Origin: Deltaproteobacteria bacterium | GTDB lineage: Bacteria > Omnitrophota > Gorgyraeia > Gygaellales > Profunditerraquicolaceae | Assembly: GCA_050258655.1 (NCBI GenBank) | Contig: JBLMZF010000121.1 | Location: forward strand, 1-45,271 | DNA length: 45,271 nucleotides | Direction: 5' to 3' | Shown: piece after piece, positions 1-45,271 of the stretch | Position numbering within the stretch: position 1 is the first letter of the stretch | Layout: every line of letters starts with the position of its first letter | Translations under genes and position numbers: made by a program | The notes under the pieces: model-generated | What the model was told of the DNA's origin: nothing | The model's input: only the letters and a program-made list of their open reading frames with translations | Database searches by the model: none

Positions 1-256
1 TCTTGCTCAGCTCCTTGACAACGAACCCCTCGAGATAAGGCTTCGCCGATTCGACATCCTCGGGGTTGACCCCGTAGTTGCCGATCAGCGGGCAGGTCAT
101 CGTGACGATCTGCCCCTTGTATGAGGGATCGGTGATGACTTCCTGGTATCCGGTCAGGCTGGTGTTGAAAACGACCTCGCCGTACCGTTCGCCGGGAGCG
201 CCGAACGACTCGCCCCTGAATACCTTCCCGTCTTCTAAGACAAGCAGCGCTTTCAT
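1..256 (-). CDS. carA: Carbamoyl-phosphate synthase small (glutaminase) subunit, 5' part; runs off the window
   Basis: Not in the ORF track. Manual translation from ATG at 256 gives [62 protein letters not shown], the CarA N-terminal signature (GEVVFNT..TGYQE..TDPSY.GQI). Confidence 0.95.
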
Positions 257-289
257 AGTATGGGATTTCCTATTTAGATAAACCATATT

Positions 290-317
290 ATTATACTGTA
301 AATCGCGGCAGGGTAAA
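290..317 (-). promoter_or_regulatory. Putative sigma-70 promoter for carA
   Basis: Minus strand TTTACC-N16-TATAAT, ending about 35 nt before the carA ATG. Confidence 0.5.
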
Positions 318-341
318 GCGGGATTTACGCGGACATCCTTC

Positions 342-2065
<1,724 letters not shown>

Positions 2066-2073
2066 ACGAAAAT

Positions 2074-2102
2074 AGTATATACGTGACGGGACATACTGTC
2101 AA
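2074..2102 (-). promoter_or_regulatory. Sigma-70 promoter for pyrG
   Basis: TTGACA-N17-TATACT on the minus strand; the predicted start site lies just before the first hairpin. Confidence 0.85.
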
Positions 2103-2128
2103 GGCTTTTACCGTCGGGACGGGAGGGA

Positions 2129-3553
2129 CTATTTCCCGCCCAGGTAGACATCGATGGAACTCGCCGCCCTGCGCCCTTCGGAGACCGCCCAGACGACAAG
2201 TGACTGTCCCCTGCGCATGTCGCCCGCCGAAAAGACGCCTTTGACCGAGGTCATCTGCCTGTCGTCCGTCTTGACGTTGCCCCTCTGGTCGAGCTCGACT
2301 CCGAGCTTTTCCAGCAGGCCCGTCTTGACCGGAGAGAGGAAACCGATTGCCAGGACCACGAGGTCAGCCTTTATCTCGAACTCAGTCCCGGGCAGCTCCT
2401 TCATCACCTGGCGCCCGGCCGCGTCCTTGACGAACTCGACCTTGACACAGGATACCGAAGAGACCTTCCTGCCGTTACCGTTGAACTTCCTGGTGAGGAT
2501 GGACCAGCGGCGCTCGCCGCCCTCTTCATGGCTGGTCGTGGTCTTGAGCAGCATCGGGTATTTCGGCCAGGGCATCTCCGGCGTCCGTTCCTCCGGAGGT
2601 TTGGGGAGCACTTCGACCTGCACTACGCAGGAAGCGCCCTGCCTGATGGAAGTCCCGATGCAGTCCGAGCCGGTGTCGCCGCCTCCGATGACCAGCACCC
2701 TCTTGCCCTTGGCGTCGATCGACTGGCCCGCGGGGACCTTATCCCCGGCCGCGCGTTTGTTCGCCTGGGTGAGGAAATCCATCGCGAAATAGATACCCTC
2801 CAACTCCCTGCCGGGGATCGCCAGGTCACGGGGCAGGCGCGACCCGCCGCAGAGGCAGACCGCGTCGAAGTCCCTGCGCAGCTTTTCGACAGCGATATCC
2901 GTGCCCGCTTCTGTCGAGACCTTGAAGACCACGCCTTCTTTGGTCATCAGGTCAATTTTGCGGTCCAGGACGGTCTTCTCAAGTTTGAAATCCGGTATGC
3001 CGTAACGCAGGATGCCGCCGATCCGGTCGTCCTTCTCGAAGACCGTCACGGTATGGCCGGCGCGGTTGAGCTGCTCGGCGCAGGCAAGGCCCGAAGGCCC
3101 CGAACCGATCACCGCCACCTTCTTACCCGTGCGCTTTTTCGGAGGACGCGGGACGATGACCTTCTGCTCGTACCCCTTCTCGACGATCGAAAGCTCGTTC
3201 TCCCTGACAGTGACCGGATCGTCGTTGATGCCGAGGACGCAGGCGTATTCGCACAGCGCCGGGCACACCCTGCCGGTCACCTCCGGCAGGTTATTGGAAG
3301 CCATCAGCAGGGCCAGGGCTTTCTTCCACTGCCCCTTGAACATCAGGTCGTTCCATTCGGGTATGTAATTGCCGATGGGGCAGGCGCTGTGGCAGAACGG
3401 CGTGCCGCAGTCCATGCAGCGCGAAGCCTGTTCCTGCGCCTTCTCAGCCTTCCTGGCGACAAAGACACGGTCAAAGTCCTTGACGCGCTCGCATACGGGA
3501 CGGTATTCGGTCTTACCTCTCTTGATTTTCAGGAACCCTCTTGGATCACCCAT
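2129..3553 (-). CDS. gltD: Glutamate synthase small subunit
   Basis: 474 aa; RCMDCGTPFC and CPALCE Fe-S motifs, GSGPSG and GGGDTG nucleotide-binding motifs, GDMRRGQSLVVWA. Confidence 0.97.
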   Translation of the reverse strand: MGDPRGFLKIKRGKTEYRPVCERVKDFDRVFVARKAEKAQEQASRCMDCGTPFCHSACPIGNYIPEWNDLMFKGQWKKALALLMASNNLPEVTGRVCPALCEYACVLGINDDPVTVRENELSIVEKGYEQKVIVPRPPKKRTGKKVAVIGSGPSGLACAEQLNRAGHTVTVFEKDDRIGGILRYGIPDFKLEKTVLDRKIDLMTKEGVVFKVSTEAGTDIAVEKLRRDFDAVCLCGGSRLPRDLAIPGRELEGIYFAMDFLTQANKRAAGDKVPAGQSIDAKGKRVLVIGGGDTGSDCIGTSIRQGASCVVQVEVLPKPPEERTPEMPWPKYPMLLKTTTSHEEGGERRWSILTRKFNGNGRKVSSVSCVKVEFVKDAAGRQVMKELPGTEFEIKADLVVLAIGFLSPVKTGLLEKLGVELDQRGNVKTDDRQMTSVKGVFSAGDMRRGQSLVVWAVSEGRRAASSIDVYLGGK

Positions 3554-3554
3554 T

Positions 3555-8128
<4,574 letters not shown>

Positions 8129-8132
<4 letters not shown>

Positions 8133-8491
8133 TGTGCCTTCCATTTCTTGACGTCTATACAGAGTTTCTTTATCTTGGCCCGCAAGGTATTCCTGTTTAT
8201 CCCCAGGAGCCGGGATGCCTTCAACTGGTTGCCTTCGGTCTTTTCGAGGACGTGCTCGATCAGCGCCCGCTCTATGCGTTCGACCATCGATCTGTACAAC
8301 TCGCCTTTCCCGGCCATGAGCTCGTCATGGAACTCGACGATCTTCTGCTCTATTGTCCCGTCCGGATGATTTTCCTTCTGGATGCTGATGCGGGACGGGT
8401 CCCCGGAGACCGAAAACCCTTCTTTTGCGAGGACTTGCGAAAGCAGTTCCCTGATCCTTTTCTCGTCTTCTGTGATCAGCAAGGTAATCAT
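8129..8491 (-). CDS. Fis-family HTH protein (mini NtrC-like: receiver remnant plus HTH_8)
   Basis: The C-terminus ERALIEHVLEKTEGNQLKASRLLGINRNTLRAKIKK is an NtrC/Fis HTH. The N-terminus ITLLITEDEKRIRELLSQVLAKEGFSV resembles beta1-alpha1-beta2 of a receiver domain. No AAA+ domain. Confidence 0.8.
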
Positions 8492-8561
8492 CGCGGCACC
8501 GGTCCCTGATTACATCCTGTTCATAATGGCGCAAGGATGCTCAAATGTTAAGCATGGGGGA

Positions 8562-8626
8562 GCAAAAAAACCGCGATCTGACGTTGATCTTGGAGGGCCT
8601 GCTTCGTTGCAGAAAGCCTCTGTGGC
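8562..8626 (-). promoter_or_regulatory. ANTAR-like leader between glnA and the Fis-gltBD genes
   Basis: Minus strand GCC-ACAGA-GGC, then CTGC-AACGAA-GCAG (8612-8599, A1/G4 hexaloop), then a weak hairpin and a T7 tract. Confidence 0.55.
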
Positions 8627-8636
8627 GGAGTGAATC

Positions 8637-8670
8637 CGGGGACGGGACCCTGACCGGGTACCCGTCCCCG
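8637..8670. repeat. GC-rich palindrome (GGGGACGGG...CCCGTCCCC) after the glnA stop
   Basis: CGGGGACGGG-N14-CCCGTCCCCG; the same arms recur at 20622-20650. Confidence 0.7.
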
Positions 8671-8679
8671 CGGAGCCTG

Positions 8680-10875
8680 TTATTTTATGAACAGCATTTC
8701 ACGGTACTTGGGCAGCACCCAGTTCTCGTCGGAAACGACCTTCTCCAGGTCATCGACGTGCTTGCGGATGTGCACCATGAACGGCTTGACTTTCTCGAAG
8801 AAGACCTTCGCCTTCTTCTCGGGGCTCAGTGACTCGGACGCTTCCAGCAGCTCCATCATCTCTCTGGCATTGTGGCGGACATAGTAGATCTGGGCCACGA
8901 TGTCGGAAAGATGCGACTTCTGGTCGGCGAACGCCTTCTCGTCAAGCTTGACCCCCGATCCTTTCTTGAGAGCCGCGAGCTTGGCCGTATTGTCGGCCAG
9001 GAGCTTCTGGTACTCGAGCGCGGGCGGGATGATGCTCGAATTGACCATCTCGTTGAGTGTATTTGCCTCGATCTCGATGAGTTTGTCGTACATCTCCACC
9101 CAGATGTGGTAACGGGAGATGAGCTCCTGCCTGGTGAACACCTTGTACTTCTCGAAAAGCGCTATGTTCGAGGGTTTGATCAGCGCCTCAAGCGCCTCGT
9201 AGGTGGAGGCGACGTTCGGAAGACCGCGCTTGGCGGCTTCCTTGACCCACTCTTCGGAGTAGTTGTTGCCCTCGAAACGGATCGCCCTGGTCTCCTTGAC
9301 GACCTCCTGGATGACCTTGAGGACCGCCGCGTCGAAGTTCCTGCCCGAAGCACCTGACTTCTTGATCTTTTCGGCGACGTAGTCGAGCGATTCGGCGATG
9401 ATGGTGTTGATCACCATGATCGGGGTCGAGATGTTCTGCGAAGAACCGACCGCGCGAAACTCGAACTTGTTGCCGGTAAAGGCAAAAGGCGAGGTGCGGT
9501 TACGGTCAGTAGTGTCCTTGTTGAACTGGGGCAGGCAGGAGACGCCCAGGTCGATGATGGTCTTCTTGGATACCTCTCCCCTGGTACCCTTCTCGATCGT
9601 GTCGAGTATCTTGGTCAGCTGGGCTCCGAGGAAGACACTGACGATGGCCGGCGGCGCTTCGTTTGCGCCGAGCCTGTGCTCGTTGCCCACATGGGCGACG
9701 GAAGCCCTGAGCAGGTCCGAGTGCAGGTAGACCGCGCGCAGGACGGCCGCCAGGACCGCCAGGAACTGGAGGTTGTCCTCAGGGGTCTCGCCCGGGTTCA
9801 ACAGGTTATTGCCGTTGTTATCGGCCAGCGACCAGTTGACATGCTTGCCGCTGCCGTTGACGCCCGCAAAGGGTTTCTCGTGGAGCAGGCAGACCATGTT
9901 GTGGCGGAGCGCGACCTTCTTCATCAGCTCCATCAGCATCAGGTTATGGTCGGTCGCCAGGTTCGATTCCTCGAACATCGGGGCGAACTCGTACTGGTGC
10001 GGAGCGACCTCGTTGTGGCGGGTCACGACCGGTATACCCAGCTTGTATGCCTCTTTCGCTACCTCGAACATGTAATTGAGGACGCGTTCCTTGATCGAAC
10101 CGAAATACTGGTCCTCCATCTGCTGGCCCTTGGGGGACGGAGCGCCGGTAAGCGTGCGGCCGGTCATGACCAGGTCCTGGCGCAGGGTGTAGTAGTTCTT
10201 GTCGATCAGGAAATACTCCTGCTCCGGACCGCAGGTCGAGCGGACCCTGGAGACGTCCTTGCGGCCGAAGAGCTTGAGCAGGTTGACCGCTGCCCTGCTG
10301 ACCGCCTCGTCGGAACGCAGAAGCGGGAGCTTCTTGTCCAGCGATTCTCCGTGATAGGAGATGAAGATGCAGGGTATGCAGAGGGTCTTGCCGAGCGTGC
10401 TCTCCTTGATGAACGCCGGGCTCGAGGGGTCCCAGGCGGTATAACCGCGGGCCTCGAAAGTCGAGCGGATGCCGCCGGACGGGAAGGAACTGGCATCGGG
10501 CTCGCCCTGGATGAGCTTGGAGCCGGAAAACTTCTCGATGACCTTGCCGGGGCCGGTCAGGCTGATGAAGCTGTCATGCTTCTCGGCGGTCAGACCGGTC
10601 ATCGGCTGGAACCAGTGGGTATAGAAGGAGGCGCCCCTGGAAATGGCCCATTCCTTCATCGCGTTGGCGATCTCATCGGCCTGTTCCTTGGAGATGACCT
10701 TCCCCTCGGAAAGCCACTTCTTGAAGGCCTTGAACGTGGGCTTGGAGATGTGCTTGACCATCGTCTCCATGCTGAACGTGTTCTCTCCGAAATACGACGA
10801 GACTTTCTTGGGCAGATCGACCTTGGCCAGGTCTACGCTATTGATCTTCAGAAGTACTTCCTTGCGTATTCCCAT
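8680..10875 (-). CDS. glnA: Glutamine synthetase type III (GlnN-like)
   Basis: 731 aa; GSIII signatures HWFQPMTGLTAEKHDSF, GEPDASSFPSGGIRSTFEARGYTAWD, HEKPFAGVNGSGKH, DRNRTSPFAFTGNKFEFR. Confidence 0.96.
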   Translation of the reverse strand: MGIRKEVLLKINSVDLAKVDLPKKVSSYFGENTFSMETMVKHISKPTFKAFKKWLSEGKVISKEQADEIANAMKEWAISRGASFYTHWFQPMTGLTAEKHDSFISLTGPGKVIEKFSGSKLIQGEPDASSFPSGGIRSTFEARGYTAWDPSSPAFIKESTLGKTLCIPCIFISYHGESLDKKLPLLRSDEAVSRAAVNLLKLFGRKDVSRVRSTCGPEQEYFLIDKNYYTLRQDLVMTGRTLTGAPSPKGQQMEDQYFGSIKERVLNYMFEVAKEAYKLGIPVVTRHNEVAPHQYEFAPMFEESNLATDHNLMLMELMKKVALRHNMVCLLHEKPFAGVNGSGKHVNWSLADNNGNNLLNPGETPEDNLQFLAVLAAVLRAVYLHSDLLRASVAHVGNEHRLGANEAPPAIVSVFLGAQLTKILDTIEKGTRGEVSKKTIIDLGVSCLPQFNKDTTDRNRTSPFAFTGNKFEFRAVGSSQNISTPIMVINTIIAESLDYVAEKIKKSGASGRNFDAAVLKVIQEVVKETRAIRFEGNNYSEEWVKEAAKRGLPNVASTYEALEALIKPSNIALFEKYKVFTRQELISRYHIWVEMYDKLIEIEANTLNEMVNSSIIPPALEYQKLLADNTAKLAALKKGSGVKLDEKAFADQKSHLSDIVAQIYYVRHNAREMMELLEASESLSPEKKAKVFFEKVKPFMVHIRKHVDDLEKVVSDENWVLPKYREMLFIK

Positions 10876-10905
10876 GTCCTGTCCTCCTGTGCATGGTTGA
10901 GGGTT

Positions 10906-10987
10906 AAAAAAACAGAGGCGTTCTTCTTAAAAAAGAACGCCTCTGTTCTCTTTCTCGTGACGCCCGGTCACATGCACATCCGCGTGC
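10906..10987 (-). promoter_or_regulatory. glnA leader: hairpins plus an ANTAR-type hexaloop overlapping an intrinsic terminator
   Basis: Minus strand GCAC-GCGGAT-GTGC, GTGAC-CGGGC-GTCAC, AGAAC-AGAGGC-GTTCT (10949-10934). The last hairpin is mutually exclusive with the terminator AACAGAGGCGTTCTT/AAGAACGCCTCTGTT-TTTTT. Confidence 0.75.
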
Positions 10988-11008
10988 TTAAATACTGTGC
11001 AACATTAA

Positions 11009-11039
11009 TACAAGTAACCGGCAAGGCGTTCTGGTAACA
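11009..11039 (-). promoter_or_regulatory. Bipartite motif TGTTACCAG-N11-GGTTACTTGTA, copy 1 (candidate alternative-sigma promoter or operator)
   Basis: All 20 box positions and the spacing are identical to the copy at 23290-23320, while the spacer differs. Confidence 0.75.
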
Positions 11040-11045
11040 TTTTTT

Positions 11046-11504
11046 CTACGGTTTCTCGAACTTCCTGAACGCTTCCACCAACTGTTCCGGGGTGGATGCC
11101 TTATCGAGGTCCTCTTTGAAAGCGCGGACCGTCAACAGCTTGGAAAGGTTCGCCAGCATCCTTAAATAGACGCCCAGATGCTCCGGATTGGTGCCCATGA
11201 GGAATATATAGCGGACCTCGCGGGAATCGGCCGAACCGAAAGGGATGCCTTTCGACGACTTGCCGAAAGCTATGGCAAGCTCCTTCACGGACTTGGTAGG
11301 ACAGTGCGGTACAGCGACGCCCTTGCCTATACCGGTCGAACCAAGCGCTTCCCTCTCAAGAAGATGCTTGACGAAATCGGCCGTATCGGTGACCTTGCCC
11401 ACGTTGCCGAGCACCCCGGCCAGCTCGCGTATCGCTTCCTCTTTGCTCTTCGCCTTGAGGTCCATCACACAGCTGTCTTTGGTAAGGAAATCGGTGAATT
11501 TCAT
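11046..11504 (-). CDS. PTS EIIA component (fructose/nitrogen, PtsN-like)
   Basis: 152 aa; LEREALGSTGIGKGVAVPHC phospho-His motif. Confidence 0.88.
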   Translation of the reverse strand: MKFTDFLTKDSCVMDLKAKSKEEAIRELAGVLGNVGKVTDTADFVKHLLEREALGSTGIGKGVAVPHCPTKSVKELAIAFGKSSKGIPFGSADSREVRYIFLMGTNPEHLGVYLRMLANLSKLLTVRAFKEDLDKASTPEQLVEAFRKFEKP

Positions 11505-11508
11505 CCTT

Positions 11509-11994
11509 TCAACACTCCTTATATAGCGCTTCCACCCGCTCGGGGTTCTTAACTACGAGGACCGGACAGGAAGCCCTCCGGAAAAGCCTCTCGCCCTCGT
11601 CATAAAAGATGTCTGTCGTCGAGAACACCTGTTTGAGCTCGCCCATTATCAGGATATCGGCTTTCTTCTCTCTGGCGATGGAGGCCACCTCGGTGCTTAT
11701 CTCCCCCCTGACGATCACTGTCTCCAGGGGGACACCCTTCTCCTTCGCCATCTTCGTCAGCCGTTCCATGAAGAGCTTCCCCTGCTGCTCCAGGTCCCGT
11801 TCGTACTGTTCTGCTTCCACCTCGACGAAGACCTTGCTGCGCAGGAGGTCCTGCAGCACCTTCTGGTTGACCACGTGCACGGCGGTAAGCCGCGCCTTGA
11901 GCTGCCGGGCGACCACGATGGCGTACTTCGCCGGTATGAGAGAGTTTGAAAAAGCCCCGACCGCGACCATCACATGCTCTACAGCCATGGACAC
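11509..11994 (-). CDS. Universal stress protein
   Basis: 161 aa; USP pattern HVMVAV...LTAVHVV...G......A...KADILIMG...ERLFRRASCPVLVVK. Confidence 0.88.
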   Translation of the reverse strand: MSMAVEHVMVAVGAFSNSLIPAKYAIVVARQLKARLTAVHVVNQKVLQDLLRSKVFVEVEAEQYERDLEQQGKLFMERLTKMAKEKGVPLETVIVRGEISTEVASIAREKKADILIMGELKQVFSTTDIFYDEGERLFRRASCPVLVVKNPERVEALYKEC

Positions 11995-12618
11995 CTACCT
12001 GTTTACGCTTCGCCTGTTCTTGATCAGTTTAAGGAGCGCGAAGGCGTCGCGCGACTCCTCATCGAGCCTGTCGCCGATATACTTGACGGCTTCCTGATAA
12101 TAGGGGATATATATCTTCTCGAGCGCGTTGACCTTGCGGATGGTCTTCTGGACCTCCGCGGCGATGCGCAGGAGAGCGATCTTCTTTTCCGCGAGCGACG
12201 CAAGCAGGCGCATGACGTCCCTGAACCGCCTGATGGTCTCGTCGACCGCCAGGCTCGTGTCGAAGGAACGGAAATAGGGAGCCTTCTCCACGACCTCGAG
12301 GGCGATGACGGGGATATGCACGCCCATGATCCTGCGGTGGCTTATGGTCAGGCTGTTGCGCGTGTCGATGGAGAAGCTTATGTCCTCCACCTTCGTCCTG
12401 CCCATGAGCACGACCGCCCTGTCCAGCTCGTCATATGCCTTCCTGAGCGCGTCATCCGTCTCGGACTGGAAACGGTCAACGGCGTCGACGAGCGCGGTGA
12501 GCTCCTCGAGCAGGATGCGCCGTTTCTCGTCGAGCAGGTCGTACCCTTCGCGGGTAAGCTCCAGCGATTTGCGCATCTTGAACAGATTGGTCTTGGTGGC
12601 CGCTACGTTTATCCTCAT
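11995..12618 (-). CDS. ntpD: V/A-type ATPase subunit D
   Basis: ATKTNL...GYDLLDEKRRIL and KTIRKVNALEKIYIP; follows subunit B. Confidence 0.93.
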   Translation of the reverse strand: MRINVAATKTNLFKMRKSLELTREGYDLLDEKRRILLEELTALVDAVDRFQSETDDALRKAYDELDRAVVLMGRTKVEDISFSIDTRNSLTISHRRIMGVHIPVIALEVVEKAPYFRSFDTSLAVDETIRRFRDVMRLLASLAEKKIALLRIAAEVQKTIRKVNALEKIYIPYYQEAVKYIGDRLDEESRDAFALLKLIKNRRSVNR

Positions 12619-12622
12619 CCTT

Positions 12623-14023
12623 TTAAATGATCTGCGAGACCTCGGGTCTCGGCTTGTAGTATTTGTCGAGTATCTCGGGCTTGATGCGCACCAGCTCCGT
12701 CTTCGGGAGCAGCGAGATCACGTCCCATCCCAGGTCGAGCCCCTGCTCCAGCGTGCGGCGCTCGTAGTATCCCTGGCCCAGGAACCTGCGCTCGAACTCG
12801 TCGCCGAACTTCAGGTACTGGTGGTCGAGCGGGGAAAGCTCCTCCTCGCCGATGATCGAGGCGAGCGCGCGGATATCCTTGACGCGCGCGTAGGAAGCGA
12901 AAAGCTGGGAGGAAAGAGCGGGATGGTCCTCGCGGGTCATGCCCTCCCCGATATTGTCCTTCATCAGTCGGGAGAGCGACGAAAGCAGCGTGACAGGCGG
13001 ATAGATGCCGCGGCCGAACAGCTCGCGGTCAAGCACGATCTGGCCTTCGGTTATGTAGCCGGTCAGGTCAGGCACCGGGTTCGTGATATCGTCGTTGGGC
13101 ATCGTCAGGATGGGCAGCTGCGTGATCGAGCCCTTGACGCCCTTCACCATTCCGGCGCGCTCGTAAAGGCTGGCCAGGTCGCTGTAAAGATAGCCGGGAT
13201 ATCCCTTGCGGGCCGGTATCTCCCCGCGGATCGAAGAGAGCTCGCGCAGCGCCTCGCAGTAGTTGGACATATCGGTCATGATGACCAGCACGTGCATGTT
13301 CTTGACGAACGCCAGGTATTCCGCGCAGGTCAGCGCGAAACGCGGCGTCAGGATCCTCTCGATCGAAGGGCTGTTGGCAAGGCTCAGGAACATGGTGACG
13401 CGGTCGAGGACGCCCGAATCCTCGAAGCTCTTGCGGAAGAACTGCGCGGTGTCGAACTTGACGCCCATCGCCGCGAAGACGACCGCGAAATCCACGCCCT
13501 TGACGCGCGCCTGGCGGGCGATCTGCGCCGCCATAAGGTCGTGCGGAAGGCCGGAGCCCGAGAAGATCGGGAGCTTCTGGCCCCTGACCAGAGTGGTCAT
13601 GATGTCGATGGAGCTGATGCCGGTCTCGATGATGTTGCAGGGATAATCGCGGGCGGTCGGGTTGATGGCCATGCCGTTGACATCGCGCATCTCGTCGAAC
13701 GGCGGCCGGGGCATCCCGTCGATGGGATTGCCGAGCCCGTCGAAGACGCGGCCGAGGACATCCTCGGAGACGCCCATCTTGAGCGGTTCCTCGCGGAAAC
13801 GGACCAGGGCGTTGGAGATCGAGATGCCGCTGGTGCCGCCCAGGAGCTGGACGACCGCGTATCCTTTGCCGACCTCGAGGGTCACGCCGACCCTGGTCTT
13901 GCCTTCGCTGTCCGCCACCTCGACGTACTCGTTGTACCCGACGTTGTGGATGTTGCGGATCACAAAGATCGGCCCCACCACTTCCTCAAGTCCCCTGTAT
14001 TCGCGCAGACTGTATTCGCTCAT
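12623..14023 (-). CDS. ntpB: V/A-type ATPase subunit B
   Basis: [59 protein letters not shown]. Confidence 0.96.
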
Positions 14024-14036
14024 ATCCTTTTACCGT

Positions 14037-14077
14037 TCCAACCTCGTAGATTGCCGTTGGCAACCTACGAGGTTGGA
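14037..14077. repeat. 41-bp intergenic palindrome between the A and B subunit genes
   Basis: TCCAACCTCGTAGATTGCC-GTT-GGCAACCTACGAGGTTGGA; 18/19 paired, and the mismatch is a G-U pair on the coding strand. Confidence 0.75.
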
Positions 14078-14082
14078 TAGGT

Positions 14083-15852
14083 CTAGAAGTTGATTAATTT
14101 GTTCAACGACTCCTCGACGCCCTTGTCGGCGAACTGCCTGAGCTTCTCCAGGTCCTCGGGCGACTCCGTGTACTGGAACTTCATGCGCAGGAGGTCCTGG
14201 AAAACAGGCGTCTGGCGCAGTTCGGAAATGCTCAATCCCTTCCTTATCAGCTCCTCGCTCTTGTGGTAGAACTTGATGATCGCCTTGAGCATGTAGAACT
14301 GTTTTTTAGGCGAAGCGTAGGTATCGACCTTGTCGTAGGCGACCTGCTGGAGGAAGCCGTTGCGGAAGATATAGCTGGTCTCCAGGATCAGCCTCTGCGT
14401 CACCGGGAGCACGTCCGCGCCGACGAGCTTTACCACCTGCTGGAGGCGCTGCTCGTGCTGGAGTATCTCCATGATCGTGAGCCTGTAGCTGGTCCATTCC
14501 GGGTCGATGTTCTTCTCCCACCATTCCTTGATCTGGTCGAGGTATTCCGAGTAGCTGTCGGTCCAGCTGATGGCCGGGTAATGGCGCGAGTAAGCGAGAT
14601 CGCGGTCCAATGCCCAGAAACAGCGCACGAACCGCTTGGTGTGCGAGGTCACCGGCTCGGAGAAATCGCCGCCGGGCGGCGAGACCGAGGCGACGATGGT
14701 GATCGAACCGTCCATGCCCGAAAGGGTCTTGACCTTTCCCGCCCGTTCGTAGAACTCGGCGAGCCTGCTGGGCAGGTAGGCAGGGAAACCCTCTTCCAGG
14801 GGCATCTCCTCAAGACGGCCGGAGAGCTCGCGCAAGGCCTCCGCCCACCGGGAAGTGGAATCTGCCATCAGCGCGACGTTGTATCCCATGTCGCGATAAT
14901 ATTCGGCCATCGTGATGCCGGTGTAGATGCTGGCCTCGCGGGCGGCGACCGGCATGTTCGAGGTATTGGCGATAAGTATGGTGCGTTCCATCAGCGGCCT
15001 GCCCGTCCGCGGGTCGACCAGCTTTGGGAACGTCTCGAGGACGTCTGTCATCTCGTTGCCGCGTTCGCCGCAGCCGACGTAGACGACGATCTCGGCGTCG
15101 CTCCATTTCGCCAGCTGGTGCTGGGTCACGGTCTTGCCCGTGCCGAAGCCCCCGGGGATCGCGACCGCTCCTCCCTTGGCGACCGGGAACAGGGTATCGA
15201 TAACCCTCTGTCCGGTGATCAGCGGGGCGGAGAGAGTCTCTCTCATCCCTACGGGACGGCCCATGCGCACCGGCCACTTCTGGAGCATGGAAAGATCCCT
15301 TTCGCCTTTAGCAGTCTGCACCACCGCGATCTTTTCCTCTATGGTATAGTCGCCTTCGGGGGCGATCCAGGTCACTGTGCCTTCGATGTCCGGAGGGACC
15401 ATGACGCGGTGGGCGATCAGCTCGCTCTCGCGCACCTCGCCGAGCACCGCCCCTTTGCCTGCCTGCCCTCCCGCCTTCACTTTCGGCTGGAAATGCCATT
15501 TGCGGGAACGGTCGATGGCCGGAACGTGGACGCCGCGGCGGATGAAGGACCCTTCCTTGCCCTTGATCACCTCGAGCGGGCGCTGGATGCCGTCGTAGAT
15601 GGTGCCGAGCATGCCCGGGCCGAGCTCGACCGTCAGCGGAGTGCCCCTGGTATACACCGGGTCGCCCGCCTTTATCGAGGTGGTATCCTCGTATATCTGC
15701 ACGTACGCCCGGTCCCCCTTGAGGTGCATGACCTCGCCGATGAGGCGGTCATCGCCGACCTCGACCATGTCCAGCATCCTCAGGTCGCCGATCTCCTCTA
15801 TCTCGGCCACCGGTCCCACGATCCTGGAAACCTTGACAGCCTTTTTCTCCAT
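14083..15852 (-). CDS. ntpA: V/A-type ATPase catalytic subunit A
   Basis: Walker A PGGFGTGKT, GCGERGNE, NTSNMPVAAREAS, DSTSRWAEALRE. Confidence 0.97.
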   Translation of the reverse strand: MEKKAVKVSRIVGPVAEIEEIGDLRMLDMVEVGDDRLIGEVMHLKGDRAYVQIYEDTTSIKAGDPVYTRGTPLTVELGPGMLGTIYDGIQRPLEVIKGKEGSFIRRGVHVPAIDRSRKWHFQPKVKAGGQAGKGAVLGEVRESELIAHRVMVPPDIEGTVTWIAPEGDYTIEEKIAVVQTAKGERDLSMLQKWPVRMGRPVGMRETLSAPLITGQRVIDTLFPVAKGGAVAIPGGFGTGKTVTQHQLAKWSDAEIVVYVGCGERGNEMTDVLETFPKLVDPRTGRPLMERTILIANTSNMPVAAREASIYTGITMAEYYRDMGYNVALMADSTSRWAEALRELSGRLEEMPLEEGFPAYLPSRLAEFYERAGKVKTLSGMDGSITIVASVSPPGGDFSEPVTSHTKRFVRCFWALDRDLAYSRHYPAISWTDSYSEYLDQIKEWWEKNIDPEWTSYRLTIMEILQHEQRLQQVVKLVGADVLPVTQRLILETSYIFRNGFLQQVAYDKVDTYASPKKQFYMLKAIIKFYHKSEELIRKGLSISELRQTPVFQDLLRMKFQYTESPEDLEKLRQFADKGVEESLNKLINF

Positions 15853-16508
15853 TAGAATGATTCCTTCAATAGTCTGGCGTAGATGGCTTCCTCGAGCCGC
15901 GACAGCCTGCTCGAGAACCGGTTATCGAACTGTATCCTTCCGTCGGGCGACAGGATCACCACGCCCGGCTCGTCAAAATCGCTTTTTGTGTAGATGAAGG
16001 TGAAATCCTTCCCCGCCGCCTTGCGGCAGAAGGCCCCGAGCCCGGCGATGAAATCGCCCGAGGCGAAAAGTTTCTCGTCGGGAAAGGCATAGCGGACCTC
16101 AAGCCGCGGCTCGCCGATGACCTTCGCGCCCTCGGCCACCGCCTTGTAAAGGAACTGGTCGTATCCGGGCGCGCCCCTGAACCTGCGCGCCTGCTCGGAG
16201 ACCGCCGAAAGCACCTGGCGGATGAACCGGTCCTTCTCCTCCAGCAGGAGCCGCTTTTTCTCGAGGGATATCCCCGAAAGCACGCGCTCACGCGACTTCG
16301 CGATTTCCGCGCGCGCCTGGTCGAGGATCGCCCCCCGCCTGCTCTCGGCCTCGTCGGACGCCTGCCTGAGGACCCTGTCGGCCTCATCCTTGGCGGCGGC
16401 GACGAGAGACTGCGCCTCCCGGGACGCCTCCTCCCTGATGCGCGCGACGATAAGCTCCGCGTTCTTTTCCTGCCCCGGAACGGCCTGCTGCTCTTTTCTC
16501 TTTTCCAT
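15852..16508 (-). CDS. ntpE: V/A-type ATPase subunit E
   Basis: Coiled-coil N-terminus, C-terminal GVVILSPDGRIQFDNRFSSRL; operon position. Confidence 0.85.
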   Translation of the reverse strand: MEKRKEQQAVPGQEKNAELIVARIREEASREAQSLVAAAKDEADRVLRQASDEAESRRGAILDQARAEIAKSRERVLSGISLEKKRLLLEEKDRFIRQVLSAVSEQARRFRGAPGYDQFLYKAVAEGAKVIGEPRLEVRYAFPDEKLFASGDFIAGLGAFCRKAAGKDFTFIYTKSDFDEPGVVILSPDGRIQFDNRFSSRLSRLEEAIYARLLKESF

Positions 16509-16805
16509 TTACATCCCCGCGATCTGCCTCAGAAGCTCCCCAGCGCTCTTCCTCGGCCTGAAATCGCCCTTTGAGGGGACCTCGAGGATGAGCGGCATCG
16601 GATTGAGGCTGATATGCTCGCTGACTTCGTCACGGACCAGGTCCGCGGCCTTGCTGGTGATCAGGATGATGCCCACGTCCTTGTCGGAACGCGCGGCGGA
16701 AAGGGCGTCCAGCGCCTCATCTCGCGAGGAGACGTCCCTCGTCTCGACGCCGGCGAGCCTGAACCCCAGCCCGCTCTCCCTGTCCGCTATGCAGAAAAAT
16801 ACCAT
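16509..16805 (-). CDS. V/A-type ATPase subunit F
   Basis: 98 aa; IADRESGLGFRLAGV, DVGIILIT, PLILEVP. Confidence 0.9.
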   Translation of the reverse strand: MVFFCIADRESGLGFRLAGVETRDVSSRDEALDALSAARSDKDVGIILITSKAADLVRDEVSEHISLNPMPLILEVPSKGDFRPRKSAGELLRQIAGM

Positions 16806-17174
<369 letters not shown>

Positions 17175-19091
17175 TTATATCGAAAGCGGTTTGAACTCGG
17201 TCTTCCCGCTGATGAAGAACTTCGAGAAAAATTCGTAATAGTTGAGCCTCAGCGACTGGATGCTGACCACAACACCCTCCAGCACCATCACCACGATATT
17301 GCCGACGACGATCATCCCCAGGGACCCGGCGCCCTTGAGCCCGTGGGCGATCTGGAAGATCGCCAGAAGCAGGGCGGCATGCGCCAGCGCGAACGCGCCC
17401 ATGCGCACGAACGAGACGGTGTTGGCCAGGTATCCCATCGCGAACTCGAGCAGCCCCAGGAGGCTCTCGATGAAAGATTCCAGGAAACTGCCGTGCGGCT
17501 CATGGCCATGCCGCGCCGTCTGCCTGCGATGCATGAAGAACTCGACGATCGGGAACAGGAACAGGCATCCGATGCCGCCGAGGATCACCGCGTACAGCGC
17601 GGCCGGGACCGGCGCGTGCGTGAACATCGTACGGATGATCACGGCGATCGCGGACCAGTAGACCAACCCGCCGATAAGTCCGGCCTTGTCGAAAAGCAGC
17701 CGGACGTAGTTGCGGTCCCTCAGCGCGTTTACCACGTTGAGCAGGATACCGATACTTATGATCGCTATGCCGGCATACACGCTGAACGAGAGCAGCCCGT
17801 CGACGTTCCGCAGCGGCTCCCTGAACAGCGAATGGAACTCCACGCCGAAAGCGCTGCCTTCAAGCAGGCCGAATATGGCCCCGCTTGTGCCGCAGTAGAC
17901 CAGGAGCGCCGCGAACTGCCTCATCAACCCGTCCTTGACCTTGAAAAGCGTGAACGCGCCGATGAGCGCGAACACCAGCCCCTGCCCCAGGTCACCGAAC
18001 ATCAGGCCGAACATGAACACGAAACTCAGCGCCACGAAGAAGGTCGGATCGAGCGTCCCGTAGCGGGGAACGCCGTACGAACCCACCAGCAGGCCGAACG
18101 GGGCAAGCAGCGGGTTGCGCGCGAAACGCACAGGGATATCTTCTTTTGGCACATCAGTATCGCGCGGCTCTCTGGCTTCGATATAGGATGCTCCGGCGAC
18201 CCGGCGGACGCCTGAAAAAAGTTTCTGCCGGTCTTCGGCGGGGACCCAGCCCGAGAAGATCACCGTCTTCTCGGTGGCGACCGCCTGCCTGCGCGCCTCA
18301 AGCAGCGCTTTATGCAGCCCGGCCGACGAATATGCCAGCGAAAGGGTCTGCCTGACGTACATGCCGAGGGCGGCGATCTGCGCTCCGGCCTTCTCCGCCT
18401 GCCCCCGGTTGGCAGCTATCTGAGCCCGCAGGCGTTCCTGCGCTTCCTGCGGCATCGCCTTGCCTTTGGGGAACTCTTCTTCCTGCCAGCCCGCGTCGGC
18501 AAGCGCCTTGTCCAGCCGCGCGCTGTCACGCTTCAGACCGATAAAAAGAGCGGAAACACGCGTTCCCTGCCTGGAAAAAGGCGAGATCACGTGGGGGACC
18601 TGAGCAAGGTCGTGTTCAAGGATCTCTATGTTCTTCTCGTCGATCTTCCCCAGTGATATGCGCAGGAAGGAATAAGCGCCTTCCCGGGGCAAAGGCAGCG
18701 ACAGATAGGCGGACACCTGTGAAAGGACCGCCTCGTCGTTCTTGACCGCCTGCAGGAGCTCCTCCCTCTTTGCGACCAGAGGGGCCAGTTGTTTATCTAT
18801 CCGCGCCAGTTCCGCTCCGGGATCGCCCGGCATCAGCGCCGGAGCCGGGCGCGGGGCCTCGATCTTCACCGACATCACCGCGGCCATTTCCTGCGCCCTG
18901 GCCTGGAGCCTGTCGAACCGTTCGTATTCCCGGGCGACTTCCACCGGCGAAAGACCCTGGATCCCTCCCTCCACCTGCCTGAGATCGACGGGATGGAAAG
19001 CCCCGGAAGCCAGCAGGTACGAACTTACGTCCTGCGCCTTGTCCTTTAAAACAACCAGATTGACCAGTTCGAGCGGATCGGTCGTGAACAT
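17175..19091 (-). CDS. ntpI: V/A-type ATPase membrane subunit I/a
   Basis: YGVPRYGTLDPT, FGLMFGDLGQG, NTVSFVRMGAFALAH, QSLRLNYYEFFSKF. Start placed at ATG 19091 (TGATG overlap with the C subunit stop). Confidence 0.93.
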   Translation of the reverse strand: MFTTDPLELVNLVVLKDKAQDVSSYLLASGAFHPVDLRQVEGGIQGLSPVEVAREYERFDRLQARAQEMAAVMSVKIEAPRPAPALMPGDPGAELARIDKQLAPLVAKREELLQAVKNDEAVLSQVSAYLSLPLPREGAYSFLRISLGKIDEKNIEILEHDLAQVPHVISPFSRQGTRVSALFIGLKRDSARLDKALADAGWQEEEFPKGKAMPQEAQERLRAQIAANRGQAEKAGAQIAALGMYVRQTLSLAYSSAGLHKALLEARRQAVATEKTVIFSGWVPAEDRQKLFSGVRRVAGASYIEAREPRDTDVPKEDIPVRFARNPLLAPFGLLVGSYGVPRYGTLDPTFFVALSFVFMFGLMFGDLGQGLVFALIGAFTLFKVKDGLMRQFAALLVYCGTSGAIFGLLEGSAFGVEFHSLFREPLRNVDGLLSFSVYAGIAIISIGILLNVVNALRDRNYVRLLFDKAGLIGGLVYWSAIAVIIRTMFTHAPVPAALYAVILGGIGCLFLFPIVEFFMHRRQTARHGHEPHGSFLESFIESLLGLLEFAMGYLANTVSFVRMGAFALAHAALLLAIFQIAHGLKGAGSLGMIVVGNIVVMVLEGVVVSIQSLRLNYYEFFSKFFISGKTEFKPLSI

Positions 19092-20128
19092 CAGAAAGTT
19101 ATAAGGGACAACACGTCGTCCTTCTTCCAACCCAGCCGCTTGGCGTTGAGGACCGAAATGATATTCCTTGTCTCTTTGCGTTTAAGCGTCAGGTAACCAA
19201 GCACGGTGCCGATGGAGAACGGAAACCCGGCCAGGGCGCGCTTGACCTGCCTCAGGAGCACTTCGTACAGGAAATTCTCGATCAAATGGATATTCTGCTC
19301 CGAGAGGTCTTTAAGACGGCCGTAAGGGCCTATGGCCAGACTTTCCAGGAGCTTGCCCATCCCGTCGGCAGTGTAGTATTTGCGCACTGAATCCCGGTCG
19401 ATGCGCTCTCCGCCGGGGATGATCCACTCCAGCATATCGCCCATCGGTATATCGTAGTACTTCCGGAGCCTCACCAGCCAGTTTATGTTCTCTATGTCGA
19501 TCTCGATGCCGAGGATCTTCATCGCCACGCTCTTGTCCTGCTCGGAGAACTTCCCCACCGCCTTGAGCACCCGCTGGTAGTAATCTATGTCGAGCGAGAC
19601 CTCCAGGTAGAACAGCGAACCGGTCTCCTTGTACTTGTCCCTGCCCCTGGCCAGCGGCCTGAAATACGGGGTCTCCGAAAGCAAGACGATCAGCTCGTTT
19701 ATATCCTGCGCCTTGAGCAGCTTGCCGTAATCGATCGCATGGAGGATGGTATGGTTCGGCAGGTACTCGGCCGGGTCGACCTGCACCCGCTTATGCCACA
19801 GCCGCAGCGCGACCTTGAGCGCCTCGATCTCGTATTTCTCGAGGAGAAGGTCCACGAACTCTTTCTCTGACGGCTGGAGTATCGAAGCCACCTTGCGGAA
19901 CACATCCTCATCGAAGACGGTGAGCGCTTCCTCGATGCGGTGTATGTCCGGCTCCTCCTTGCTCAGCTTCTCGAACACCGGAGCGTACTGTGTCCTGGCA
20001 AGGAAGTCCAGTGCCTCGCGCAGATCACGGGCGGACAGGAGCGACTCGAACGACGGCTCGTCGAGCAGGCGCGAAAGCATCGCGCGGATCTTTGCGTTGG
20101 CGTAGGCGTATTTCTTGAGCTGGCTCAT
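19091..20128 (-). CDS. ntpC: V/A-type ATPase subunit C/d
   Basis: YAYANAKIRAMLSRLL N-terminus, IDIENINW and LGYLTLKRKETRNI C-terminus. Confidence 0.9.
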   Translation of the reverse strand: MSQLKKYAYANAKIRAMLSRLLDEPSFESLLSARDLREALDFLARTQYAPVFEKLSKEEPDIHRIEEALTVFDEDVFRKVASILQPSEKEFVDLLLEKYEIEALKVALRLWHKRVQVDPAEYLPNHTILHAIDYGKLLKAQDINELIVLLSETPYFRPLARGRDKYKETGSLFYLEVSLDIDYYQRVLKAVGKFSEQDKSVAMKILGIEIDIENINWLVRLRKYYDIPMGDMLEWIIPGGERIDRDSVRKYYTADGMGKLLESLAIGPYGRLKDLSEQNIHLIENFLYEVLLRQVKRALAGFPFSIGTVLGYLTLKRKETRNIISVLNAKRLGWKKDDVLSLITF

Positions 20129-20179
20129 AACGTTTTACACCGCCCAGGTGACAAATCCACTGCGCGGCGAATGATTTAT

Positions 20180-20497
20180 TTAGATCTTTATGTCTATGAC
20201 CTCGGAAAAATACTGCTGGGCGAACCTCGGGATGTCCTTCGACTTCTTCTCCCGCTGAGCGGCCGTCTGCGAGCGCGCTTCGGCGAGCATCTTCTCCTTC
20301 TCGGCCTGCTGCGCTTTGAACGCTTCATCCTTCTGTTTCTGAACGTCGCTCTTGGCGTCGCTGACCGCGTTTTCAATAGTGATCGCAGCCTGCTGCCTGG
20401 CACGGGTGACCAGCGCGACAGAATCCTGACGCGCCTTTTCGACCTGCTTGCGGGCGTTCTCCTCTTCCTGAAGAATCCTGCTGACTATTTCCTTCAT
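20180..20497 (-). CDS. V/A-type ATPase peripheral stalk subunit G/H
   Basis: 105-aa E/K/A-rich coiled coil, first gene of the operon. Confidence 0.75.
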   Translation of the reverse strand: MKEIVSRILQEEENARKQVEKARQDSVALVTRARQQAAITIENAVSDAKSDVQKQKDEAFKAQQAEKEKMLAEARSQTAAQREKKSKDIPRFAQQYFSEVIDIKI

Positions 20498-20567
20498 CTG
20501 AATCCTAACCTCATGTAAGATGGGGTGTTGGGAATTGAAGCGGGAATAGCGTTCTATTGGATTTATT

Positions 20568-20596
20568 ATTATATCTCCACCCTCAGGAAGTGTCTA
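20568..20596 (-). promoter_or_regulatory. Sigma-70 promoter for the V/A-ATPase operon
   Basis: TAGACA-N17-TATAAT on the minus strand. Confidence 0.7.
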
Positions 20597-20621
20597 TATT
20601 TTTCTATATAATAGCTAACTT

Positions 20622-20650
20622 GGGGACGGGTCCCTCGTTAACCCGTCCCC
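20622..20650. repeat. GGGGACGGGT/ACCCGTCCCC palindrome after the glnK stop (terminator- or REP-like)
   Basis: 10-bp perfect arms; same arm sequence as 8637-8670. Confidence 0.7.
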
Positions 20651-20659
20651 TTTTATACC

Positions 20660-21001
20660 TTAACCTATCGCCGGTGAACCGCGCTCCTCGGTACGGATAC
20701 GGATACAGTCCTTGAGGTCGAGGACGAATATCTTGCCGTCCCCTATCTCGCCCGTGCGCGCGCCCTTGACGATGGCCTTGACCGTGGGCTCGAGATAATT
20801 ATCGTTCACGGCTATATCGACGCGTATCTTTCGCAGCAGGTTGCCCGTTTCCTTTATGCCGCGGTAGACCTCGGTCACGCCTCCCTGCCTGCCATGGCCG
20901 AGCACCTCGCTGACGGTGATCAGGTTCACATCGGCCTTGTAGAGCTCCTGCTTGACCTCTTCAAGTCTGTCGGGTTGAATGATCGCGATCACATATTTCA
21001 T
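20660..21001 (-). CDS. glnK: PII nitrogen signalling protein
   Basis: 113 aa; GHGRQGG, YRG and ARTGEIGDGKIFV..L..CIRIRT; adjacent to amtB. Confidence 0.93.
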   Translation of the reverse strand: MKYVIAIIQPDRLEEVKQELYKADVNLITVSEVLGHGRQGGVTEVYRGIKETGNLLRKIRVDIAVNDNYLEPTVKAIVKGARTGEIGDGKIFVLDLKDCIRIRTEERGSPAIG

Positions 21002-21057
21002 ATTGGTCTCCTTATACCCGGCGTTTGATAGGAATTACGCCGGTATACGTCCGTGCG

Positions 21058-22284
21058 CTATTCGATTACAGTGTATGCCCGTTCATGATGCTGGGTGAGG
21101 TCGAGCCCCATCTTTTCATCCTGCTCGTTGACCCGGAGCCCCGTGACCGCCTTGACGAGCAGGCAGATAAGGAACGTTCCGACCCCGGAGAAGACTATCG
21201 TCGTCCCGACCGCGATGACCTGGGTCATCAGCTGACCCGGATTGCCGTAGAAAAGTCCGTCGGCTCCCGCAGGGTTGACCGATCTGGTCGCGAAAAGCCC
21301 GGTGGCGATCGCGCCCCAAATGCCGCCCACGCCGTGGACGCCGAATACGTCGAGAGAATCGTCATAACCGAGCTTGCTCTTCATGACGGTCACCATGAAG
21401 AAGCAGATCACGCTGACCAGAAGGCCGATGATCACCGCACCGATCACGTTGACGTACCCTGAGCCGGGGGTGATGGCTACCAGGCCTGCGACAAGGCCGG
21501 TGGCCACACCGAACGTGGTGGGCTTGCCGCTCATCTTCCATTCAAGCAATGCCCAGCTCAGGCCCGCTGCCGCGGCCGCGGTGTTAGTGACCACGAACGC
21601 GTTGACCGCGAGGCCGTTCGCCGCGAGGGCGCTTCCAGAGTTGAACCCGAACCAGCCGAACCAGAGAAGGCCGGCGCCGAGCAGGATGAACGGCACGTTG
21701 TGAGGCGGATACGCGTGGCCGTCATATCCCCTGCGCTTGCCGAGCATCAGGCAGGCGACGAACGCCGCGATACCCGCGTTGACATGGACGACGGTGCCGC
21801 CCGCGAAATCAAGCGCTCCCATCTTCCTCAGGAAACCGCCCACTCCCCATACCCAGTGGCACACGGGATCATAGATGAAGGTTGCCCAGAGAAGCATGAA
21901 CAGCAGGAACCCGGAGAACTTCATCCTCTCCGCGAACGCGCCAAGGATAAGGGCGGGGGTGATCACCGCGAACATGCACTGGAAGATCATGAACGCCTGA
22001 TGCGGTATGGTGCCGGCGTAATCCGCGTACGGCTCGAAGCCGACGCCGTTAAGCCCCGCCCAGCTGAACCCTCCCCAGAAGCCCGATCCGGGATGGAATG
22101 AAAGGCTGTAGCCGAACAGGACCCATTGGACGCTGATGACGCACATCAGGATGAAACATTGCATCAGGATGCCCAGGATGTTCTTCTTGCGGACCATGCC
22201 TCCGTAGAAGAAGGCCAGACCCGGGGTCATCAGAAGAACGAGGGCAGTCGATGCCAGAACCCACGCGGTATCCCCTGCATTCAT
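21058..22284 (-). CDS. amtB: Ammonium transporter
   Basis: LMTPGLAFFYGG, DFAGGTVVH, WFGWFGFNSGS, DDSLDVFGVHG (both pore histidines present). Confidence 0.97.
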   Translation of the reverse strand: MNAGDTAWVLASTALVLLMTPGLAFFYGGMVRKKNILGILMQCFILMCVISVQWVLFGYSLSFHPGSGFWGGFSWAGLNGVGFEPYADYAGTIPHQAFMIFQCMFAVITPALILGAFAERMKFSGFLLFMLLWATFIYDPVCHWVWGVGGFLRKMGALDFAGGTVVHVNAGIAAFVACLMLGKRRGYDGHAYPPHNVPFILLGAGLLWFGWFGFNSGSALAANGLAVNAFVVTNTAAAAAGLSWALLEWKMSGKPTTFGVATGLVAGLVAITPGSGYVNVIGAVIIGLLVSVICFFMVTVMKSKLGYDDSLDVFGVHGVGGIWGAIATGLFATRSVNPAGADGLFYGNPGQLMTQVIAVGTTIVFSGVGTFLICLLVKAVTGLRVNEQDEKMGLDLTQHHERAYTVIE

Positions 22285-22306
22285 GTGTACCTCCTTTGCG
22301 GTTGTT

Positions 22307-23113
22307 TTAGAACTTGTATTTTGCGGTTACTCCCCAGTAAACCCTGCTTTTCTGGTTGCCGTCGGCCGGGTCCCTGAGGTGGCTGAACGCGCGCGAATAA
22401 TTGACGTTGGGACTGACCGTAGCGCTCGCCGTTATCGGAACGGTAAAGCCCGCGGAGAGACCCAGATCCTGTCCGTCCCGGTTGATGAAGTCCTTGTGGT
22501 TGAACCCGTAATGGCCGGCGAGATCGAGCGAACAGTTGTACCTGGAGACCGCCACCGGCACTCCGATGCCAAGATTCAGCACGGTATAGGTCCCGTTGCC
22601 GCCGCCGTTCTTCGGGTCGCCGTAATCGCGGTAGAAGAAGACCGACGGGCAGGCGGTGATGCCTTTGATCGTACCGATGGTGGGGCAAGGCACGACCGGG
22701 AAGGTCAGCCCGAGGTACCATTCCTTGCTGAAGGTATTGGTCCCGGAGAAATCATAATAGGTGTTGCCGGCGGAGAGGGCGTATTTCCCCAGGGCATAGG
22801 TGTAATCGAGGGTATAGTCCTGCTCGTCCGACTTAAGCGTATCCTCGTTCTCAAGGTCGTGATTGACCCAGATCTTCGCGGTGAAGACGCCGAAACCCTT
22901 GTCGGGGGTGGAAAGGTAATAGCCCGGCTGGATGACCGCGTCGCGGTCAAGGATCATGCCTCTCCAGACATATTTGGTGAAAAAGGAAACATCGCCGGTA
23001 GCCGTGAACCCGTTGCCGCTTAAGACCCCCGGGGCCTCGGGCGTCTGTGAAAAAGCCGGTGAGACCATGCACAAGAGAGACATCGCCAGCACTGCTGAGA
23101 GTACTCTTTTCAT
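22307..23113 (-). CDS. Putative outer-membrane beta-barrel porin (TorF/TIGR02001-like), upstream of amtB
   Basis: Signal peptide MKRVLSAVLAMSLLCMVSPAFS from ATG 23113 with RBS AAGGAG; TKYVWRG...IQPG pattern; alternating aromatic strands; C-terminal Phe (AKYKF). Confidence 0.7.
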   Translation of the reverse strand: MKRVLSAVLAMSLLCMVSPAFSQTPEAPGVLSGNGFTATGDVSFFTKYVWRGMILDRDAVIQPGYYLSTPDKGFGVFTAKIWVNHDLENEDTLKSDEQDYTLDYTYALGKYALSAGNTYYDFSGTNTFSKEWYLGLTFPVVPCPTIGTIKGITACPSVFFYRDYGDPKNGGGNGTYTVLNLGIGVPVAVSRYNCSLDLAGHYGFNHKDFINRDGQDLGLSAGFTVPITASATVSPNVNYSRAFSHLRDPADGNQKSRVYWGVTAKYKF

Positions 23114-23137
23114 CGCCGCTCCTTGGTTGACCATCTT

Positions 23138-23283
23138 AAAAATGAAAAGGGCGTCCCAAATCCCGCCCTTCATCGGATTCAAGACGCCTGCGTCTTTAAC
23201 GTACCATCTGCCTGGTTTTAACAAAAAAAGCGTTCTCCTATACTCTGAGAACGCTCTCTTCCGAGGCACTATCACTGTGCCTC
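23138..23283 (-). promoter_or_regulatory. Leader of porin-amtB-glnK with two tandem terminators and ANTAR-like hairpins
   Basis: Minus strand: GAGGCAC-AGTGATA-GTGCCTC; terminator AGCGTTCTC/GAGAACGCT-T6; ACCA-GGCAGA-TGGT; AAGAC-GCAGGC-GTCTT (23196-23181) overlapping a 14-bp stem GGCGTCTTGAATCC/GGATTTGGGACGCC followed by TTTTCATTTTT. Confidence 0.65.
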
Positions 23284-23289
23284 CATCAT

Positions 23290-23320
23290 TACAAGTAACC
23301 CGGTCTTACGCCTGGTAACA
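23290..23320 (-). promoter_or_regulatory. Bipartite motif TGTTACCAG-N11-GGTTACTTGTA, copy 2
   Basis: Same boxes and spacing as 11009-11039; begins 5 nt after the sigma factor stop codon. Confidence 0.75.
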
Positions 23321-23325
23321 AAAAT

Positions 23326-23832
23326 CTATTGTATCTTCAGGTCAAGATACTTGCGGCACTTATCGCCGATAGTTTTCTTCATCTTGACCACCCTGACATG
23401 GGAAAGACCCACACGGGCGCCGATCTGGCGCGTGGTCAGCCCCTGCGCGAACAGCGGGAGCAGCTTCTTTTCCCGGTCGGTCAGGCCGTTGTTGCAGATC
23501 ACATCCGCCAGCATCCTGTTGTTGAGCTGCTCGATGAAATCCTCGTGGCGCGGGTCCGGCAGGTCGACGGTCTCTTCAGCGTTGTCGAGGCATAAGCGGC
23601 TGAACCGGTCCTTGCTCATCCGGATATGGTTCTGGAGATGGAAATAGCAGCCCTGGAGGATGTAGCTCTCCGTCTTGTCCGCGAACGCGCCGCTGTTGAA
23701 ATTCTTCCACAGGAAGACCACCGCCTCCTGGAACAGGTCCTCCTCATCCATCGAGGAGAATCCCCGGTTCAGCTTGTAGGCGATCGCCCTGAGCTTGGGA
23801 GTGAGCCATTTGAGGAAATCCTCGAACCCCAT
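23326..23832 (-). CDS. Small sigma-70 family factor (regions 2 and 4 only, ECF/SigH-sized)
   Basis: 168 aa; region 2 DEEDLFQEAVVFLW and region 4 LTDREKKLL...GLTTRQIGARVGLS. ATG 23832 overlaps the nadE stop (TAATG). Confidence 0.85.
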   Translation of the reverse strand: MGFEDFLKWLTPKLRAIAYKLNRGFSSMDEEDLFQEAVVFLWKNFNSGAFADKTESYILQGCYFHLQNHIRMSKDRFSRLCLDNAEETVDLPDPRHEDFIEQLNNRMLADVICNNGLTDREKKLLPLFAQGLTTRQIGARVGLSHVRVVKMKKTIGDKCRKYLDLKIQ

Positions 23833-25538
23833 TATTTGGTTTCCTTTTTCCTGAAAACGCCCGCGCATTCTGGATATTTGTTGGTGATCGGCATCCTGCG
23901 GTCCCTGCCGAACGCCTTCGGCGTGATCTTGATGCCGGGAGGAGACTGCCTTCTCTTGTATTCGCTGCGGTCGACAAGGCAGAACACCCTGCGCACGGTA
24001 TCCTCGTCGAATCCCATCTTGAGGACGTCCGAATAATGCTTGTCCTCCTCCACATTGGCCTTGAGGATGCGGTCAAGTATCCCGTACGGCGGGAGCGAAT
24101 CCGTGTCTTTCTGATTGGGCCGCAGTTCCGCGGTCGGCGCCTTCTCCATGATCCTCTGCGGAATGACCGGCTTGAGCGAGTTGCGGTAGCGGCACAGCTC
24201 GTACACCAGCATCTTGGGCACGTCCTTTATGACCGCCAGGCCTCCCGCCATGTCGCCGTAGAGCGTGGCATAGCCGACGCTCATCTCTGACTTGTTGCCG
24301 GTGGTCAGGACCAGCCACCCGAACTTGTTCGAGAACGCCATCAGTATGTTCCCCCTGATGCGCGCCTGCAGGTTCTCCTCGGTGATATCCCTCGGGCAGC
24401 CCTGGAAATGCGGCTCCAGCATCAGCAGGTAGCTCTTGAAGATGTATTCGATCGAGACGACCGAGAAATGTATGCCGAGATTATGCGCCAGCTGGCGGGC
24501 GTCCTCTTCCGATTCCCTTGAGGAATAGCGGGAAGGCATGAAAAGGGTGTTGACGTTCTCCACACCCAGCGCATCCGCCGCGAGCGTGGCGACCAGCGCC
24601 GAATCCACGCCGCCGCTCAAACCCACGACCACCTTGGAAAAACCGTTCTTGGCGACATAATCCCTCAACCCCAGGCAAAGCGCGTCGTACACCTCTTCTT
24701 CCTTGCCCGGCCGGATGATCTCGTGCTTCGGCAGGGGCTCCCTTTGCTGGACAGGGTTGCCGTGGACTTTGACACTGCGGCGGGGGATCGCGGTGGACTG
24801 CTTGACCGGCAGGTCCACGCAGAAAAGCTCTTCCTTGAACGCGGCCCCGCGGGCAAGGACTTCGCCTTTGGCATCCACGACCAGGCTCTGGCCGTCGAAG
24901 ACCAGCTCATCCTGGCCGCCCACCAGATTCAGATAGACCATCGGGATGCCGAGCTTGCGCGCCCTGGCGCGCACGTATTCTTCACGCTCGACCCCTCTTC
25001 CCGCGTAGTAAGGGGAAGCGTTGATAGTCACGATGGCCCGGGCTCCTCCCTTCACTTCCGCGGTAAGTGGACCGGGCTGCCAGATATCCTCGCAGATGGT
25101 CACCCCGAAACAGCATTTGTCCATCGCGCAGAGGAGCGGCTCGGTCCCGCCCTCGAAATACCGTTTTTCGTCAAAGACCCCGTAATTGGGCAGGCAGACC
25201 TTGTGGTAGACCGCCCTGATCTTCCCGGAATCGATGACGGCCGCCGCATTGTACAGTTTTCCGCCCTGGCTGTCGACAAAACCCACGATCGCGGTGATGC
25301 CCTCGATATCTTTCGCGAGCTCGCGGACCCGCTCGAGGTTGTCCAGGACGAACGAGGGCTTAAGCAGCAGGTCCTCAGGAGGATAGCCGGTGAGCGCAAG
25401 CTCCGGGAAAAGGACAATATCAGCCCCCTGCTCCCTGGCCAGGTCCTTGAAGCGCAGGACCTTCTCCGCGTTGCCGGCGAGGTCGCCGACCCTGCAGTCG
25501 ATCTGCGCGCATGCTATCCTGAGTATCGAATCCGCCAT
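23832..25538 (-). CDS. nadE: Glutamine-dependent NAD+ synthetase
   Basis: Nitrilase-fold domain with the E-K-C triad (FPEL, YHK, ICEDIW) fused to a synthetase domain (GLSGGVDS, ENLQARIRG, TGNKSE, TLYGD, SEYKRRQ). Confidence 0.96.
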   Translation of the reverse strand: MADSILRIACAQIDCRVGDLAGNAEKVLRFKDLAREQGADIVLFPELALTGYPPEDLLLKPSFVLDNLERVRELAKDIEGITAIVGFVDSQGGKLYNAAAVIDSGKIRAVYHKVCLPNYGVFDEKRYFEGGTEPLLCAMDKCCFGVTICEDIWQPGPLTAEVKGGARAIVTINASPYYAGRGVEREEYVRARARKLGIPMVYLNLVGGQDELVFDGQSLVVDAKGEVLARGAAFKEELFCVDLPVKQSTAIPRRSVKVHGNPVQQREPLPKHEIIRPGKEEEVYDALCLGLRDYVAKNGFSKVVVGLSGGVDSALVATLAADALGVENVNTLFMPSRYSSRESEEDARQLAHNLGIHFSVVSIEYIFKSYLLMLEPHFQGCPRDITEENLQARIRGNILMAFSNKFGWLVLTTGNKSEMSVGYATLYGDMAGGLAVIKDVPKMLVYELCRYRNSLKPVIPQRIMEKAPTAELRPNQKDTDSLPPYGILDRILKANVEEDKHYSDVLKMGFDEDTVRRVFCLVDRSEYKRRQSPPGIKITPKAFGRDRRMPITNKYPECAGVFRKKETK

Positions 25539-25595
25539 AGTGTCCGTATACCCCGCACTTGCGGGGAATTGCGCGGGTATGCGCCCGTGCGCAAA

Positions 25596-25692
25596 TAAAA
25601 AAACGTCCTTATATACATTATACAGCCGATGTATTCAGGACGTCTTTATCCCCAAAAAAAACGTTCGCCGTCACTGGCGAACGTCATTGTTC
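25596..25692 (-). promoter_or_regulatory. nadE-sigma leader: two tandem ANTAR-hairpin/terminator modules
   Basis: GAAC-AATGAC-GTTC (25692-25679) overlaps GACGTTCGCC/GGCGAACGTT plus a T-run. GGAT-AAAGAC-GTCC (25651-25638) overlaps GACGTCCT...AGGACGTT plus a T-run. Confidence 0.8.
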
Positions 25693-25707
25693 CCTCTTTC
25701 GCTTATA

Positions 25708-25735
25708 AGTATACCATTCCATGGCGGTTTGTCAA
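25708..25735 (-). promoter_or_regulatory. Sigma-70 promoter for nadE-sigma
   Basis: TTGACA-N16-TATACT with an extended -10 TG. Confidence 0.8.
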
Positions 25736-25761
25736 GCCTGGATCTTCCCCCGACAAAACCC

Positions 25762-25789
25762 TTGACTAAGCTTCTTTTTAACCTATTAT
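25762..25789 (+). promoter_or_regulatory. Sigma-70 promoter for pilT (divergent from nadE)
   Basis: TTGACT-N16-TATTAT; RBS AGGAG at 25811. Confidence 0.6.
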
Positions 25790-25822
25790 GGTAACCGAAA
25801 ACTAAATTACAGGAGAGTGACA

Positions 25823-27184
25823 ATGGAAAAGAGAAGCGGAAACCGTATTCCCCTCAATCTGAAAGTAGATTTTTCTCTCGCCGACGTCACCGACTGCCCC
25901 GTCAGGGAAACCACCACGAACAATCTGAGCGCGGGAGGCGTACTCCTGGTACTCAACGAACCCCTGCCGATCACCACCGTCCTCAGAGTGGTCATCCACA
26001 GCCCCCGGCTCCTCGCCCCCATCATCACCAGATGCAGGGTCGTTTGGGTCAAGGAGATCAAGCAGGGCCAGCTTTACGAGATAGGCACCTCCTTCGAGCA
26101 GATCGGGGCGAAAGACCTCGAATTCATCAAGCAGTGGACCAAGACCGTCGACCTTGACGGCCTGCTGGCCGCCGCGGTCAAGAAGAACGCCTCCGACATC
26201 CACCTGGTAGGAGGCCACGCCCCGGTCGCGCGCATCTACGGCGAACTCACGGCCATGCCGGGCAGACCGCTGACCGCGGAAGAGGTGCGGGGCCTGATCC
26301 ACGGCCTGCTGACCGAAGAACAGCGCGCCAGGTTCGAGGAGGAACTCGAGCTGGATATATCCTACGCCAATGATACCGGCCGCTTCCGCGTCAATGTGTT
26401 CCAGGAAAAAGGGCAGCTGGGAGCAGCGTTCAGGTACATTCCTCCCGAGATAAAATCCTTCGATGAACTCGGCCTCCCCCATGTCCTGGCGGAACTGGCC
26501 CGTAAGCCAAAGGGGCTCGTTCTGGTCACGGGCCCGACCGGCAGCGGCAAAAGCACCACCCTCGCCGCCATGATCGAGCTGATCAACCGCGAGAAAAAAG
26601 CGGTGATCATGAGCCTCGAGGAGCCGATCGAGTTCCTCTACAAATCGAAGCGCAGTATCATCACTCAGAGGGAGATCGGCATAGACTCCCGCTCTTTCAC
26701 CGACGCCCTCAAGTACGTTGTCAGGCAGGACGTGGACGTCATCCTGATCGGCGAGATCCGCGACCTCAATTCCATCTCGGTCGCCCTCACCGCCGCGGAA
26801 ACCGGCCACCTGGTCCTGACCACGCTCCATACCATAGACACGATGACCAGCCTCAACAGGATCATTGACGTCTTCCCCGCCAATCAGCAGCAGCAGGTCA
26901 GATACCAGCTCGCCGAAACGCTCCAGGGAGTCGTCTCGCAGATGCTTCTGCCGCGTGCGGACGCGCCTGGCAGAGCGGTCGCTACCGAAGTCCTGGTCTG
27001 TACCTCCGCCGTCGCCAACCTGATCCGCCGTTCGAAACACGAGGAGATCCGCAATTTCCTCGAGACCGGCCACCAGTACGGCATGCACACGATGGACAAG
27101 TCCCTCCAGGACCTGTACACGAAAGGCATGATCTCGCGGGAGACGGTGCTCACCTACGCCAAAGAATTACATAAGTATCTCTAG
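25823..27184 (+). CDS. pilT: PilZ-domain-fused type IV pilus retraction ATPase (PilT/PilU family)
   Basis: N-terminal PilZ motifs RSGNR and NLSAGG; ASDIHL, RFRVNVF, Walker A GPTGSGKSTT, Walker B ILIGEIRD, AAETGHLV.TTLHT and AVANLIR. Confidence 0.9.
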   Translation: MEKRSGNRIPLNLKVDFSLADVTDCPVRETTTNNLSAGGVLLVLNEPLPITTVLRVVIHSPRLLAPIITRCRVVWVKEIKQGQLYEIGTSFEQIGAKDLEFIKQWTKTVDLDGLLAAAVKKNASDIHLVGGHAPVARIYGELTAMPGRPLTAEEVRGLIHGLLTEEQRARFEEELELDISYANDTGRFRVNVFQEKGQLGAAFRYIPPEIKSFDELGLPHVLAELARKPKGLVLVTGPTGSGKSTTLAAMIELINREKKAVIMSLEEPIEFLYKSKRSIITQREIGIDSRSFTDALKYVVRQDVDVILIGEIRDLNSISVALTAAETGHLVLTTLHTIDTMTSLNRIIDVFPANQQQQVRYQLAETLQGVVSQMLLPRADAPGRAVATEVLVCTSAVANLIRRSKHEEIRNFLETGHQYGMHTMDKSLQDLYTKGMISRETVLTYAKELHKYL

Positions 27185-27188
27185 CTTG

Positions 27189-27293
27189 TAGACGTTGTAT
27201 GTAAGTTAAAAGAAAACAGGGAGTTACAAAACAAACATATTTGTTTTGCAACTCCCTGTTTCCCTAAAACTTACATACAACATACAACGTCTA
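27189..27293. repeat. ~105-bp imperfect inverted repeat between convergent genes (MITE/REPIN-like or bidirectional terminator)
   Basis: TAGACGTTGTATGTAAGTT...AAACAGGGAGTTACAAAACAAA-CATA-TTTGTTTTGCAACTCCCTGTTT...AACTTACATACAACATACAACGTCTA. Confidence 0.75.
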
Positions 27294-27321
27294 TGAAACT
27301 GTCGTCGGCAGCGCCAAAGGT

Positions 27322-27732
27322 TTACTTCCCCTCTCCCTCTTCCTCGTTCCCGATCTCGACTTTCTTGATCAGCTTGAGATTGCTGTCGTACTTATAGAGG
27401 TCGTCACCGTAAAGGACGATCACGCCGCCCTTGTTGGAAGGGACTATAGCCGCCGCGCGTCCGCCCATCATCTTCCCGCACTTCTGCATGCACATGCCCA
27501 TCCCCCCGCCTTTCCCCATGGGGCTCATGCCTTTTCCCATGCCCATGCCTTCTCCCTCGCCTTTTTCGGCCAGATACGGGCATTTGCCGGAACCCATCGA
27601 AGGCGGCATCATCATGTGGCTTTCGTTCTTTTCCTGCCTGGTTGCGTTCTGCTGCGTGGCATTCTGGTCCTGCGCAAGGCAAGCGGCGGGCAGCGCGAGG
27701 CAGAACATGATCAAGACGATTCTCTTACCCAT
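27322..27732 (-). CDS. Secreted hypothetical protein with a Met/Gly-rich segment
   Basis: RBS AAGGAGG, signal peptide, and MMMPPSMG...GMGMGKGMSPMGKGGGMGMCMQKCGKMMGG. Confidence 0.7.
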   Translation of the reverse strand: MGKRIVLIMFCLALPAACLAQDQNATQQNATRQEKNESHMMMPPSMGSGKCPYLAEKGEGEGMGMGKGMSPMGKGGGMGMCMQKCGKMMGGRAAAIVPSNKGGVIVLYGDDLYKYDSNLKLIKKVEIGNEEEGEGK

Positions 27733-27773
27733 GGTAGACCTCCTTTTGTGGGGGATCGGTTTAATACTCTATT

Positions 27774-29771
27774 TTATACCCTGGTAGGCATGATGACAAA
27801 CGGAATGCCTTCGCGGTAGAGCTTGCGCTGGATGGAAAGGACGGTGTAGTTGTGCAGGAAACGCGTGAAATAGGTGTCGCTGGGGAATATCAACTGGCCG
27901 CCAAAAAAGACGGAGTTGGGATATTTCCCCCTTATCTGCGGAGCGAGCTTGACCATGGCGTCCACTACGTCGATGCCAAGCGTGTGGAAAGAGTCGGCGT
28001 GATAGTTGTTCTTCCTCATGAACGTCACATACCGGCCCAGGTCCTGACGCACGCGTTTCTCAAGGTTGTTGATCTCGTCAGTGCCCTTGAACGTGCCCAC
28101 GTCGACCACTCCCACTTCCACGAAGATGAAGTTCTTGAAGCCTCCGAACATGCGCAGTACGGCGAACAGGGTGTGAAGGCCGAGGCCGTCGAAACCGCGC
28201 ACCAGCATGACCGCGGTCTTGTCCTTCGGATTGAACGGCTCGTGCTGGCGTTCCTTGGCGAGGCTGGCCATGAAATCCTGGTCTGAAAGCTCGGCAGCCA
28301 CCACCAGCGTATTAAGCCTCTTAAGGAGCTCTGCCGTCTCCCGATAATGCTTCTTGATCTGGAACGCTAAGACCACAAAGAGGCCGGTGATAAGCAGCGT
28401 AAGCCACCCTCCCTCCTTGAACTTGAACACGAGCATGGACAGCAGGATGAAAGCGGTCAGCCCCAGACCGATACCATTGATGGCCAGCTTCCGCCCCCAG
28501 CCCTTTTCCGTCGAACGGACCATCCACCAATGGCGCACCATGCCCAGCTGGGAAAGGGAGAACGTGATGAACACGTTGATCGAGTAAAGGACGACCAGGA
28601 AACTGACCGAGCCGCGGCTGAAAAACAGCAGGAAGAGCGAGAGGCAGCTCATCAGGAAGATGCCGTTCTGGATCACCAGCCGGTCGCTGAGCATCGAGAA
28701 ACGCACAGGCATCCAGCGGTCCTTGGCCATGTTAGCCATGACACGGGGACCGCCGAGGAACCCGGTCTGCGCCGCGACGAACAGGAGCGTGGCTTCGGCA
28801 AACAGCGCGACAAAAACGAATATTTTCCCCCAGCCGCCGCCCCAGTCTGCCGTCGCCGCTTCAAAAAGCACGGCGTTGAGCGTCTTGCCCGGGGCCATGC
28901 TGACCTGATAAAGCAGGTACGCCACCATAAGCCCGAGGACGACGAACGAAAGCGAGACCGCCATATACGTCATGGTCCGTTTCGCGGTCTGCACTTTCGG
29001 CTCGCGCAGCTCCGGCATACCGTTGCTCACCGCCTCTATACCTGTGTAGGTACCGGCTCCCAGGCTGTAGGAACGCAGGATCAGGAACATGACCCCTACG
29101 AAACCTACCTGGCTCAGGGTCGACCGCAGGTCGGTACGGGTCGTCAGGGCCAGCCCGGAAAAAGTGGGATAGTGCTTGAGTATCGCGTAGGCGATTATGA
29201 AGATATGGGTCAGGAGGAACACCAGGAAGATCGGGACCAGAGGCATCACCGATTCCTTGACGCCCCTCATGTTCGCCACAGTCATGAAGATGAGGATCGC
29301 GATCGCGAACGCGAGCCGGTAATGATACAAATGAGGGGGCAAAAGGCTGAAGACAGCGTCGGCGCCGCTGGCGATGGAAACCGTTACGGTGAGGACATAG
29401 TCGATTATAAGAGCGCAGCCCGAGACCATGCCCACGGTGGGCGAAAGCAGCTTGCTGGCGACAAGATACCCGCCTCCCCCTGTGGGGAACTGCTCTATGA
29501 TCTGCGTATAGCTGCTGCTGATGACGAGGATGGTGATGACGGAGGCGAGGGCGACGAAGATGCTCAGGTAATGGTGGCCTCCCAGCGCGACAAAGGCTTC
29601 CTGGGGGCCATAGCATGAGGACGAAAGGCCGTCGGCTCCCAGCCCGACCCAGGCGAAGAAAGCGACAAGCGATAGGTTATGGAAAAGGCGCCGGTCCCGG
29701 AGATTACGCTCCTGGCCGACAAGAAAACGCCATACCCTGTGCAAAAGTCCGGTTTCGTTCTTCTGGTCCAT
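27774..29771 (-). CDS. APC-superfamily permease, KimA/YdaO-like (possible K+ importer)
   Basis: DGLSSSCYGP, FPTGGGGYLVA, DYVLTVTVS, YTGIEAVSNG and LYSINVFITF, plus a C-terminal soluble domain. Confidence 0.82.
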   Translation of the reverse strand: MDQKNETGLLHRVWRFLVGQERNLRDRRLFHNLSLVAFFAWVGLGADGLSSSCYGPQEAFVALGGHHYLSIFVALASVITILVISSSYTQIIEQFPTGGGGYLVASKLLSPTVGMVSGCALIIDYVLTVTVSIASGADAVFSLLPPHLYHYRLAFAIAILIFMTVANMRGVKESVMPLVPIFLVFLLTHIFIIAYAILKHYPTFSGLALTTRTDLRSTLSQVGFVGVMFLILRSYSLGAGTYTGIEAVSNGMPELREPKVQTAKRTMTYMAVSLSFVVLGLMVAYLLYQVSMAPGKTLNAVLFEAATADWGGGWGKIFVFVALFAEATLLFVAAQTGFLGGPRVMANMAKDRWMPVRFSMLSDRLVIQNGIFLMSCLSLFLLFFSRGSVSFLVVLYSINVFITFSLSQLGMVRHWWMVRSTEKGWGRKLAINGIGLGLTAFILLSMLVFKFKEGGWLTLLITGLFVVLAFQIKKHYRETAELLKRLNTLVVAAELSDQDFMASLAKERQHEPFNPKDKTAVMLVRGFDGLGLHTLFAVLRMFGGFKNFIFVEVGVVDVGTFKGTDEINNLEKRVRQDLGRYVTFMRKNNYHADSFHTLGIDVVDAMVKLAPQIRGKYPNSVFFGGQLIFPSDTYFTRFLHNYTVLSIQRKLYREGIPFVIMPTRV

Positions 29772-29783
29772 TGTGAACGGGTC

Positions 29784-30203
29784 CTAGCCTTGCCGCTGGG
29801 CCGCGGCGATGTCGAGGTTCCTGACGCCGATCGCGTTGAGGACATCGAGGACTGACACGACGTCCTGGAACCTGACCAGTTTCTCGGAGCGGATGACGAC
29901 GGAGACGTCGGGGTTGTCCCTGTACCGCTGACCGATCCGTTTCTTCAGCTCTTCCCTCGTCACCACCTCGTCATTCAGGTAGACGATCCCCTCATCGGTG
30001 ATCGTGACGAACGCCGGCCCCTTGTCCGCGGAGGACTTCGCGCTCTGCGCCTCCGGCAGGTCCACCTTGACGTTGATACTGCCCTGCGAGATGAGCGGGG
30101 TGGCGATCATGAAGATGATCAGGAGCACGAGGATCACGTCCGTGAACGGCGTGATGTTTATCTCGGCTTCGACTTTCCTCCGTATCCGTTTGTGCTGGAT
30201 CAT
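29784..30203 (-). CDS. exbD: ExbD/TolR family protein
   Basis: EINITPFTDVILVLLIIFMIATP signature. Confidence 0.9.
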   Translation of the reverse strand: MIQHKRIRRKVEAEINITPFTDVILVLLIIFMIATPLISQGSINVKVDLPEAQSAKSSADKGPAFVTITDEGIVYLNDEVVTREELKKRIGQRYRDNPDVSVVIRSEKLVRFQDVVSVLDVLNAIGVRNLDIAAAQRQG

Positions 30204-30808
30204 TTTTTGGTCAGCAGATTCAAAGTCTCGGAGGCGCTCAGCTCCATATCGGTGGCAAAGGTCTCGATCCTGCGGCTGAAATAGTTATAGGCGATGACGG
30301 CGGGGATGGCGACGGCAAGCCCGGCGGCGGTGCAAACCAGCGCCTCGGAGATGCCGTTGACGACCACGTTTATGCCGCTGCCGCTCGAAGCGGCGATGTC
30401 CCGGAAGGCGCGGATGATGCCCAGGACGGTGCCAAAGAGGCCGATGTAGACCGCGGTGCTGCCGATGGTGGCGGTGATGCTGGTAAAGCGCTCAAGCGCC
30501 GCAGTTTCGATGATCATCTGCCGTTCCATGCAATCACTTATCTCCTTGTCCGGGGCGCCTTTGGCGTCCAGCCCGGCAAGCACGACGCTGGCGAACGGCG
30601 CCTGGGTAAGATGGCAGACGGCCTTGGCCTTATCGGCGCCGTGTTTGGCAAACTCGCTGCGTATCTGGCCCATGAAATCGGCGCGGCGCACCCGTGACCG
30701 CTTCCTATAATAGAGGACCCTTTCGACTATGACAGTCAGGGAAAGGAGCGAACAGAGCAGAAGCACATATATCGTGACGCCGCCGGCTTTAAGGACATTC
30801 CAGATCAT
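30200..30808 (-). CDS. exbB: MotA/TolQ/ExbB proton channel protein
   Basis: TIGSTAVYIGLFGTVLGII and GISEALVCTAAGLAVAIPAVIAYNYF. Confidence 0.9.
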   Translation of the reverse strand: MIWNVLKAGGVTIYVLLLCSLLSLTVIVERVLYYRKRSRVRRADFMGQIRSEFAKHGADKAKAVCHLTQAPFASVVLAGLDAKGAPDKEISDCMERQMIIETAALERFTSITATIGSTAVYIGLFGTVLGIIRAFRDIAASSGSGINVVVNGISEALVCTAAGLAVAIPAVIAYNYFSRRIETFATDMELSASETLNLLTKK

Positions 30809-30863
30809 TGTCGGGCTCCTTGATTAGCGGGTATCGTGATAACGGACGTATAGTATTCAGAGT

Positions 30864-30892
30864 AGTCTACTTCCAAAGGCGGGAATTGTCAA
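30864..30892 (-). promoter_or_regulatory. Sigma-70 promoter for exbB-exbD-APC
   Basis: TTGACA-N17-TAGACT; the -35 box overlaps the dedA TGA stop. Confidence 0.65.
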
Positions 30893-31479
30893 GAACTGGT
30901 GGTTTTGGCCGATACGCGCCTCTTTTTGAGGTAAAACAGCGTGCCCAGGACCGCCGCGGCAAGCGCCAGCCCCAGGAACGCGAGCTTGTAATACTTGACG
31001 AAGAACGAGCCGAAAAGCGCCAGCAGGAATATCCTCGGCAGGACGCCGATGAGGGTGAAAATGACGAAGACGACAAGCGGGGTCCGGACGATGCCGGAAG
31101 CGATCGAGAACACCTTGAAGGGGATGACCGGGGTCAACCTCCCCCCCAGCACTCCCCAGGCGCCGTATTTTCTCGCAAATGACTCCGCTTTCTCAAGGTG
31201 GTGAGGTTTTATGAAGAAATATTTCCCGAACTTGAGTATGAAGGGATACCCGGCATACCGCCCGAGGAAATAGCCGCAGATACCTCCCAGGGTGGAACCG
31301 ATACCGCCGAAGATGATGATCGAAGGCAGCGGAACGCCGATGGCGCCCGCTCCGACGATGATAAGCTCCGACGGTATGGGGACGATGCTCGATTCCAGGA
31401 ACATCGCGGCGAAAACGCCAAGATCCCCCCAGCGGGAGACGAGGTCAAGAAGTTGGCCCTGCAGCAGTTGTTCGTTCAT
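30889..31479 (-). CDS. DedA family membrane protein
   Basis: MFLESSIVPIPSELI, GSTLG...GY.LGR and GRLTPVIP. Confidence 0.9.
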   Translation of the reverse strand: MNEQLLQGQLLDLVSRWGDLGVFAAMFLESSIVPIPSELIIVGAGAIGVPLPSIIIFGGIGSTLGGICGYFLGRYAGYPFILKFGKYFFIKPHHLEKAESFARKYGAWGVLGGRLTPVIPFKVFSIASGIVRTPLVVFVIFTLIGVLPRIFLLALFGSFFVKYYKLAFLGLALAAAVLGTLFYLKKRRVSAKTTSS

Positions 31480-31485
31480 GTTAAC

Positions 31486-31514
31486 ACTATAACAAACAGG
31501 CGCCGGACCGGCAA
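31486..31514 (-). promoter_or_regulatory. Promoter predicting a leaderless dedA mRNA
   Basis: TTGCCG-N17-TATAGT followed by only 6 nt before the ATG; no Shine-Dalgarno. Confidence 0.6.
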
Positions 31515-31521
31515 GGAATAG

Positions 31522-31989
31522 TTATCTCCTGCTCTCGAGCTTACCGCCGCAGCCGATCGTGAGGATGTCACCGATATCAGCCCTGATGATACCGAAATCC
31601 TTCGGGAACGCTATCTCCACCATCTTGCTTTTCCTGTTGGCTTCCAGGCTGGCAAGGACACGGTCGGCTGTAAGGCTTATCTCACGCTGCTCCAACAGCC
31701 CGATCAGCCTGTCGTACTCCTTGCCTTTCCTGAGCAGCCGCGCCGTCCCGTTGAGCTGGAACCCCTCGAGCGTATCATAATTCAGCACTGCCAGTGACAG
31801 CACCGGCTGCCTCGAAAGGTTGTCCCAGGTCTTACCGAGCACGAAGTCGGCCAGGAAGAGCGTATCACACTCGACGCTTATGAGGAATTTGGGGGCCACA
31901 TAGGGTTTTCCGCCATCGTAGACGGTGGCGACATAAAGGAATTCGGCCGTCCGGAGGAATTGCCGCAGACTTTCGCTGAGCAGGCTCAT
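31522..31989 (-). CDS. Pyridoxamine 5'-phosphate oxidase-family (FMN split-barrel) protein
   Basis: YVATV..GKPYVAPK, LADF..GKTWDNL..P and GFQLNGTA. Confidence 0.75.
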   Translation of the reverse strand: MSLLSESLRQFLRTAEFLYVATVYDGGKPYVAPKFLISVECDTLFLADFVLGKTWDNLSRQPVLSLAVLNYDTLEGFQLNGTARLLRKGKEYDRLIGLLEQREISLTADRVLASLEANRKSKMVEIAFPKDFGIIRADIGDILTIGCGGKLESRR

Positions 31990-31990
31990 G

Positions 31991-32476
31991 CTAGGCAGTC
32001 TTTCTTGGATGCGGGATGGGGCATGTATGTTTCTCCCATACCTGCTCGATGAATCTGTTCCTGCCCGAGCCCTCTCGGTAAAGCTGGTAACGCATGGGCT
32101 GTTTCTCGTAATACTCCTGATGATACTCTTCAGCGGGATAGAACTTCACGGCGGGAAGGATCTGCGTAACGACCGGCGCGGGAAAAAGGCCGCATTCCTG
32201 GACTTCTTTCCTCGATTCCTCCGCGACCTTCTTCTGCGCTTCATCGAGATAGAAAACAGCGGTGCGGTACTGCGTGCCGCGGTCCGCGAACTGGCCACCG
32301 GCGTCCGTCGGGTCGATCTGCCGCCAGAAGATCTCCAGAAGCTGGCGGTAGGTTATCTTATCGGGGTCATACGTGACCTCGACCGCCTCGTAGTGGCCGG
32401 TCTTGCCCGAGCATACCTCCGGAACCGCGTCGATGACGCCCTTGTTATACTCAAACGCCGCTTTTTCTTTTCTCAT
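31991..32476 (-). CDS. msrA: MsrA homologue lacking the catalytic GCFWx motif (degenerate gene or pseudoenzyme)
   Basis: EVCSGKTGHYEAVEVTYDP, IDPTDAGGQFADRGTQYR and FYPAEEYHQ.YY are present. The N-terminus EKAAF-EYNKGVIDAV-PEVC lacks GGCFWC and SGY.GG. Confidence 0.8.
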   Translation of the reverse strand: MRKEKAAFEYNKGVIDAVPEVCSGKTGHYEAVEVTYDPDKITYRQLLEIFWRQIDPTDAGGQFADRGTQYRTAVFYLDEAQKKVAEESRKEVQECGLFPAPVVTQILPAVKFYPAEEYHQEYYEKQPMRYQLYREGSGRNRFIEQVWEKHTCPIPHPRKTA

Positions 32477-32519
32477 AAAAAAGCCTCCTCCTTATATTTT
32501 ACCTCGTCTCGGGAGAGGC

Positions 32520-33014
32520 TTAAATATATTTGAGGATCTTCTTCCAGGCGTTGAGTTTCCTGCGGTAGCTCATCGCGGCGTGGGCGGGACTTGTCTGGGG
32601 AAGGTATTCGACGTGGGTTCCGGGGAAGGAGAAGTTCTCATGAAAAAGCTTCTCGGCCTTGTGGCCGTTGAGGAAGATAGCTTTAAGCTCGGGATGGGCC
32701 TTTACCATCCGGGGTATCCGGTTAAGCTTCCGGGGTACGATGGAAATATCCTGGCTCCCGACGATCGAACATTCATCGACGACGTCCCAGAGCCCAATCG
32801 CATGCTTTTTCAGCAGCGCTTTCCTTGCTTGGTACCGGTCCGGCACCTTGCCGCCGTTGAGCAGGTCTCCCATGATCCGCCAGAAAGCGTTATGGGGATT
32901 CGCGTACGACTGTTTCTTCTTCCTGGCCATGGCACCGGCGAAGGACCCAAGGATAAGCACTTTCACCCGTTTCCCCTCGATCGGTCCCAGGCCTTTCACG
33001 CATTTTCGTTCCAT
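32520..33014 (-). CDS. Uracil-DNA glycosylase superfamily, DNA-deoxyinosine glycosylase/MUG-like
   Basis: VLILGSF.G, YANPHNAFW, IGLWDV, IFLNG.KA and LPQTSPAHA. Confidence 0.85.
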   Translation of the reverse strand: MERKCVKGLGPIEGKRVKVLILGSFAGAMARKKKQSYANPHNAFWRIMGDLLNGGKVPDRYQARKALLKKHAIGLWDVVDECSIVGSQDISIVPRKLNRIPRMVKAHPELKAIFLNGHKAEKLFHENFSFPGTHVEYLPQTSPAHAAMSYRRKLNAWKKILKYI

Positions 33015-33020
33015 GGGAGA

Positions 33021-33641
33021 CTATTTCTGTCCCGCCCCGATGAGACCGCCCGCGATCGCGTCGGGGTCGTCGAGGATGGATCTCCTGGCTTTGCGGTCAA
33101 GGCTATAGGGGACGAAAACGCGGTGGTCGACGGGGCAGACAAAGCCTTTGACCGGAGCCGCGGCTGGCGCCCTGGTATTGACGAAGATTATCTCACCCTT
33201 CTTCTGCCTCTTCCCGTCCTTGGGCGATATCCTGGGTCCGTAGACTATCGGCAGAGGAAGCAGCTGCACCCGCCTGTGCTCCGGACACCTGCCGAACTTC
33301 AACTGCTTGCGGATGTACTCCAGCATCCGGTCGTTGAACTTGACCGCCTCCCGCTGTCCTGCCTGCAGCGCACCGGTCTTGAACTGAATGGCAAGGGTTA
33401 TGTCGCCCCTGTCCACGATGGGAGCGTTCGTGCAGGGACTGGCGTAAAAGAAGACCTTACCATCCCAGATATATATCTCCGCGAGCCTGGCGATGGCTTC
33501 ATCGCTCATCCCGCTCAGGTCATTCTTGGCTTCCGTTACCTGGGGCACGCCGAATACATCCTCATCTTTGACGGTATCCGCGGTAGTGCAGCCGGCAAAC
33601 AGGACCAGCATCAATGTCAGTACCGTCATGCTCTTGCCCAT
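33021..33641 (-). CDS. Hypothetical lipoprotein
   Basis: RBS GGAAGGAGG; lipobox LFAG-C after a hydrophobic stretch. Confidence 0.65.
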   Translation of the reverse strand: MGKSMTVLTLMLVLFAGCTTADTVKDEDVFGVPQVTEAKNDLSGMSDEAIARLAEIYIWDGKVFFYASPCTNAPIVDRGDITLAIQFKTGALQAGQREAVKFNDRMLEYIRKQLKFGRCPEHRRVQLLPLPIVYGPRISPKDGKRQKKGEIIFVNTRAPAAAPVKGFVCPVDHRVFVPYSLDRKARRSILDDPDAIAGGLIGAGQK

Positions 33642-33642
33642 T

Positions 33643-34503
33643 TTACCGGTCCTCCTTCCTCTGGAAAAGTACCGCATGCCATTTCCTGCGCCCCATCGCC
33701 TTCACTGCCCGTATCCTCCTGTCGACGAACCGCCGGCGGAAAGAGCCGTAATTCTGGTTTGAGATACCCGAGACGGCCAGCCAGCCTCCCGGCTTGACCA
33801 GCGGGATCAGCCTGTCCTTGAACTTTATCAGGTCTTCCGTGAAAAGGTTGGCGGCGACGAAACTGAAACGGCGGGCGGACGCAAAACGGGCGAAATCGGC
33901 GGCCCGCAGATGACGGTCGGGACAACCGTTGCGGCGGAAGTTCCTGCGCGCCGTCTCCACCGCCTGAGGGTCGTTATCGATGGCCCGGATGAAATGCGCG
34001 CCGTACGCGCAGGCGATCAGCGAAAGGATCCCCGAACCGGTCCCGATATCGAGGAAATCGCCGAGGTCCTCCCTGTGCCCGCGGATCATCTGCGCCACCA
34101 TTTGAGTAGTGGCATGCAGGCCGGTGCCGAAAGCGGATGTGGTATCGAGGCGCAAACCCCTCACTCCGGGAGGCGCCGACTCCCCCTGTTCCCAGACGGG
34201 GATGATCCGGATATCCCGGGTGATGTTGAAAGGCTTGAAGTATTTCTTCCAGCGGGTCTTCCAGTCGCTGTCCTTGAGACGGATCAGGGAATAGGAAATA
34301 CCTTTAAGCTTAAGGGCCTTGACCGCCTCTGCGGTCACCCGCGCCTGACGGGCCGAATCCACGAACACGGAAAGGGAGCGTTTGCCCTTCTCCTCTTTCT
34401 CGGATATCTTTTCCAGGGGGATGCCTCCCTTCAACAGCAGCAGACGCAGCAGTTCCGCCTGTCCCTTGCCGCTCTCCCTGAGCCTGAACCGGACCTCGAT
34501 CAT
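33643..34503 (-). CDS. prmA: Ribosomal protein L11 methyltransferase
   Basis: DWKTRWKKYFKP, AFGTGLHATT, LDIGTGSGILS, IDNDPQAV and LAVSGI. Start at ATG 34503 (ATGA overlap). Confidence 0.88.
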   Translation of the reverse strand: MIEVRFRLRESGKGQAELLRLLLLKGGIPLEKISEKEEKGKRSLSVFVDSARQARVTAEAVKALKLKGISYSLIRLKDSDWKTRWKKYFKPFNITRDIRIIPVWEQGESAPPGVRGLRLDTTSAFGTGLHATTQMVAQMIRGHREDLGDFLDIGTGSGILSLIACAYGAHFIRAIDNDPQAVETARRNFRRNGCPDRHLRAADFARFASARRFSFVAANLFTEDLIKFKDRLIPLVKPGGWLAVSGISNQNYGSFRRRFVDRRIRAVKAMGRRKWHAVLFQRKEDR

Positions 34504-34991
34504 TTCCCCCTCCTTTCCAAAGACAGGACGACGGAAGCGGCGGCATGGCTCGGGATGATCTTCCAGTAGGCCTGCAACAGGCGCGCCGTCTCCTCTTTTT
34601 CTTTGATGACAAAGCCGTGTTTGCGGTAAAAGGCGACTGCCCAATGCGCGGCTTCCCACGTCCCTACCAGGACCTGATTGCGCGCACGTTTGAGCAGATG
34701 CTTGAGCAATCTCCCTCCGACGCCTTTACCCTGTTCTGAGCCGGCGACGTAGGCGTGGCGTATCAGCGTCACCTTCTCCAGCTCCTGTATCCCCATCACG
34801 CCCTTGAGCTCGCCGCCCTGTTCAAAGCCCCAGAACACAACGCCCTCGCAGATCTCATGCCAGAGCTCATCAGCGGGCATGTACGGTTCTTTCCAGCATT
34901 CAGAAGGGATCACACCTTTGTAAACGGCGGCAGCATCATTGATGATCTCCAGCATCCGCTCGAGATCTTTGGAAGTGCATTTCCTGATCAT
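34500..34991 (-). CDS. GNAT family acetyltransferase
   Basis: IINDAAAVYKGVIP, LIRHAYV...QGKGVG..LL and AVAFYRKHGF. Confidence 0.88.
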   Translation of the reverse strand: MIRKCTSKDLERMLEIINDAAAVYKGVIPSECWKEPYMPADELWHEICEGVVFWGFEQGGELKGVMGIQELEKVTLIRHAYVAGSEQGKGVGGRLLKHLLKRARNQVLVGTWEAAHWAVAFYRKHGFVIKEKEETARLLQAYWKIIPSHAAASVVLSLERRGK

Positions 34992-35485
34992 TGCGGCGGG
35001 ATCTCCGATAAGGTCGGCACGAACCAGGTCAGAACAGTATAGTATTTCGTATCCACGAACACCCACAGTTGATGGTCTTTACCGCTTTGTGGCAGGAAAT
35101 GGACCGCGAGGAAATTCTTCCCCTGCAGTTTTTCCCACTGGTCCTTGTGCCTGAGCGTGAAATCGGGAGAATGGGAGGTGAACAGGTCCCAGCCGGCGTC
35201 ATCGATAGTGACCTTCATCGAGGCCGGGTCGAACCCAAGCTCCACTGCCTTGGCCCCCGCAGCCGCAACTGCCCGCGCCCGGAGCTCGGGGTCGGTAAGC
35301 GGCAAAAAAGGCCCGCTCTGAGCATCGGGTCCATAATCCGCCTGCCTCAGGTACGCGGTCCCCGTCTTATGCGCGAACGGGAGCCTGTCGATCCAGGCCT
35401 TTTTGAGATAAGCGCGGTTGGTGAAGACGATCGTCACCGCCAGCGCGCCCAGTACTATCAGTTTGATCTTGCGCATCATGCTCAT
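34988..35485 (-). CDS. Hypothetical membrane-anchored protein
   Basis: 165-aa ORF with an N-terminal hydrophobic helix; its stop overlaps the GNAT start. Confidence 0.6.
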   Translation of the reverse strand: MSMMRKIKLIVLGALAVTIVFTNRAYLKKAWIDRLPFAHKTGTAYLRQADYGPDAQSGPFLPLTDPELRARAVAAAGAKAVELGFDPASMKVTIDDAGWDLFTSHSPDFTLRHKDQWEKLQGKNFLAVHFLPQSGKDHQLWVFVDTKYYTVLTWFVPTLSEIPPQ

Positions 35486-35528
35486 TTCCCGTCGAGAAAC
35501 CGGTCAAAACAAAGTGGCATCAGGCACA

Positions 35529-35556
35529 TTGCCGCAGCCGGTACAGGCGATATAAT
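35529..35556 (+). promoter_or_regulatory. Sigma-70 promoter with no downstream CDS, facing the tandem structured element
   Basis: TTGCCG-N16-TATAAT (perfect -10); predicted start near 35563. Confidence 0.65.
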
Positions 35557-35570
35557 AAAATTGAGATTTG

Positions 35571-35800
35571 GGACAAGTCATGAGAGTACCTCTTCCGTCG
35601 AAGGGCGGAAAAAAAATAGGATGGGCTGTTCTAGACCCCGCATCATCCTATAAAGGTATAAAAAGCCCATGGCTTGTCCACACTAGGACAGGAGTATGAG
35701 AGTGCCTCTGCCTGCGGGCAGATAAAAAATGGGATGGGCGTTCTAGACAACATCCCTTCCCATAAAGGCACAAAAAGCCCATATTCCTGTCCTTTTTTTT
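35571..35800 (+). ncRNA. Candidate novel structured ncRNA: two tandem ~108-nt domains plus a U-tract
   Basis: Units 35571-35679 and 35686-35792 share the same four helices with compensatory changes. Wobble pairs read G-U on the plus strand. T8 follows unit 2. Confidence 0.7.
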
Positions 35801-35940
35801 CGCCACGTGGCGAACACCCTCGTATCCAAAGTTATTTTATCATAAAAAAGGGCGGGTTTAAATCAAATGAGGCCCGCGGCGCAGTGTAAGACCAAGCCCG
35901 GGCCGTGTCAGGTCCGGCTGGACAAGACCGTCGCGCGGGG

Positions 35941-36342
35941 TCACCGCCCCTTCGAACAAGAAGTTTTCCAGATGGGATTGCCCCGGCTCGTAGACAAGAT
36001 GACGGGCCATGGGGAGACAGGCACAGATAGATGCGTGAAGCGACGGCGCACCCTGGACGCCAAAGGAGATATGGGCCGCTGCGCAGCCATCGCACGGTCA
36101 CATAAGGCTGGATCCTGCGCATCCCGTAATGCTGCCATGGTTTTCCAGCAGTCTCCGGGCTCGAGGATGTCCCTTTCCAGAGGTGCCGGCGCCAGGCGGT
36201 CCCTTATAAAACGCGTTACGGGCTTGCCTCCGTACGTGTAGCCTAAACCCAGATCTCTTCCGTTACGAACGGTCACCATGACCATATCCGTTCCACCTTC
36301 ACACCGCACTTCGTTCACGGTGATTTCGTCGACCCTGATCAT
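35941..36342 (-). pseudogene. Probable remnant of a mandelate racemase/muconate lactonizing (enolase superfamily) gene
   Basis: VMVTVR.G..LGLGYTYG....I...LAP.......W..M matches the N-terminal capping domain. Similarity decays after about 90 aa and no barrel domain follows. Confidence 0.5.
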
Positions 36343-36439
36343 CCCGTCGTTCCTCCTTCTTCTCCCATTATTAACTTGATCGGAGCAGACAGGAATAGGT
36401 ATTTTCTGTTTTTTACTGATCTTGCTATGGGAAAAACTG

Positions 36440-37687
36440 TCAGGAACGGCGGGCGGAGAAGGTCAGAAAGGCGTCGAGCGCGGCGGGGAACGGCGAGAGC
36501 GTGCGGCGGATGACCCCCTGGAGCGCGGAGACACAGACACCGTAATTGGTTATCGGCACCTTCATTTCGCGGCACTTCCCGATGCGGTGAAGCATCTCCC
36601 TGCGGGTGAGCATGCAGCCCCCGCAGTGGATGACCAGCTTGTATTCACCGAGGTTTTCGGGGTAATCGCGGCCGGCACAGACGTCGACGGCGAGGTCGCA
36701 GCCGCAGTACTGCCTTAACCAGCGCGGGATCTTGACCCTGCCGATATCGTCCTCGATGGCGTGATGGCTGCAGGCCTCGGCGATAAGCACGCGGTCTTGC
36801 GCCTTCAGGCTGTCGATGGCGGCGGCACCGCGGGCGGCCTCGTTCAGATCGCCCTTGAAGCGTGAGAAAAGAACCGAGAAGGTCGTGCATTTGACGGAAG
36901 GCGGCGTATCGGCGGTCATCTTCAGCACCACCTGCGAATCGCACACGACGAGGTCAGGCGGCGCGTTCAGCCGGGCGAGCAGGGCGGGATATTCACGCTC
37001 CTTTACCACCATCACGGCGCTGTCGTTGTCCAGCGTCTCACGGATCGCCTGGACCTGTGGCAATATGAGGCGGCCTTTCGGCGCCTGAAGGTCAATAGGC
37101 ACGATAAAGACCGCCAGACCCCCGGAAGGCACCAGATCGCCGAGGAGCGGCGGCGGGTTCAGGAAACTGTCCGGACAGACATCGAGCAGATGTTTCTTGA
37201 GCGGGTTGATAGAGGCATCACGGCCCGCAAGATCAAGGCTGGAACACTGGATAAGGCGGCACGATATTTTTTCCAGGTTCTTGAGGAACTCCGGCGAAGG
37301 CCTCTTCAGGTCGGTCTTATTGACGACCAGGATGACCGGCGTCTCCCTCTTTTTCGCTTCAGCGGCGATCTCATCCTCGTACGCGCCCCAGGCGTCCGGC
37401 TCGAGCATCAGCACGATCACATCCGAACGGTCGAAGATCTTGCGTGTCTTCTTCAGGCGCAGTTCAGCCAGTACTGAGGTATCGTCGATGCCGGCGGTAT
37501 CGAGGAAGACCACCGGCCCCAGCGGCAGAAGCTCCATCGCCTTTTCCACCACATCGGTGGTGGTGCCGGGGACAGGCGAAGTGATGGCCACATCCTGGCC
37601 CGCGACCAGGTTCAGGAAGCTCGATTTCCCGACGTTGGTCCGTCCAAAAAGGCCTATCTGTAATCTGAGCGACTTAGGCGTCTTCAT
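36440..37687 (-). CDS. hydF: [FeFe]-hydrogenase maturation GTPase
   Basis: GRTNVGKSS, GTTTD, DTAG, NKTD, APKGRLILPQ, EACSHH and HCGGC. Confidence 0.96.
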   Translation of the reverse strand: MKTPKSLRLQIGLFGRTNVGKSSFLNLVAGQDVAITSPVPGTTTDVVEKAMELLPLGPVVFLDTAGIDDTSVLAELRLKKTRKIFDRSDVIVLMLEPDAWGAYEDEIAAEAKKRETPVILVVNKTDLKRPSPEFLKNLEKISCRLIQCSSLDLAGRDASINPLKKHLLDVCPDSFLNPPPLLGDLVPSGGLAVFIVPIDLQAPKGRLILPQVQAIRETLDNDSAVMVVKEREYPALLARLNAPPDLVVCDSQVVLKMTADTPPSVKCTTFSVLFSRFKGDLNEAARGAAAIDSLKAQDRVLIAEACSHHAIEDDIGRVKIPRWLRQYCGCDLAVDVCAGRDYPENLGEYKLVIHCGGCMLTRREMLHRIGKCREMKVPITNYGVCVSALQGVIRRTLSPFPAALDAFLTFSARRS

Positions 37688-37691
37688 AGAT

Positions 37692-37798
37692 ACGGGGACG
37701 TTCCCCGAAGGGACACCCCTGTTTTTGTAATTATCTGGTACTCAACTAGTTGAAAAATGGTTTTTTGCAAGGGGTGTCCCCTTTGGGAACGTCCCCGT
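37692..37798. repeat. 107-bp element with 29-bp terminal inverted repeats (REPIN/MITE-like) at the aspA-hydF junction
   Basis: The left arm ACGGGGACGTTCCCCGAAGGGACACCCCT matches the reverse complement of 37770-37798 at 26/29; the core is AT-rich. Confidence 0.75.
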
Positions 37799-39167
37799 TT
37801 TTATATCCGAGCGCAGTCAGGTATTCGGGCGAGAAGGCCTTGTCGACCGTTTCCTTGCCAAGCTTCCCCTCAAGAAAAATCCTCAGGTTGTCCTTCCCCG
37901 AAGCTTCGAAATCCTTGAGAAGCTCCTGGGCTTTCTTATATCCGACCACCGGAAGGAGCGCAGTGATCAGCATGGGGTCCTTTTCCAGATATTCCCTGCA
38001 GCGTGCCTCGTCGGCCTTTATTCCCTCGACATGAGTGGCTAGACGCGGGACGATGTTCAGCAGGATATCGATAGAGCCGAGCAGCGCGTCAGCCAATAGC
38101 GGGAGGAATTCGTTGATCTGAAGCGAAGCTCTTGATGCGGCTTCAGTCACCAACCCGTCGCGGGCGATCACCTCAAGCCCCGCCTGCATCGCGGCCTCGA
38201 GCATCACCGGGTTGACCTTGCCGGGCATGACCGACGAGCCGGCCTGGAGCGCCGGAAGCCTGATCTCTCCAAGCAGACTGAGAAGTCTCAGGTCATTGCT
38301 GATCTTTATCAGGTTCGAGGCGCATGCTTTCAGGATCCCCGACACCTCGACGAACGCGTCGGAGTTGGCGGTCTGGTCGACCATGTTCTCACCGCGCGCA
38401 AGACCGAAGCCGGTAAGTTCGCGGAGCTTGTCGCTGACCAGGAAGATGTAACTGCGGGGCGCGGTCAAACCCGTTCCGACTGCGGTTCCCCCAAGATTTA
38501 TCTGACGCAGGCGCTCCTCGCACTTAAAAGTCCGCCACCGGTCGCGGGCGAAAGCCTCGGCGAACGCTGAGAATTCCGCGCCAAGCGTCATCGGTACTGC
38601 CTCGCGCAACTCGGTCCTGCCGATCTTGACCACACGCGCGAATTCCTTTTCTTTCTTCTGAAAAGCTCCCTGGAGAACGGCAACAGCCTGGCTGAGCTCG
38701 CGGAACTTATAGATCGCGGCCACTTTGAGCGCGGTGGGATAAACGTCGTTGGTCGACTGGTTGAGGTTGACGTCCTCGATCGGGTCGACCGGCCGGCAAT
38801 CGCCTTTTTTCCCGCCGAGCAGCTCATTTGCGCGGTTGGCGATGACCTCGTTGAGATTCATGTTGGTGGAAGTCCCGGCCCCTCCCTGCAGCGCGTCAAC
38901 GGGGAACTGGTCCGCAAGTTTCCCCCCGATGATCTCGTCGCAGACCTGAATGATCGCGTCGGCTTTCTTCTTATCGATAAGCTCGAGCTCGGCGTTAGCA
39001 AGACAGCACGCCTTTTTGACTATAGCCATCCCCCGGATCAAAGCAGGGTTCATCTTGCGGCCGCTGATATTGAAATTCTGGACGGCACGCTGAGTGTGGA
39101 CGCCGTAGTAAGCGTCGGCTGGCACTTCTAACTCGCCTAACAGATCCTTCTCGATGCGCATCTTCAT
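37746..39167 (-). CDS. aspA: Aspartate ammonia-lyase
   Basis: RIEKDLLGE, YYGVHTQRA, QGGAGTSTNMN.NEVIAN, QSTNDVYPT and GSSVMPGKVNPV. Confidence 0.92.
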   Translation of the reverse strand: MKMRIEKDLLGELEVPADAYYGVHTQRAVQNFNISGRKMNPALIRGMAIVKKACCLANAELELIDKKKADAIIQVCDEIIGGKLADQFPVDALQGGAGTSTNMNLNEVIANRANELLGGKKGDCRPVDPIEDVNLNQSTNDVYPTALKVAAIYKFRELSQAVAVLQGAFQKKEKEFARVVKIGRTELREAVPMTLGAEFSAFAEAFARDRWRTFKCEERLRQINLGGTAVGTGLTAPRSYIFLVSDKLRELTGFGLARGENMVDQTANSDAFVEVSGILKACASNLIKISNDLRLLSLLGEIRLPALQAGSSVMPGKVNPVMLEAAMQAGLEVIARDGLVTEAASRASLQINEFLPLLADALLGSIDILLNIVPRLATHVEGIKADEARCREYLEKDPMLITALLPVVGYKKAQELLKDFEASGKDNLRIFLEGKLGKETVDKAFSPEYLTALGYKNGDVPKGDTPCKKPFFN

Positions 39168-39190
39168 AGATGTCCCTTTTAACCACCGTC

Positions 39191-40696
39191 TTAAAAGCTT
39201 AGATCCCTGTCGCCGCGCTTGATACGCTCCCAGTACTCAAGGGTCTGTTCGAGAAGGTGAGGCGTGAAATCCCGCGGCACCCTGCTCCGGACCTCCTCGA
39301 GCTCCTTCTGTATGATCGCCGCGCCGATCTCCTGTGTCTGCGGACTGGCAAAATCGCAGAGCCATTCCTGGAACGTGAGGATGGCGTTGAGCTTGCAGAA
39401 GCATCCTTCCTTCCCTGTCTTGAGCAGGGTCATGATGTTCTTGCCGGTCCGGCCGCAGCGGTAACCCGCCGTGCAGAACGAAGTGATGTAATCCATGGAG
39501 GCCAGTTCCCGTATCACTTCATCGAGCGAACGGTCGTCACCCAGGATGAACTGCTGGCGCGCCTCCTCCTGACCATTTTTGCTTTCAGCATATGCCCCGA
39601 TACCAAGGCGGGTCGAAGCGTCCCTCTGCGTGCACATCGGCAGCACCGAACGGATCATCGACGGTGTTTCCCGGCAGGTGACGATCAGCCCGGCGTACGG
39701 GATGGAAAGGCGCAGGACGGCGATAACCTTCCTGAAATCTTCGTCAGAAACGCGGTGGGGTGATCTTTCCACGGTGAATTCCGCGTTCGAAGCGGGTTCG
39801 AGGCGCGGAACGGATACGGTATGCGGCCCGAGGCCGAACCGCTTCTCCAGGTCGCGCGCGTGGCAGAGCATGCCCATCACCTCGAACTTCCAGTCATACA
39901 GGCCGAACAGCGCACCGATGGCCACATCGTCGATCCCGGCTTCCATCGCCCGGTGAAGGCTGTAGAGACGCCACTTGAAATCCGATTTAAGCGTGCCGTA
40001 CGGATGAAGCCGGGCGTAGGTGGCATGGTGGTAGGTCTCCTGGAAGACCTGGTAGGTCCCGATCCCCGCTTCCTTGACCTTGCGGAAATCAGCGATATCC
40101 ATCGGCGCGGCGTTGACGTTGACCCGGCGGATCTGCCCCTCCCCTGAACGGGCCCTGACCTTCACGCCGTAGATGGTCTTCATCGCGTCGCAGATATAAT
40201 CCGCTCCGGACGAAGGATGCTCTCCGCAGACGAGGATAAGACGCTTGTGGCCTATATCGCCGCAGAGTATCCTCGTCTCCTCCTCGATCTCCTTCAGCGA
40301 GAGACGACGCCGCTTCATCCTGTCGTTCTCTGAACGGAAACCGCAATACGCGCAGTTATTGACGCAAAGGCTGCTGACATAAAGGGGAGCGAAGGTGACC
40401 ACGCGGTTATCGTAGACCCTGTTCTTGATCTTAGCCGCGGCGTCAAAGACCTCTTGCCACAGCCCTTCATCCTTGAGATTAAGCAGACAGGCGGCCTCCG
40501 CCGGCAGAAGCGTCTCGACAGAGAGCGCCTTGGCGATTATCTCCCTGATCCGGGCGGGATCAGGATGCGCCTGTTTGAGCTGTTCCTCGATCAGGCGGTC
40601 ATCGATGAAATCCCTGCCGCCTTCCAGGTAACGCGCTGCCTCCTGCGGCTTGATGACGCCTTCCTGCCACGTTTTTTCACATTCAGTGAGTTTCAT
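39191..40696 (-). CDS. hydG: [FeFe]-hydrogenase maturation radical SAM enzyme
   Basis: FAPLY, CVNNCAYC, GQIRRVNVN, FQETYH, GPHTVSVPR and a C-terminal auxiliary cluster motif CX5CX19C. Confidence 0.95.
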   Translation of the reverse strand: MKLTECEKTWQEGVIKPQEAARYLEGGRDFIDDRLIEEQLKQAHPDPARIREIIAKALSVETLLPAEAACLLNLKDEGLWQEVFDAAAKIKNRVYDNRVVTFAPLYVSSLCVNNCAYCGFRSENDRMKRRRLSLKEIEEETRILCGDIGHKRLILVCGEHPSSGADYICDAMKTIYGVKVRARSGEGQIRRVNVNAAPMDIADFRKVKEAGIGTYQVFQETYHHATYARLHPYGTLKSDFKWRLYSLHRAMEAGIDDVAIGALFGLYDWKFEVMGMLCHARDLEKRFGLGPHTVSVPRLEPASNAEFTVERSPHRVSDEDFRKVIAVLRLSIPYAGLIVTCRETPSMIRSVLPMCTQRDASTRLGIGAYAESKNGQEEARQQFILGDDRSLDEVIRELASMDYITSFCTAGYRCGRTGKNIMTLLKTGKEGCFCKLNAILTFQEWLCDFASPQTQEIGAAIIQKELEEVRSRVPRDFTPHLLEQTLEYWERIKRGDRDLSF

Positions 40697-40704
40697 AGTG
40701 ATCT

Positions 40705-40953
40705 TTAGACTTTGGCGAGGGCGGTCTTGACGGTGACGTTCTTGATCTGGCCGAGCTTGCCGGTCAACGCGCCGATCTGGTCGTTCGTGCCGTCGACGAT
40801 CAGGGTGATGATGTTCACCCCGCGCTTCTCATAGGGGAAGCCCATCCTGCCGACGATGATGCTGCCGAACTGGGTGAGGATGTCGTTGACCTGCGGCGCG
40901 ACCTGCTCTCGCTGTCTCACTATCGTCACTACCACGCCGATCTGTTTATCCAT
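40705..40953 (-). CDS. TM1266-family iron-only hydrogenase system putative regulator (ACT-like)
   Basis: 82 aa from ATG 40953; VNDIL..FG.IIVGRMG.PY and IGALTGKLGQI..V.VKTA. Confidence 0.88.
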   Translation of the reverse strand: MDKQIGVVVTIVRQREQVAPQVNDILTQFGSIIVGRMGFPYEKRGVNIITLIVDGTNDQIGALTGKLGQIKNVTVKTALAKV

Positions 40954-40965
40954 GCGTTCTCCCAT

Positions 40966-41055
40966 AAAAACAAAAAACCCTGACCGGGGATCCAAGTCAG
41001 GGAATATGTACTGGCTCTTCATTCCCCTTGGCTTCAGAATGACTCCTCTACCTCA
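40966..41055 (-). promoter_or_regulatory. Attenuator-like leader of the hyd maturation operon
   Basis: Terminator CCCTGAC...GTCAGGG-TTTTTTGTTTTT lies before the first gene. Competing pairings TCATTCT/GGAATGA and GGGGAATG/TATTCCCT are present. Confidence 0.6.
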
Positions 41056-41064
41056 GGCAAAAAT

Positions 41065-41093
41065 ATAGTACCACCCGCACCGCGTCCAGGCAA
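41065..41093 (-). promoter_or_regulatory. Sigma-70 promoter of the hyd maturation operon
   Basis: TTGCCT-N17-TACTAT with an extended -10 TG. Confidence 0.6.
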
Positions 41094-41106
41094 GGGAAAT
41101 AACGCT

Positions 41107-42237
41107 TTAATCCTTGTCGCGGCCGCTTTTCTTTCCTTCCGCTTTCTCAGGCTTGGCCTGTTTTTCGTGCCCCCCTCCTTCGGGAGCGTGGGCAGAGGGA
41201 GTTGTAACCCGTTCCGGAGACGACGATCGCTCGTGAGAGTCCGAAGGCCGCCGCTCAGGCGGATCCGCATGCCGCTGCTCAGGAGAGTCCGCGTGCCGCT
41301 GTTCCGGGACACTCGCCTCCGGCTCGCCGGGGAGGTTTTTCTCCCTTTTTTCTCCTTCTTTTTCTCTGACAGCCTTTTTCCCATGTCCCCTGCGGGAGAA
41401 TTTCTCATTTTCAGGATAGGCAGGATCGCTTTCGACCATACGGGATCCGGGCGCATCGCGCTCAAGATTATACGAACTTGGCGAAGGGCTGGAAGCAGGA
41501 GCTGCCGGTGCTGCGGCAGGAGTCACAGGAGCTGCGGCAGGAGTCACAGGGGCTGCGGCAGGAGTCACAGGAGCTGCAACAGGAGTTGCCGGAACTGCGG
41601 CAGGGATCCGGCCCGGGGATCCCGCAGGACCGGGCGGCGCTGCCGCGGGAACAGATGCGGGGACAGACGCAGGCGTTGTTTCGCCGGCGGGGACTCCGGT
41701 ACTTCCCCCGGCAAGCGGCAGAGCCGGCACAGGAACCGGACCTCCGGCGCCCGGAACGGACGGCTGCGTATTTCGTCCCTTCTGTGGATTTCCGCGGGGA
41801 CCAATAGGGAAGCTCCCGCGCGGAACGCCTCGCCAGCGGAGAGCGGTCACAAAATCATTGTTGCTCTCGTCGGATTCAACCACCTCCTGCTTATCGTCTA
41901 CCACGGCTATCACGCTGTAGACACCCGCTTCCCATCCGCCCGCGTCCTCAAATCCGCAGGGTATGACCACGCTTTTACCCGCTCCGATAGACGGGACGTG
42001 CGCTGATCTCTCTTTGACGCTGTTTGCCGCTCCATGGCAAAAGAGCCTGAGACTGCAGGCGCCGCTGGGACCGGTGCCTGCATTGGCTATTGTGACATTC
42101 AGGACCGTCTTTCCGTGAGGAGAGGAAGAAGAAGGCAGGACAGAACTGATCTTCAGATCGGATAATCCCTCGCTCCTGGCAAGAGAAAAAGGAAGGAAAA
42201 AAAACCAGAAAAACAGCATGAAACGGGCAAAACGCAT
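41107..42237 (-). CDS. Secreted CARDB (Ig-like) domain protein with a long low-complexity tail
   Basis: Signal peptide; SDLKIS, VTIANAGTGPS and AVVDDKQEVVESDESNND; then Pro/Ala-rich and charged repeats. Confidence 0.75.
   Translation of the reverse strand: MRFARFMLFFWFFFLPFSLARSEGLSDLKISSVLPSSSSPHGKTVLNVTIANAGTGPSGACSLRLFCHGAANSVKERSAHVPSIGAGKSVVIPCGFEDAGGWEAGVYSVIAVVDDKQEVVESDESNNDFVTALRWRGVPRGSFPIGPRGNPQKGRNTQPSVPGAGGPVPVPALPLAGGSTGVPAGETTPASVPASVPAAAPPGPAGSPGRIPAAVPATPVAAPVTPAAAPVTPAAAPVTPAAAPAAPASSPSPSSYNLERDAPGSRMVESDPAYPENEKFSRRGHGKKAVREKEGEKREKNLPGEPEASVPEQRHADSPEQRHADPPERRPSDSHERSSSPERVTTPSAHAPEGGGHEKQAKPEKAEGKKSGRDKD
41510..41577. repeat. 21-bp tandem repeat x3 (PVTPAAA) within the CARDB gene
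   Basis: GCTGCGGCAGGAGTCACAGG(A/G) three times. Confidence 0.9.
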
Positions 42238-42261
42238 TTCTCGGCTCCTGCTTTCATTATA

Positions 42262-42759
42262 TCACCGATAATTGGTGAACGAAAGCGGGAGCGGGAAATC
42301 AACGCCTCTCAGGTGCGAGATAACCGCCTGCAGGTCGTCCTTCTTGGGGCCGGACACCTTGATCTTCTCACCCTCGATAGACGCCTGGACCTTCAATCCC
42401 AGGTCCTTGATGATCTTCACCAGGTCCCTGGCCTTCTCCTTGTCTATGCCCGTGGCAATGTCGATCTTCTGGCGCAGCGTCCCCTCGAACGCTTTTTCCG
42501 GCTCGCCGTACTTCAGGGATTTGAGCGATACTCCGCGCTTGGCCATCTTGGTGGAGAGCACGTCGCGCAGGGAACGCAGTTTGAAATCATCGTCGCCGAT
42601 CAGCGTTATCTTCTTCTCCTCCCTGTTGAGCTCGATCGTGGACTTGCTCCCCTTGAAATCATACCGGTTGGCGATCTCTTTCTTCGCCTGGTTGACGGCG
42701 TTATCCACTTCCTGCATGTCAACTTCAGAAACGATGTCGAACGACGGGTTGGCTGCCAT
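42262..42759 (-). CDS. yajQ: YajQ family nucleotide-binding protein
   Basis: PSFDIVSEVDMQEVDNAVNQA..EI.NRYDFKGS, KVQASIEGEKIKVSG.KKDDLQ and FTNYR. Confidence 0.95.
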   Translation of the reverse strand: MAANPSFDIVSEVDMQEVDNAVNQAKKEIANRYDFKGSKSTIELNREEKKITLIGDDDFKLRSLRDVLSTKMAKRGVSLKSLKYGEPEKAFEGTLRQKIDIATGIDKEKARDLVKIIKDLGLKVQASIEGEKIKVSGPKKDDLQAVISHLRGVDFPLPLSFTNYR

Positions 42760-42762
42760 GGA

Positions 42763-44088
42763 TCACTCCTTTGTTATAAGCCATTTTTTACCGAAATACC
42801 TGTTTGACATGAACAGGCTCTGCAGAACGATCGAAGCGTTCATCGCCCACCATACAGAGACCGGGCCGAGTCCGAGACGGATGCAGAGCAGGTAGGCCAG
42901 CGGGATGCGCACCACCCACAGGCTCAGGGCCACGATCATCATTATTATCCTGGTATCTCCCGCGGCGCTGAGCCCGCCCGAAAGGATCACTCCCCACGCC
43001 ATCATCGGCTCGGTGAGGAACGCTATCCGCAGATAGGTGATGCCCGCCCTGGCCACGGCCGTGTCAGAGGTGAGAAGCGGCATTATCAGCGGAGCGCAGA
43101 GGATGACCAGGAGCGTCAGGGCCGCGACGATCGAGGCCCCGAGCCATGCAGTGACGATCCCGTTATGATAAGCCTCCTGTGTCCGGCCTTTTCCCATCCG
43201 GTTACCCACAAGCACGGCGTTGGCCATGTTGAAGGCGAATGCCGGCAGAAAGACCGCCGACTCGATCCTCAGGCCGTTGGTGAAAGCGGCCATGGTCTCC
43301 ACGCGGGCCGCTGGCAGGTTCCCGAGTATGGAGTAGATCGCCATGGAAGCCGACTGCCAGAGGAACTGGAGCAGGGCCATGGGCCAGCCGATATCCGCCA
43401 TCCGCAGGGCCATGCGCAGGGAAAAGACCCGGGCACCGGAAAGCATCCTCCTGAGCGTCAGCGAATTGATCGCGAAACCGAGGAATGTACTGATCACCAT
43501 CGCCCAGGCGATGCCCTTGTAACCCAGTGGCGTGGCAAAGGCGAGCAGAAAACACAGGATGACGTTGACCACCGCGACGATGGTCATCGTCCGCAGAGAG
43601 ACCAGAATCCTGTCGCTTGACCGCAGTATGCCGTTGGAATTGGTCAGCAGATAATCGAAGCAGAGCGCGGCGGAATAGATCTTTATCATCGGGATGGCGA
43701 AGGCCTTTATCTCGGCGGGGATATGCAGCCCGGCGATCAGGAACGGCCCGACGGTAAAACCGGCCAGCCCGAAAAAAAGACCCAGGGCCAGCGTGCTGAC
43801 CAGAGAAGAATAGACGCACGTGCAGTATTCCTGTTCTTTCCCCGACGAATACAGCCGCGAGACCACAGAGACGGTGCCGATGGTGAAGGCCATCGCGATG
43901 GTGAGGAAGATGAAATAGACCTGGAAGGCGATGCCGTAGGAAGCCTGTATCCCCGTACCGATCCTGCCCGCGACAAAGATGTCGGTCAGCCCGAGGATGA
44001 AGTCGAAGAACATGATCAGGGTCATCGGCCAGCTGATCGACCAGCTTTCTTTCAGGAGAAGGCGTGTTGCGGCGGGGAAAAACGGCAT
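42763..44088 (-). CDS. MATE family efflux transporter
   Basis: 441 aa with about 12 TM; LTDIFVAGRIG, LGYKGIAWA, AAGDTR and LRIESAVFLPA. Confidence 0.88.
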   Translation of the reverse strand: MPFFPAATRLLLKESWSISWPMTLIMFFDFILGLTDIFVAGRIGTGIQASYGIAFQVYFIFLTIAMAFTIGTVSVVSRLYSSGKEQEYCTCVYSSLVSTLALGLFFGLAGFTVGPFLIAGLHIPAEIKAFAIPMIKIYSAALCFDYLLTNSNGILRSSDRILVSLRTMTIVAVVNVILCFLLAFATPLGYKGIAWAMVISTFLGFAINSLTLRRMLSGARVFSLRMALRMADIGWPMALLQFLWQSASMAIYSILGNLPAARVETMAAFTNGLRIESAVFLPAFAFNMANAVLVGNRMGKGRTQEAYHNGIVTAWLGASIVAALTLLVILCAPLIMPLLTSDTAVARAGITYLRIAFLTEPMMAWGVILSGGLSAAGDTRIIMMIVALSLWVVRIPLAYLLCIRLGLGPVSVWWAMNASIVLQSLFMSNRYFGKKWLITKE

Positions 44089-44089
44089 A

Positions 44090-44941
44090 TCACTCCTCGT
44101 CGGCCTCCAGGCCCTTGGCCATCAGGAAGCCTTTGGCGCGCTCGGCGAGGGGATACCGGCGGACCAGGTCCCAGAACGCCTTGTCGTGGCTGGGGACCTT
44201 GAGATGACAGATCTCGTGCATGACGACATAATCGCGCACCCAGCCGGGCATAGCGGCGATGGTGTGGGAGATGCGGATAGCGCGGGTCTCGCAGTTGCAG
44301 CAGCCGAACTTGCTGGTCTGGTCGGTGACGTACTGGATGGAATCTATCTTGAGCGAGCCTCCGAAGTAACGCGAATTGAGCTCCTCGGCCACCTGCCTGA
44401 GGCTCTTGGTGCTGTTGAGCTCGTTCTTAAGCAGGACCTTGTTGAACCGCCTGCTGAAACGGTCGACGATCTGCTTCAGCTCCGCTTCCGGCATGCTCTT
44501 CGGCACGGTCACGTACATCGTCCCGCCGAACAGTCTGGCGCCCGCGGTCTTCCTGCGCCTGCTCGAACGGATCACCTTTACCCGCGCGATCCCTTTTACC
44601 GTCTCCTTCTCCTGATGGTCAGCGGGAAAATGGAGGGCAAGCCAGACGGTATGCCCCGCGGGCTCGGTCCATTCGACACGGTGCTTCTGGCCGGCGGGTA
44701 TCAGCAGATATTCGCCGGGAGCGAGCTTCACATCCCCTTTATCCTCGAACGAGATGACAGCCGCCCCCTGCAGAAGCATCACCCATTCGTCGCGTTCCTG
44801 GCTGAGCCATTCCCCCTTTTTCGTGGAATGGCCCAGAGAAACGATCCTCTCGAACAGGATCTCCTTGTTCTTGGCAAGGGTCTCGAAGATCTCGGAGGGG
44901 ACGTTCGCCGGCAGGTCGTGGAAAAGATCGCCCTTCTTCAT
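44090..44941 (-). CDS. Cupin domain fused to a YgjP-like (M48/DUF45) HExxH domain
   Basis: N-terminal ERIVSLGH, W..Q..DEWVMLLQG, IPAGQKHRVEWT; C-terminal VRDYVVMHEICHL..P.H.KAFW.LV. Confidence 0.8.
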   Translation of the reverse strand: MKKGDLFHDLPANVPSEIFETLAKNKEILFERIVSLGHSTKKGEWLSQERDEWVMLLQGAAVISFEDKGDVKLAPGEYLLIPAGQKHRVEWTEPAGHTVWLALHFPADHQEKETVKGIARVKVIRSSRRRKTAGARLFGGTMYVTVPKSMPEAELKQIVDRFSRRFNKVLLKNELNSTKSLRQVAEELNSRYFGGSLKIDSIQYVTDQTSKFGCCNCETRAIRISHTIAAMPGWVRDYVVMHEICHLKVPSHDKAFWDLVRRYPLAERAKGFLMAKGLEADEE

Positions 44942-45271
44942 CTCTTTCGCGTCTTGCGCGCCGCTTTCTCGCGCGCCTTTATCTTGTCCCAGTTCCTGAT
45001 GATCTCTTCGGCCGAACCGGCCTTTTCAGTGCCGAAGACGTGGGGATGGCGCCGCTTGAGCTTGCGGATAAGCTCATCGATGACGTCTTCGACGTCGAAC
45101 TTACCGGCCTTCTGCGCGAGCTTTGCGTGGAACATGACGTGGAGCAGGACATCGCCCAACTCTTCCCTCATGTTCGCCACATCGCCCGCGCGCACCGCCG
45201 CCACGAACTCATCCACCTCCTCATGCAGGTGGTTGAGGATGGTCTTGTGCGTCTGCTTCTTGTCCCACAGG
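44938..45271 (-). CDS. mazG: MazG nucleoside triphosphate pyrophosphohydrolase, 3' part (start outside the window)
   Basis: The frame is open to the window edge: LWDKKQTHKTI..HLHEEVDE...REELGDVLLHVMFHA...KLKRRHPHVF. Confidence 0.9.
   Translation of the reverse strand, partial: LWDKKQTHKTILNHLHEEVDEFVAAVRAGDVANMREELGDVLLHVMFHAKLAQKAGKFDVEDVIDELIRKLKRRHPHVFGTEKAGSAEEIIRNWDKIKAREKAARKTRKR

What the first reader, a model, noticed from the sequence alone, without database searches (positions are those of the whole stretch)
11009..23320. Shared motif TGTTACCAG-N11-GGTTACTTGTA upstream of glnA and porin-amtB-glnK: candidate promoter of the adjacent sigma factor
Two copies 12 kb apart (11009-11039 and 23290-23320) have 20/20 identical box positions, identical spacing and different spacers. 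Each is preceded by an A/T run and followed 8-9 nt later by GCACAGT and then the leader hairpins, which is -35/-10 geometry. Neither region has an evident TTGACA/TATAAT or sigma54 GG-N10-GC site. It does not match NtcA (GTA-N8-TAC), Bacillus GlnR/TnrA (TGTNA-N7-TNACA) or NtrC sites. The GTTAC direct repeat 20 bp apart leaves a transcription-factor operator as the alternative.
Basis: partly seen in the sequence, partly recalled or inferred. Interest (0 to 1): 0.75.

Follow-up and report, generated by a model that had tools for sequence, protein, structure and literature searches.

The report
Nitrogen-gene promoter for a dedicated sigma
A two-part DNA signal in front of the ammonium-uptake and glutamine-synthesis genes of an uncultured Omnitrophota bacterium is most likely the promoter read by a small sigma factor encoded right beside it, which would show how this little-known phylum switches on nitrogen assimilation.

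Summary
Two identical 20-position motifs lie on the minus strand at 11009-11039 and 23290-23320 (0 of 100 shuffles). They are the only such sites in the 2.09-Mb genome. Relatives show the conserved core is GTTACCA-N14-TTACTT(GTA). The second "GG" and the GTTAC direct repeat are not conserved. The organism is Candidatus Omnitrophota.

In 78 of 80 loci that encode the sigma orthologue, the motif follows the gene on the same strand, always with a 14-nt spacer. In 301 sampled genomes, 66 have both motif and sigma, 6 only the motif, 10 only the sigma and 219 neither. Most exceptions are contig ends or relaxed motif variants.

Every site examined precedes nitrogen genes. Most are followed about 10 nt later by ANTAR-type dual-hairpin attenuators, which is where a -10 box sits in the sigma70-driven leaders of nadE-sigma and pyrG. 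In four sigma-less relatives, amtB and glnA3 lack box 1. In one of them, amtB has a canonical sigma70 promoter in front of a similar leader.

Best reading (0.72): a dedicated promoter of a divergent two-domain sigma, in a cascade with GAF-ANTAR antiterminators. No start site has been mapped. I rate it a new variant of a known kind, interest 0.66.

The parts
23290..23320 (-). Motif copy 2. Box 1 GTTACCA is at 23319-23313, the 14-nt spacer at 23312-23299, and box 2 TTACTTGTA at 23298-23290. Proposed promoter of porin-amtB-glnK.
   Evidence: Exact match. It starts 6 nt after the sigma stop codon. Orthologous sites occur in 78 of 80 sigma loci.
11009..11039 (-). Motif copy 1. Box 1 is at 11038-11032 and box 2 at 11017-11009. 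Proposed promoter of glnA, possibly continuing into the Fis-HTH gene, gltB and gltD.
   Evidence: Exact match. Orthologous sites lie upstream of glnA3 in relatives.
23326..23832 (-). Gene for the 168-aa two-domain sigma70-family factor (start at M13 of the longest ORF), the proposed reader of the motif.
   Evidence: TIGR02937 scores 45.9 bits against a cut-off of 42.9. AF2 model has pLDDT 83. All listed Foldseek hits are sigma factors. The start is fixed by alignment A1.
23832..25538 (-). nadE (glutamine-dependent NAD synthetase). It overlaps the sigma start and is co-oriented with the sigma gene, so the two are probably one operon.
   Evidence: Pfam NAD_synthase and CN_hydrolase. nadE-sigma synteny is seen in many loci.
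25708..25735 (-). Canonical sigma70-type promoter TTGACA-16-(TG)gTATACT upstream of nadE-sigma.
   Evidence: Matches 11 of 12 with a TG extension. A match of at least 10 of 12 lies upstream of 43 of 71 assessable (nadE-)sigma units.
25595..25700 (-). nadE-sigma leader with two tandem attenuators. The first has hairpin GAAC-AATGAC-GTTC (25692-25679) overlapping a terminator (25685-25660, then Ts). The second has GGGAT-AAAGAC-GTCCT (25652-25637) and its own terminator.
23114..23289 (-). Leader of porin-amtB-glnK. P1 is GAGGCAC-AGTGATA-GTGCCTC (23283-23263). Terminator 1 is at 23261-23223. A second hairpin-plus-terminator module lies at about 23188-23149.
   Evidence: Fold at -59.4 kcal/mol, z -5.5. 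Sequence.
10876..11008 (-). glnA leader. It has upstream hairpins and P2 GAAC-AGAGGC-GTTC (10948-10935), whose 3' arm lies inside the 5' arm of a terminator of 15 or more base pairs (10947-10911, T-run 10910-10904).
   Evidence: (z -6.5).
22307..23113 (-). Porin-like outer-membrane protein, first gene after motif copy 2.
   Evidence: Weak Porin_4 hit only. A signal-peptide-like N-terminus starts at the ATG at 23113. Orthologues occupy the same position in relatives.
21058..22284 (-). amtB ammonium transporter.
   Evidence: Pfam Ammonium_transp, 1.2e-128.
20660..21001 (-). glnK (P-II).
   Evidence: Pfam P-II.
8680..10875 (-). glnA, type III glutamine synthetase.
   Evidence: Pfam GSIII_N, Gln-synt_C and Gln-synt_C-ter.
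8129..8491 (-). Small Fis-type HTH protein (120 aa) between glnA and gltB. In other genomes it is the first gene after a motif copy. It was considered as a rival reader of the motif.
   Evidence: Pfam HTH_8, 5e-16. Context. Distribution.
3555..8144 (-). gltB, glutamate synthase large subunit. gltD follows at 2129-3553.

Best explanation
The motif GTTACCA-N14-TTACTTGTA is a promoter. Box 1 acts as the -35 element and box 2 as the -10 element. Transcription should start about 5-9 nt after TTGTA (inferred).

This sigma and promoter pair drives a small regulon of nitrogen acquisition and assimilation genes. In this genome the regulon is glnA (possibly with the Fis-HTH gene, gltB and gltD) and porin-amtB-glnK.

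Each transcript begins with an ANTAR-type leader. This is a pair of small hairpins, the second overlapping an intrinsic terminator. Read-through into the genes should therefore also need one of the genome's two GAF-ANTAR antiterminators (inferred from family knowledge).

The sigma gene is not expressed from this motif. It lies behind a canonical sigma70 promoter followed by the same kind of attenuator. The likely logic is a feed-forward cascade. A nitrogen signal acts on GAF-ANTAR, which relieves termination. This raises nadE-sigma expression, the sigma opens the motif promoters, and ANTAR is needed a second time on their leaders.

Shown here: the motif, its conservation, its rigid spacing, its position, its regulon, its co-distribution with the sigma, the sigma fold, and the hairpin-terminator leaders. 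Inferred: that the sigma binds the motif, where transcription starts, and what signal is sensed.
For: 1. Rarity and specificity. There are 2 exact copies and nothing at 1-2 mismatches in 2.09 Mb.

2. Conservation. 133 distinct sites share box 1 and TTACTT (the selection criterion). The 14-nt spacer varies in sequence. An A-tract lies upstream and a T-tract before box 2. No conserved signal lies further upstream. Among 95 sites in 80 loci, every one has a 14-nt spacer and lies on the gene strand, although spacers of 12-16 nt and both strands were allowed.

3. Adjacency. 78 of 80 sigma loci carry the motif downstream of the sigma gene, starting within about 20 nt of its end in most rows examined. 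In some lineages box 1 lies inside the 3' end of the sigma gene. One MAG has two sigma genes on separate contigs, and a motif follows each (L074 and L076).

4. Co-distribution in 301 phylum genomes. 66 have both, 6 only the motif, 10 only the sigma, and 219 neither (hand tally, with the sigma counted at E<=1e-20). Of the 6 motif-only genomes, 1 has a sigma fragment at a contig end, 2 have the expected sigma position beyond a contig end, and 1 is a chance hit. Of the 10 sigma-only genomes, 8 carry a relaxed variant.

5. Co-loss and promoter swap. In 4 sigma-less genomes of the same family, 0 of 6 regions upstream of amtB or glnA3 contain box 1. In G313, amtB instead has TTGACA-16-TATACT (11 of 12) in front of a similar hairpin and terminator leader.

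6. Position. The first ANTAR-type hairpin most often starts 10 nt after box 2 (16 of 105 sites). In sigma70-driven leaders of the same loci it starts 6-10 nt after the -10 hexamer (17 of 43). In this window the pyrG leader hairpin starts after 9 intervening nt. No separate promoter fits between box 2 and the leader.

7. The protein is a sigma. TIGR02937 scores above its cut-off. The profile's best PDB hits are FliA and SigB. The AF2 model has pLDDT 83, and all listed Foldseek hits are sigma factors.

8. Regulon coherence. The first ORFs after 14 of 14 additional sites in relatives are amtB, glnA, a GATase, amino-acid permease-PII fusions and a porin.
Against: 1. There is no transcript-end evidence. 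The only run that holds the region is kept as contigs, which cover everything evenly. One contig bridges the sigma gene into the porin gene, which could be read-through or DNA.

2. One genome, G199 (96% complete), has a genuine perfect site after glnK but no detectable orthologue. The best hit is E 5.9e-6 to another 219-aa sigma-like ORF.

3. The system is atypical for ECF sigmas. No anti-sigma neighbour was recognised. There is no autoregulatory copy (0 of 71). The boxes lack the usual AAC and CGT signatures (recalled).

4. In L003 and L007 a canonical TTGACA-N16/17 promoter ends just upstream of box 1. In those two loci the motif may also be transcribed, which is what an operator would look like.

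5. Co-occurrence is confounded by synteny and shared ancestry.

6. The genome encodes other sigma factors (RpoD, a 332-aa ORF, two ORFs of about 200 aa, and rpoN). These are excluded only by their lack of adjacency to the motif.
Confidence: 0.72

Rival explanations
1. The motif is an operator or activator site for a conventional transcription factor. Candidates are the small Fis-type HTH protein encoded in the glnA-gltB cluster, or an unidentified factor. Transcription would then be carried out by the housekeeping sigma.
For: Two boxes share TTAC 21 nt apart, on the same DNA face. In L003 and L007 a canonical sigma70 promoter ends right at box 1, as expected for an operator at +1. The Fis-HTH gene is a regulon member and is present in 60 of 72 motif-bearing genomes (hand tally).
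Against: No conserved sigma70 -35 or -10 lies at a fixed distance upstream of the 133 sites. In most loci the sigma stop codon lies within about 20 nt of box 1. Box 2 contains no TAnnnT hexamer at a usable position (read from the sequence). The site is asymmetric, whereas Fis/NtrC-type HTH dimers bind dyads (family knowledge). The Fis-HTH link is looser than the sigma link: 12 genomes have only the motif, 21 have only the Fis-HTH gene, and 15 of those 21 have neither sigma nor motif. However, a single short query protein has limited sensitivity.
Confidence: 0.13
2. The motif is a promoter, but for a different alternative sigma of the genome. Its adjacency to this sigma gene would only reflect that gene's position in the nitrogen cluster.
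For: The genome has at least four further sigma70-family ORFs and rpoN. The sigma is not autoregulated from the motif, so the usual ECF self-link is missing.
Against: The motif and this orthologue are gained and lost together, including within one genus: in g24, 12 of 14 genomes have both and G306 and G313 have neither. Both sigma copies of one MAG are followed by a motif. I did not test the distribution of the other sigma ORFs.
Confidence: 0.1
3. The motif acts at the RNA level, as part of a 5' leader or a processing site on read-through transcripts from the upstream gene.
For: An RNA-library contig runs from the sigma gene across the motif into the porin gene. Two loci have a sigma70 promoter just upstream.
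Against: The two boxes cannot pair with each other (read from the sequence). The spacer is unconstrained in sequence but fixed in length. The same motif follows unrelated upstream genes: sigma, glnK, glnA and EIIA. The contig may derive from DNA.
Confidence: 0.05

Closest known systems
Group 4 (ECF) and minimal group 3 sigma70-family factors with their bipartite promoters (E. coli sigmaE, M. tuberculosis SigH/SigL/SigK, FliA/sigma28)
   Same: The protein has two helical domains (sigma2 and sigma4) joined by a disordered linker. It passes the TIGR02937 cut-off, and all listed fold matches are sigma factors. Its proposed promoter has two rigidly spaced boxes and serves a small, functionally coherent regulon next to the sigma gene.
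   Different: Pfam sigma domains score below their cut-offs. The best sequence relatives in the PDB are FliA and SigB rather than ECFs. No anti-sigma neighbour was recognised, and the motif does not precede the sigma's own gene. The boxes (GTTACCA, TTACTTGTA) are unlike the ECF AAC/CGT pattern (recalled). The regulon is nitrogen assimilation rather than envelope or stress functions. The ECF reclassification paper PMC7826278 does not mention Omnitrophica, ammonium or nitrogen in its main text. The one held supplement (cut when stored) does not mention Omnitrophica, ammonium or P-II.
Sigma54 (RpoN) with NtrC, the Ntr regulon of Proteobacteria
   Same: An alternative sigma is dedicated to glnA, amtB-glnK and glutamate synthase genes (established knowledge).
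   Different: The sigma family is unrelated. The promoter is GG-N10-GC, and no such site lies here. It needs an enhancer-binding ATPase. This genome also has an rpoN gene, so the new sigma does not simply fill a gap.
Geobacter sulfurreducens GnfL/GnfM plus GnfK/GnfR cascade (PMC2995071, abstract read)
   Same: Nitrogen genes are under two layers of control: a master transcription-initiation factor, and an ANTAR antiterminator acting on terminators in the same promoter-leader regions.
   Different: In Geobacter, both layers are two-component systems according to the abstract, and the master system activates expression of the antitermination system. Here the initiation layer is a sigma70-family factor, the ANTAR proteins carry GAF domains rather than receiver domains, and the order appears reversed, with the sigma gene sitting behind an ANTAR-type attenuator.
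ANTAR-target dual-hairpin leaders (EutV, NasR, AmiR; PMC3369931, passages read)
   Same: The leaders have small hairpins with hexaloops carrying A at position 1 and G at position 4. The second hairpin overlaps an intrinsic terminator. They lie upstream of P-II, ammonium transporter, and glutamine and glutamate synthase genes, and ANTAR proteins are encoded in the genome.
   Different: This describes the leaders, not the motif itself. Several local hairpins deviate from the consensus. The porin leader has 7-nt loops, and the glnA P1 loop is GCGGAT. Rfam has no matching family.

Membership tests
Sigma70-family, group 4 (ECF)-like sigma factor (the protein) | Sigma2 and sigma4 domains only, recognised by family models | tested here: met
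   TIGR02937 covers residues 15-175 at 45.9 bits against a cut-off of 42.9. Pfam Sigma70_r2 and r4 score only at E 0.034 and 0.0074. The AF2 model has two helical domains and a disordered linker at residues 81-93. All listed Foldseek hits are sigma factors.
Sigma70-family, group 4 (ECF)-like sigma factor (the protein) | Binds core RNA polymerase and directs initiation at a specific promoter | not testable with these tools
   Needs in vitro transcription or a reporter assay.
Sigma70-family, group 4 (ECF)-like sigma factor (the protein) | Co-encoded anti-sigma factor (typical, not universal) | tested here: not met
   The neighbours are nadE upstream and porin, amtB and glnK downstream. No anti-sigma domain was recognised. 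The 428-aa ORF upstream of nadE has no family hit.
Sigma70-family, group 4 (ECF)-like sigma factor (the protein) | Autoregulation: its own promoter motif lies upstream of its own operon (typical) | tested here: not met
   The core motif lies upstream of the (nadE-)sigma unit in 0 of 71 assessable loci. Instead, 43 of 71 have a sigma70-type promoter matching at least 10 of 12.
Alternative-sigma promoter (the motif) | Two conserved boxes with fixed spacing, a variable spacer sequence, and one orientation relative to the gene | tested here: met
   All 95 sites in 80 loci have a 14-nt spacer and lie on the gene strand. The information profile of 133 sites is. One site with a 15-nt spacer was seen (L143).
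Alternative-sigma promoter (the motif) | Transcription starts a few nt downstream of the -10 box | not testable with these tools
   Only contigs of one RNA library were available. There is indirect support: the leader hairpin starts most often 10 nt after box 2, and 6-10 nt after true -10 hexamers in sister leaders.
Alternative-sigma promoter (the motif) | Presence depends on presence of the cognate sigma | tested here: met
   66 genomes have both, 6 only the motif, 10 only the sigma, and 219 neither, out of 301. Exceptions were examined. Co-loss with a promoter swap is shown. One exception (G199) remains unexplained.
Sigma54 promoter | TGGCAC-N5-TTGC (GG-N10-GC) | tested here: not met
   Only 3-mismatch hits lie near the sites, and the window total is at chance level (295 found, 334 expected). 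The consensus was recalled.
NtcA site | GTA-N8-TAC | tested here: not met
   There are 4 matches in the window, none within 5 kb of either copy. The consensus was recalled.
ANTAR-target leader (downstream of the motif) | Two hairpins with hexaloops carrying A1 and G4, the second overlapping a terminator, and an ANTAR protein in the genome | tested here: met
   At least 1 such hairpin occurs in 105 of 133 sites and at least 2 in 58 of 133. Shuffled controls give 24% and 3%, and the reverse complement gives 31 and 2 of 133. In the glnA leader here, P2 GAAC-AGAGGC-GTTC overlaps the terminator. The genome has two GAF-ANTAR genes. Own-window deviations: the porin leader loops have 7 nt, and the glnA P1 loop lacks A1. 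The definition is from PMC3369931.

The most novel reading that the evidence does not exclude
Omnitrophota may run nitrogen assimilation through a circuit not described elsewhere. An RNA-binding GAF-ANTAR antiterminator would be the primary nitrogen sensor. It would gate the synthesis of a stand-alone sigma70-family factor that has no anti-sigma. That sigma would then open a phylum-wide promoter type, GTTACCA-N14-TTACTT, on amtB, glnK, glnA and gltB, and the same antiterminator would be needed again on those leaders. This is a sigma-ANTAR coherent feed-forward loop doing the job that NtrBC and sigma54 do in Proteobacteria. A bolder, untested extension is that the extra P-II paralogue encoded directly after the promoter in many genomes modulates the sigma.
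Probability: 0.45. Interest if true: 0.72.

Novelty: new variant of a known kind. Interest (0 to 1): 0.66.

Why it matters
Omnitrophota are widespread and almost entirely uncultured, and I found nothing in print about their gene regulation. Full-text searches for Omnitrophota with sigma factor and nitrogen, for 'ECF sigma' with Omnitrophica, and for the motif with glutamine synthetase returned nothing relevant.

If the reading is right, it gives the phylum its first defined pair of alternative sigma and promoter. It also gives a compact nitrogen regulon that can be predicted from sequence in several hundred MAGs. It would be an example of a sigma70-family factor, rather than sigma54, dedicated to ammonium assimilation and wired in series with ANTAR antitermination.

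The pair is small (168 aa, 30 bp), highly specific (2-5 sites per genome in those searched) and unlike E. coli promoters. This makes it directly testable in a heterologous host, and it may be useful as an orthogonal expression part.

Tried and rejected
1. Transcript ends from public RNA data. One soil metatranscriptome (X1) holds 88% of the sampled words, but it is kept as contigs. Cover is even across all 30 bins, and one contig spans 22930-23817 across copy 2. No start, end or strand can be read from this. X2 and X3 laid nothing.

2. Rfam at gathering thresholds gave 0 hits in the window.

3. Sigma54 and NtcA consensus scans found nothing at the sites. I judged Actinobacterial GlnR, TnrA/GlnR and NtrC sites only by eye against recalled consensus sequences and did not pursue them.

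4. Co-variation between sigma residues and the last three bases of box 2. I abandoned this because the GTA, ATA, AAT and other tails vary between sites within a single genome in the divergent lineages.

5. The small Fis-HTH protein as the reader of the motif. Its link to the motif is looser than the sigma's, and its family binds dyads.

6. A self-made strict scan for hexaloop hairpin plus overlapping terminator in the whole genome. It gave 8 hits. Four are credible (glnA, two in nadE, and pyrG) and four look spurious. It missed the porin leader because of its 7-nt loops.

8. I ran no complex prediction, because I make no claim that the sigma binds P-II or any other partner.

9. Two alignment calls failed on stop codons inside tblastn ranges. 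I recomputed clean ORF coordinates and made alignment A2.

Full report
**Observation.** Nothing else matches within 3 mismatches, and none of 100 shuffles gave a match. These are also the only matches in the 2.09-Mb, 160-contig assembly. A scan for GTTACCA-N13-15-TTACTTGTA found no sites at 1-2 mismatches. It found 12 sites at 3 mismatches, which I read as noise.

All genes of the region lie on the minus strand:
- pyrG (342-1970)
- gltD (2129-3553)
- gltB (3555-8144)
- a 120-aa Fis-type HTH gene (8129-8491)
- type III glnA (8680-10875)
- motif copy 1
- a PtsN-like EIIA and a Usp gene
- a V-type ATPase operon
- glnK (20660-21001)
- amtB (21058-22284)
- a porin-like gene (22307-23113)
- motif copy 2
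- the sigma-like gene (23326-23832)
- nadE (23832-25538)

**What is conserved.** Twenty-two of the 24 loci carry GTTACCA-N14-TTACTTGTA. The other two (L009, L012) have no nitrogen genes and look like chance hits.

The sites lie upstream of three kinds of gene:
- porin or amtB, with the sigma gene directly upstream in 10 loci
- glnA3
- the Fis-HTH gene followed by gltB

I collected 133 distinct sites from all loci fetched, selected on GTTACCA-N14-TTACTT. Beyond the selected positions they show an A-tract at -7 to -3, R at +8, a T-tract just before box 2, G-T-A after TTACTT (102, 120 and 114 of 133), and T35 and G36. Nothing further upstream is conserved. Only TTAC recurs.

**Organism and sigma family.** Record titles of the 80 best loci that encode a relative of the sigma name Candidatus Omnitrophota or Omnitrophica. 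A few MAGs are labelled Planctomycetales, 'bacterium' or Patescibacteria.

The protein starts at M13 of the longest ORF, which gives 168 aa. It passes the sigma-70/ECF superfamily model but not the Pfam sigma domains. Its profile finds FliA and SigB first among solved structures. It folds into two helical domains with a disordered linker (pLDDT 83). All listed Foldseek hits are sigma factors: SigB, SigK, SigL, SigH, sigmaE, AlgU, sigma28 and SigW. In the large protein collection the family has 653 members at E<=1e-5, named at most 'sigma-70 family'.

**Link between sigma and motif.** In 78 of the 80 loci the motif (at most 1 mismatch) follows the sigma gene on the same strand. I allowed spacers of 12-16 nt and both strands, yet all 95 sites have a 14-nt spacer and lie on the gene strand. 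One exception ends 76 nt after the sigma gene. I did not examine the other (L094) further. In most rows examined the motif starts within about 20 nt of the end of the sigma gene. In divergent lineages box 1 lies inside the gene, encoding G-Y-Q. One MAG has two sigma genes on separate contigs, each followed by a motif (L074 and L076).

In a phylum sample of 301 genomes at least 80% complete:
- 72 have the motif at up to 1 mismatch. The table lists about 156 matches, against about 21 for the backwards control by my count.
- 76 have an orthologue at E<=1e-20. A clear gap separates these from weak partial hits at 1e-6 to 1e-9.
- My hand tally gives 66 with both, 6 motif only, 10 sigma only and 219 with neither.

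The 6 motif-only genomes:
- G217 has the C-terminal 21 codons of the sigma at a contig end.
- G248 and G303 break exactly where the sigma gene is expected.
- G304 is a 1-mismatch hit without nitrogen genes.
- G110 was not inspected beyond a core hit.
- G199 is a genuine site with no orthologue found.

Of the 10 sigma-only genomes, 8 carry variants with box 1 intact and (T/G)TACTT plus a variable tail. G203 and G222 showed none.

**Co-loss.** In four genomes of the window's own family that lack both sigma and motif, none of the 6 regions upstream of amtB or glnA3 contains box 1. In G313, amtB is instead preceded by TTGACA-16-TATACT (11 of 12) and a hairpin and terminator leader of the same style. 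G313 belongs to genus g24, where 12 of 14 sampled genomes have both features. I regard this natural promoter swap as the strongest single argument that the motif is a promoter that needs this sigma.

**Leaders.** Downstream of the motif sites, small hairpins with A..G.. hexaloops are strongly enriched:

| Measure | Motif sites | Shuffled | Reverse complement |
|---|---|---|---|
| At least 1 hairpin | 105 of 133 | 24% | 31 of 133 |
| At least 2 hairpins | 58 of 133 | 3% | 2 of 133 |

In addition, 118 of 133 sites have a run of at least 5 T. This is the ANTAR target architecture defined for EutV, NasR and AmiR, which is known upstream of P-II, amtB, and glutamine and glutamate synthase genes (PMC3369931, passages read).

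The genome encodes two GAF-ANTAR proteins. In the window:
- In the glnA leader, P2 GAAC-AGAGGC-GTTC overlaps a terminator of 15 or more base pairs.
- The porin leader has P1 GAGGCAC-AGTGATA-GTGCCTC and two terminators.
- Both leaders fold far better than shuffles (z -6.5 and -5.5).

**Where the promoter must be.** The first hairpin most often begins 10 nt after box 2 (16 of 105 sites). The same kind of leader also occurs behind true sigma70 promoters:
- nadE-sigma in the window: TTGACA-16-TGgTATACT, 11 of 12
- pyrG in the window
- 43 of 71 assessable (nadE-)sigma units in relatives, against 16 of 239 random windows. All 43 have a T-run and 41 have a hexaloop hairpin.

In leaders behind exact TTGACA-N16 promoters found across all fetched loci, the first hairpin begins 6-10 nt after the -10 hexamer in 17 of 43. 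Box 2 therefore occupies the place of a -10 element. Box 1 lies about 22 bp upstream, centre to centre, and an A-tract lies where an UP-like element would sit. No other promoter fits between box 2 and the leader, and none is conserved upstream. From this I infer starts about 5-9 nt after TTGTA.

**Regulon and circuit.** In this genome the regulon is two transcription units. In relatives with more sites, the first ORFs after 14 of 14 extra sites are amtB (4), glnA3 (5), a type I glnA, a class I GATase, amino-acid permease-P-II fusions (2) and an OmpL-like porin.

The sigma is not autoregulated from the motif (0 of 71). Instead it sits behind a sigma70 promoter and an ANTAR-type attenuator. In several loci a GAF-ANTAR gene lies directly upstream of nadE. 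The simplest circuit is ANTAR-gated synthesis of the sigma, followed by sigma-dependent and again ANTAR-gated expression of the assimilation genes. The signal and the role of GAF are inferred only.

**Against, and rivals.**
- There is no start-site evidence. The one RNA library available is stored as contigs that cover the region evenly and bridge the sigma gene into the porin gene.
- G199 is an unexplained exception.
- L003 and L007 have a canonical sigma70 promoter ending at box 1. This is compatible with tandem promoters but also with an operator.
- Co-distribution is confounded by synteny and ancestry.
- Other sigma genes exist, including rpoN.
- The Fis-HTH protein is a weaker candidate reader: 60 genomes have it with the motif, 12 have the motif only, and 21 have the Fis-HTH gene only.

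I put the sigma-promoter reading at 0.72, a conventional operator at 0.13, a promoter of another sigma at 0.10, and an RNA-level element at 0.05.

**Comparison and novelty.** The closest kinds are ECF or minimal sigma factors with bipartite promoters, the sigma54/NtrC Ntr regulon (same targets, unrelated machinery), and the two-layer Geobacter GnfLM/GnfKR cascade (PMC2995071, abstract).

Several features differ from these:
- the sigma subfamily, which is generic in databases and not mentioned in the parts of the ECF reclassification paper I could search (its supplement was cut when stored)
- the box sequences
- the absence of an anti-sigma and of autoregulation
- the nitrogen regulon
- the placement of the sigma downstream of an ANTAR attenuator

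Full-text searches found no paper on this. I file it as a new variant of a known kind, interest 0.66.

Noticed in passing
window 1982-2102 (minus): The pyrG (CTP synthase, 342-1970) leader has TTGACA-17-TATACT (2102-2074), then P1 GGTTC-AATGAC-GAACC (2064-2049), P2 AAAC-AACGGC-GTTT (2039-2026) and a terminator. A glutamine-amidotransferase gene outside classical nitrogen assimilation appears to be under ANTAR-type attenuation.
   Followed up: partly
window 25595-25735 (minus): nadE-sigma is preceded by a near-perfect extended sigma70 promoter and two tandem hairpin-terminator modules. The same arrangement recurs upstream of the (nadE-)sigma unit in 43 of 71 relatives. In some loci (L033, L079, L082, L098) a GAF-ANTAR gene ends just upstream of nadE.
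   Followed up: yes
window 23149-23188 and 25597-25652 (minus): The second attenuator modules of the porin and nadE leaders use an AAGAC/GGGAT...GTCTT/GTCCT hairpin whose loop keeps G at position 4 but often lacks A at position 1 (GCAGGC, AAAGAC). They may be the target of the second GAF-ANTAR paralogue.
   Followed up: no
window 8129-8491 (minus): A 120-aa protein has a remnant receiver-like N-terminus (MITLLITEDE...) and a Fis/NtrC-type HTH_8 domain. It is wedged between glnA and gltB. Short versions of 70-150 aa are widespread in the class, including genomes without the sigma. Its function is unknown.
   Followed up: partly
window 11046-11994 (minus): A PtsN-like EIIA (152 aa) and a universal stress protein lie directly upstream of the glnA promoter, here and in L023. 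In Proteobacteria ptsN sits in the rpoN operon, a curious parallel.
   Followed up: no
L003 and L007 (glnK-glnA intergenic regions of relatives): A canonical TTGACA-N16/17-TA(A/T)AAT promoter ends a few nt before box 1 of the motif. This implies tandem promoters, or transcription through the motif, in those two genomes.
   Followed up: partly
L120, L121, L126, L129, L136, L140, L142 (divergent Omnitrophota lineages): Box 1 (GGTTACCAA) lies inside the 3' end of the sigma ORF and encodes Gly-Tyr-Gln. The promoter and the C-terminus of its proposed reader overlap.
   Followed up: partly
L159 and L169 (relatives): Motif sites precede genes for an amino-acid permease fused to a C-terminal P-II domain (622-632 aa), an unusual fusion.
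   Followed up: no
window 11995-20497 (minus): A complete V/A-type ATPase operon (subunits D, B, A, E, F, K, I, C and an H-like ORF) separates the two nitrogen units.
   Followed up: no
G199 (L110, L152): The gene order is nadE-amtB-glnK-[perfect motif]-...-glnA3-gltB, with no sigma gene between nadE and amtB and no orthologue found in the 96%-complete assembly. This is the one genome that does not fit.
   Followed up: partly

What the first reader, a model, noticed from the sequence alone, without database searches (positions are those of the whole stretch)
35529..35814. Orphan plus-strand ncRNA of two tandem ~108-nt domains with covarying helices and a possible double pseudoknot
Seen: a promoter TTGCCG-16-TATAAT, then unit 1 (35571-35679), a 6-nt spacer, unit 2 (35686-35792) and T8, in a region with no credible plus-strand CDS. 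Both units fold alike despite divergence. P1 is GGACAAGUCAUG/CAUGGCUUGUCC versus GGACAGGAGUAUG/CAUAUUCCUGUCC. P2 is GUACCU/AGGUAU versus GUGCCU/AGGCAC. P3 is UUCCGUC-GAAG-GGCGGAA versus UCUGCC-UGCG-GGCAGA. After an A-rich linker, P4 is AUAGGA/UCCUAU versus AUGGGA/UCCCAU. Changes are compensatory and the wobbles read G-U only on the plus strand. Conserved unpaired segments are AGA, AAAAAGCC and a P4 loop UGGGC(U)GUUCUAGAC. Loop GGC can pair with GCC and UUCU with AGAG (both strands of the P1-P2 internal loop), and UCUAGA is self-complementary, allowing kissing loops. I cannot match it to tRNA, 6S, SRP, Y RNA or the riboswitch and ribozyme consensuses I know. Inference: a new structured RNA class (protein sponge, ribozyme or processed RNA pair).
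Basis: partly seen in the sequence, partly recalled or inferred. Interest (0 to 1): 0.9.

Follow-up and report, generated by a model that had tools for sequence, protein, structure and literature searches.

The report
Orphan tandem two-domain structured RNA gene
A soil bacterium, probably of the phylum Omnitrophota, carries a small gene for an RNA built of two similar, tightly folded halves that fit no known RNA family and turned up in no other genome searched, so its shape is clearly under selection but its job is unknown.

Summary
At 35571-35679 and 35686-35792 (+) lie two paralogous ~108-nt units. A promoter-like site comes before them (35529-35556, 10 of 12) and T8 follows (35793-35800). 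Each unit folds far better than shuffles (z -5.5 and -6.2). The two units differ at 25 aligned positions. Fifteen of these lie in helices, and 30 of 31 aligned pairs are kept, 6 by double compensatory change (simulation P about 5e-6). Thirty-three of 43 unpaired positions are identical. All 4 wobble pairs are G-U on the plus strand only, and the unpaired bases are A-rich, so the plus strand is the RNA strand. A strain variant in another soil metagenome changes unit 1 at three places, and all three keep pairing. No Rfam family matches, and there is no tRNA or tmRNA. A covariance model found no convincing copy in samples of relatives, family, order, class and phylum, in 80 hydF loci, or in pattern scans of genome, metagenome and viral collections. 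The genome holds only these two copies, so it is not a MITE. Transcription, the proposed pseudoknots and any function remain untested. Best reading: a species-restricted, stand-alone structured RNA that shows the same invariant surface twice. It is a candidate new RNA family, so far known from one lineage only.

The parts
35529..35556 (+). Promoter-like site TTGCCG-16-TATAAT. The inferred start lies near 35563, 6-8 nt before P1 of unit 1.
   Evidence: 10 of 12, the best of 5 sites in 35300-36100 (shuffles give 0.6 +/- 0.9). In the strain variant of run X4 the -10 hexamer is unchanged and the -35 reads TTGCCT. Function is inferred, not shown.
35571..35679 (+). Unit 1 (109 nt). P1 35571-35582/35668-35679; J1/2 AGA 35583-35585; P2 35586-35591/35654-35659; P3 35593-35599/35604-35610 with loop GAAG; A-rich linker 35611-35615; P4 35616-35623/35644-35651; invariant loop part 35624-35636; J4/2 AA 35652-35653; J2/1 AAAAAGCC 35660-35667.
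   Evidence: With the shared fold enforced the energy is -42.8 kcal/mol against an MFE of -43.5.
35680..35685 (+). 6-nt spacer ACACTA between the units.
   Evidence: In the X4 variant it carries 1 substitution and 1 inserted base, so it is not conserved.
35686..35792 (+). Unit 2 (107 nt). P1 35686-35698/35780-35792 (13 bp; one whole base pair more than unit 1, made by two separate 1-nt indels); J1/2 35699-35701; P2 35702-35707/35766-35771; P3 35708-35712/35717-35721 with loop UGCG; linker 35722-35728; P4 35729-35736/35756-35763; invariant loop part 35737-35748; J4/2 35764-35765; J2/1 35772-35779.
   Evidence: The shared fold equals the MFE, -49.2 kcal/mol.
35793..35800 (+). T8 directly after the G+C-rich foot of P1 of unit 2. 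It is the inferred intrinsic terminator or 3' end of the RNA.
   Evidence: Read directly. The simple terminator scan did not call it, because it allows loops of 3-8 nt only. Function is inferred.

Best explanation
This is a stand-alone gene for a structured RNA of about 235 nt on the plus strand. It sits in a 345-bp gap between two minus-strand genes. It is probably transcribed from the promoter-like site at 35529-35556 and ended by P1 of unit 2 plus U8. The RNA consists of two paralogous domains that arose by tandem duplication. Each domain has a long closing helix P1 (12-13 bp) and an asymmetric internal loop (AGA opposite AAAAAGCC). Then comes P2 and a three-way junction carrying a short capped hairpin P3, an A-rich linker and a hairpin P4. 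The apical loop of P4 holds the invariant GGGC(U)GUUCUAGAC. Shown here: selection has kept the helices through compensatory change, has kept 33 of 43 unpaired bases identical in both domains, and the strand is plus. Inferred: the invariant unpaired bases build a sequence-specific tertiary fold or recognition surface that the RNA shows twice. Candidates for that fold are loop GGGC with GCCC of the internal loop, and/or a 6-bp kiss between the two UCUAGA loops. On this view the RNA acts in trans as a bivalent binder of a dimeric protein or of two copies of a small ligand. It would not be a switch, because P1 helices of 12-13 bp are too stable to be ligand-gated. The partner and the biological role are unknown.
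For: Structure: z -5.49 and -6.20 for the units and -6.61 for the whole transcript, which folds as two independent domains. The same fold is at or within 0.7 kcal/mol of the MFE in both units. Selection: of 25 substitutions between the units, 15 lie in paired positions. Of 31 aligned pairs, 30 are kept (6 double compensatory, 2 single, 1 broken). In 200,000 random placements this was reached once. Two separate 1-nt indels add one complete base pair to P1 of unit 2. All 10 unpaired substitutions fall in the P3 tetraloop, the linker or the 3' half of the P4 loop, and the other 33 unpaired positions are identical. Strand: 4 G-U and 1 mismatch on plus against 0 G-U and 5 mismatches on minus. The unpaired bases are A-rich on plus (39 A of 86). 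Unit 1 is 8.9 kcal/mol weaker on minus. Independent variation: a contig of run X4 (another study) spans 35498-35713 with 8 substitutions and 1 insertion. Only 3 lie in unit 1, all in helices and all keeping a pair (U-G to C-G, G-U to G-C, U-A to U-G). Five substitutions and the insertion lie in the 79 nt of flank and spacer. Gene-like frame: the best promoter-like site sits at the right distance, U8 follows P1, and there is no credible plus-strand ORF inside or downstream. The tandem arrangement is bridged by contigs of runs from at least two studies (X3 35582-35733; X4 35498-35713).
Against: No homologue was found outside this species, so covariation rests on two paralogues plus a few low-depth variant contigs (depth 2.2-3.2; the tool warns these may hold errors). 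The structure was derived from the same two sequences used in the simulation. Gene conversion between the units could keep some stretches identical without selection. Transcription, its strand and its ends are not shown: the RNA-library runs are unstranded contigs that also cover the neighbouring genes. The promoter consensus is that of E. coli sigma-70 and may not apply to this phylum. The terminator has an 81-nt branched 'loop', which is unusual for intrinsic terminators. Promoter-like sites also exist on the minus strand just upstream (35866-35839 and 35862-35834; 9 of 12). Nothing identifies a partner: no CsrA, Hfq or Ro gene was found, and the neighbouring ORFs give no lead.
Confidence: 0.55

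Rival explanations
1. The functional strand is minus. On this view the tandem element is a long structured leader (5' UTR, possibly a tandem sensor) of the orphan membrane-anchored ORF 34988-35485 (-). It would be transcribed from the promoter-like sites at 35866-35834.
For: All 13 ORFs with Pfam hits that I tested in the window lie on the minus strand, though I tested only one plus-strand ORF. Two minus-strand promoter-like sites (9 of 12) lie just upstream of unit 2. Unit 2 folds as well on minus (-50.3, z -6.04). The element lies directly upstream of an ORF on that strand.
Against: On minus all 4 wobbles become A-C mismatches, with 0 G-U in 65 pairs, and the unpaired regions become U-rich. 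Unit 1 loses 8.9 kcal/mol. The 347-nt minus transcript has z -3.26 against -6.61 for plus. The X4 variant creates a new U-G, which would be A-C on minus, in P1. The U8 and the 10-of-12 promoter make sense only on plus.
Confidence: 0.1
2. It is a plus-strand tandem ligand sensor (riboswitch-like). Ligand binding to the two aptamer-like domains would decide whether transcription stops at P1 of unit 2 plus U8. If it does not stop, it reads on as antisense RNA into the convergent pseudogene and the hydF operon.
For: There are two homologous three-way-junction domains with invariant junction and loop bases, as in tandem aptamers. The second P1 doubles as the terminator stem. An alternative local pairing is possible in both units: AGAG with CUCU, and GG(U/C) with GCC. 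It is the MFE in unit 1. The convergent operon is hydG, an aspartase-like gene and hydF. Riboswitch-controlled antisense RNAs are known from other bacteria (recalled, no call).
Against: No Rfam riboswitch scores even at E 10. P1 helices of 12-13 bp are far more stable than ligand-gated P1 stems usually are (general knowledge). No plus-strand gene lies downstream. A second plus-strand hairpin with a U-run at about 36386-36415 would stop read-through before hydF. The element is absent from 80 hydF loci of relatives.
Confidence: 0.1
3. It is a pair of self-cleaving or nuclease-processed units. The primary transcript would be cut in or near the 6-nt spacer into two RNAs of about 108 nt.
For: Each of the two complete units is closed by its own long P1 and they are separated by only 6 nt. 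The invariant internal-loop and loop bases could form a catalytic core.
Against: There is no match to any ribozyme model in Rfam at E 10. The junction strands (0, about 5-6 and 2 nt) do not fit the hammerhead core (read directly; the hammerhead consensus is recalled). No read ends could be assessed.
Confidence: 0.07
4. It has no RNA function. It would be two adjacent copies of a small mobile or palindromic DNA element (MITE- or REP-like), or a neutrally decaying tandem duplication.
For: Each unit has 12-13-bp terminal inverted repeats with a shared outer GGACA(A/G)G. The element and the neighbouring ORF are confined to this lineage.
Against: The 2.09-Mb genome holds only 2 copies, and they are adjacent. 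There are no flanking target-site duplications and no transposase or integrase among the neighbours tested. There is no match in phage or plasmid collections. Compensatory changes occur in three internal helices as well as in the terminal one, and the strand-specific wobble pattern is not expected for DNA elements or neutral decay.
Confidence: 0.05

Closest known systems
Tandem glycine riboswitch (Rfam RF00504)
   Same: Two homologous domains of about 100 nt with three-way junctions lie head to tail in one transcript. Invariant junction and loop bases allow possible inter-domain contacts.
   Different: No score against any Rfam model. It is not in a 5' UTR, it has its own promoter-like site and a U8, and no gene follows on that strand. 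The P1 helices are 12-13 bp long.
THF-I riboswitch type of fold (three-way junction with a pseudoknot between a hairpin loop and the P1-P2 internal loop; recalled from memory, no call)
   Same: The order of elements is the same: P1, internal loop, P2, three-way junction with two hairpins. One hairpin loop (GGGC) is complementary to the 3' strand of the internal loop (GCCC; -5.9 kcal/mol as a bare duplex).
   Different: No sequence or profile match. The pseudoknot is unproven, since all its bases are invariant and GGGC can pair within P4 instead. There is no folate-related gene context.
Stable protein-binding RNAs with a long 5'/3' closing stem (Y RNA/YrlA, 6S RNA) and multi-site sponges (CsrB/RsmZ)
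   Same: It is a stand-alone small RNA closed by long terminal helices, and the same motif is presented more than once.
   Different: No Rfam match. No Ro/TROVE, CsrA or Hfq gene was found in the genome (91% complete). The GGA triplets lie in the P4 stem, not in loops. It is not a single long hairpin with a central bubble like 6S.
MITE or REP-type palindromic repeats (Correia, RPE, RUP; names recalled)
   Same: The units are about 108 bp with terminal inverted repeats and fold as hairpin-rich RNA if transcribed.
   Different: There are two adjacent copies only, no target-site duplication, none in about 600 relatives' genomes (the samples overlap), and compensatory changes in the internal helices.

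Membership tests
Any of the 4227 Rfam 15 families | Covariance-model score at or above the family's gathering score | tested here: not met
   0 matches in the whole window at gathering. In permissive scans of 35450-35900 and of each unit alone, the best is PK-BYV at 16.2 bits against a 50-bit cut-off, E 0.19-0.79.
tRNA / tmRNA | Detected by ARAGORN | tested here: not met
   0 genes in the window.
Tandem riboswitch (glycine type) | Lies in the 5' UTR of a regulated gene on the same strand, with an expression platform | tested here: not met
   No credible plus-strand ORF lies inside or downstream. U8 follows P1 directly.
Tandem riboswitch (glycine type) | Two homologous aptamer-like three-way-junction domains in tandem | tested here: met
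   This is a likeness of architecture only, with no sequence relation.
THF-I-like pseudoknotted three-way junction | Pseudoknot between a hairpin loop and the P1-P2 internal loop, supported by covariation | tested here: inconclusive
   The complementarity GGGC/GCCC is present in both units. All its bases are invariant, so there is no covariation, and a competing pairing exists within P4.
MITE / REP-like repeat | Many dispersed copies in the genome | tested here: not met
   Only the 2 adjacent copies by BLAST, by loop pattern with 2 mismatches and by covariance model. The genome is 91% complete in 160 contigs.
MITE / REP-like repeat | Target-site duplication flanking each copy | tested here: not met
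   The flanks read GATTTG / ACACTA / TTTTTTTT, with no direct repeat (one search lists none).
Y RNA / YrlA | Ro (TROVE) protein encoded in the genome | tested here: not met
   PF05731: 0 matches in G000, while the control genomes ring.
Csr/Rsm sponge RNA | CsrA encoded in the genome and several GGA motifs in hairpin loops | tested here: not met
   PF02599: 0 matches. GGA lies in the 5' strand of P4, not in loops.
Hfq-dependent sRNA | Hfq encoded in the genome | tested here: not met
   PF17209: 0 matches (genome 91% complete).
Type III antitoxin RNA (ToxI-like) | Tandem RNA repeats followed by a toxin ORF on the same strand | tested here: not met
   No plus-strand ORF follows. No PADLOC hit for the neighbours at E 0.1, except one 12-bit hit for a distant ORF.
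Stand-alone bacterial sRNA gene | Own promoter, own terminator and a discrete transcript | tested here: inconclusive
   A promoter-like site (10 of 12) and P1 plus U8 are present. The transcript is not shown, because only unstranded contigs were available.

The most novel reading that the evidence does not exclude
This is the founding member of a new class of structured RNA. It would be a pseudo-symmetric two-domain fold in which each three-way-junction domain is locked by a pseudoknot between its loop and its internal loop. The two domains would dock through their palindromic UCUAGA loops, creating paired binding pockets or a catalytic core for a ligand or protein not yet linked to any RNA.
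Probability: 0.2. Interest if true: 0.8.

Novelty: categorically new. Interest (0 to 1): 0.55.

Why it matters
If the fold and its expression are confirmed, this would be a new RNA family from Omnitrophota, a phylum with no cultured model and almost no described non-coding RNAs. It also shows a rarely documented route: a complex RNA fold that duplicated in tandem, with both copies kept under selection for pairing and for exact loop sequence. The internal paralogy gives covariation evidence even without homologues in other species. That makes the RNA a tractable target for in vitro probing, ligand screens and self-cleavage tests. Its weakness is breadth. It is known from one species and its strain variants, so the biology may be narrow, and the function cannot be read from gene context.

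Tried and rejected
Homologue hunting found nothing convincing.
- BLASTN of 35560-35810 against 40 relatives gave only 14-26-nt matches. The best, E 0.0039, fall on the P3 hairpin plus A-run.
- Weak covariance-model hits were checked. G149 and G137 lie in one conserved protein-coding stretch (that it encodes a glycine-cleavage protein is my reading). G093 and G176 lie inside ORFs of 366-395 and 558 aa. G267 is a pair of terminator-like hairpins. G260 overlaps what I read as the start of an opposite-strand gene. G300 has many broken pairs.
- Exact-pattern scans: genome contigs 0. Metagenome contigs gave 0 and then 7 stretches, none scored by the model at the pattern site. Viral contigs gave 1, 0 and 9 stretches, none scored at the pattern site. 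All 9 viral stretches carry the 18-nt form, which I did not follow up.
- Phage and plasmid collections gave no match.
- The 80 hydF loci gave a best E of 0.48.

Context gave no lead.
- ORF 34988-35485 has no Pfam, PADLOC or PHROG hit. It has 1 homologue among 5.8 billion proteins and only sub-threshold PepSY-like leads in the Atlas.
- I first thought the RNA module had replaced the 3' end of the MR/MLE-like gene. I rejected this, because the pseudogene keeps its C-terminal end at 35861-36010.
- A 22-nt, 77% inverted match between 35770-35791 and 36388-36409 is not a third unit (10.3 bits, E 0.29).

Read laying showed little.
- In RNA run X1 no contig covers about 35497-35591, while DNA run X2 bridges it. 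The small RNA run X3 covers only 35582-35733 of the stretch.

Depth cannot rank the RNA against its neighbours.

Literature: two full-text searches gave 0 papers and 3 papers (2 listed, seen as a search listing only, both on c-di-NMP receptor proteins). Such searches cannot find a sequence, so they say little about whether the RNA is in print. Supplements were not asked for.

I did not use complex prediction, structure prediction or fold search.

Full report
WHAT IS THERE. The window is one whole contig (C121, 45,271 bases) of a 2.09-Mb draft genome in 160 contigs, 91% complete. These are TTGCCG-16-TATAAT (35529-35556), unit 1 (35571-35679), the spacer ACACTA, unit 2 (35686-35792) and T8 (35793-35800). 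The promoter-like site scores 10 of 12 and is the best of 5 sites in 35300-36100, where shuffles give 0.6 +/- 0.9. MAFFT aligns the units with 86% mean column identity over 111 columns.

THE FOLD IS REAL. On the plus strand the units fold at -43.5 and -49.2 kcal/mol (z -5.49 and -6.20; 0 of 200 shuffles as good). The 238-nt transcript 35563-35800 folds as two separate domains (-96.6 kcal/mol, z -6.61). RNAalifold recovers P1, P2, P3 and P4, with 5 pairs changed on both sides.

I made a structure-aware alignment of 105 positions, 62 paired and 43 unpaired. The units differ at 25 positions.
- Fifteen differences lie in paired positions. Of 31 aligned pairs, 30 stay canonical: 6 by double compensatory change, 2 by single change, and 1 is broken (U-A to U-U in P4).
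- Ten differences lie in unpaired positions. All fall in the P3 tetraloop (GAAG against UGCG), the linker, or the 3' half of the P4 loop.
- The other 33 unpaired positions are identical. They are AGA, AAAAAGCC, AA, most of the A-rich linker, and GGGC(U)GUUCUAGAC.
- I placed 25 random substitutions on unit 1 200,000 times. This kept 30 or more pairs once and never gave 6 double changes.
- P1 of unit 2 is one base pair longer, through two separate 1-nt indels on opposite strands.

One caveat applies: the structure was derived from the same two sequences.

STRAND. The plus strand has 60 Watson-Crick pairs, 4 G-U pairs and 1 mismatch. The minus strand has 60 Watson-Crick pairs, 0 G-U pairs and 5 mismatches. 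The unpaired bases are 39 A of 86 on plus. Unit 1 loses 8.9 kcal/mol on minus. The 347-nt minus-strand span has z -3.26. The promoter-like site and the U8 fit the plus strand only.

NOT CODING. The plus-strand ORFs of 43 and 71 aa read homologous parts of the two units in different frames. This follows from the indels of 1, 3, 1 and 1 nt between the units.

INDEPENDENT VARIATION AND PRESENCE. Four public runs labelled soil metagenome hold the stretch or part of it. I laid them on 34500-37000.
- A contig of X4 (another study) spans 35498-35713 with 8 substitutions and 1 insertion.
- Three of the substitutions lie in unit 1, and all keep a pair. 35578 T>C turns U-G into C-G. 35659 T>C turns G-U into G-C. 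35669 A>G turns U-A into U-G, which would be an A-C mismatch on minus.
- Four substitutions lie in the 73 nt upstream. The -10 hexamer is untouched.
- One substitution and the insertion lie in the 6-nt spacer.
- A variant contig in X1 covers 35712-35797 with 6 differences, two of which are listed. 35755 C>T turns a G-C of the extended P4 into G-U. 35752 A>G lies in the loop.
- These contigs have depth 2.2-3.2, and the tool warns that differences at such depth may be errors.
- Contigs of X3 (35582-35733) and X4 bridge unit 1 to unit 2, so the tandem arrangement is not an assembly artefact of this contig.
- The RNA-library runs are unstranded contigs that also cover the neighbouring genes, so transcription is not shown.

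NO KNOWN FAMILY. Rfam 15 gives 0 matches at gathering in the whole window. Permissive scans of the region and of each unit alone give nothing better than 16.2 bits, E 0.19. ARAGORN finds nothing.

NO HOMOLOGUE FOUND. The own genome holds only these 2 copies, by BLAST, by pattern and by covariance model R1. R1 results elsewhere were as follows.
- Relatives: 0 of 60, and 0 of 39 nearest with laxer filters.
- Family sample: 3 of 150 with weak hits.
- Order sample: 0 of 150 at E 0.1.
- Class sample: 1 of 150.
- Phylum sample: 4 of 150.

The samples overlap. Every weak hit (18-25 bits) that I opened lies in coding sequence or is a terminator-like hairpin pair. Exact-pattern scans built on the invariant segments found nothing real in 185,579 species genomes, in 241 million metagenome records or in viral contigs. 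Phage and plasmid collections gave no match.

CONTEXT. HydF (36440-37687, minus) has its closest relatives (76-77% identity) in MAGs titled Candidatus Omnitrophota, so the organism probably belongs to that phylum. The cluster hydG, aspartase-like gene, hydF is conserved in those loci. What lies downstream of hydF differs, and none of the 80 loci holds the RNA. The ORF next to the RNA's promoter and divergent from it (165 aa, with an N-terminal hydrophobic anchor) is itself an orphan. It has 1 weak hit in 40 relatives, 1 homologue at 47% identity among 5.8 billion proteins, and no Pfam, PADLOC or PHROG family. The ORFs with Pfam hits in the rest of the contig are housekeeping genes on the minus strand. 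No transposase, integrase, reverse transcriptase or Cas gene was seen among those tested.

HOW IT MOST LIKELY WORKS. Three things are shown: a plus-strand element, helices under selection, and loop and junction sequences held identical in two paralogous domains. The rest is inferred. The element is probably a stand-alone RNA of about 235 nt, running from the promoter-like site to U8. Its invariant unpaired bases would build a tertiary fold or recognition surface that is presented twice, so it would act as a bivalent binder. The long P1 helices argue for a permanently folded RNA, not a switch.

The proposed tertiary pairings remain open. GGGC with GCCC gives -5.9 kcal/mol as a bare duplex. UUCU with AGAG gives only -0.4. 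GGGC can instead extend P4. The UCUAGA loops are self-complementary and could kiss within one RNA or between two. TCTAGA occurs only 3 times in the 45-kb window (6.8 expected), and 2 of the 3 are these loops. No partner can be named: no CsrA, Hfq or Ro gene was found.

RIVALS. There are four: a minus-strand leader of the orphan ORF, a plus-strand sensor gating termination and antisense read-through, a self-cleaving or processed pair, and a mobile or neutral DNA repeat. Each is set out with evidence in its own section. None is excluded by experiment, but each fits the sequence evidence less well.

VERDICT. The reading 'new structured RNA' is supported at the level of structure and of lack of relation to known families.

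Noticed in passing
window 35858-36342 (-): This is an internally deleted pseudogene of the mandelate racemase / muconate lactonizing enzyme type. ORF residues 17-87 match residues 33-104 of PDB chain 3cyj_A (E 5e-7). A second frame, 35861-36010, matches residues 315-357 of the same chain (E 9e-6). About 210 residues between the two are missing. A good Shine-Dalgarno sequence still precedes the ATG at 36342.
   Followed up: yes
L136 (G000 contig C102, 3248-3874, minus strand, at the contig end): This is the C-terminal part of another MR_MLE gene (146 bits to PF13378), cut by the contig end. It has no DNA overlap with the window, so it is a separate paralogue or an unresolved assembly branch.
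   Followed up: partly
window 35799-35814: The perfect 16-nt palindrome TTCGCCACGTGGCGAA overlaps the end of the T8. It folds as a small hairpin (-8.5 kcal/mol, z -3.2) and could be a protein-binding site or part of the 3'-end structure.
   Followed up: partly
window about 36386-36415 (+): A plus-strand hairpin followed by a U-run lies between the hydF stop and the pseudogene start (-10.5 kcal/mol, z -2.9). It would stop plus-strand (antisense) read-through before hydF.
   Followed up: partly
window 35675 (run X1, table 7): One contig of the RNA-library run fits the window up to 35675, near the end of unit 1, and then runs on for 97 unlike letters. This may be a different arrangement (a single unit?) in a related strain, or a chimeric contig.
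   Followed up: no
window 34988-35485 (-): This orphan 165-aa ORF has an N-terminal hydrophobic anchor and lies divergent from the RNA's promoter. It has one homologue (47% identity) in 5.8 billion proteins and only sub-threshold PepSY-like leads. It may have been acquired together with the RNA gene.
   Followed up: partly
L056-L135 (hydF loci of relatives): The order hydG, aspartase-like lyase, hydF is widely conserved. In several relatives a second radical-SAM gene (about 43% identical to HydG, probably hydE) follows hydF, but not in this window.
   Followed up: partly
L047-L055 (viral contigs): Nine viral contigs hold the 18-nt form of the loop motif GGATGGGCNGTTCTAGAC and none holds the 17-nt form. 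None has the surrounding fold. Whether they share a gene was not checked.
   Followed up: no
window 35583-35593 and 35655-35667 (and the same places in unit 2): An alternative local pairing is possible in both units: AGAG with CUCU, and GG(U/C) with GCC. It competes with P2 and is the MFE in unit 1. It might be a second conformation.
   Followed up: partly
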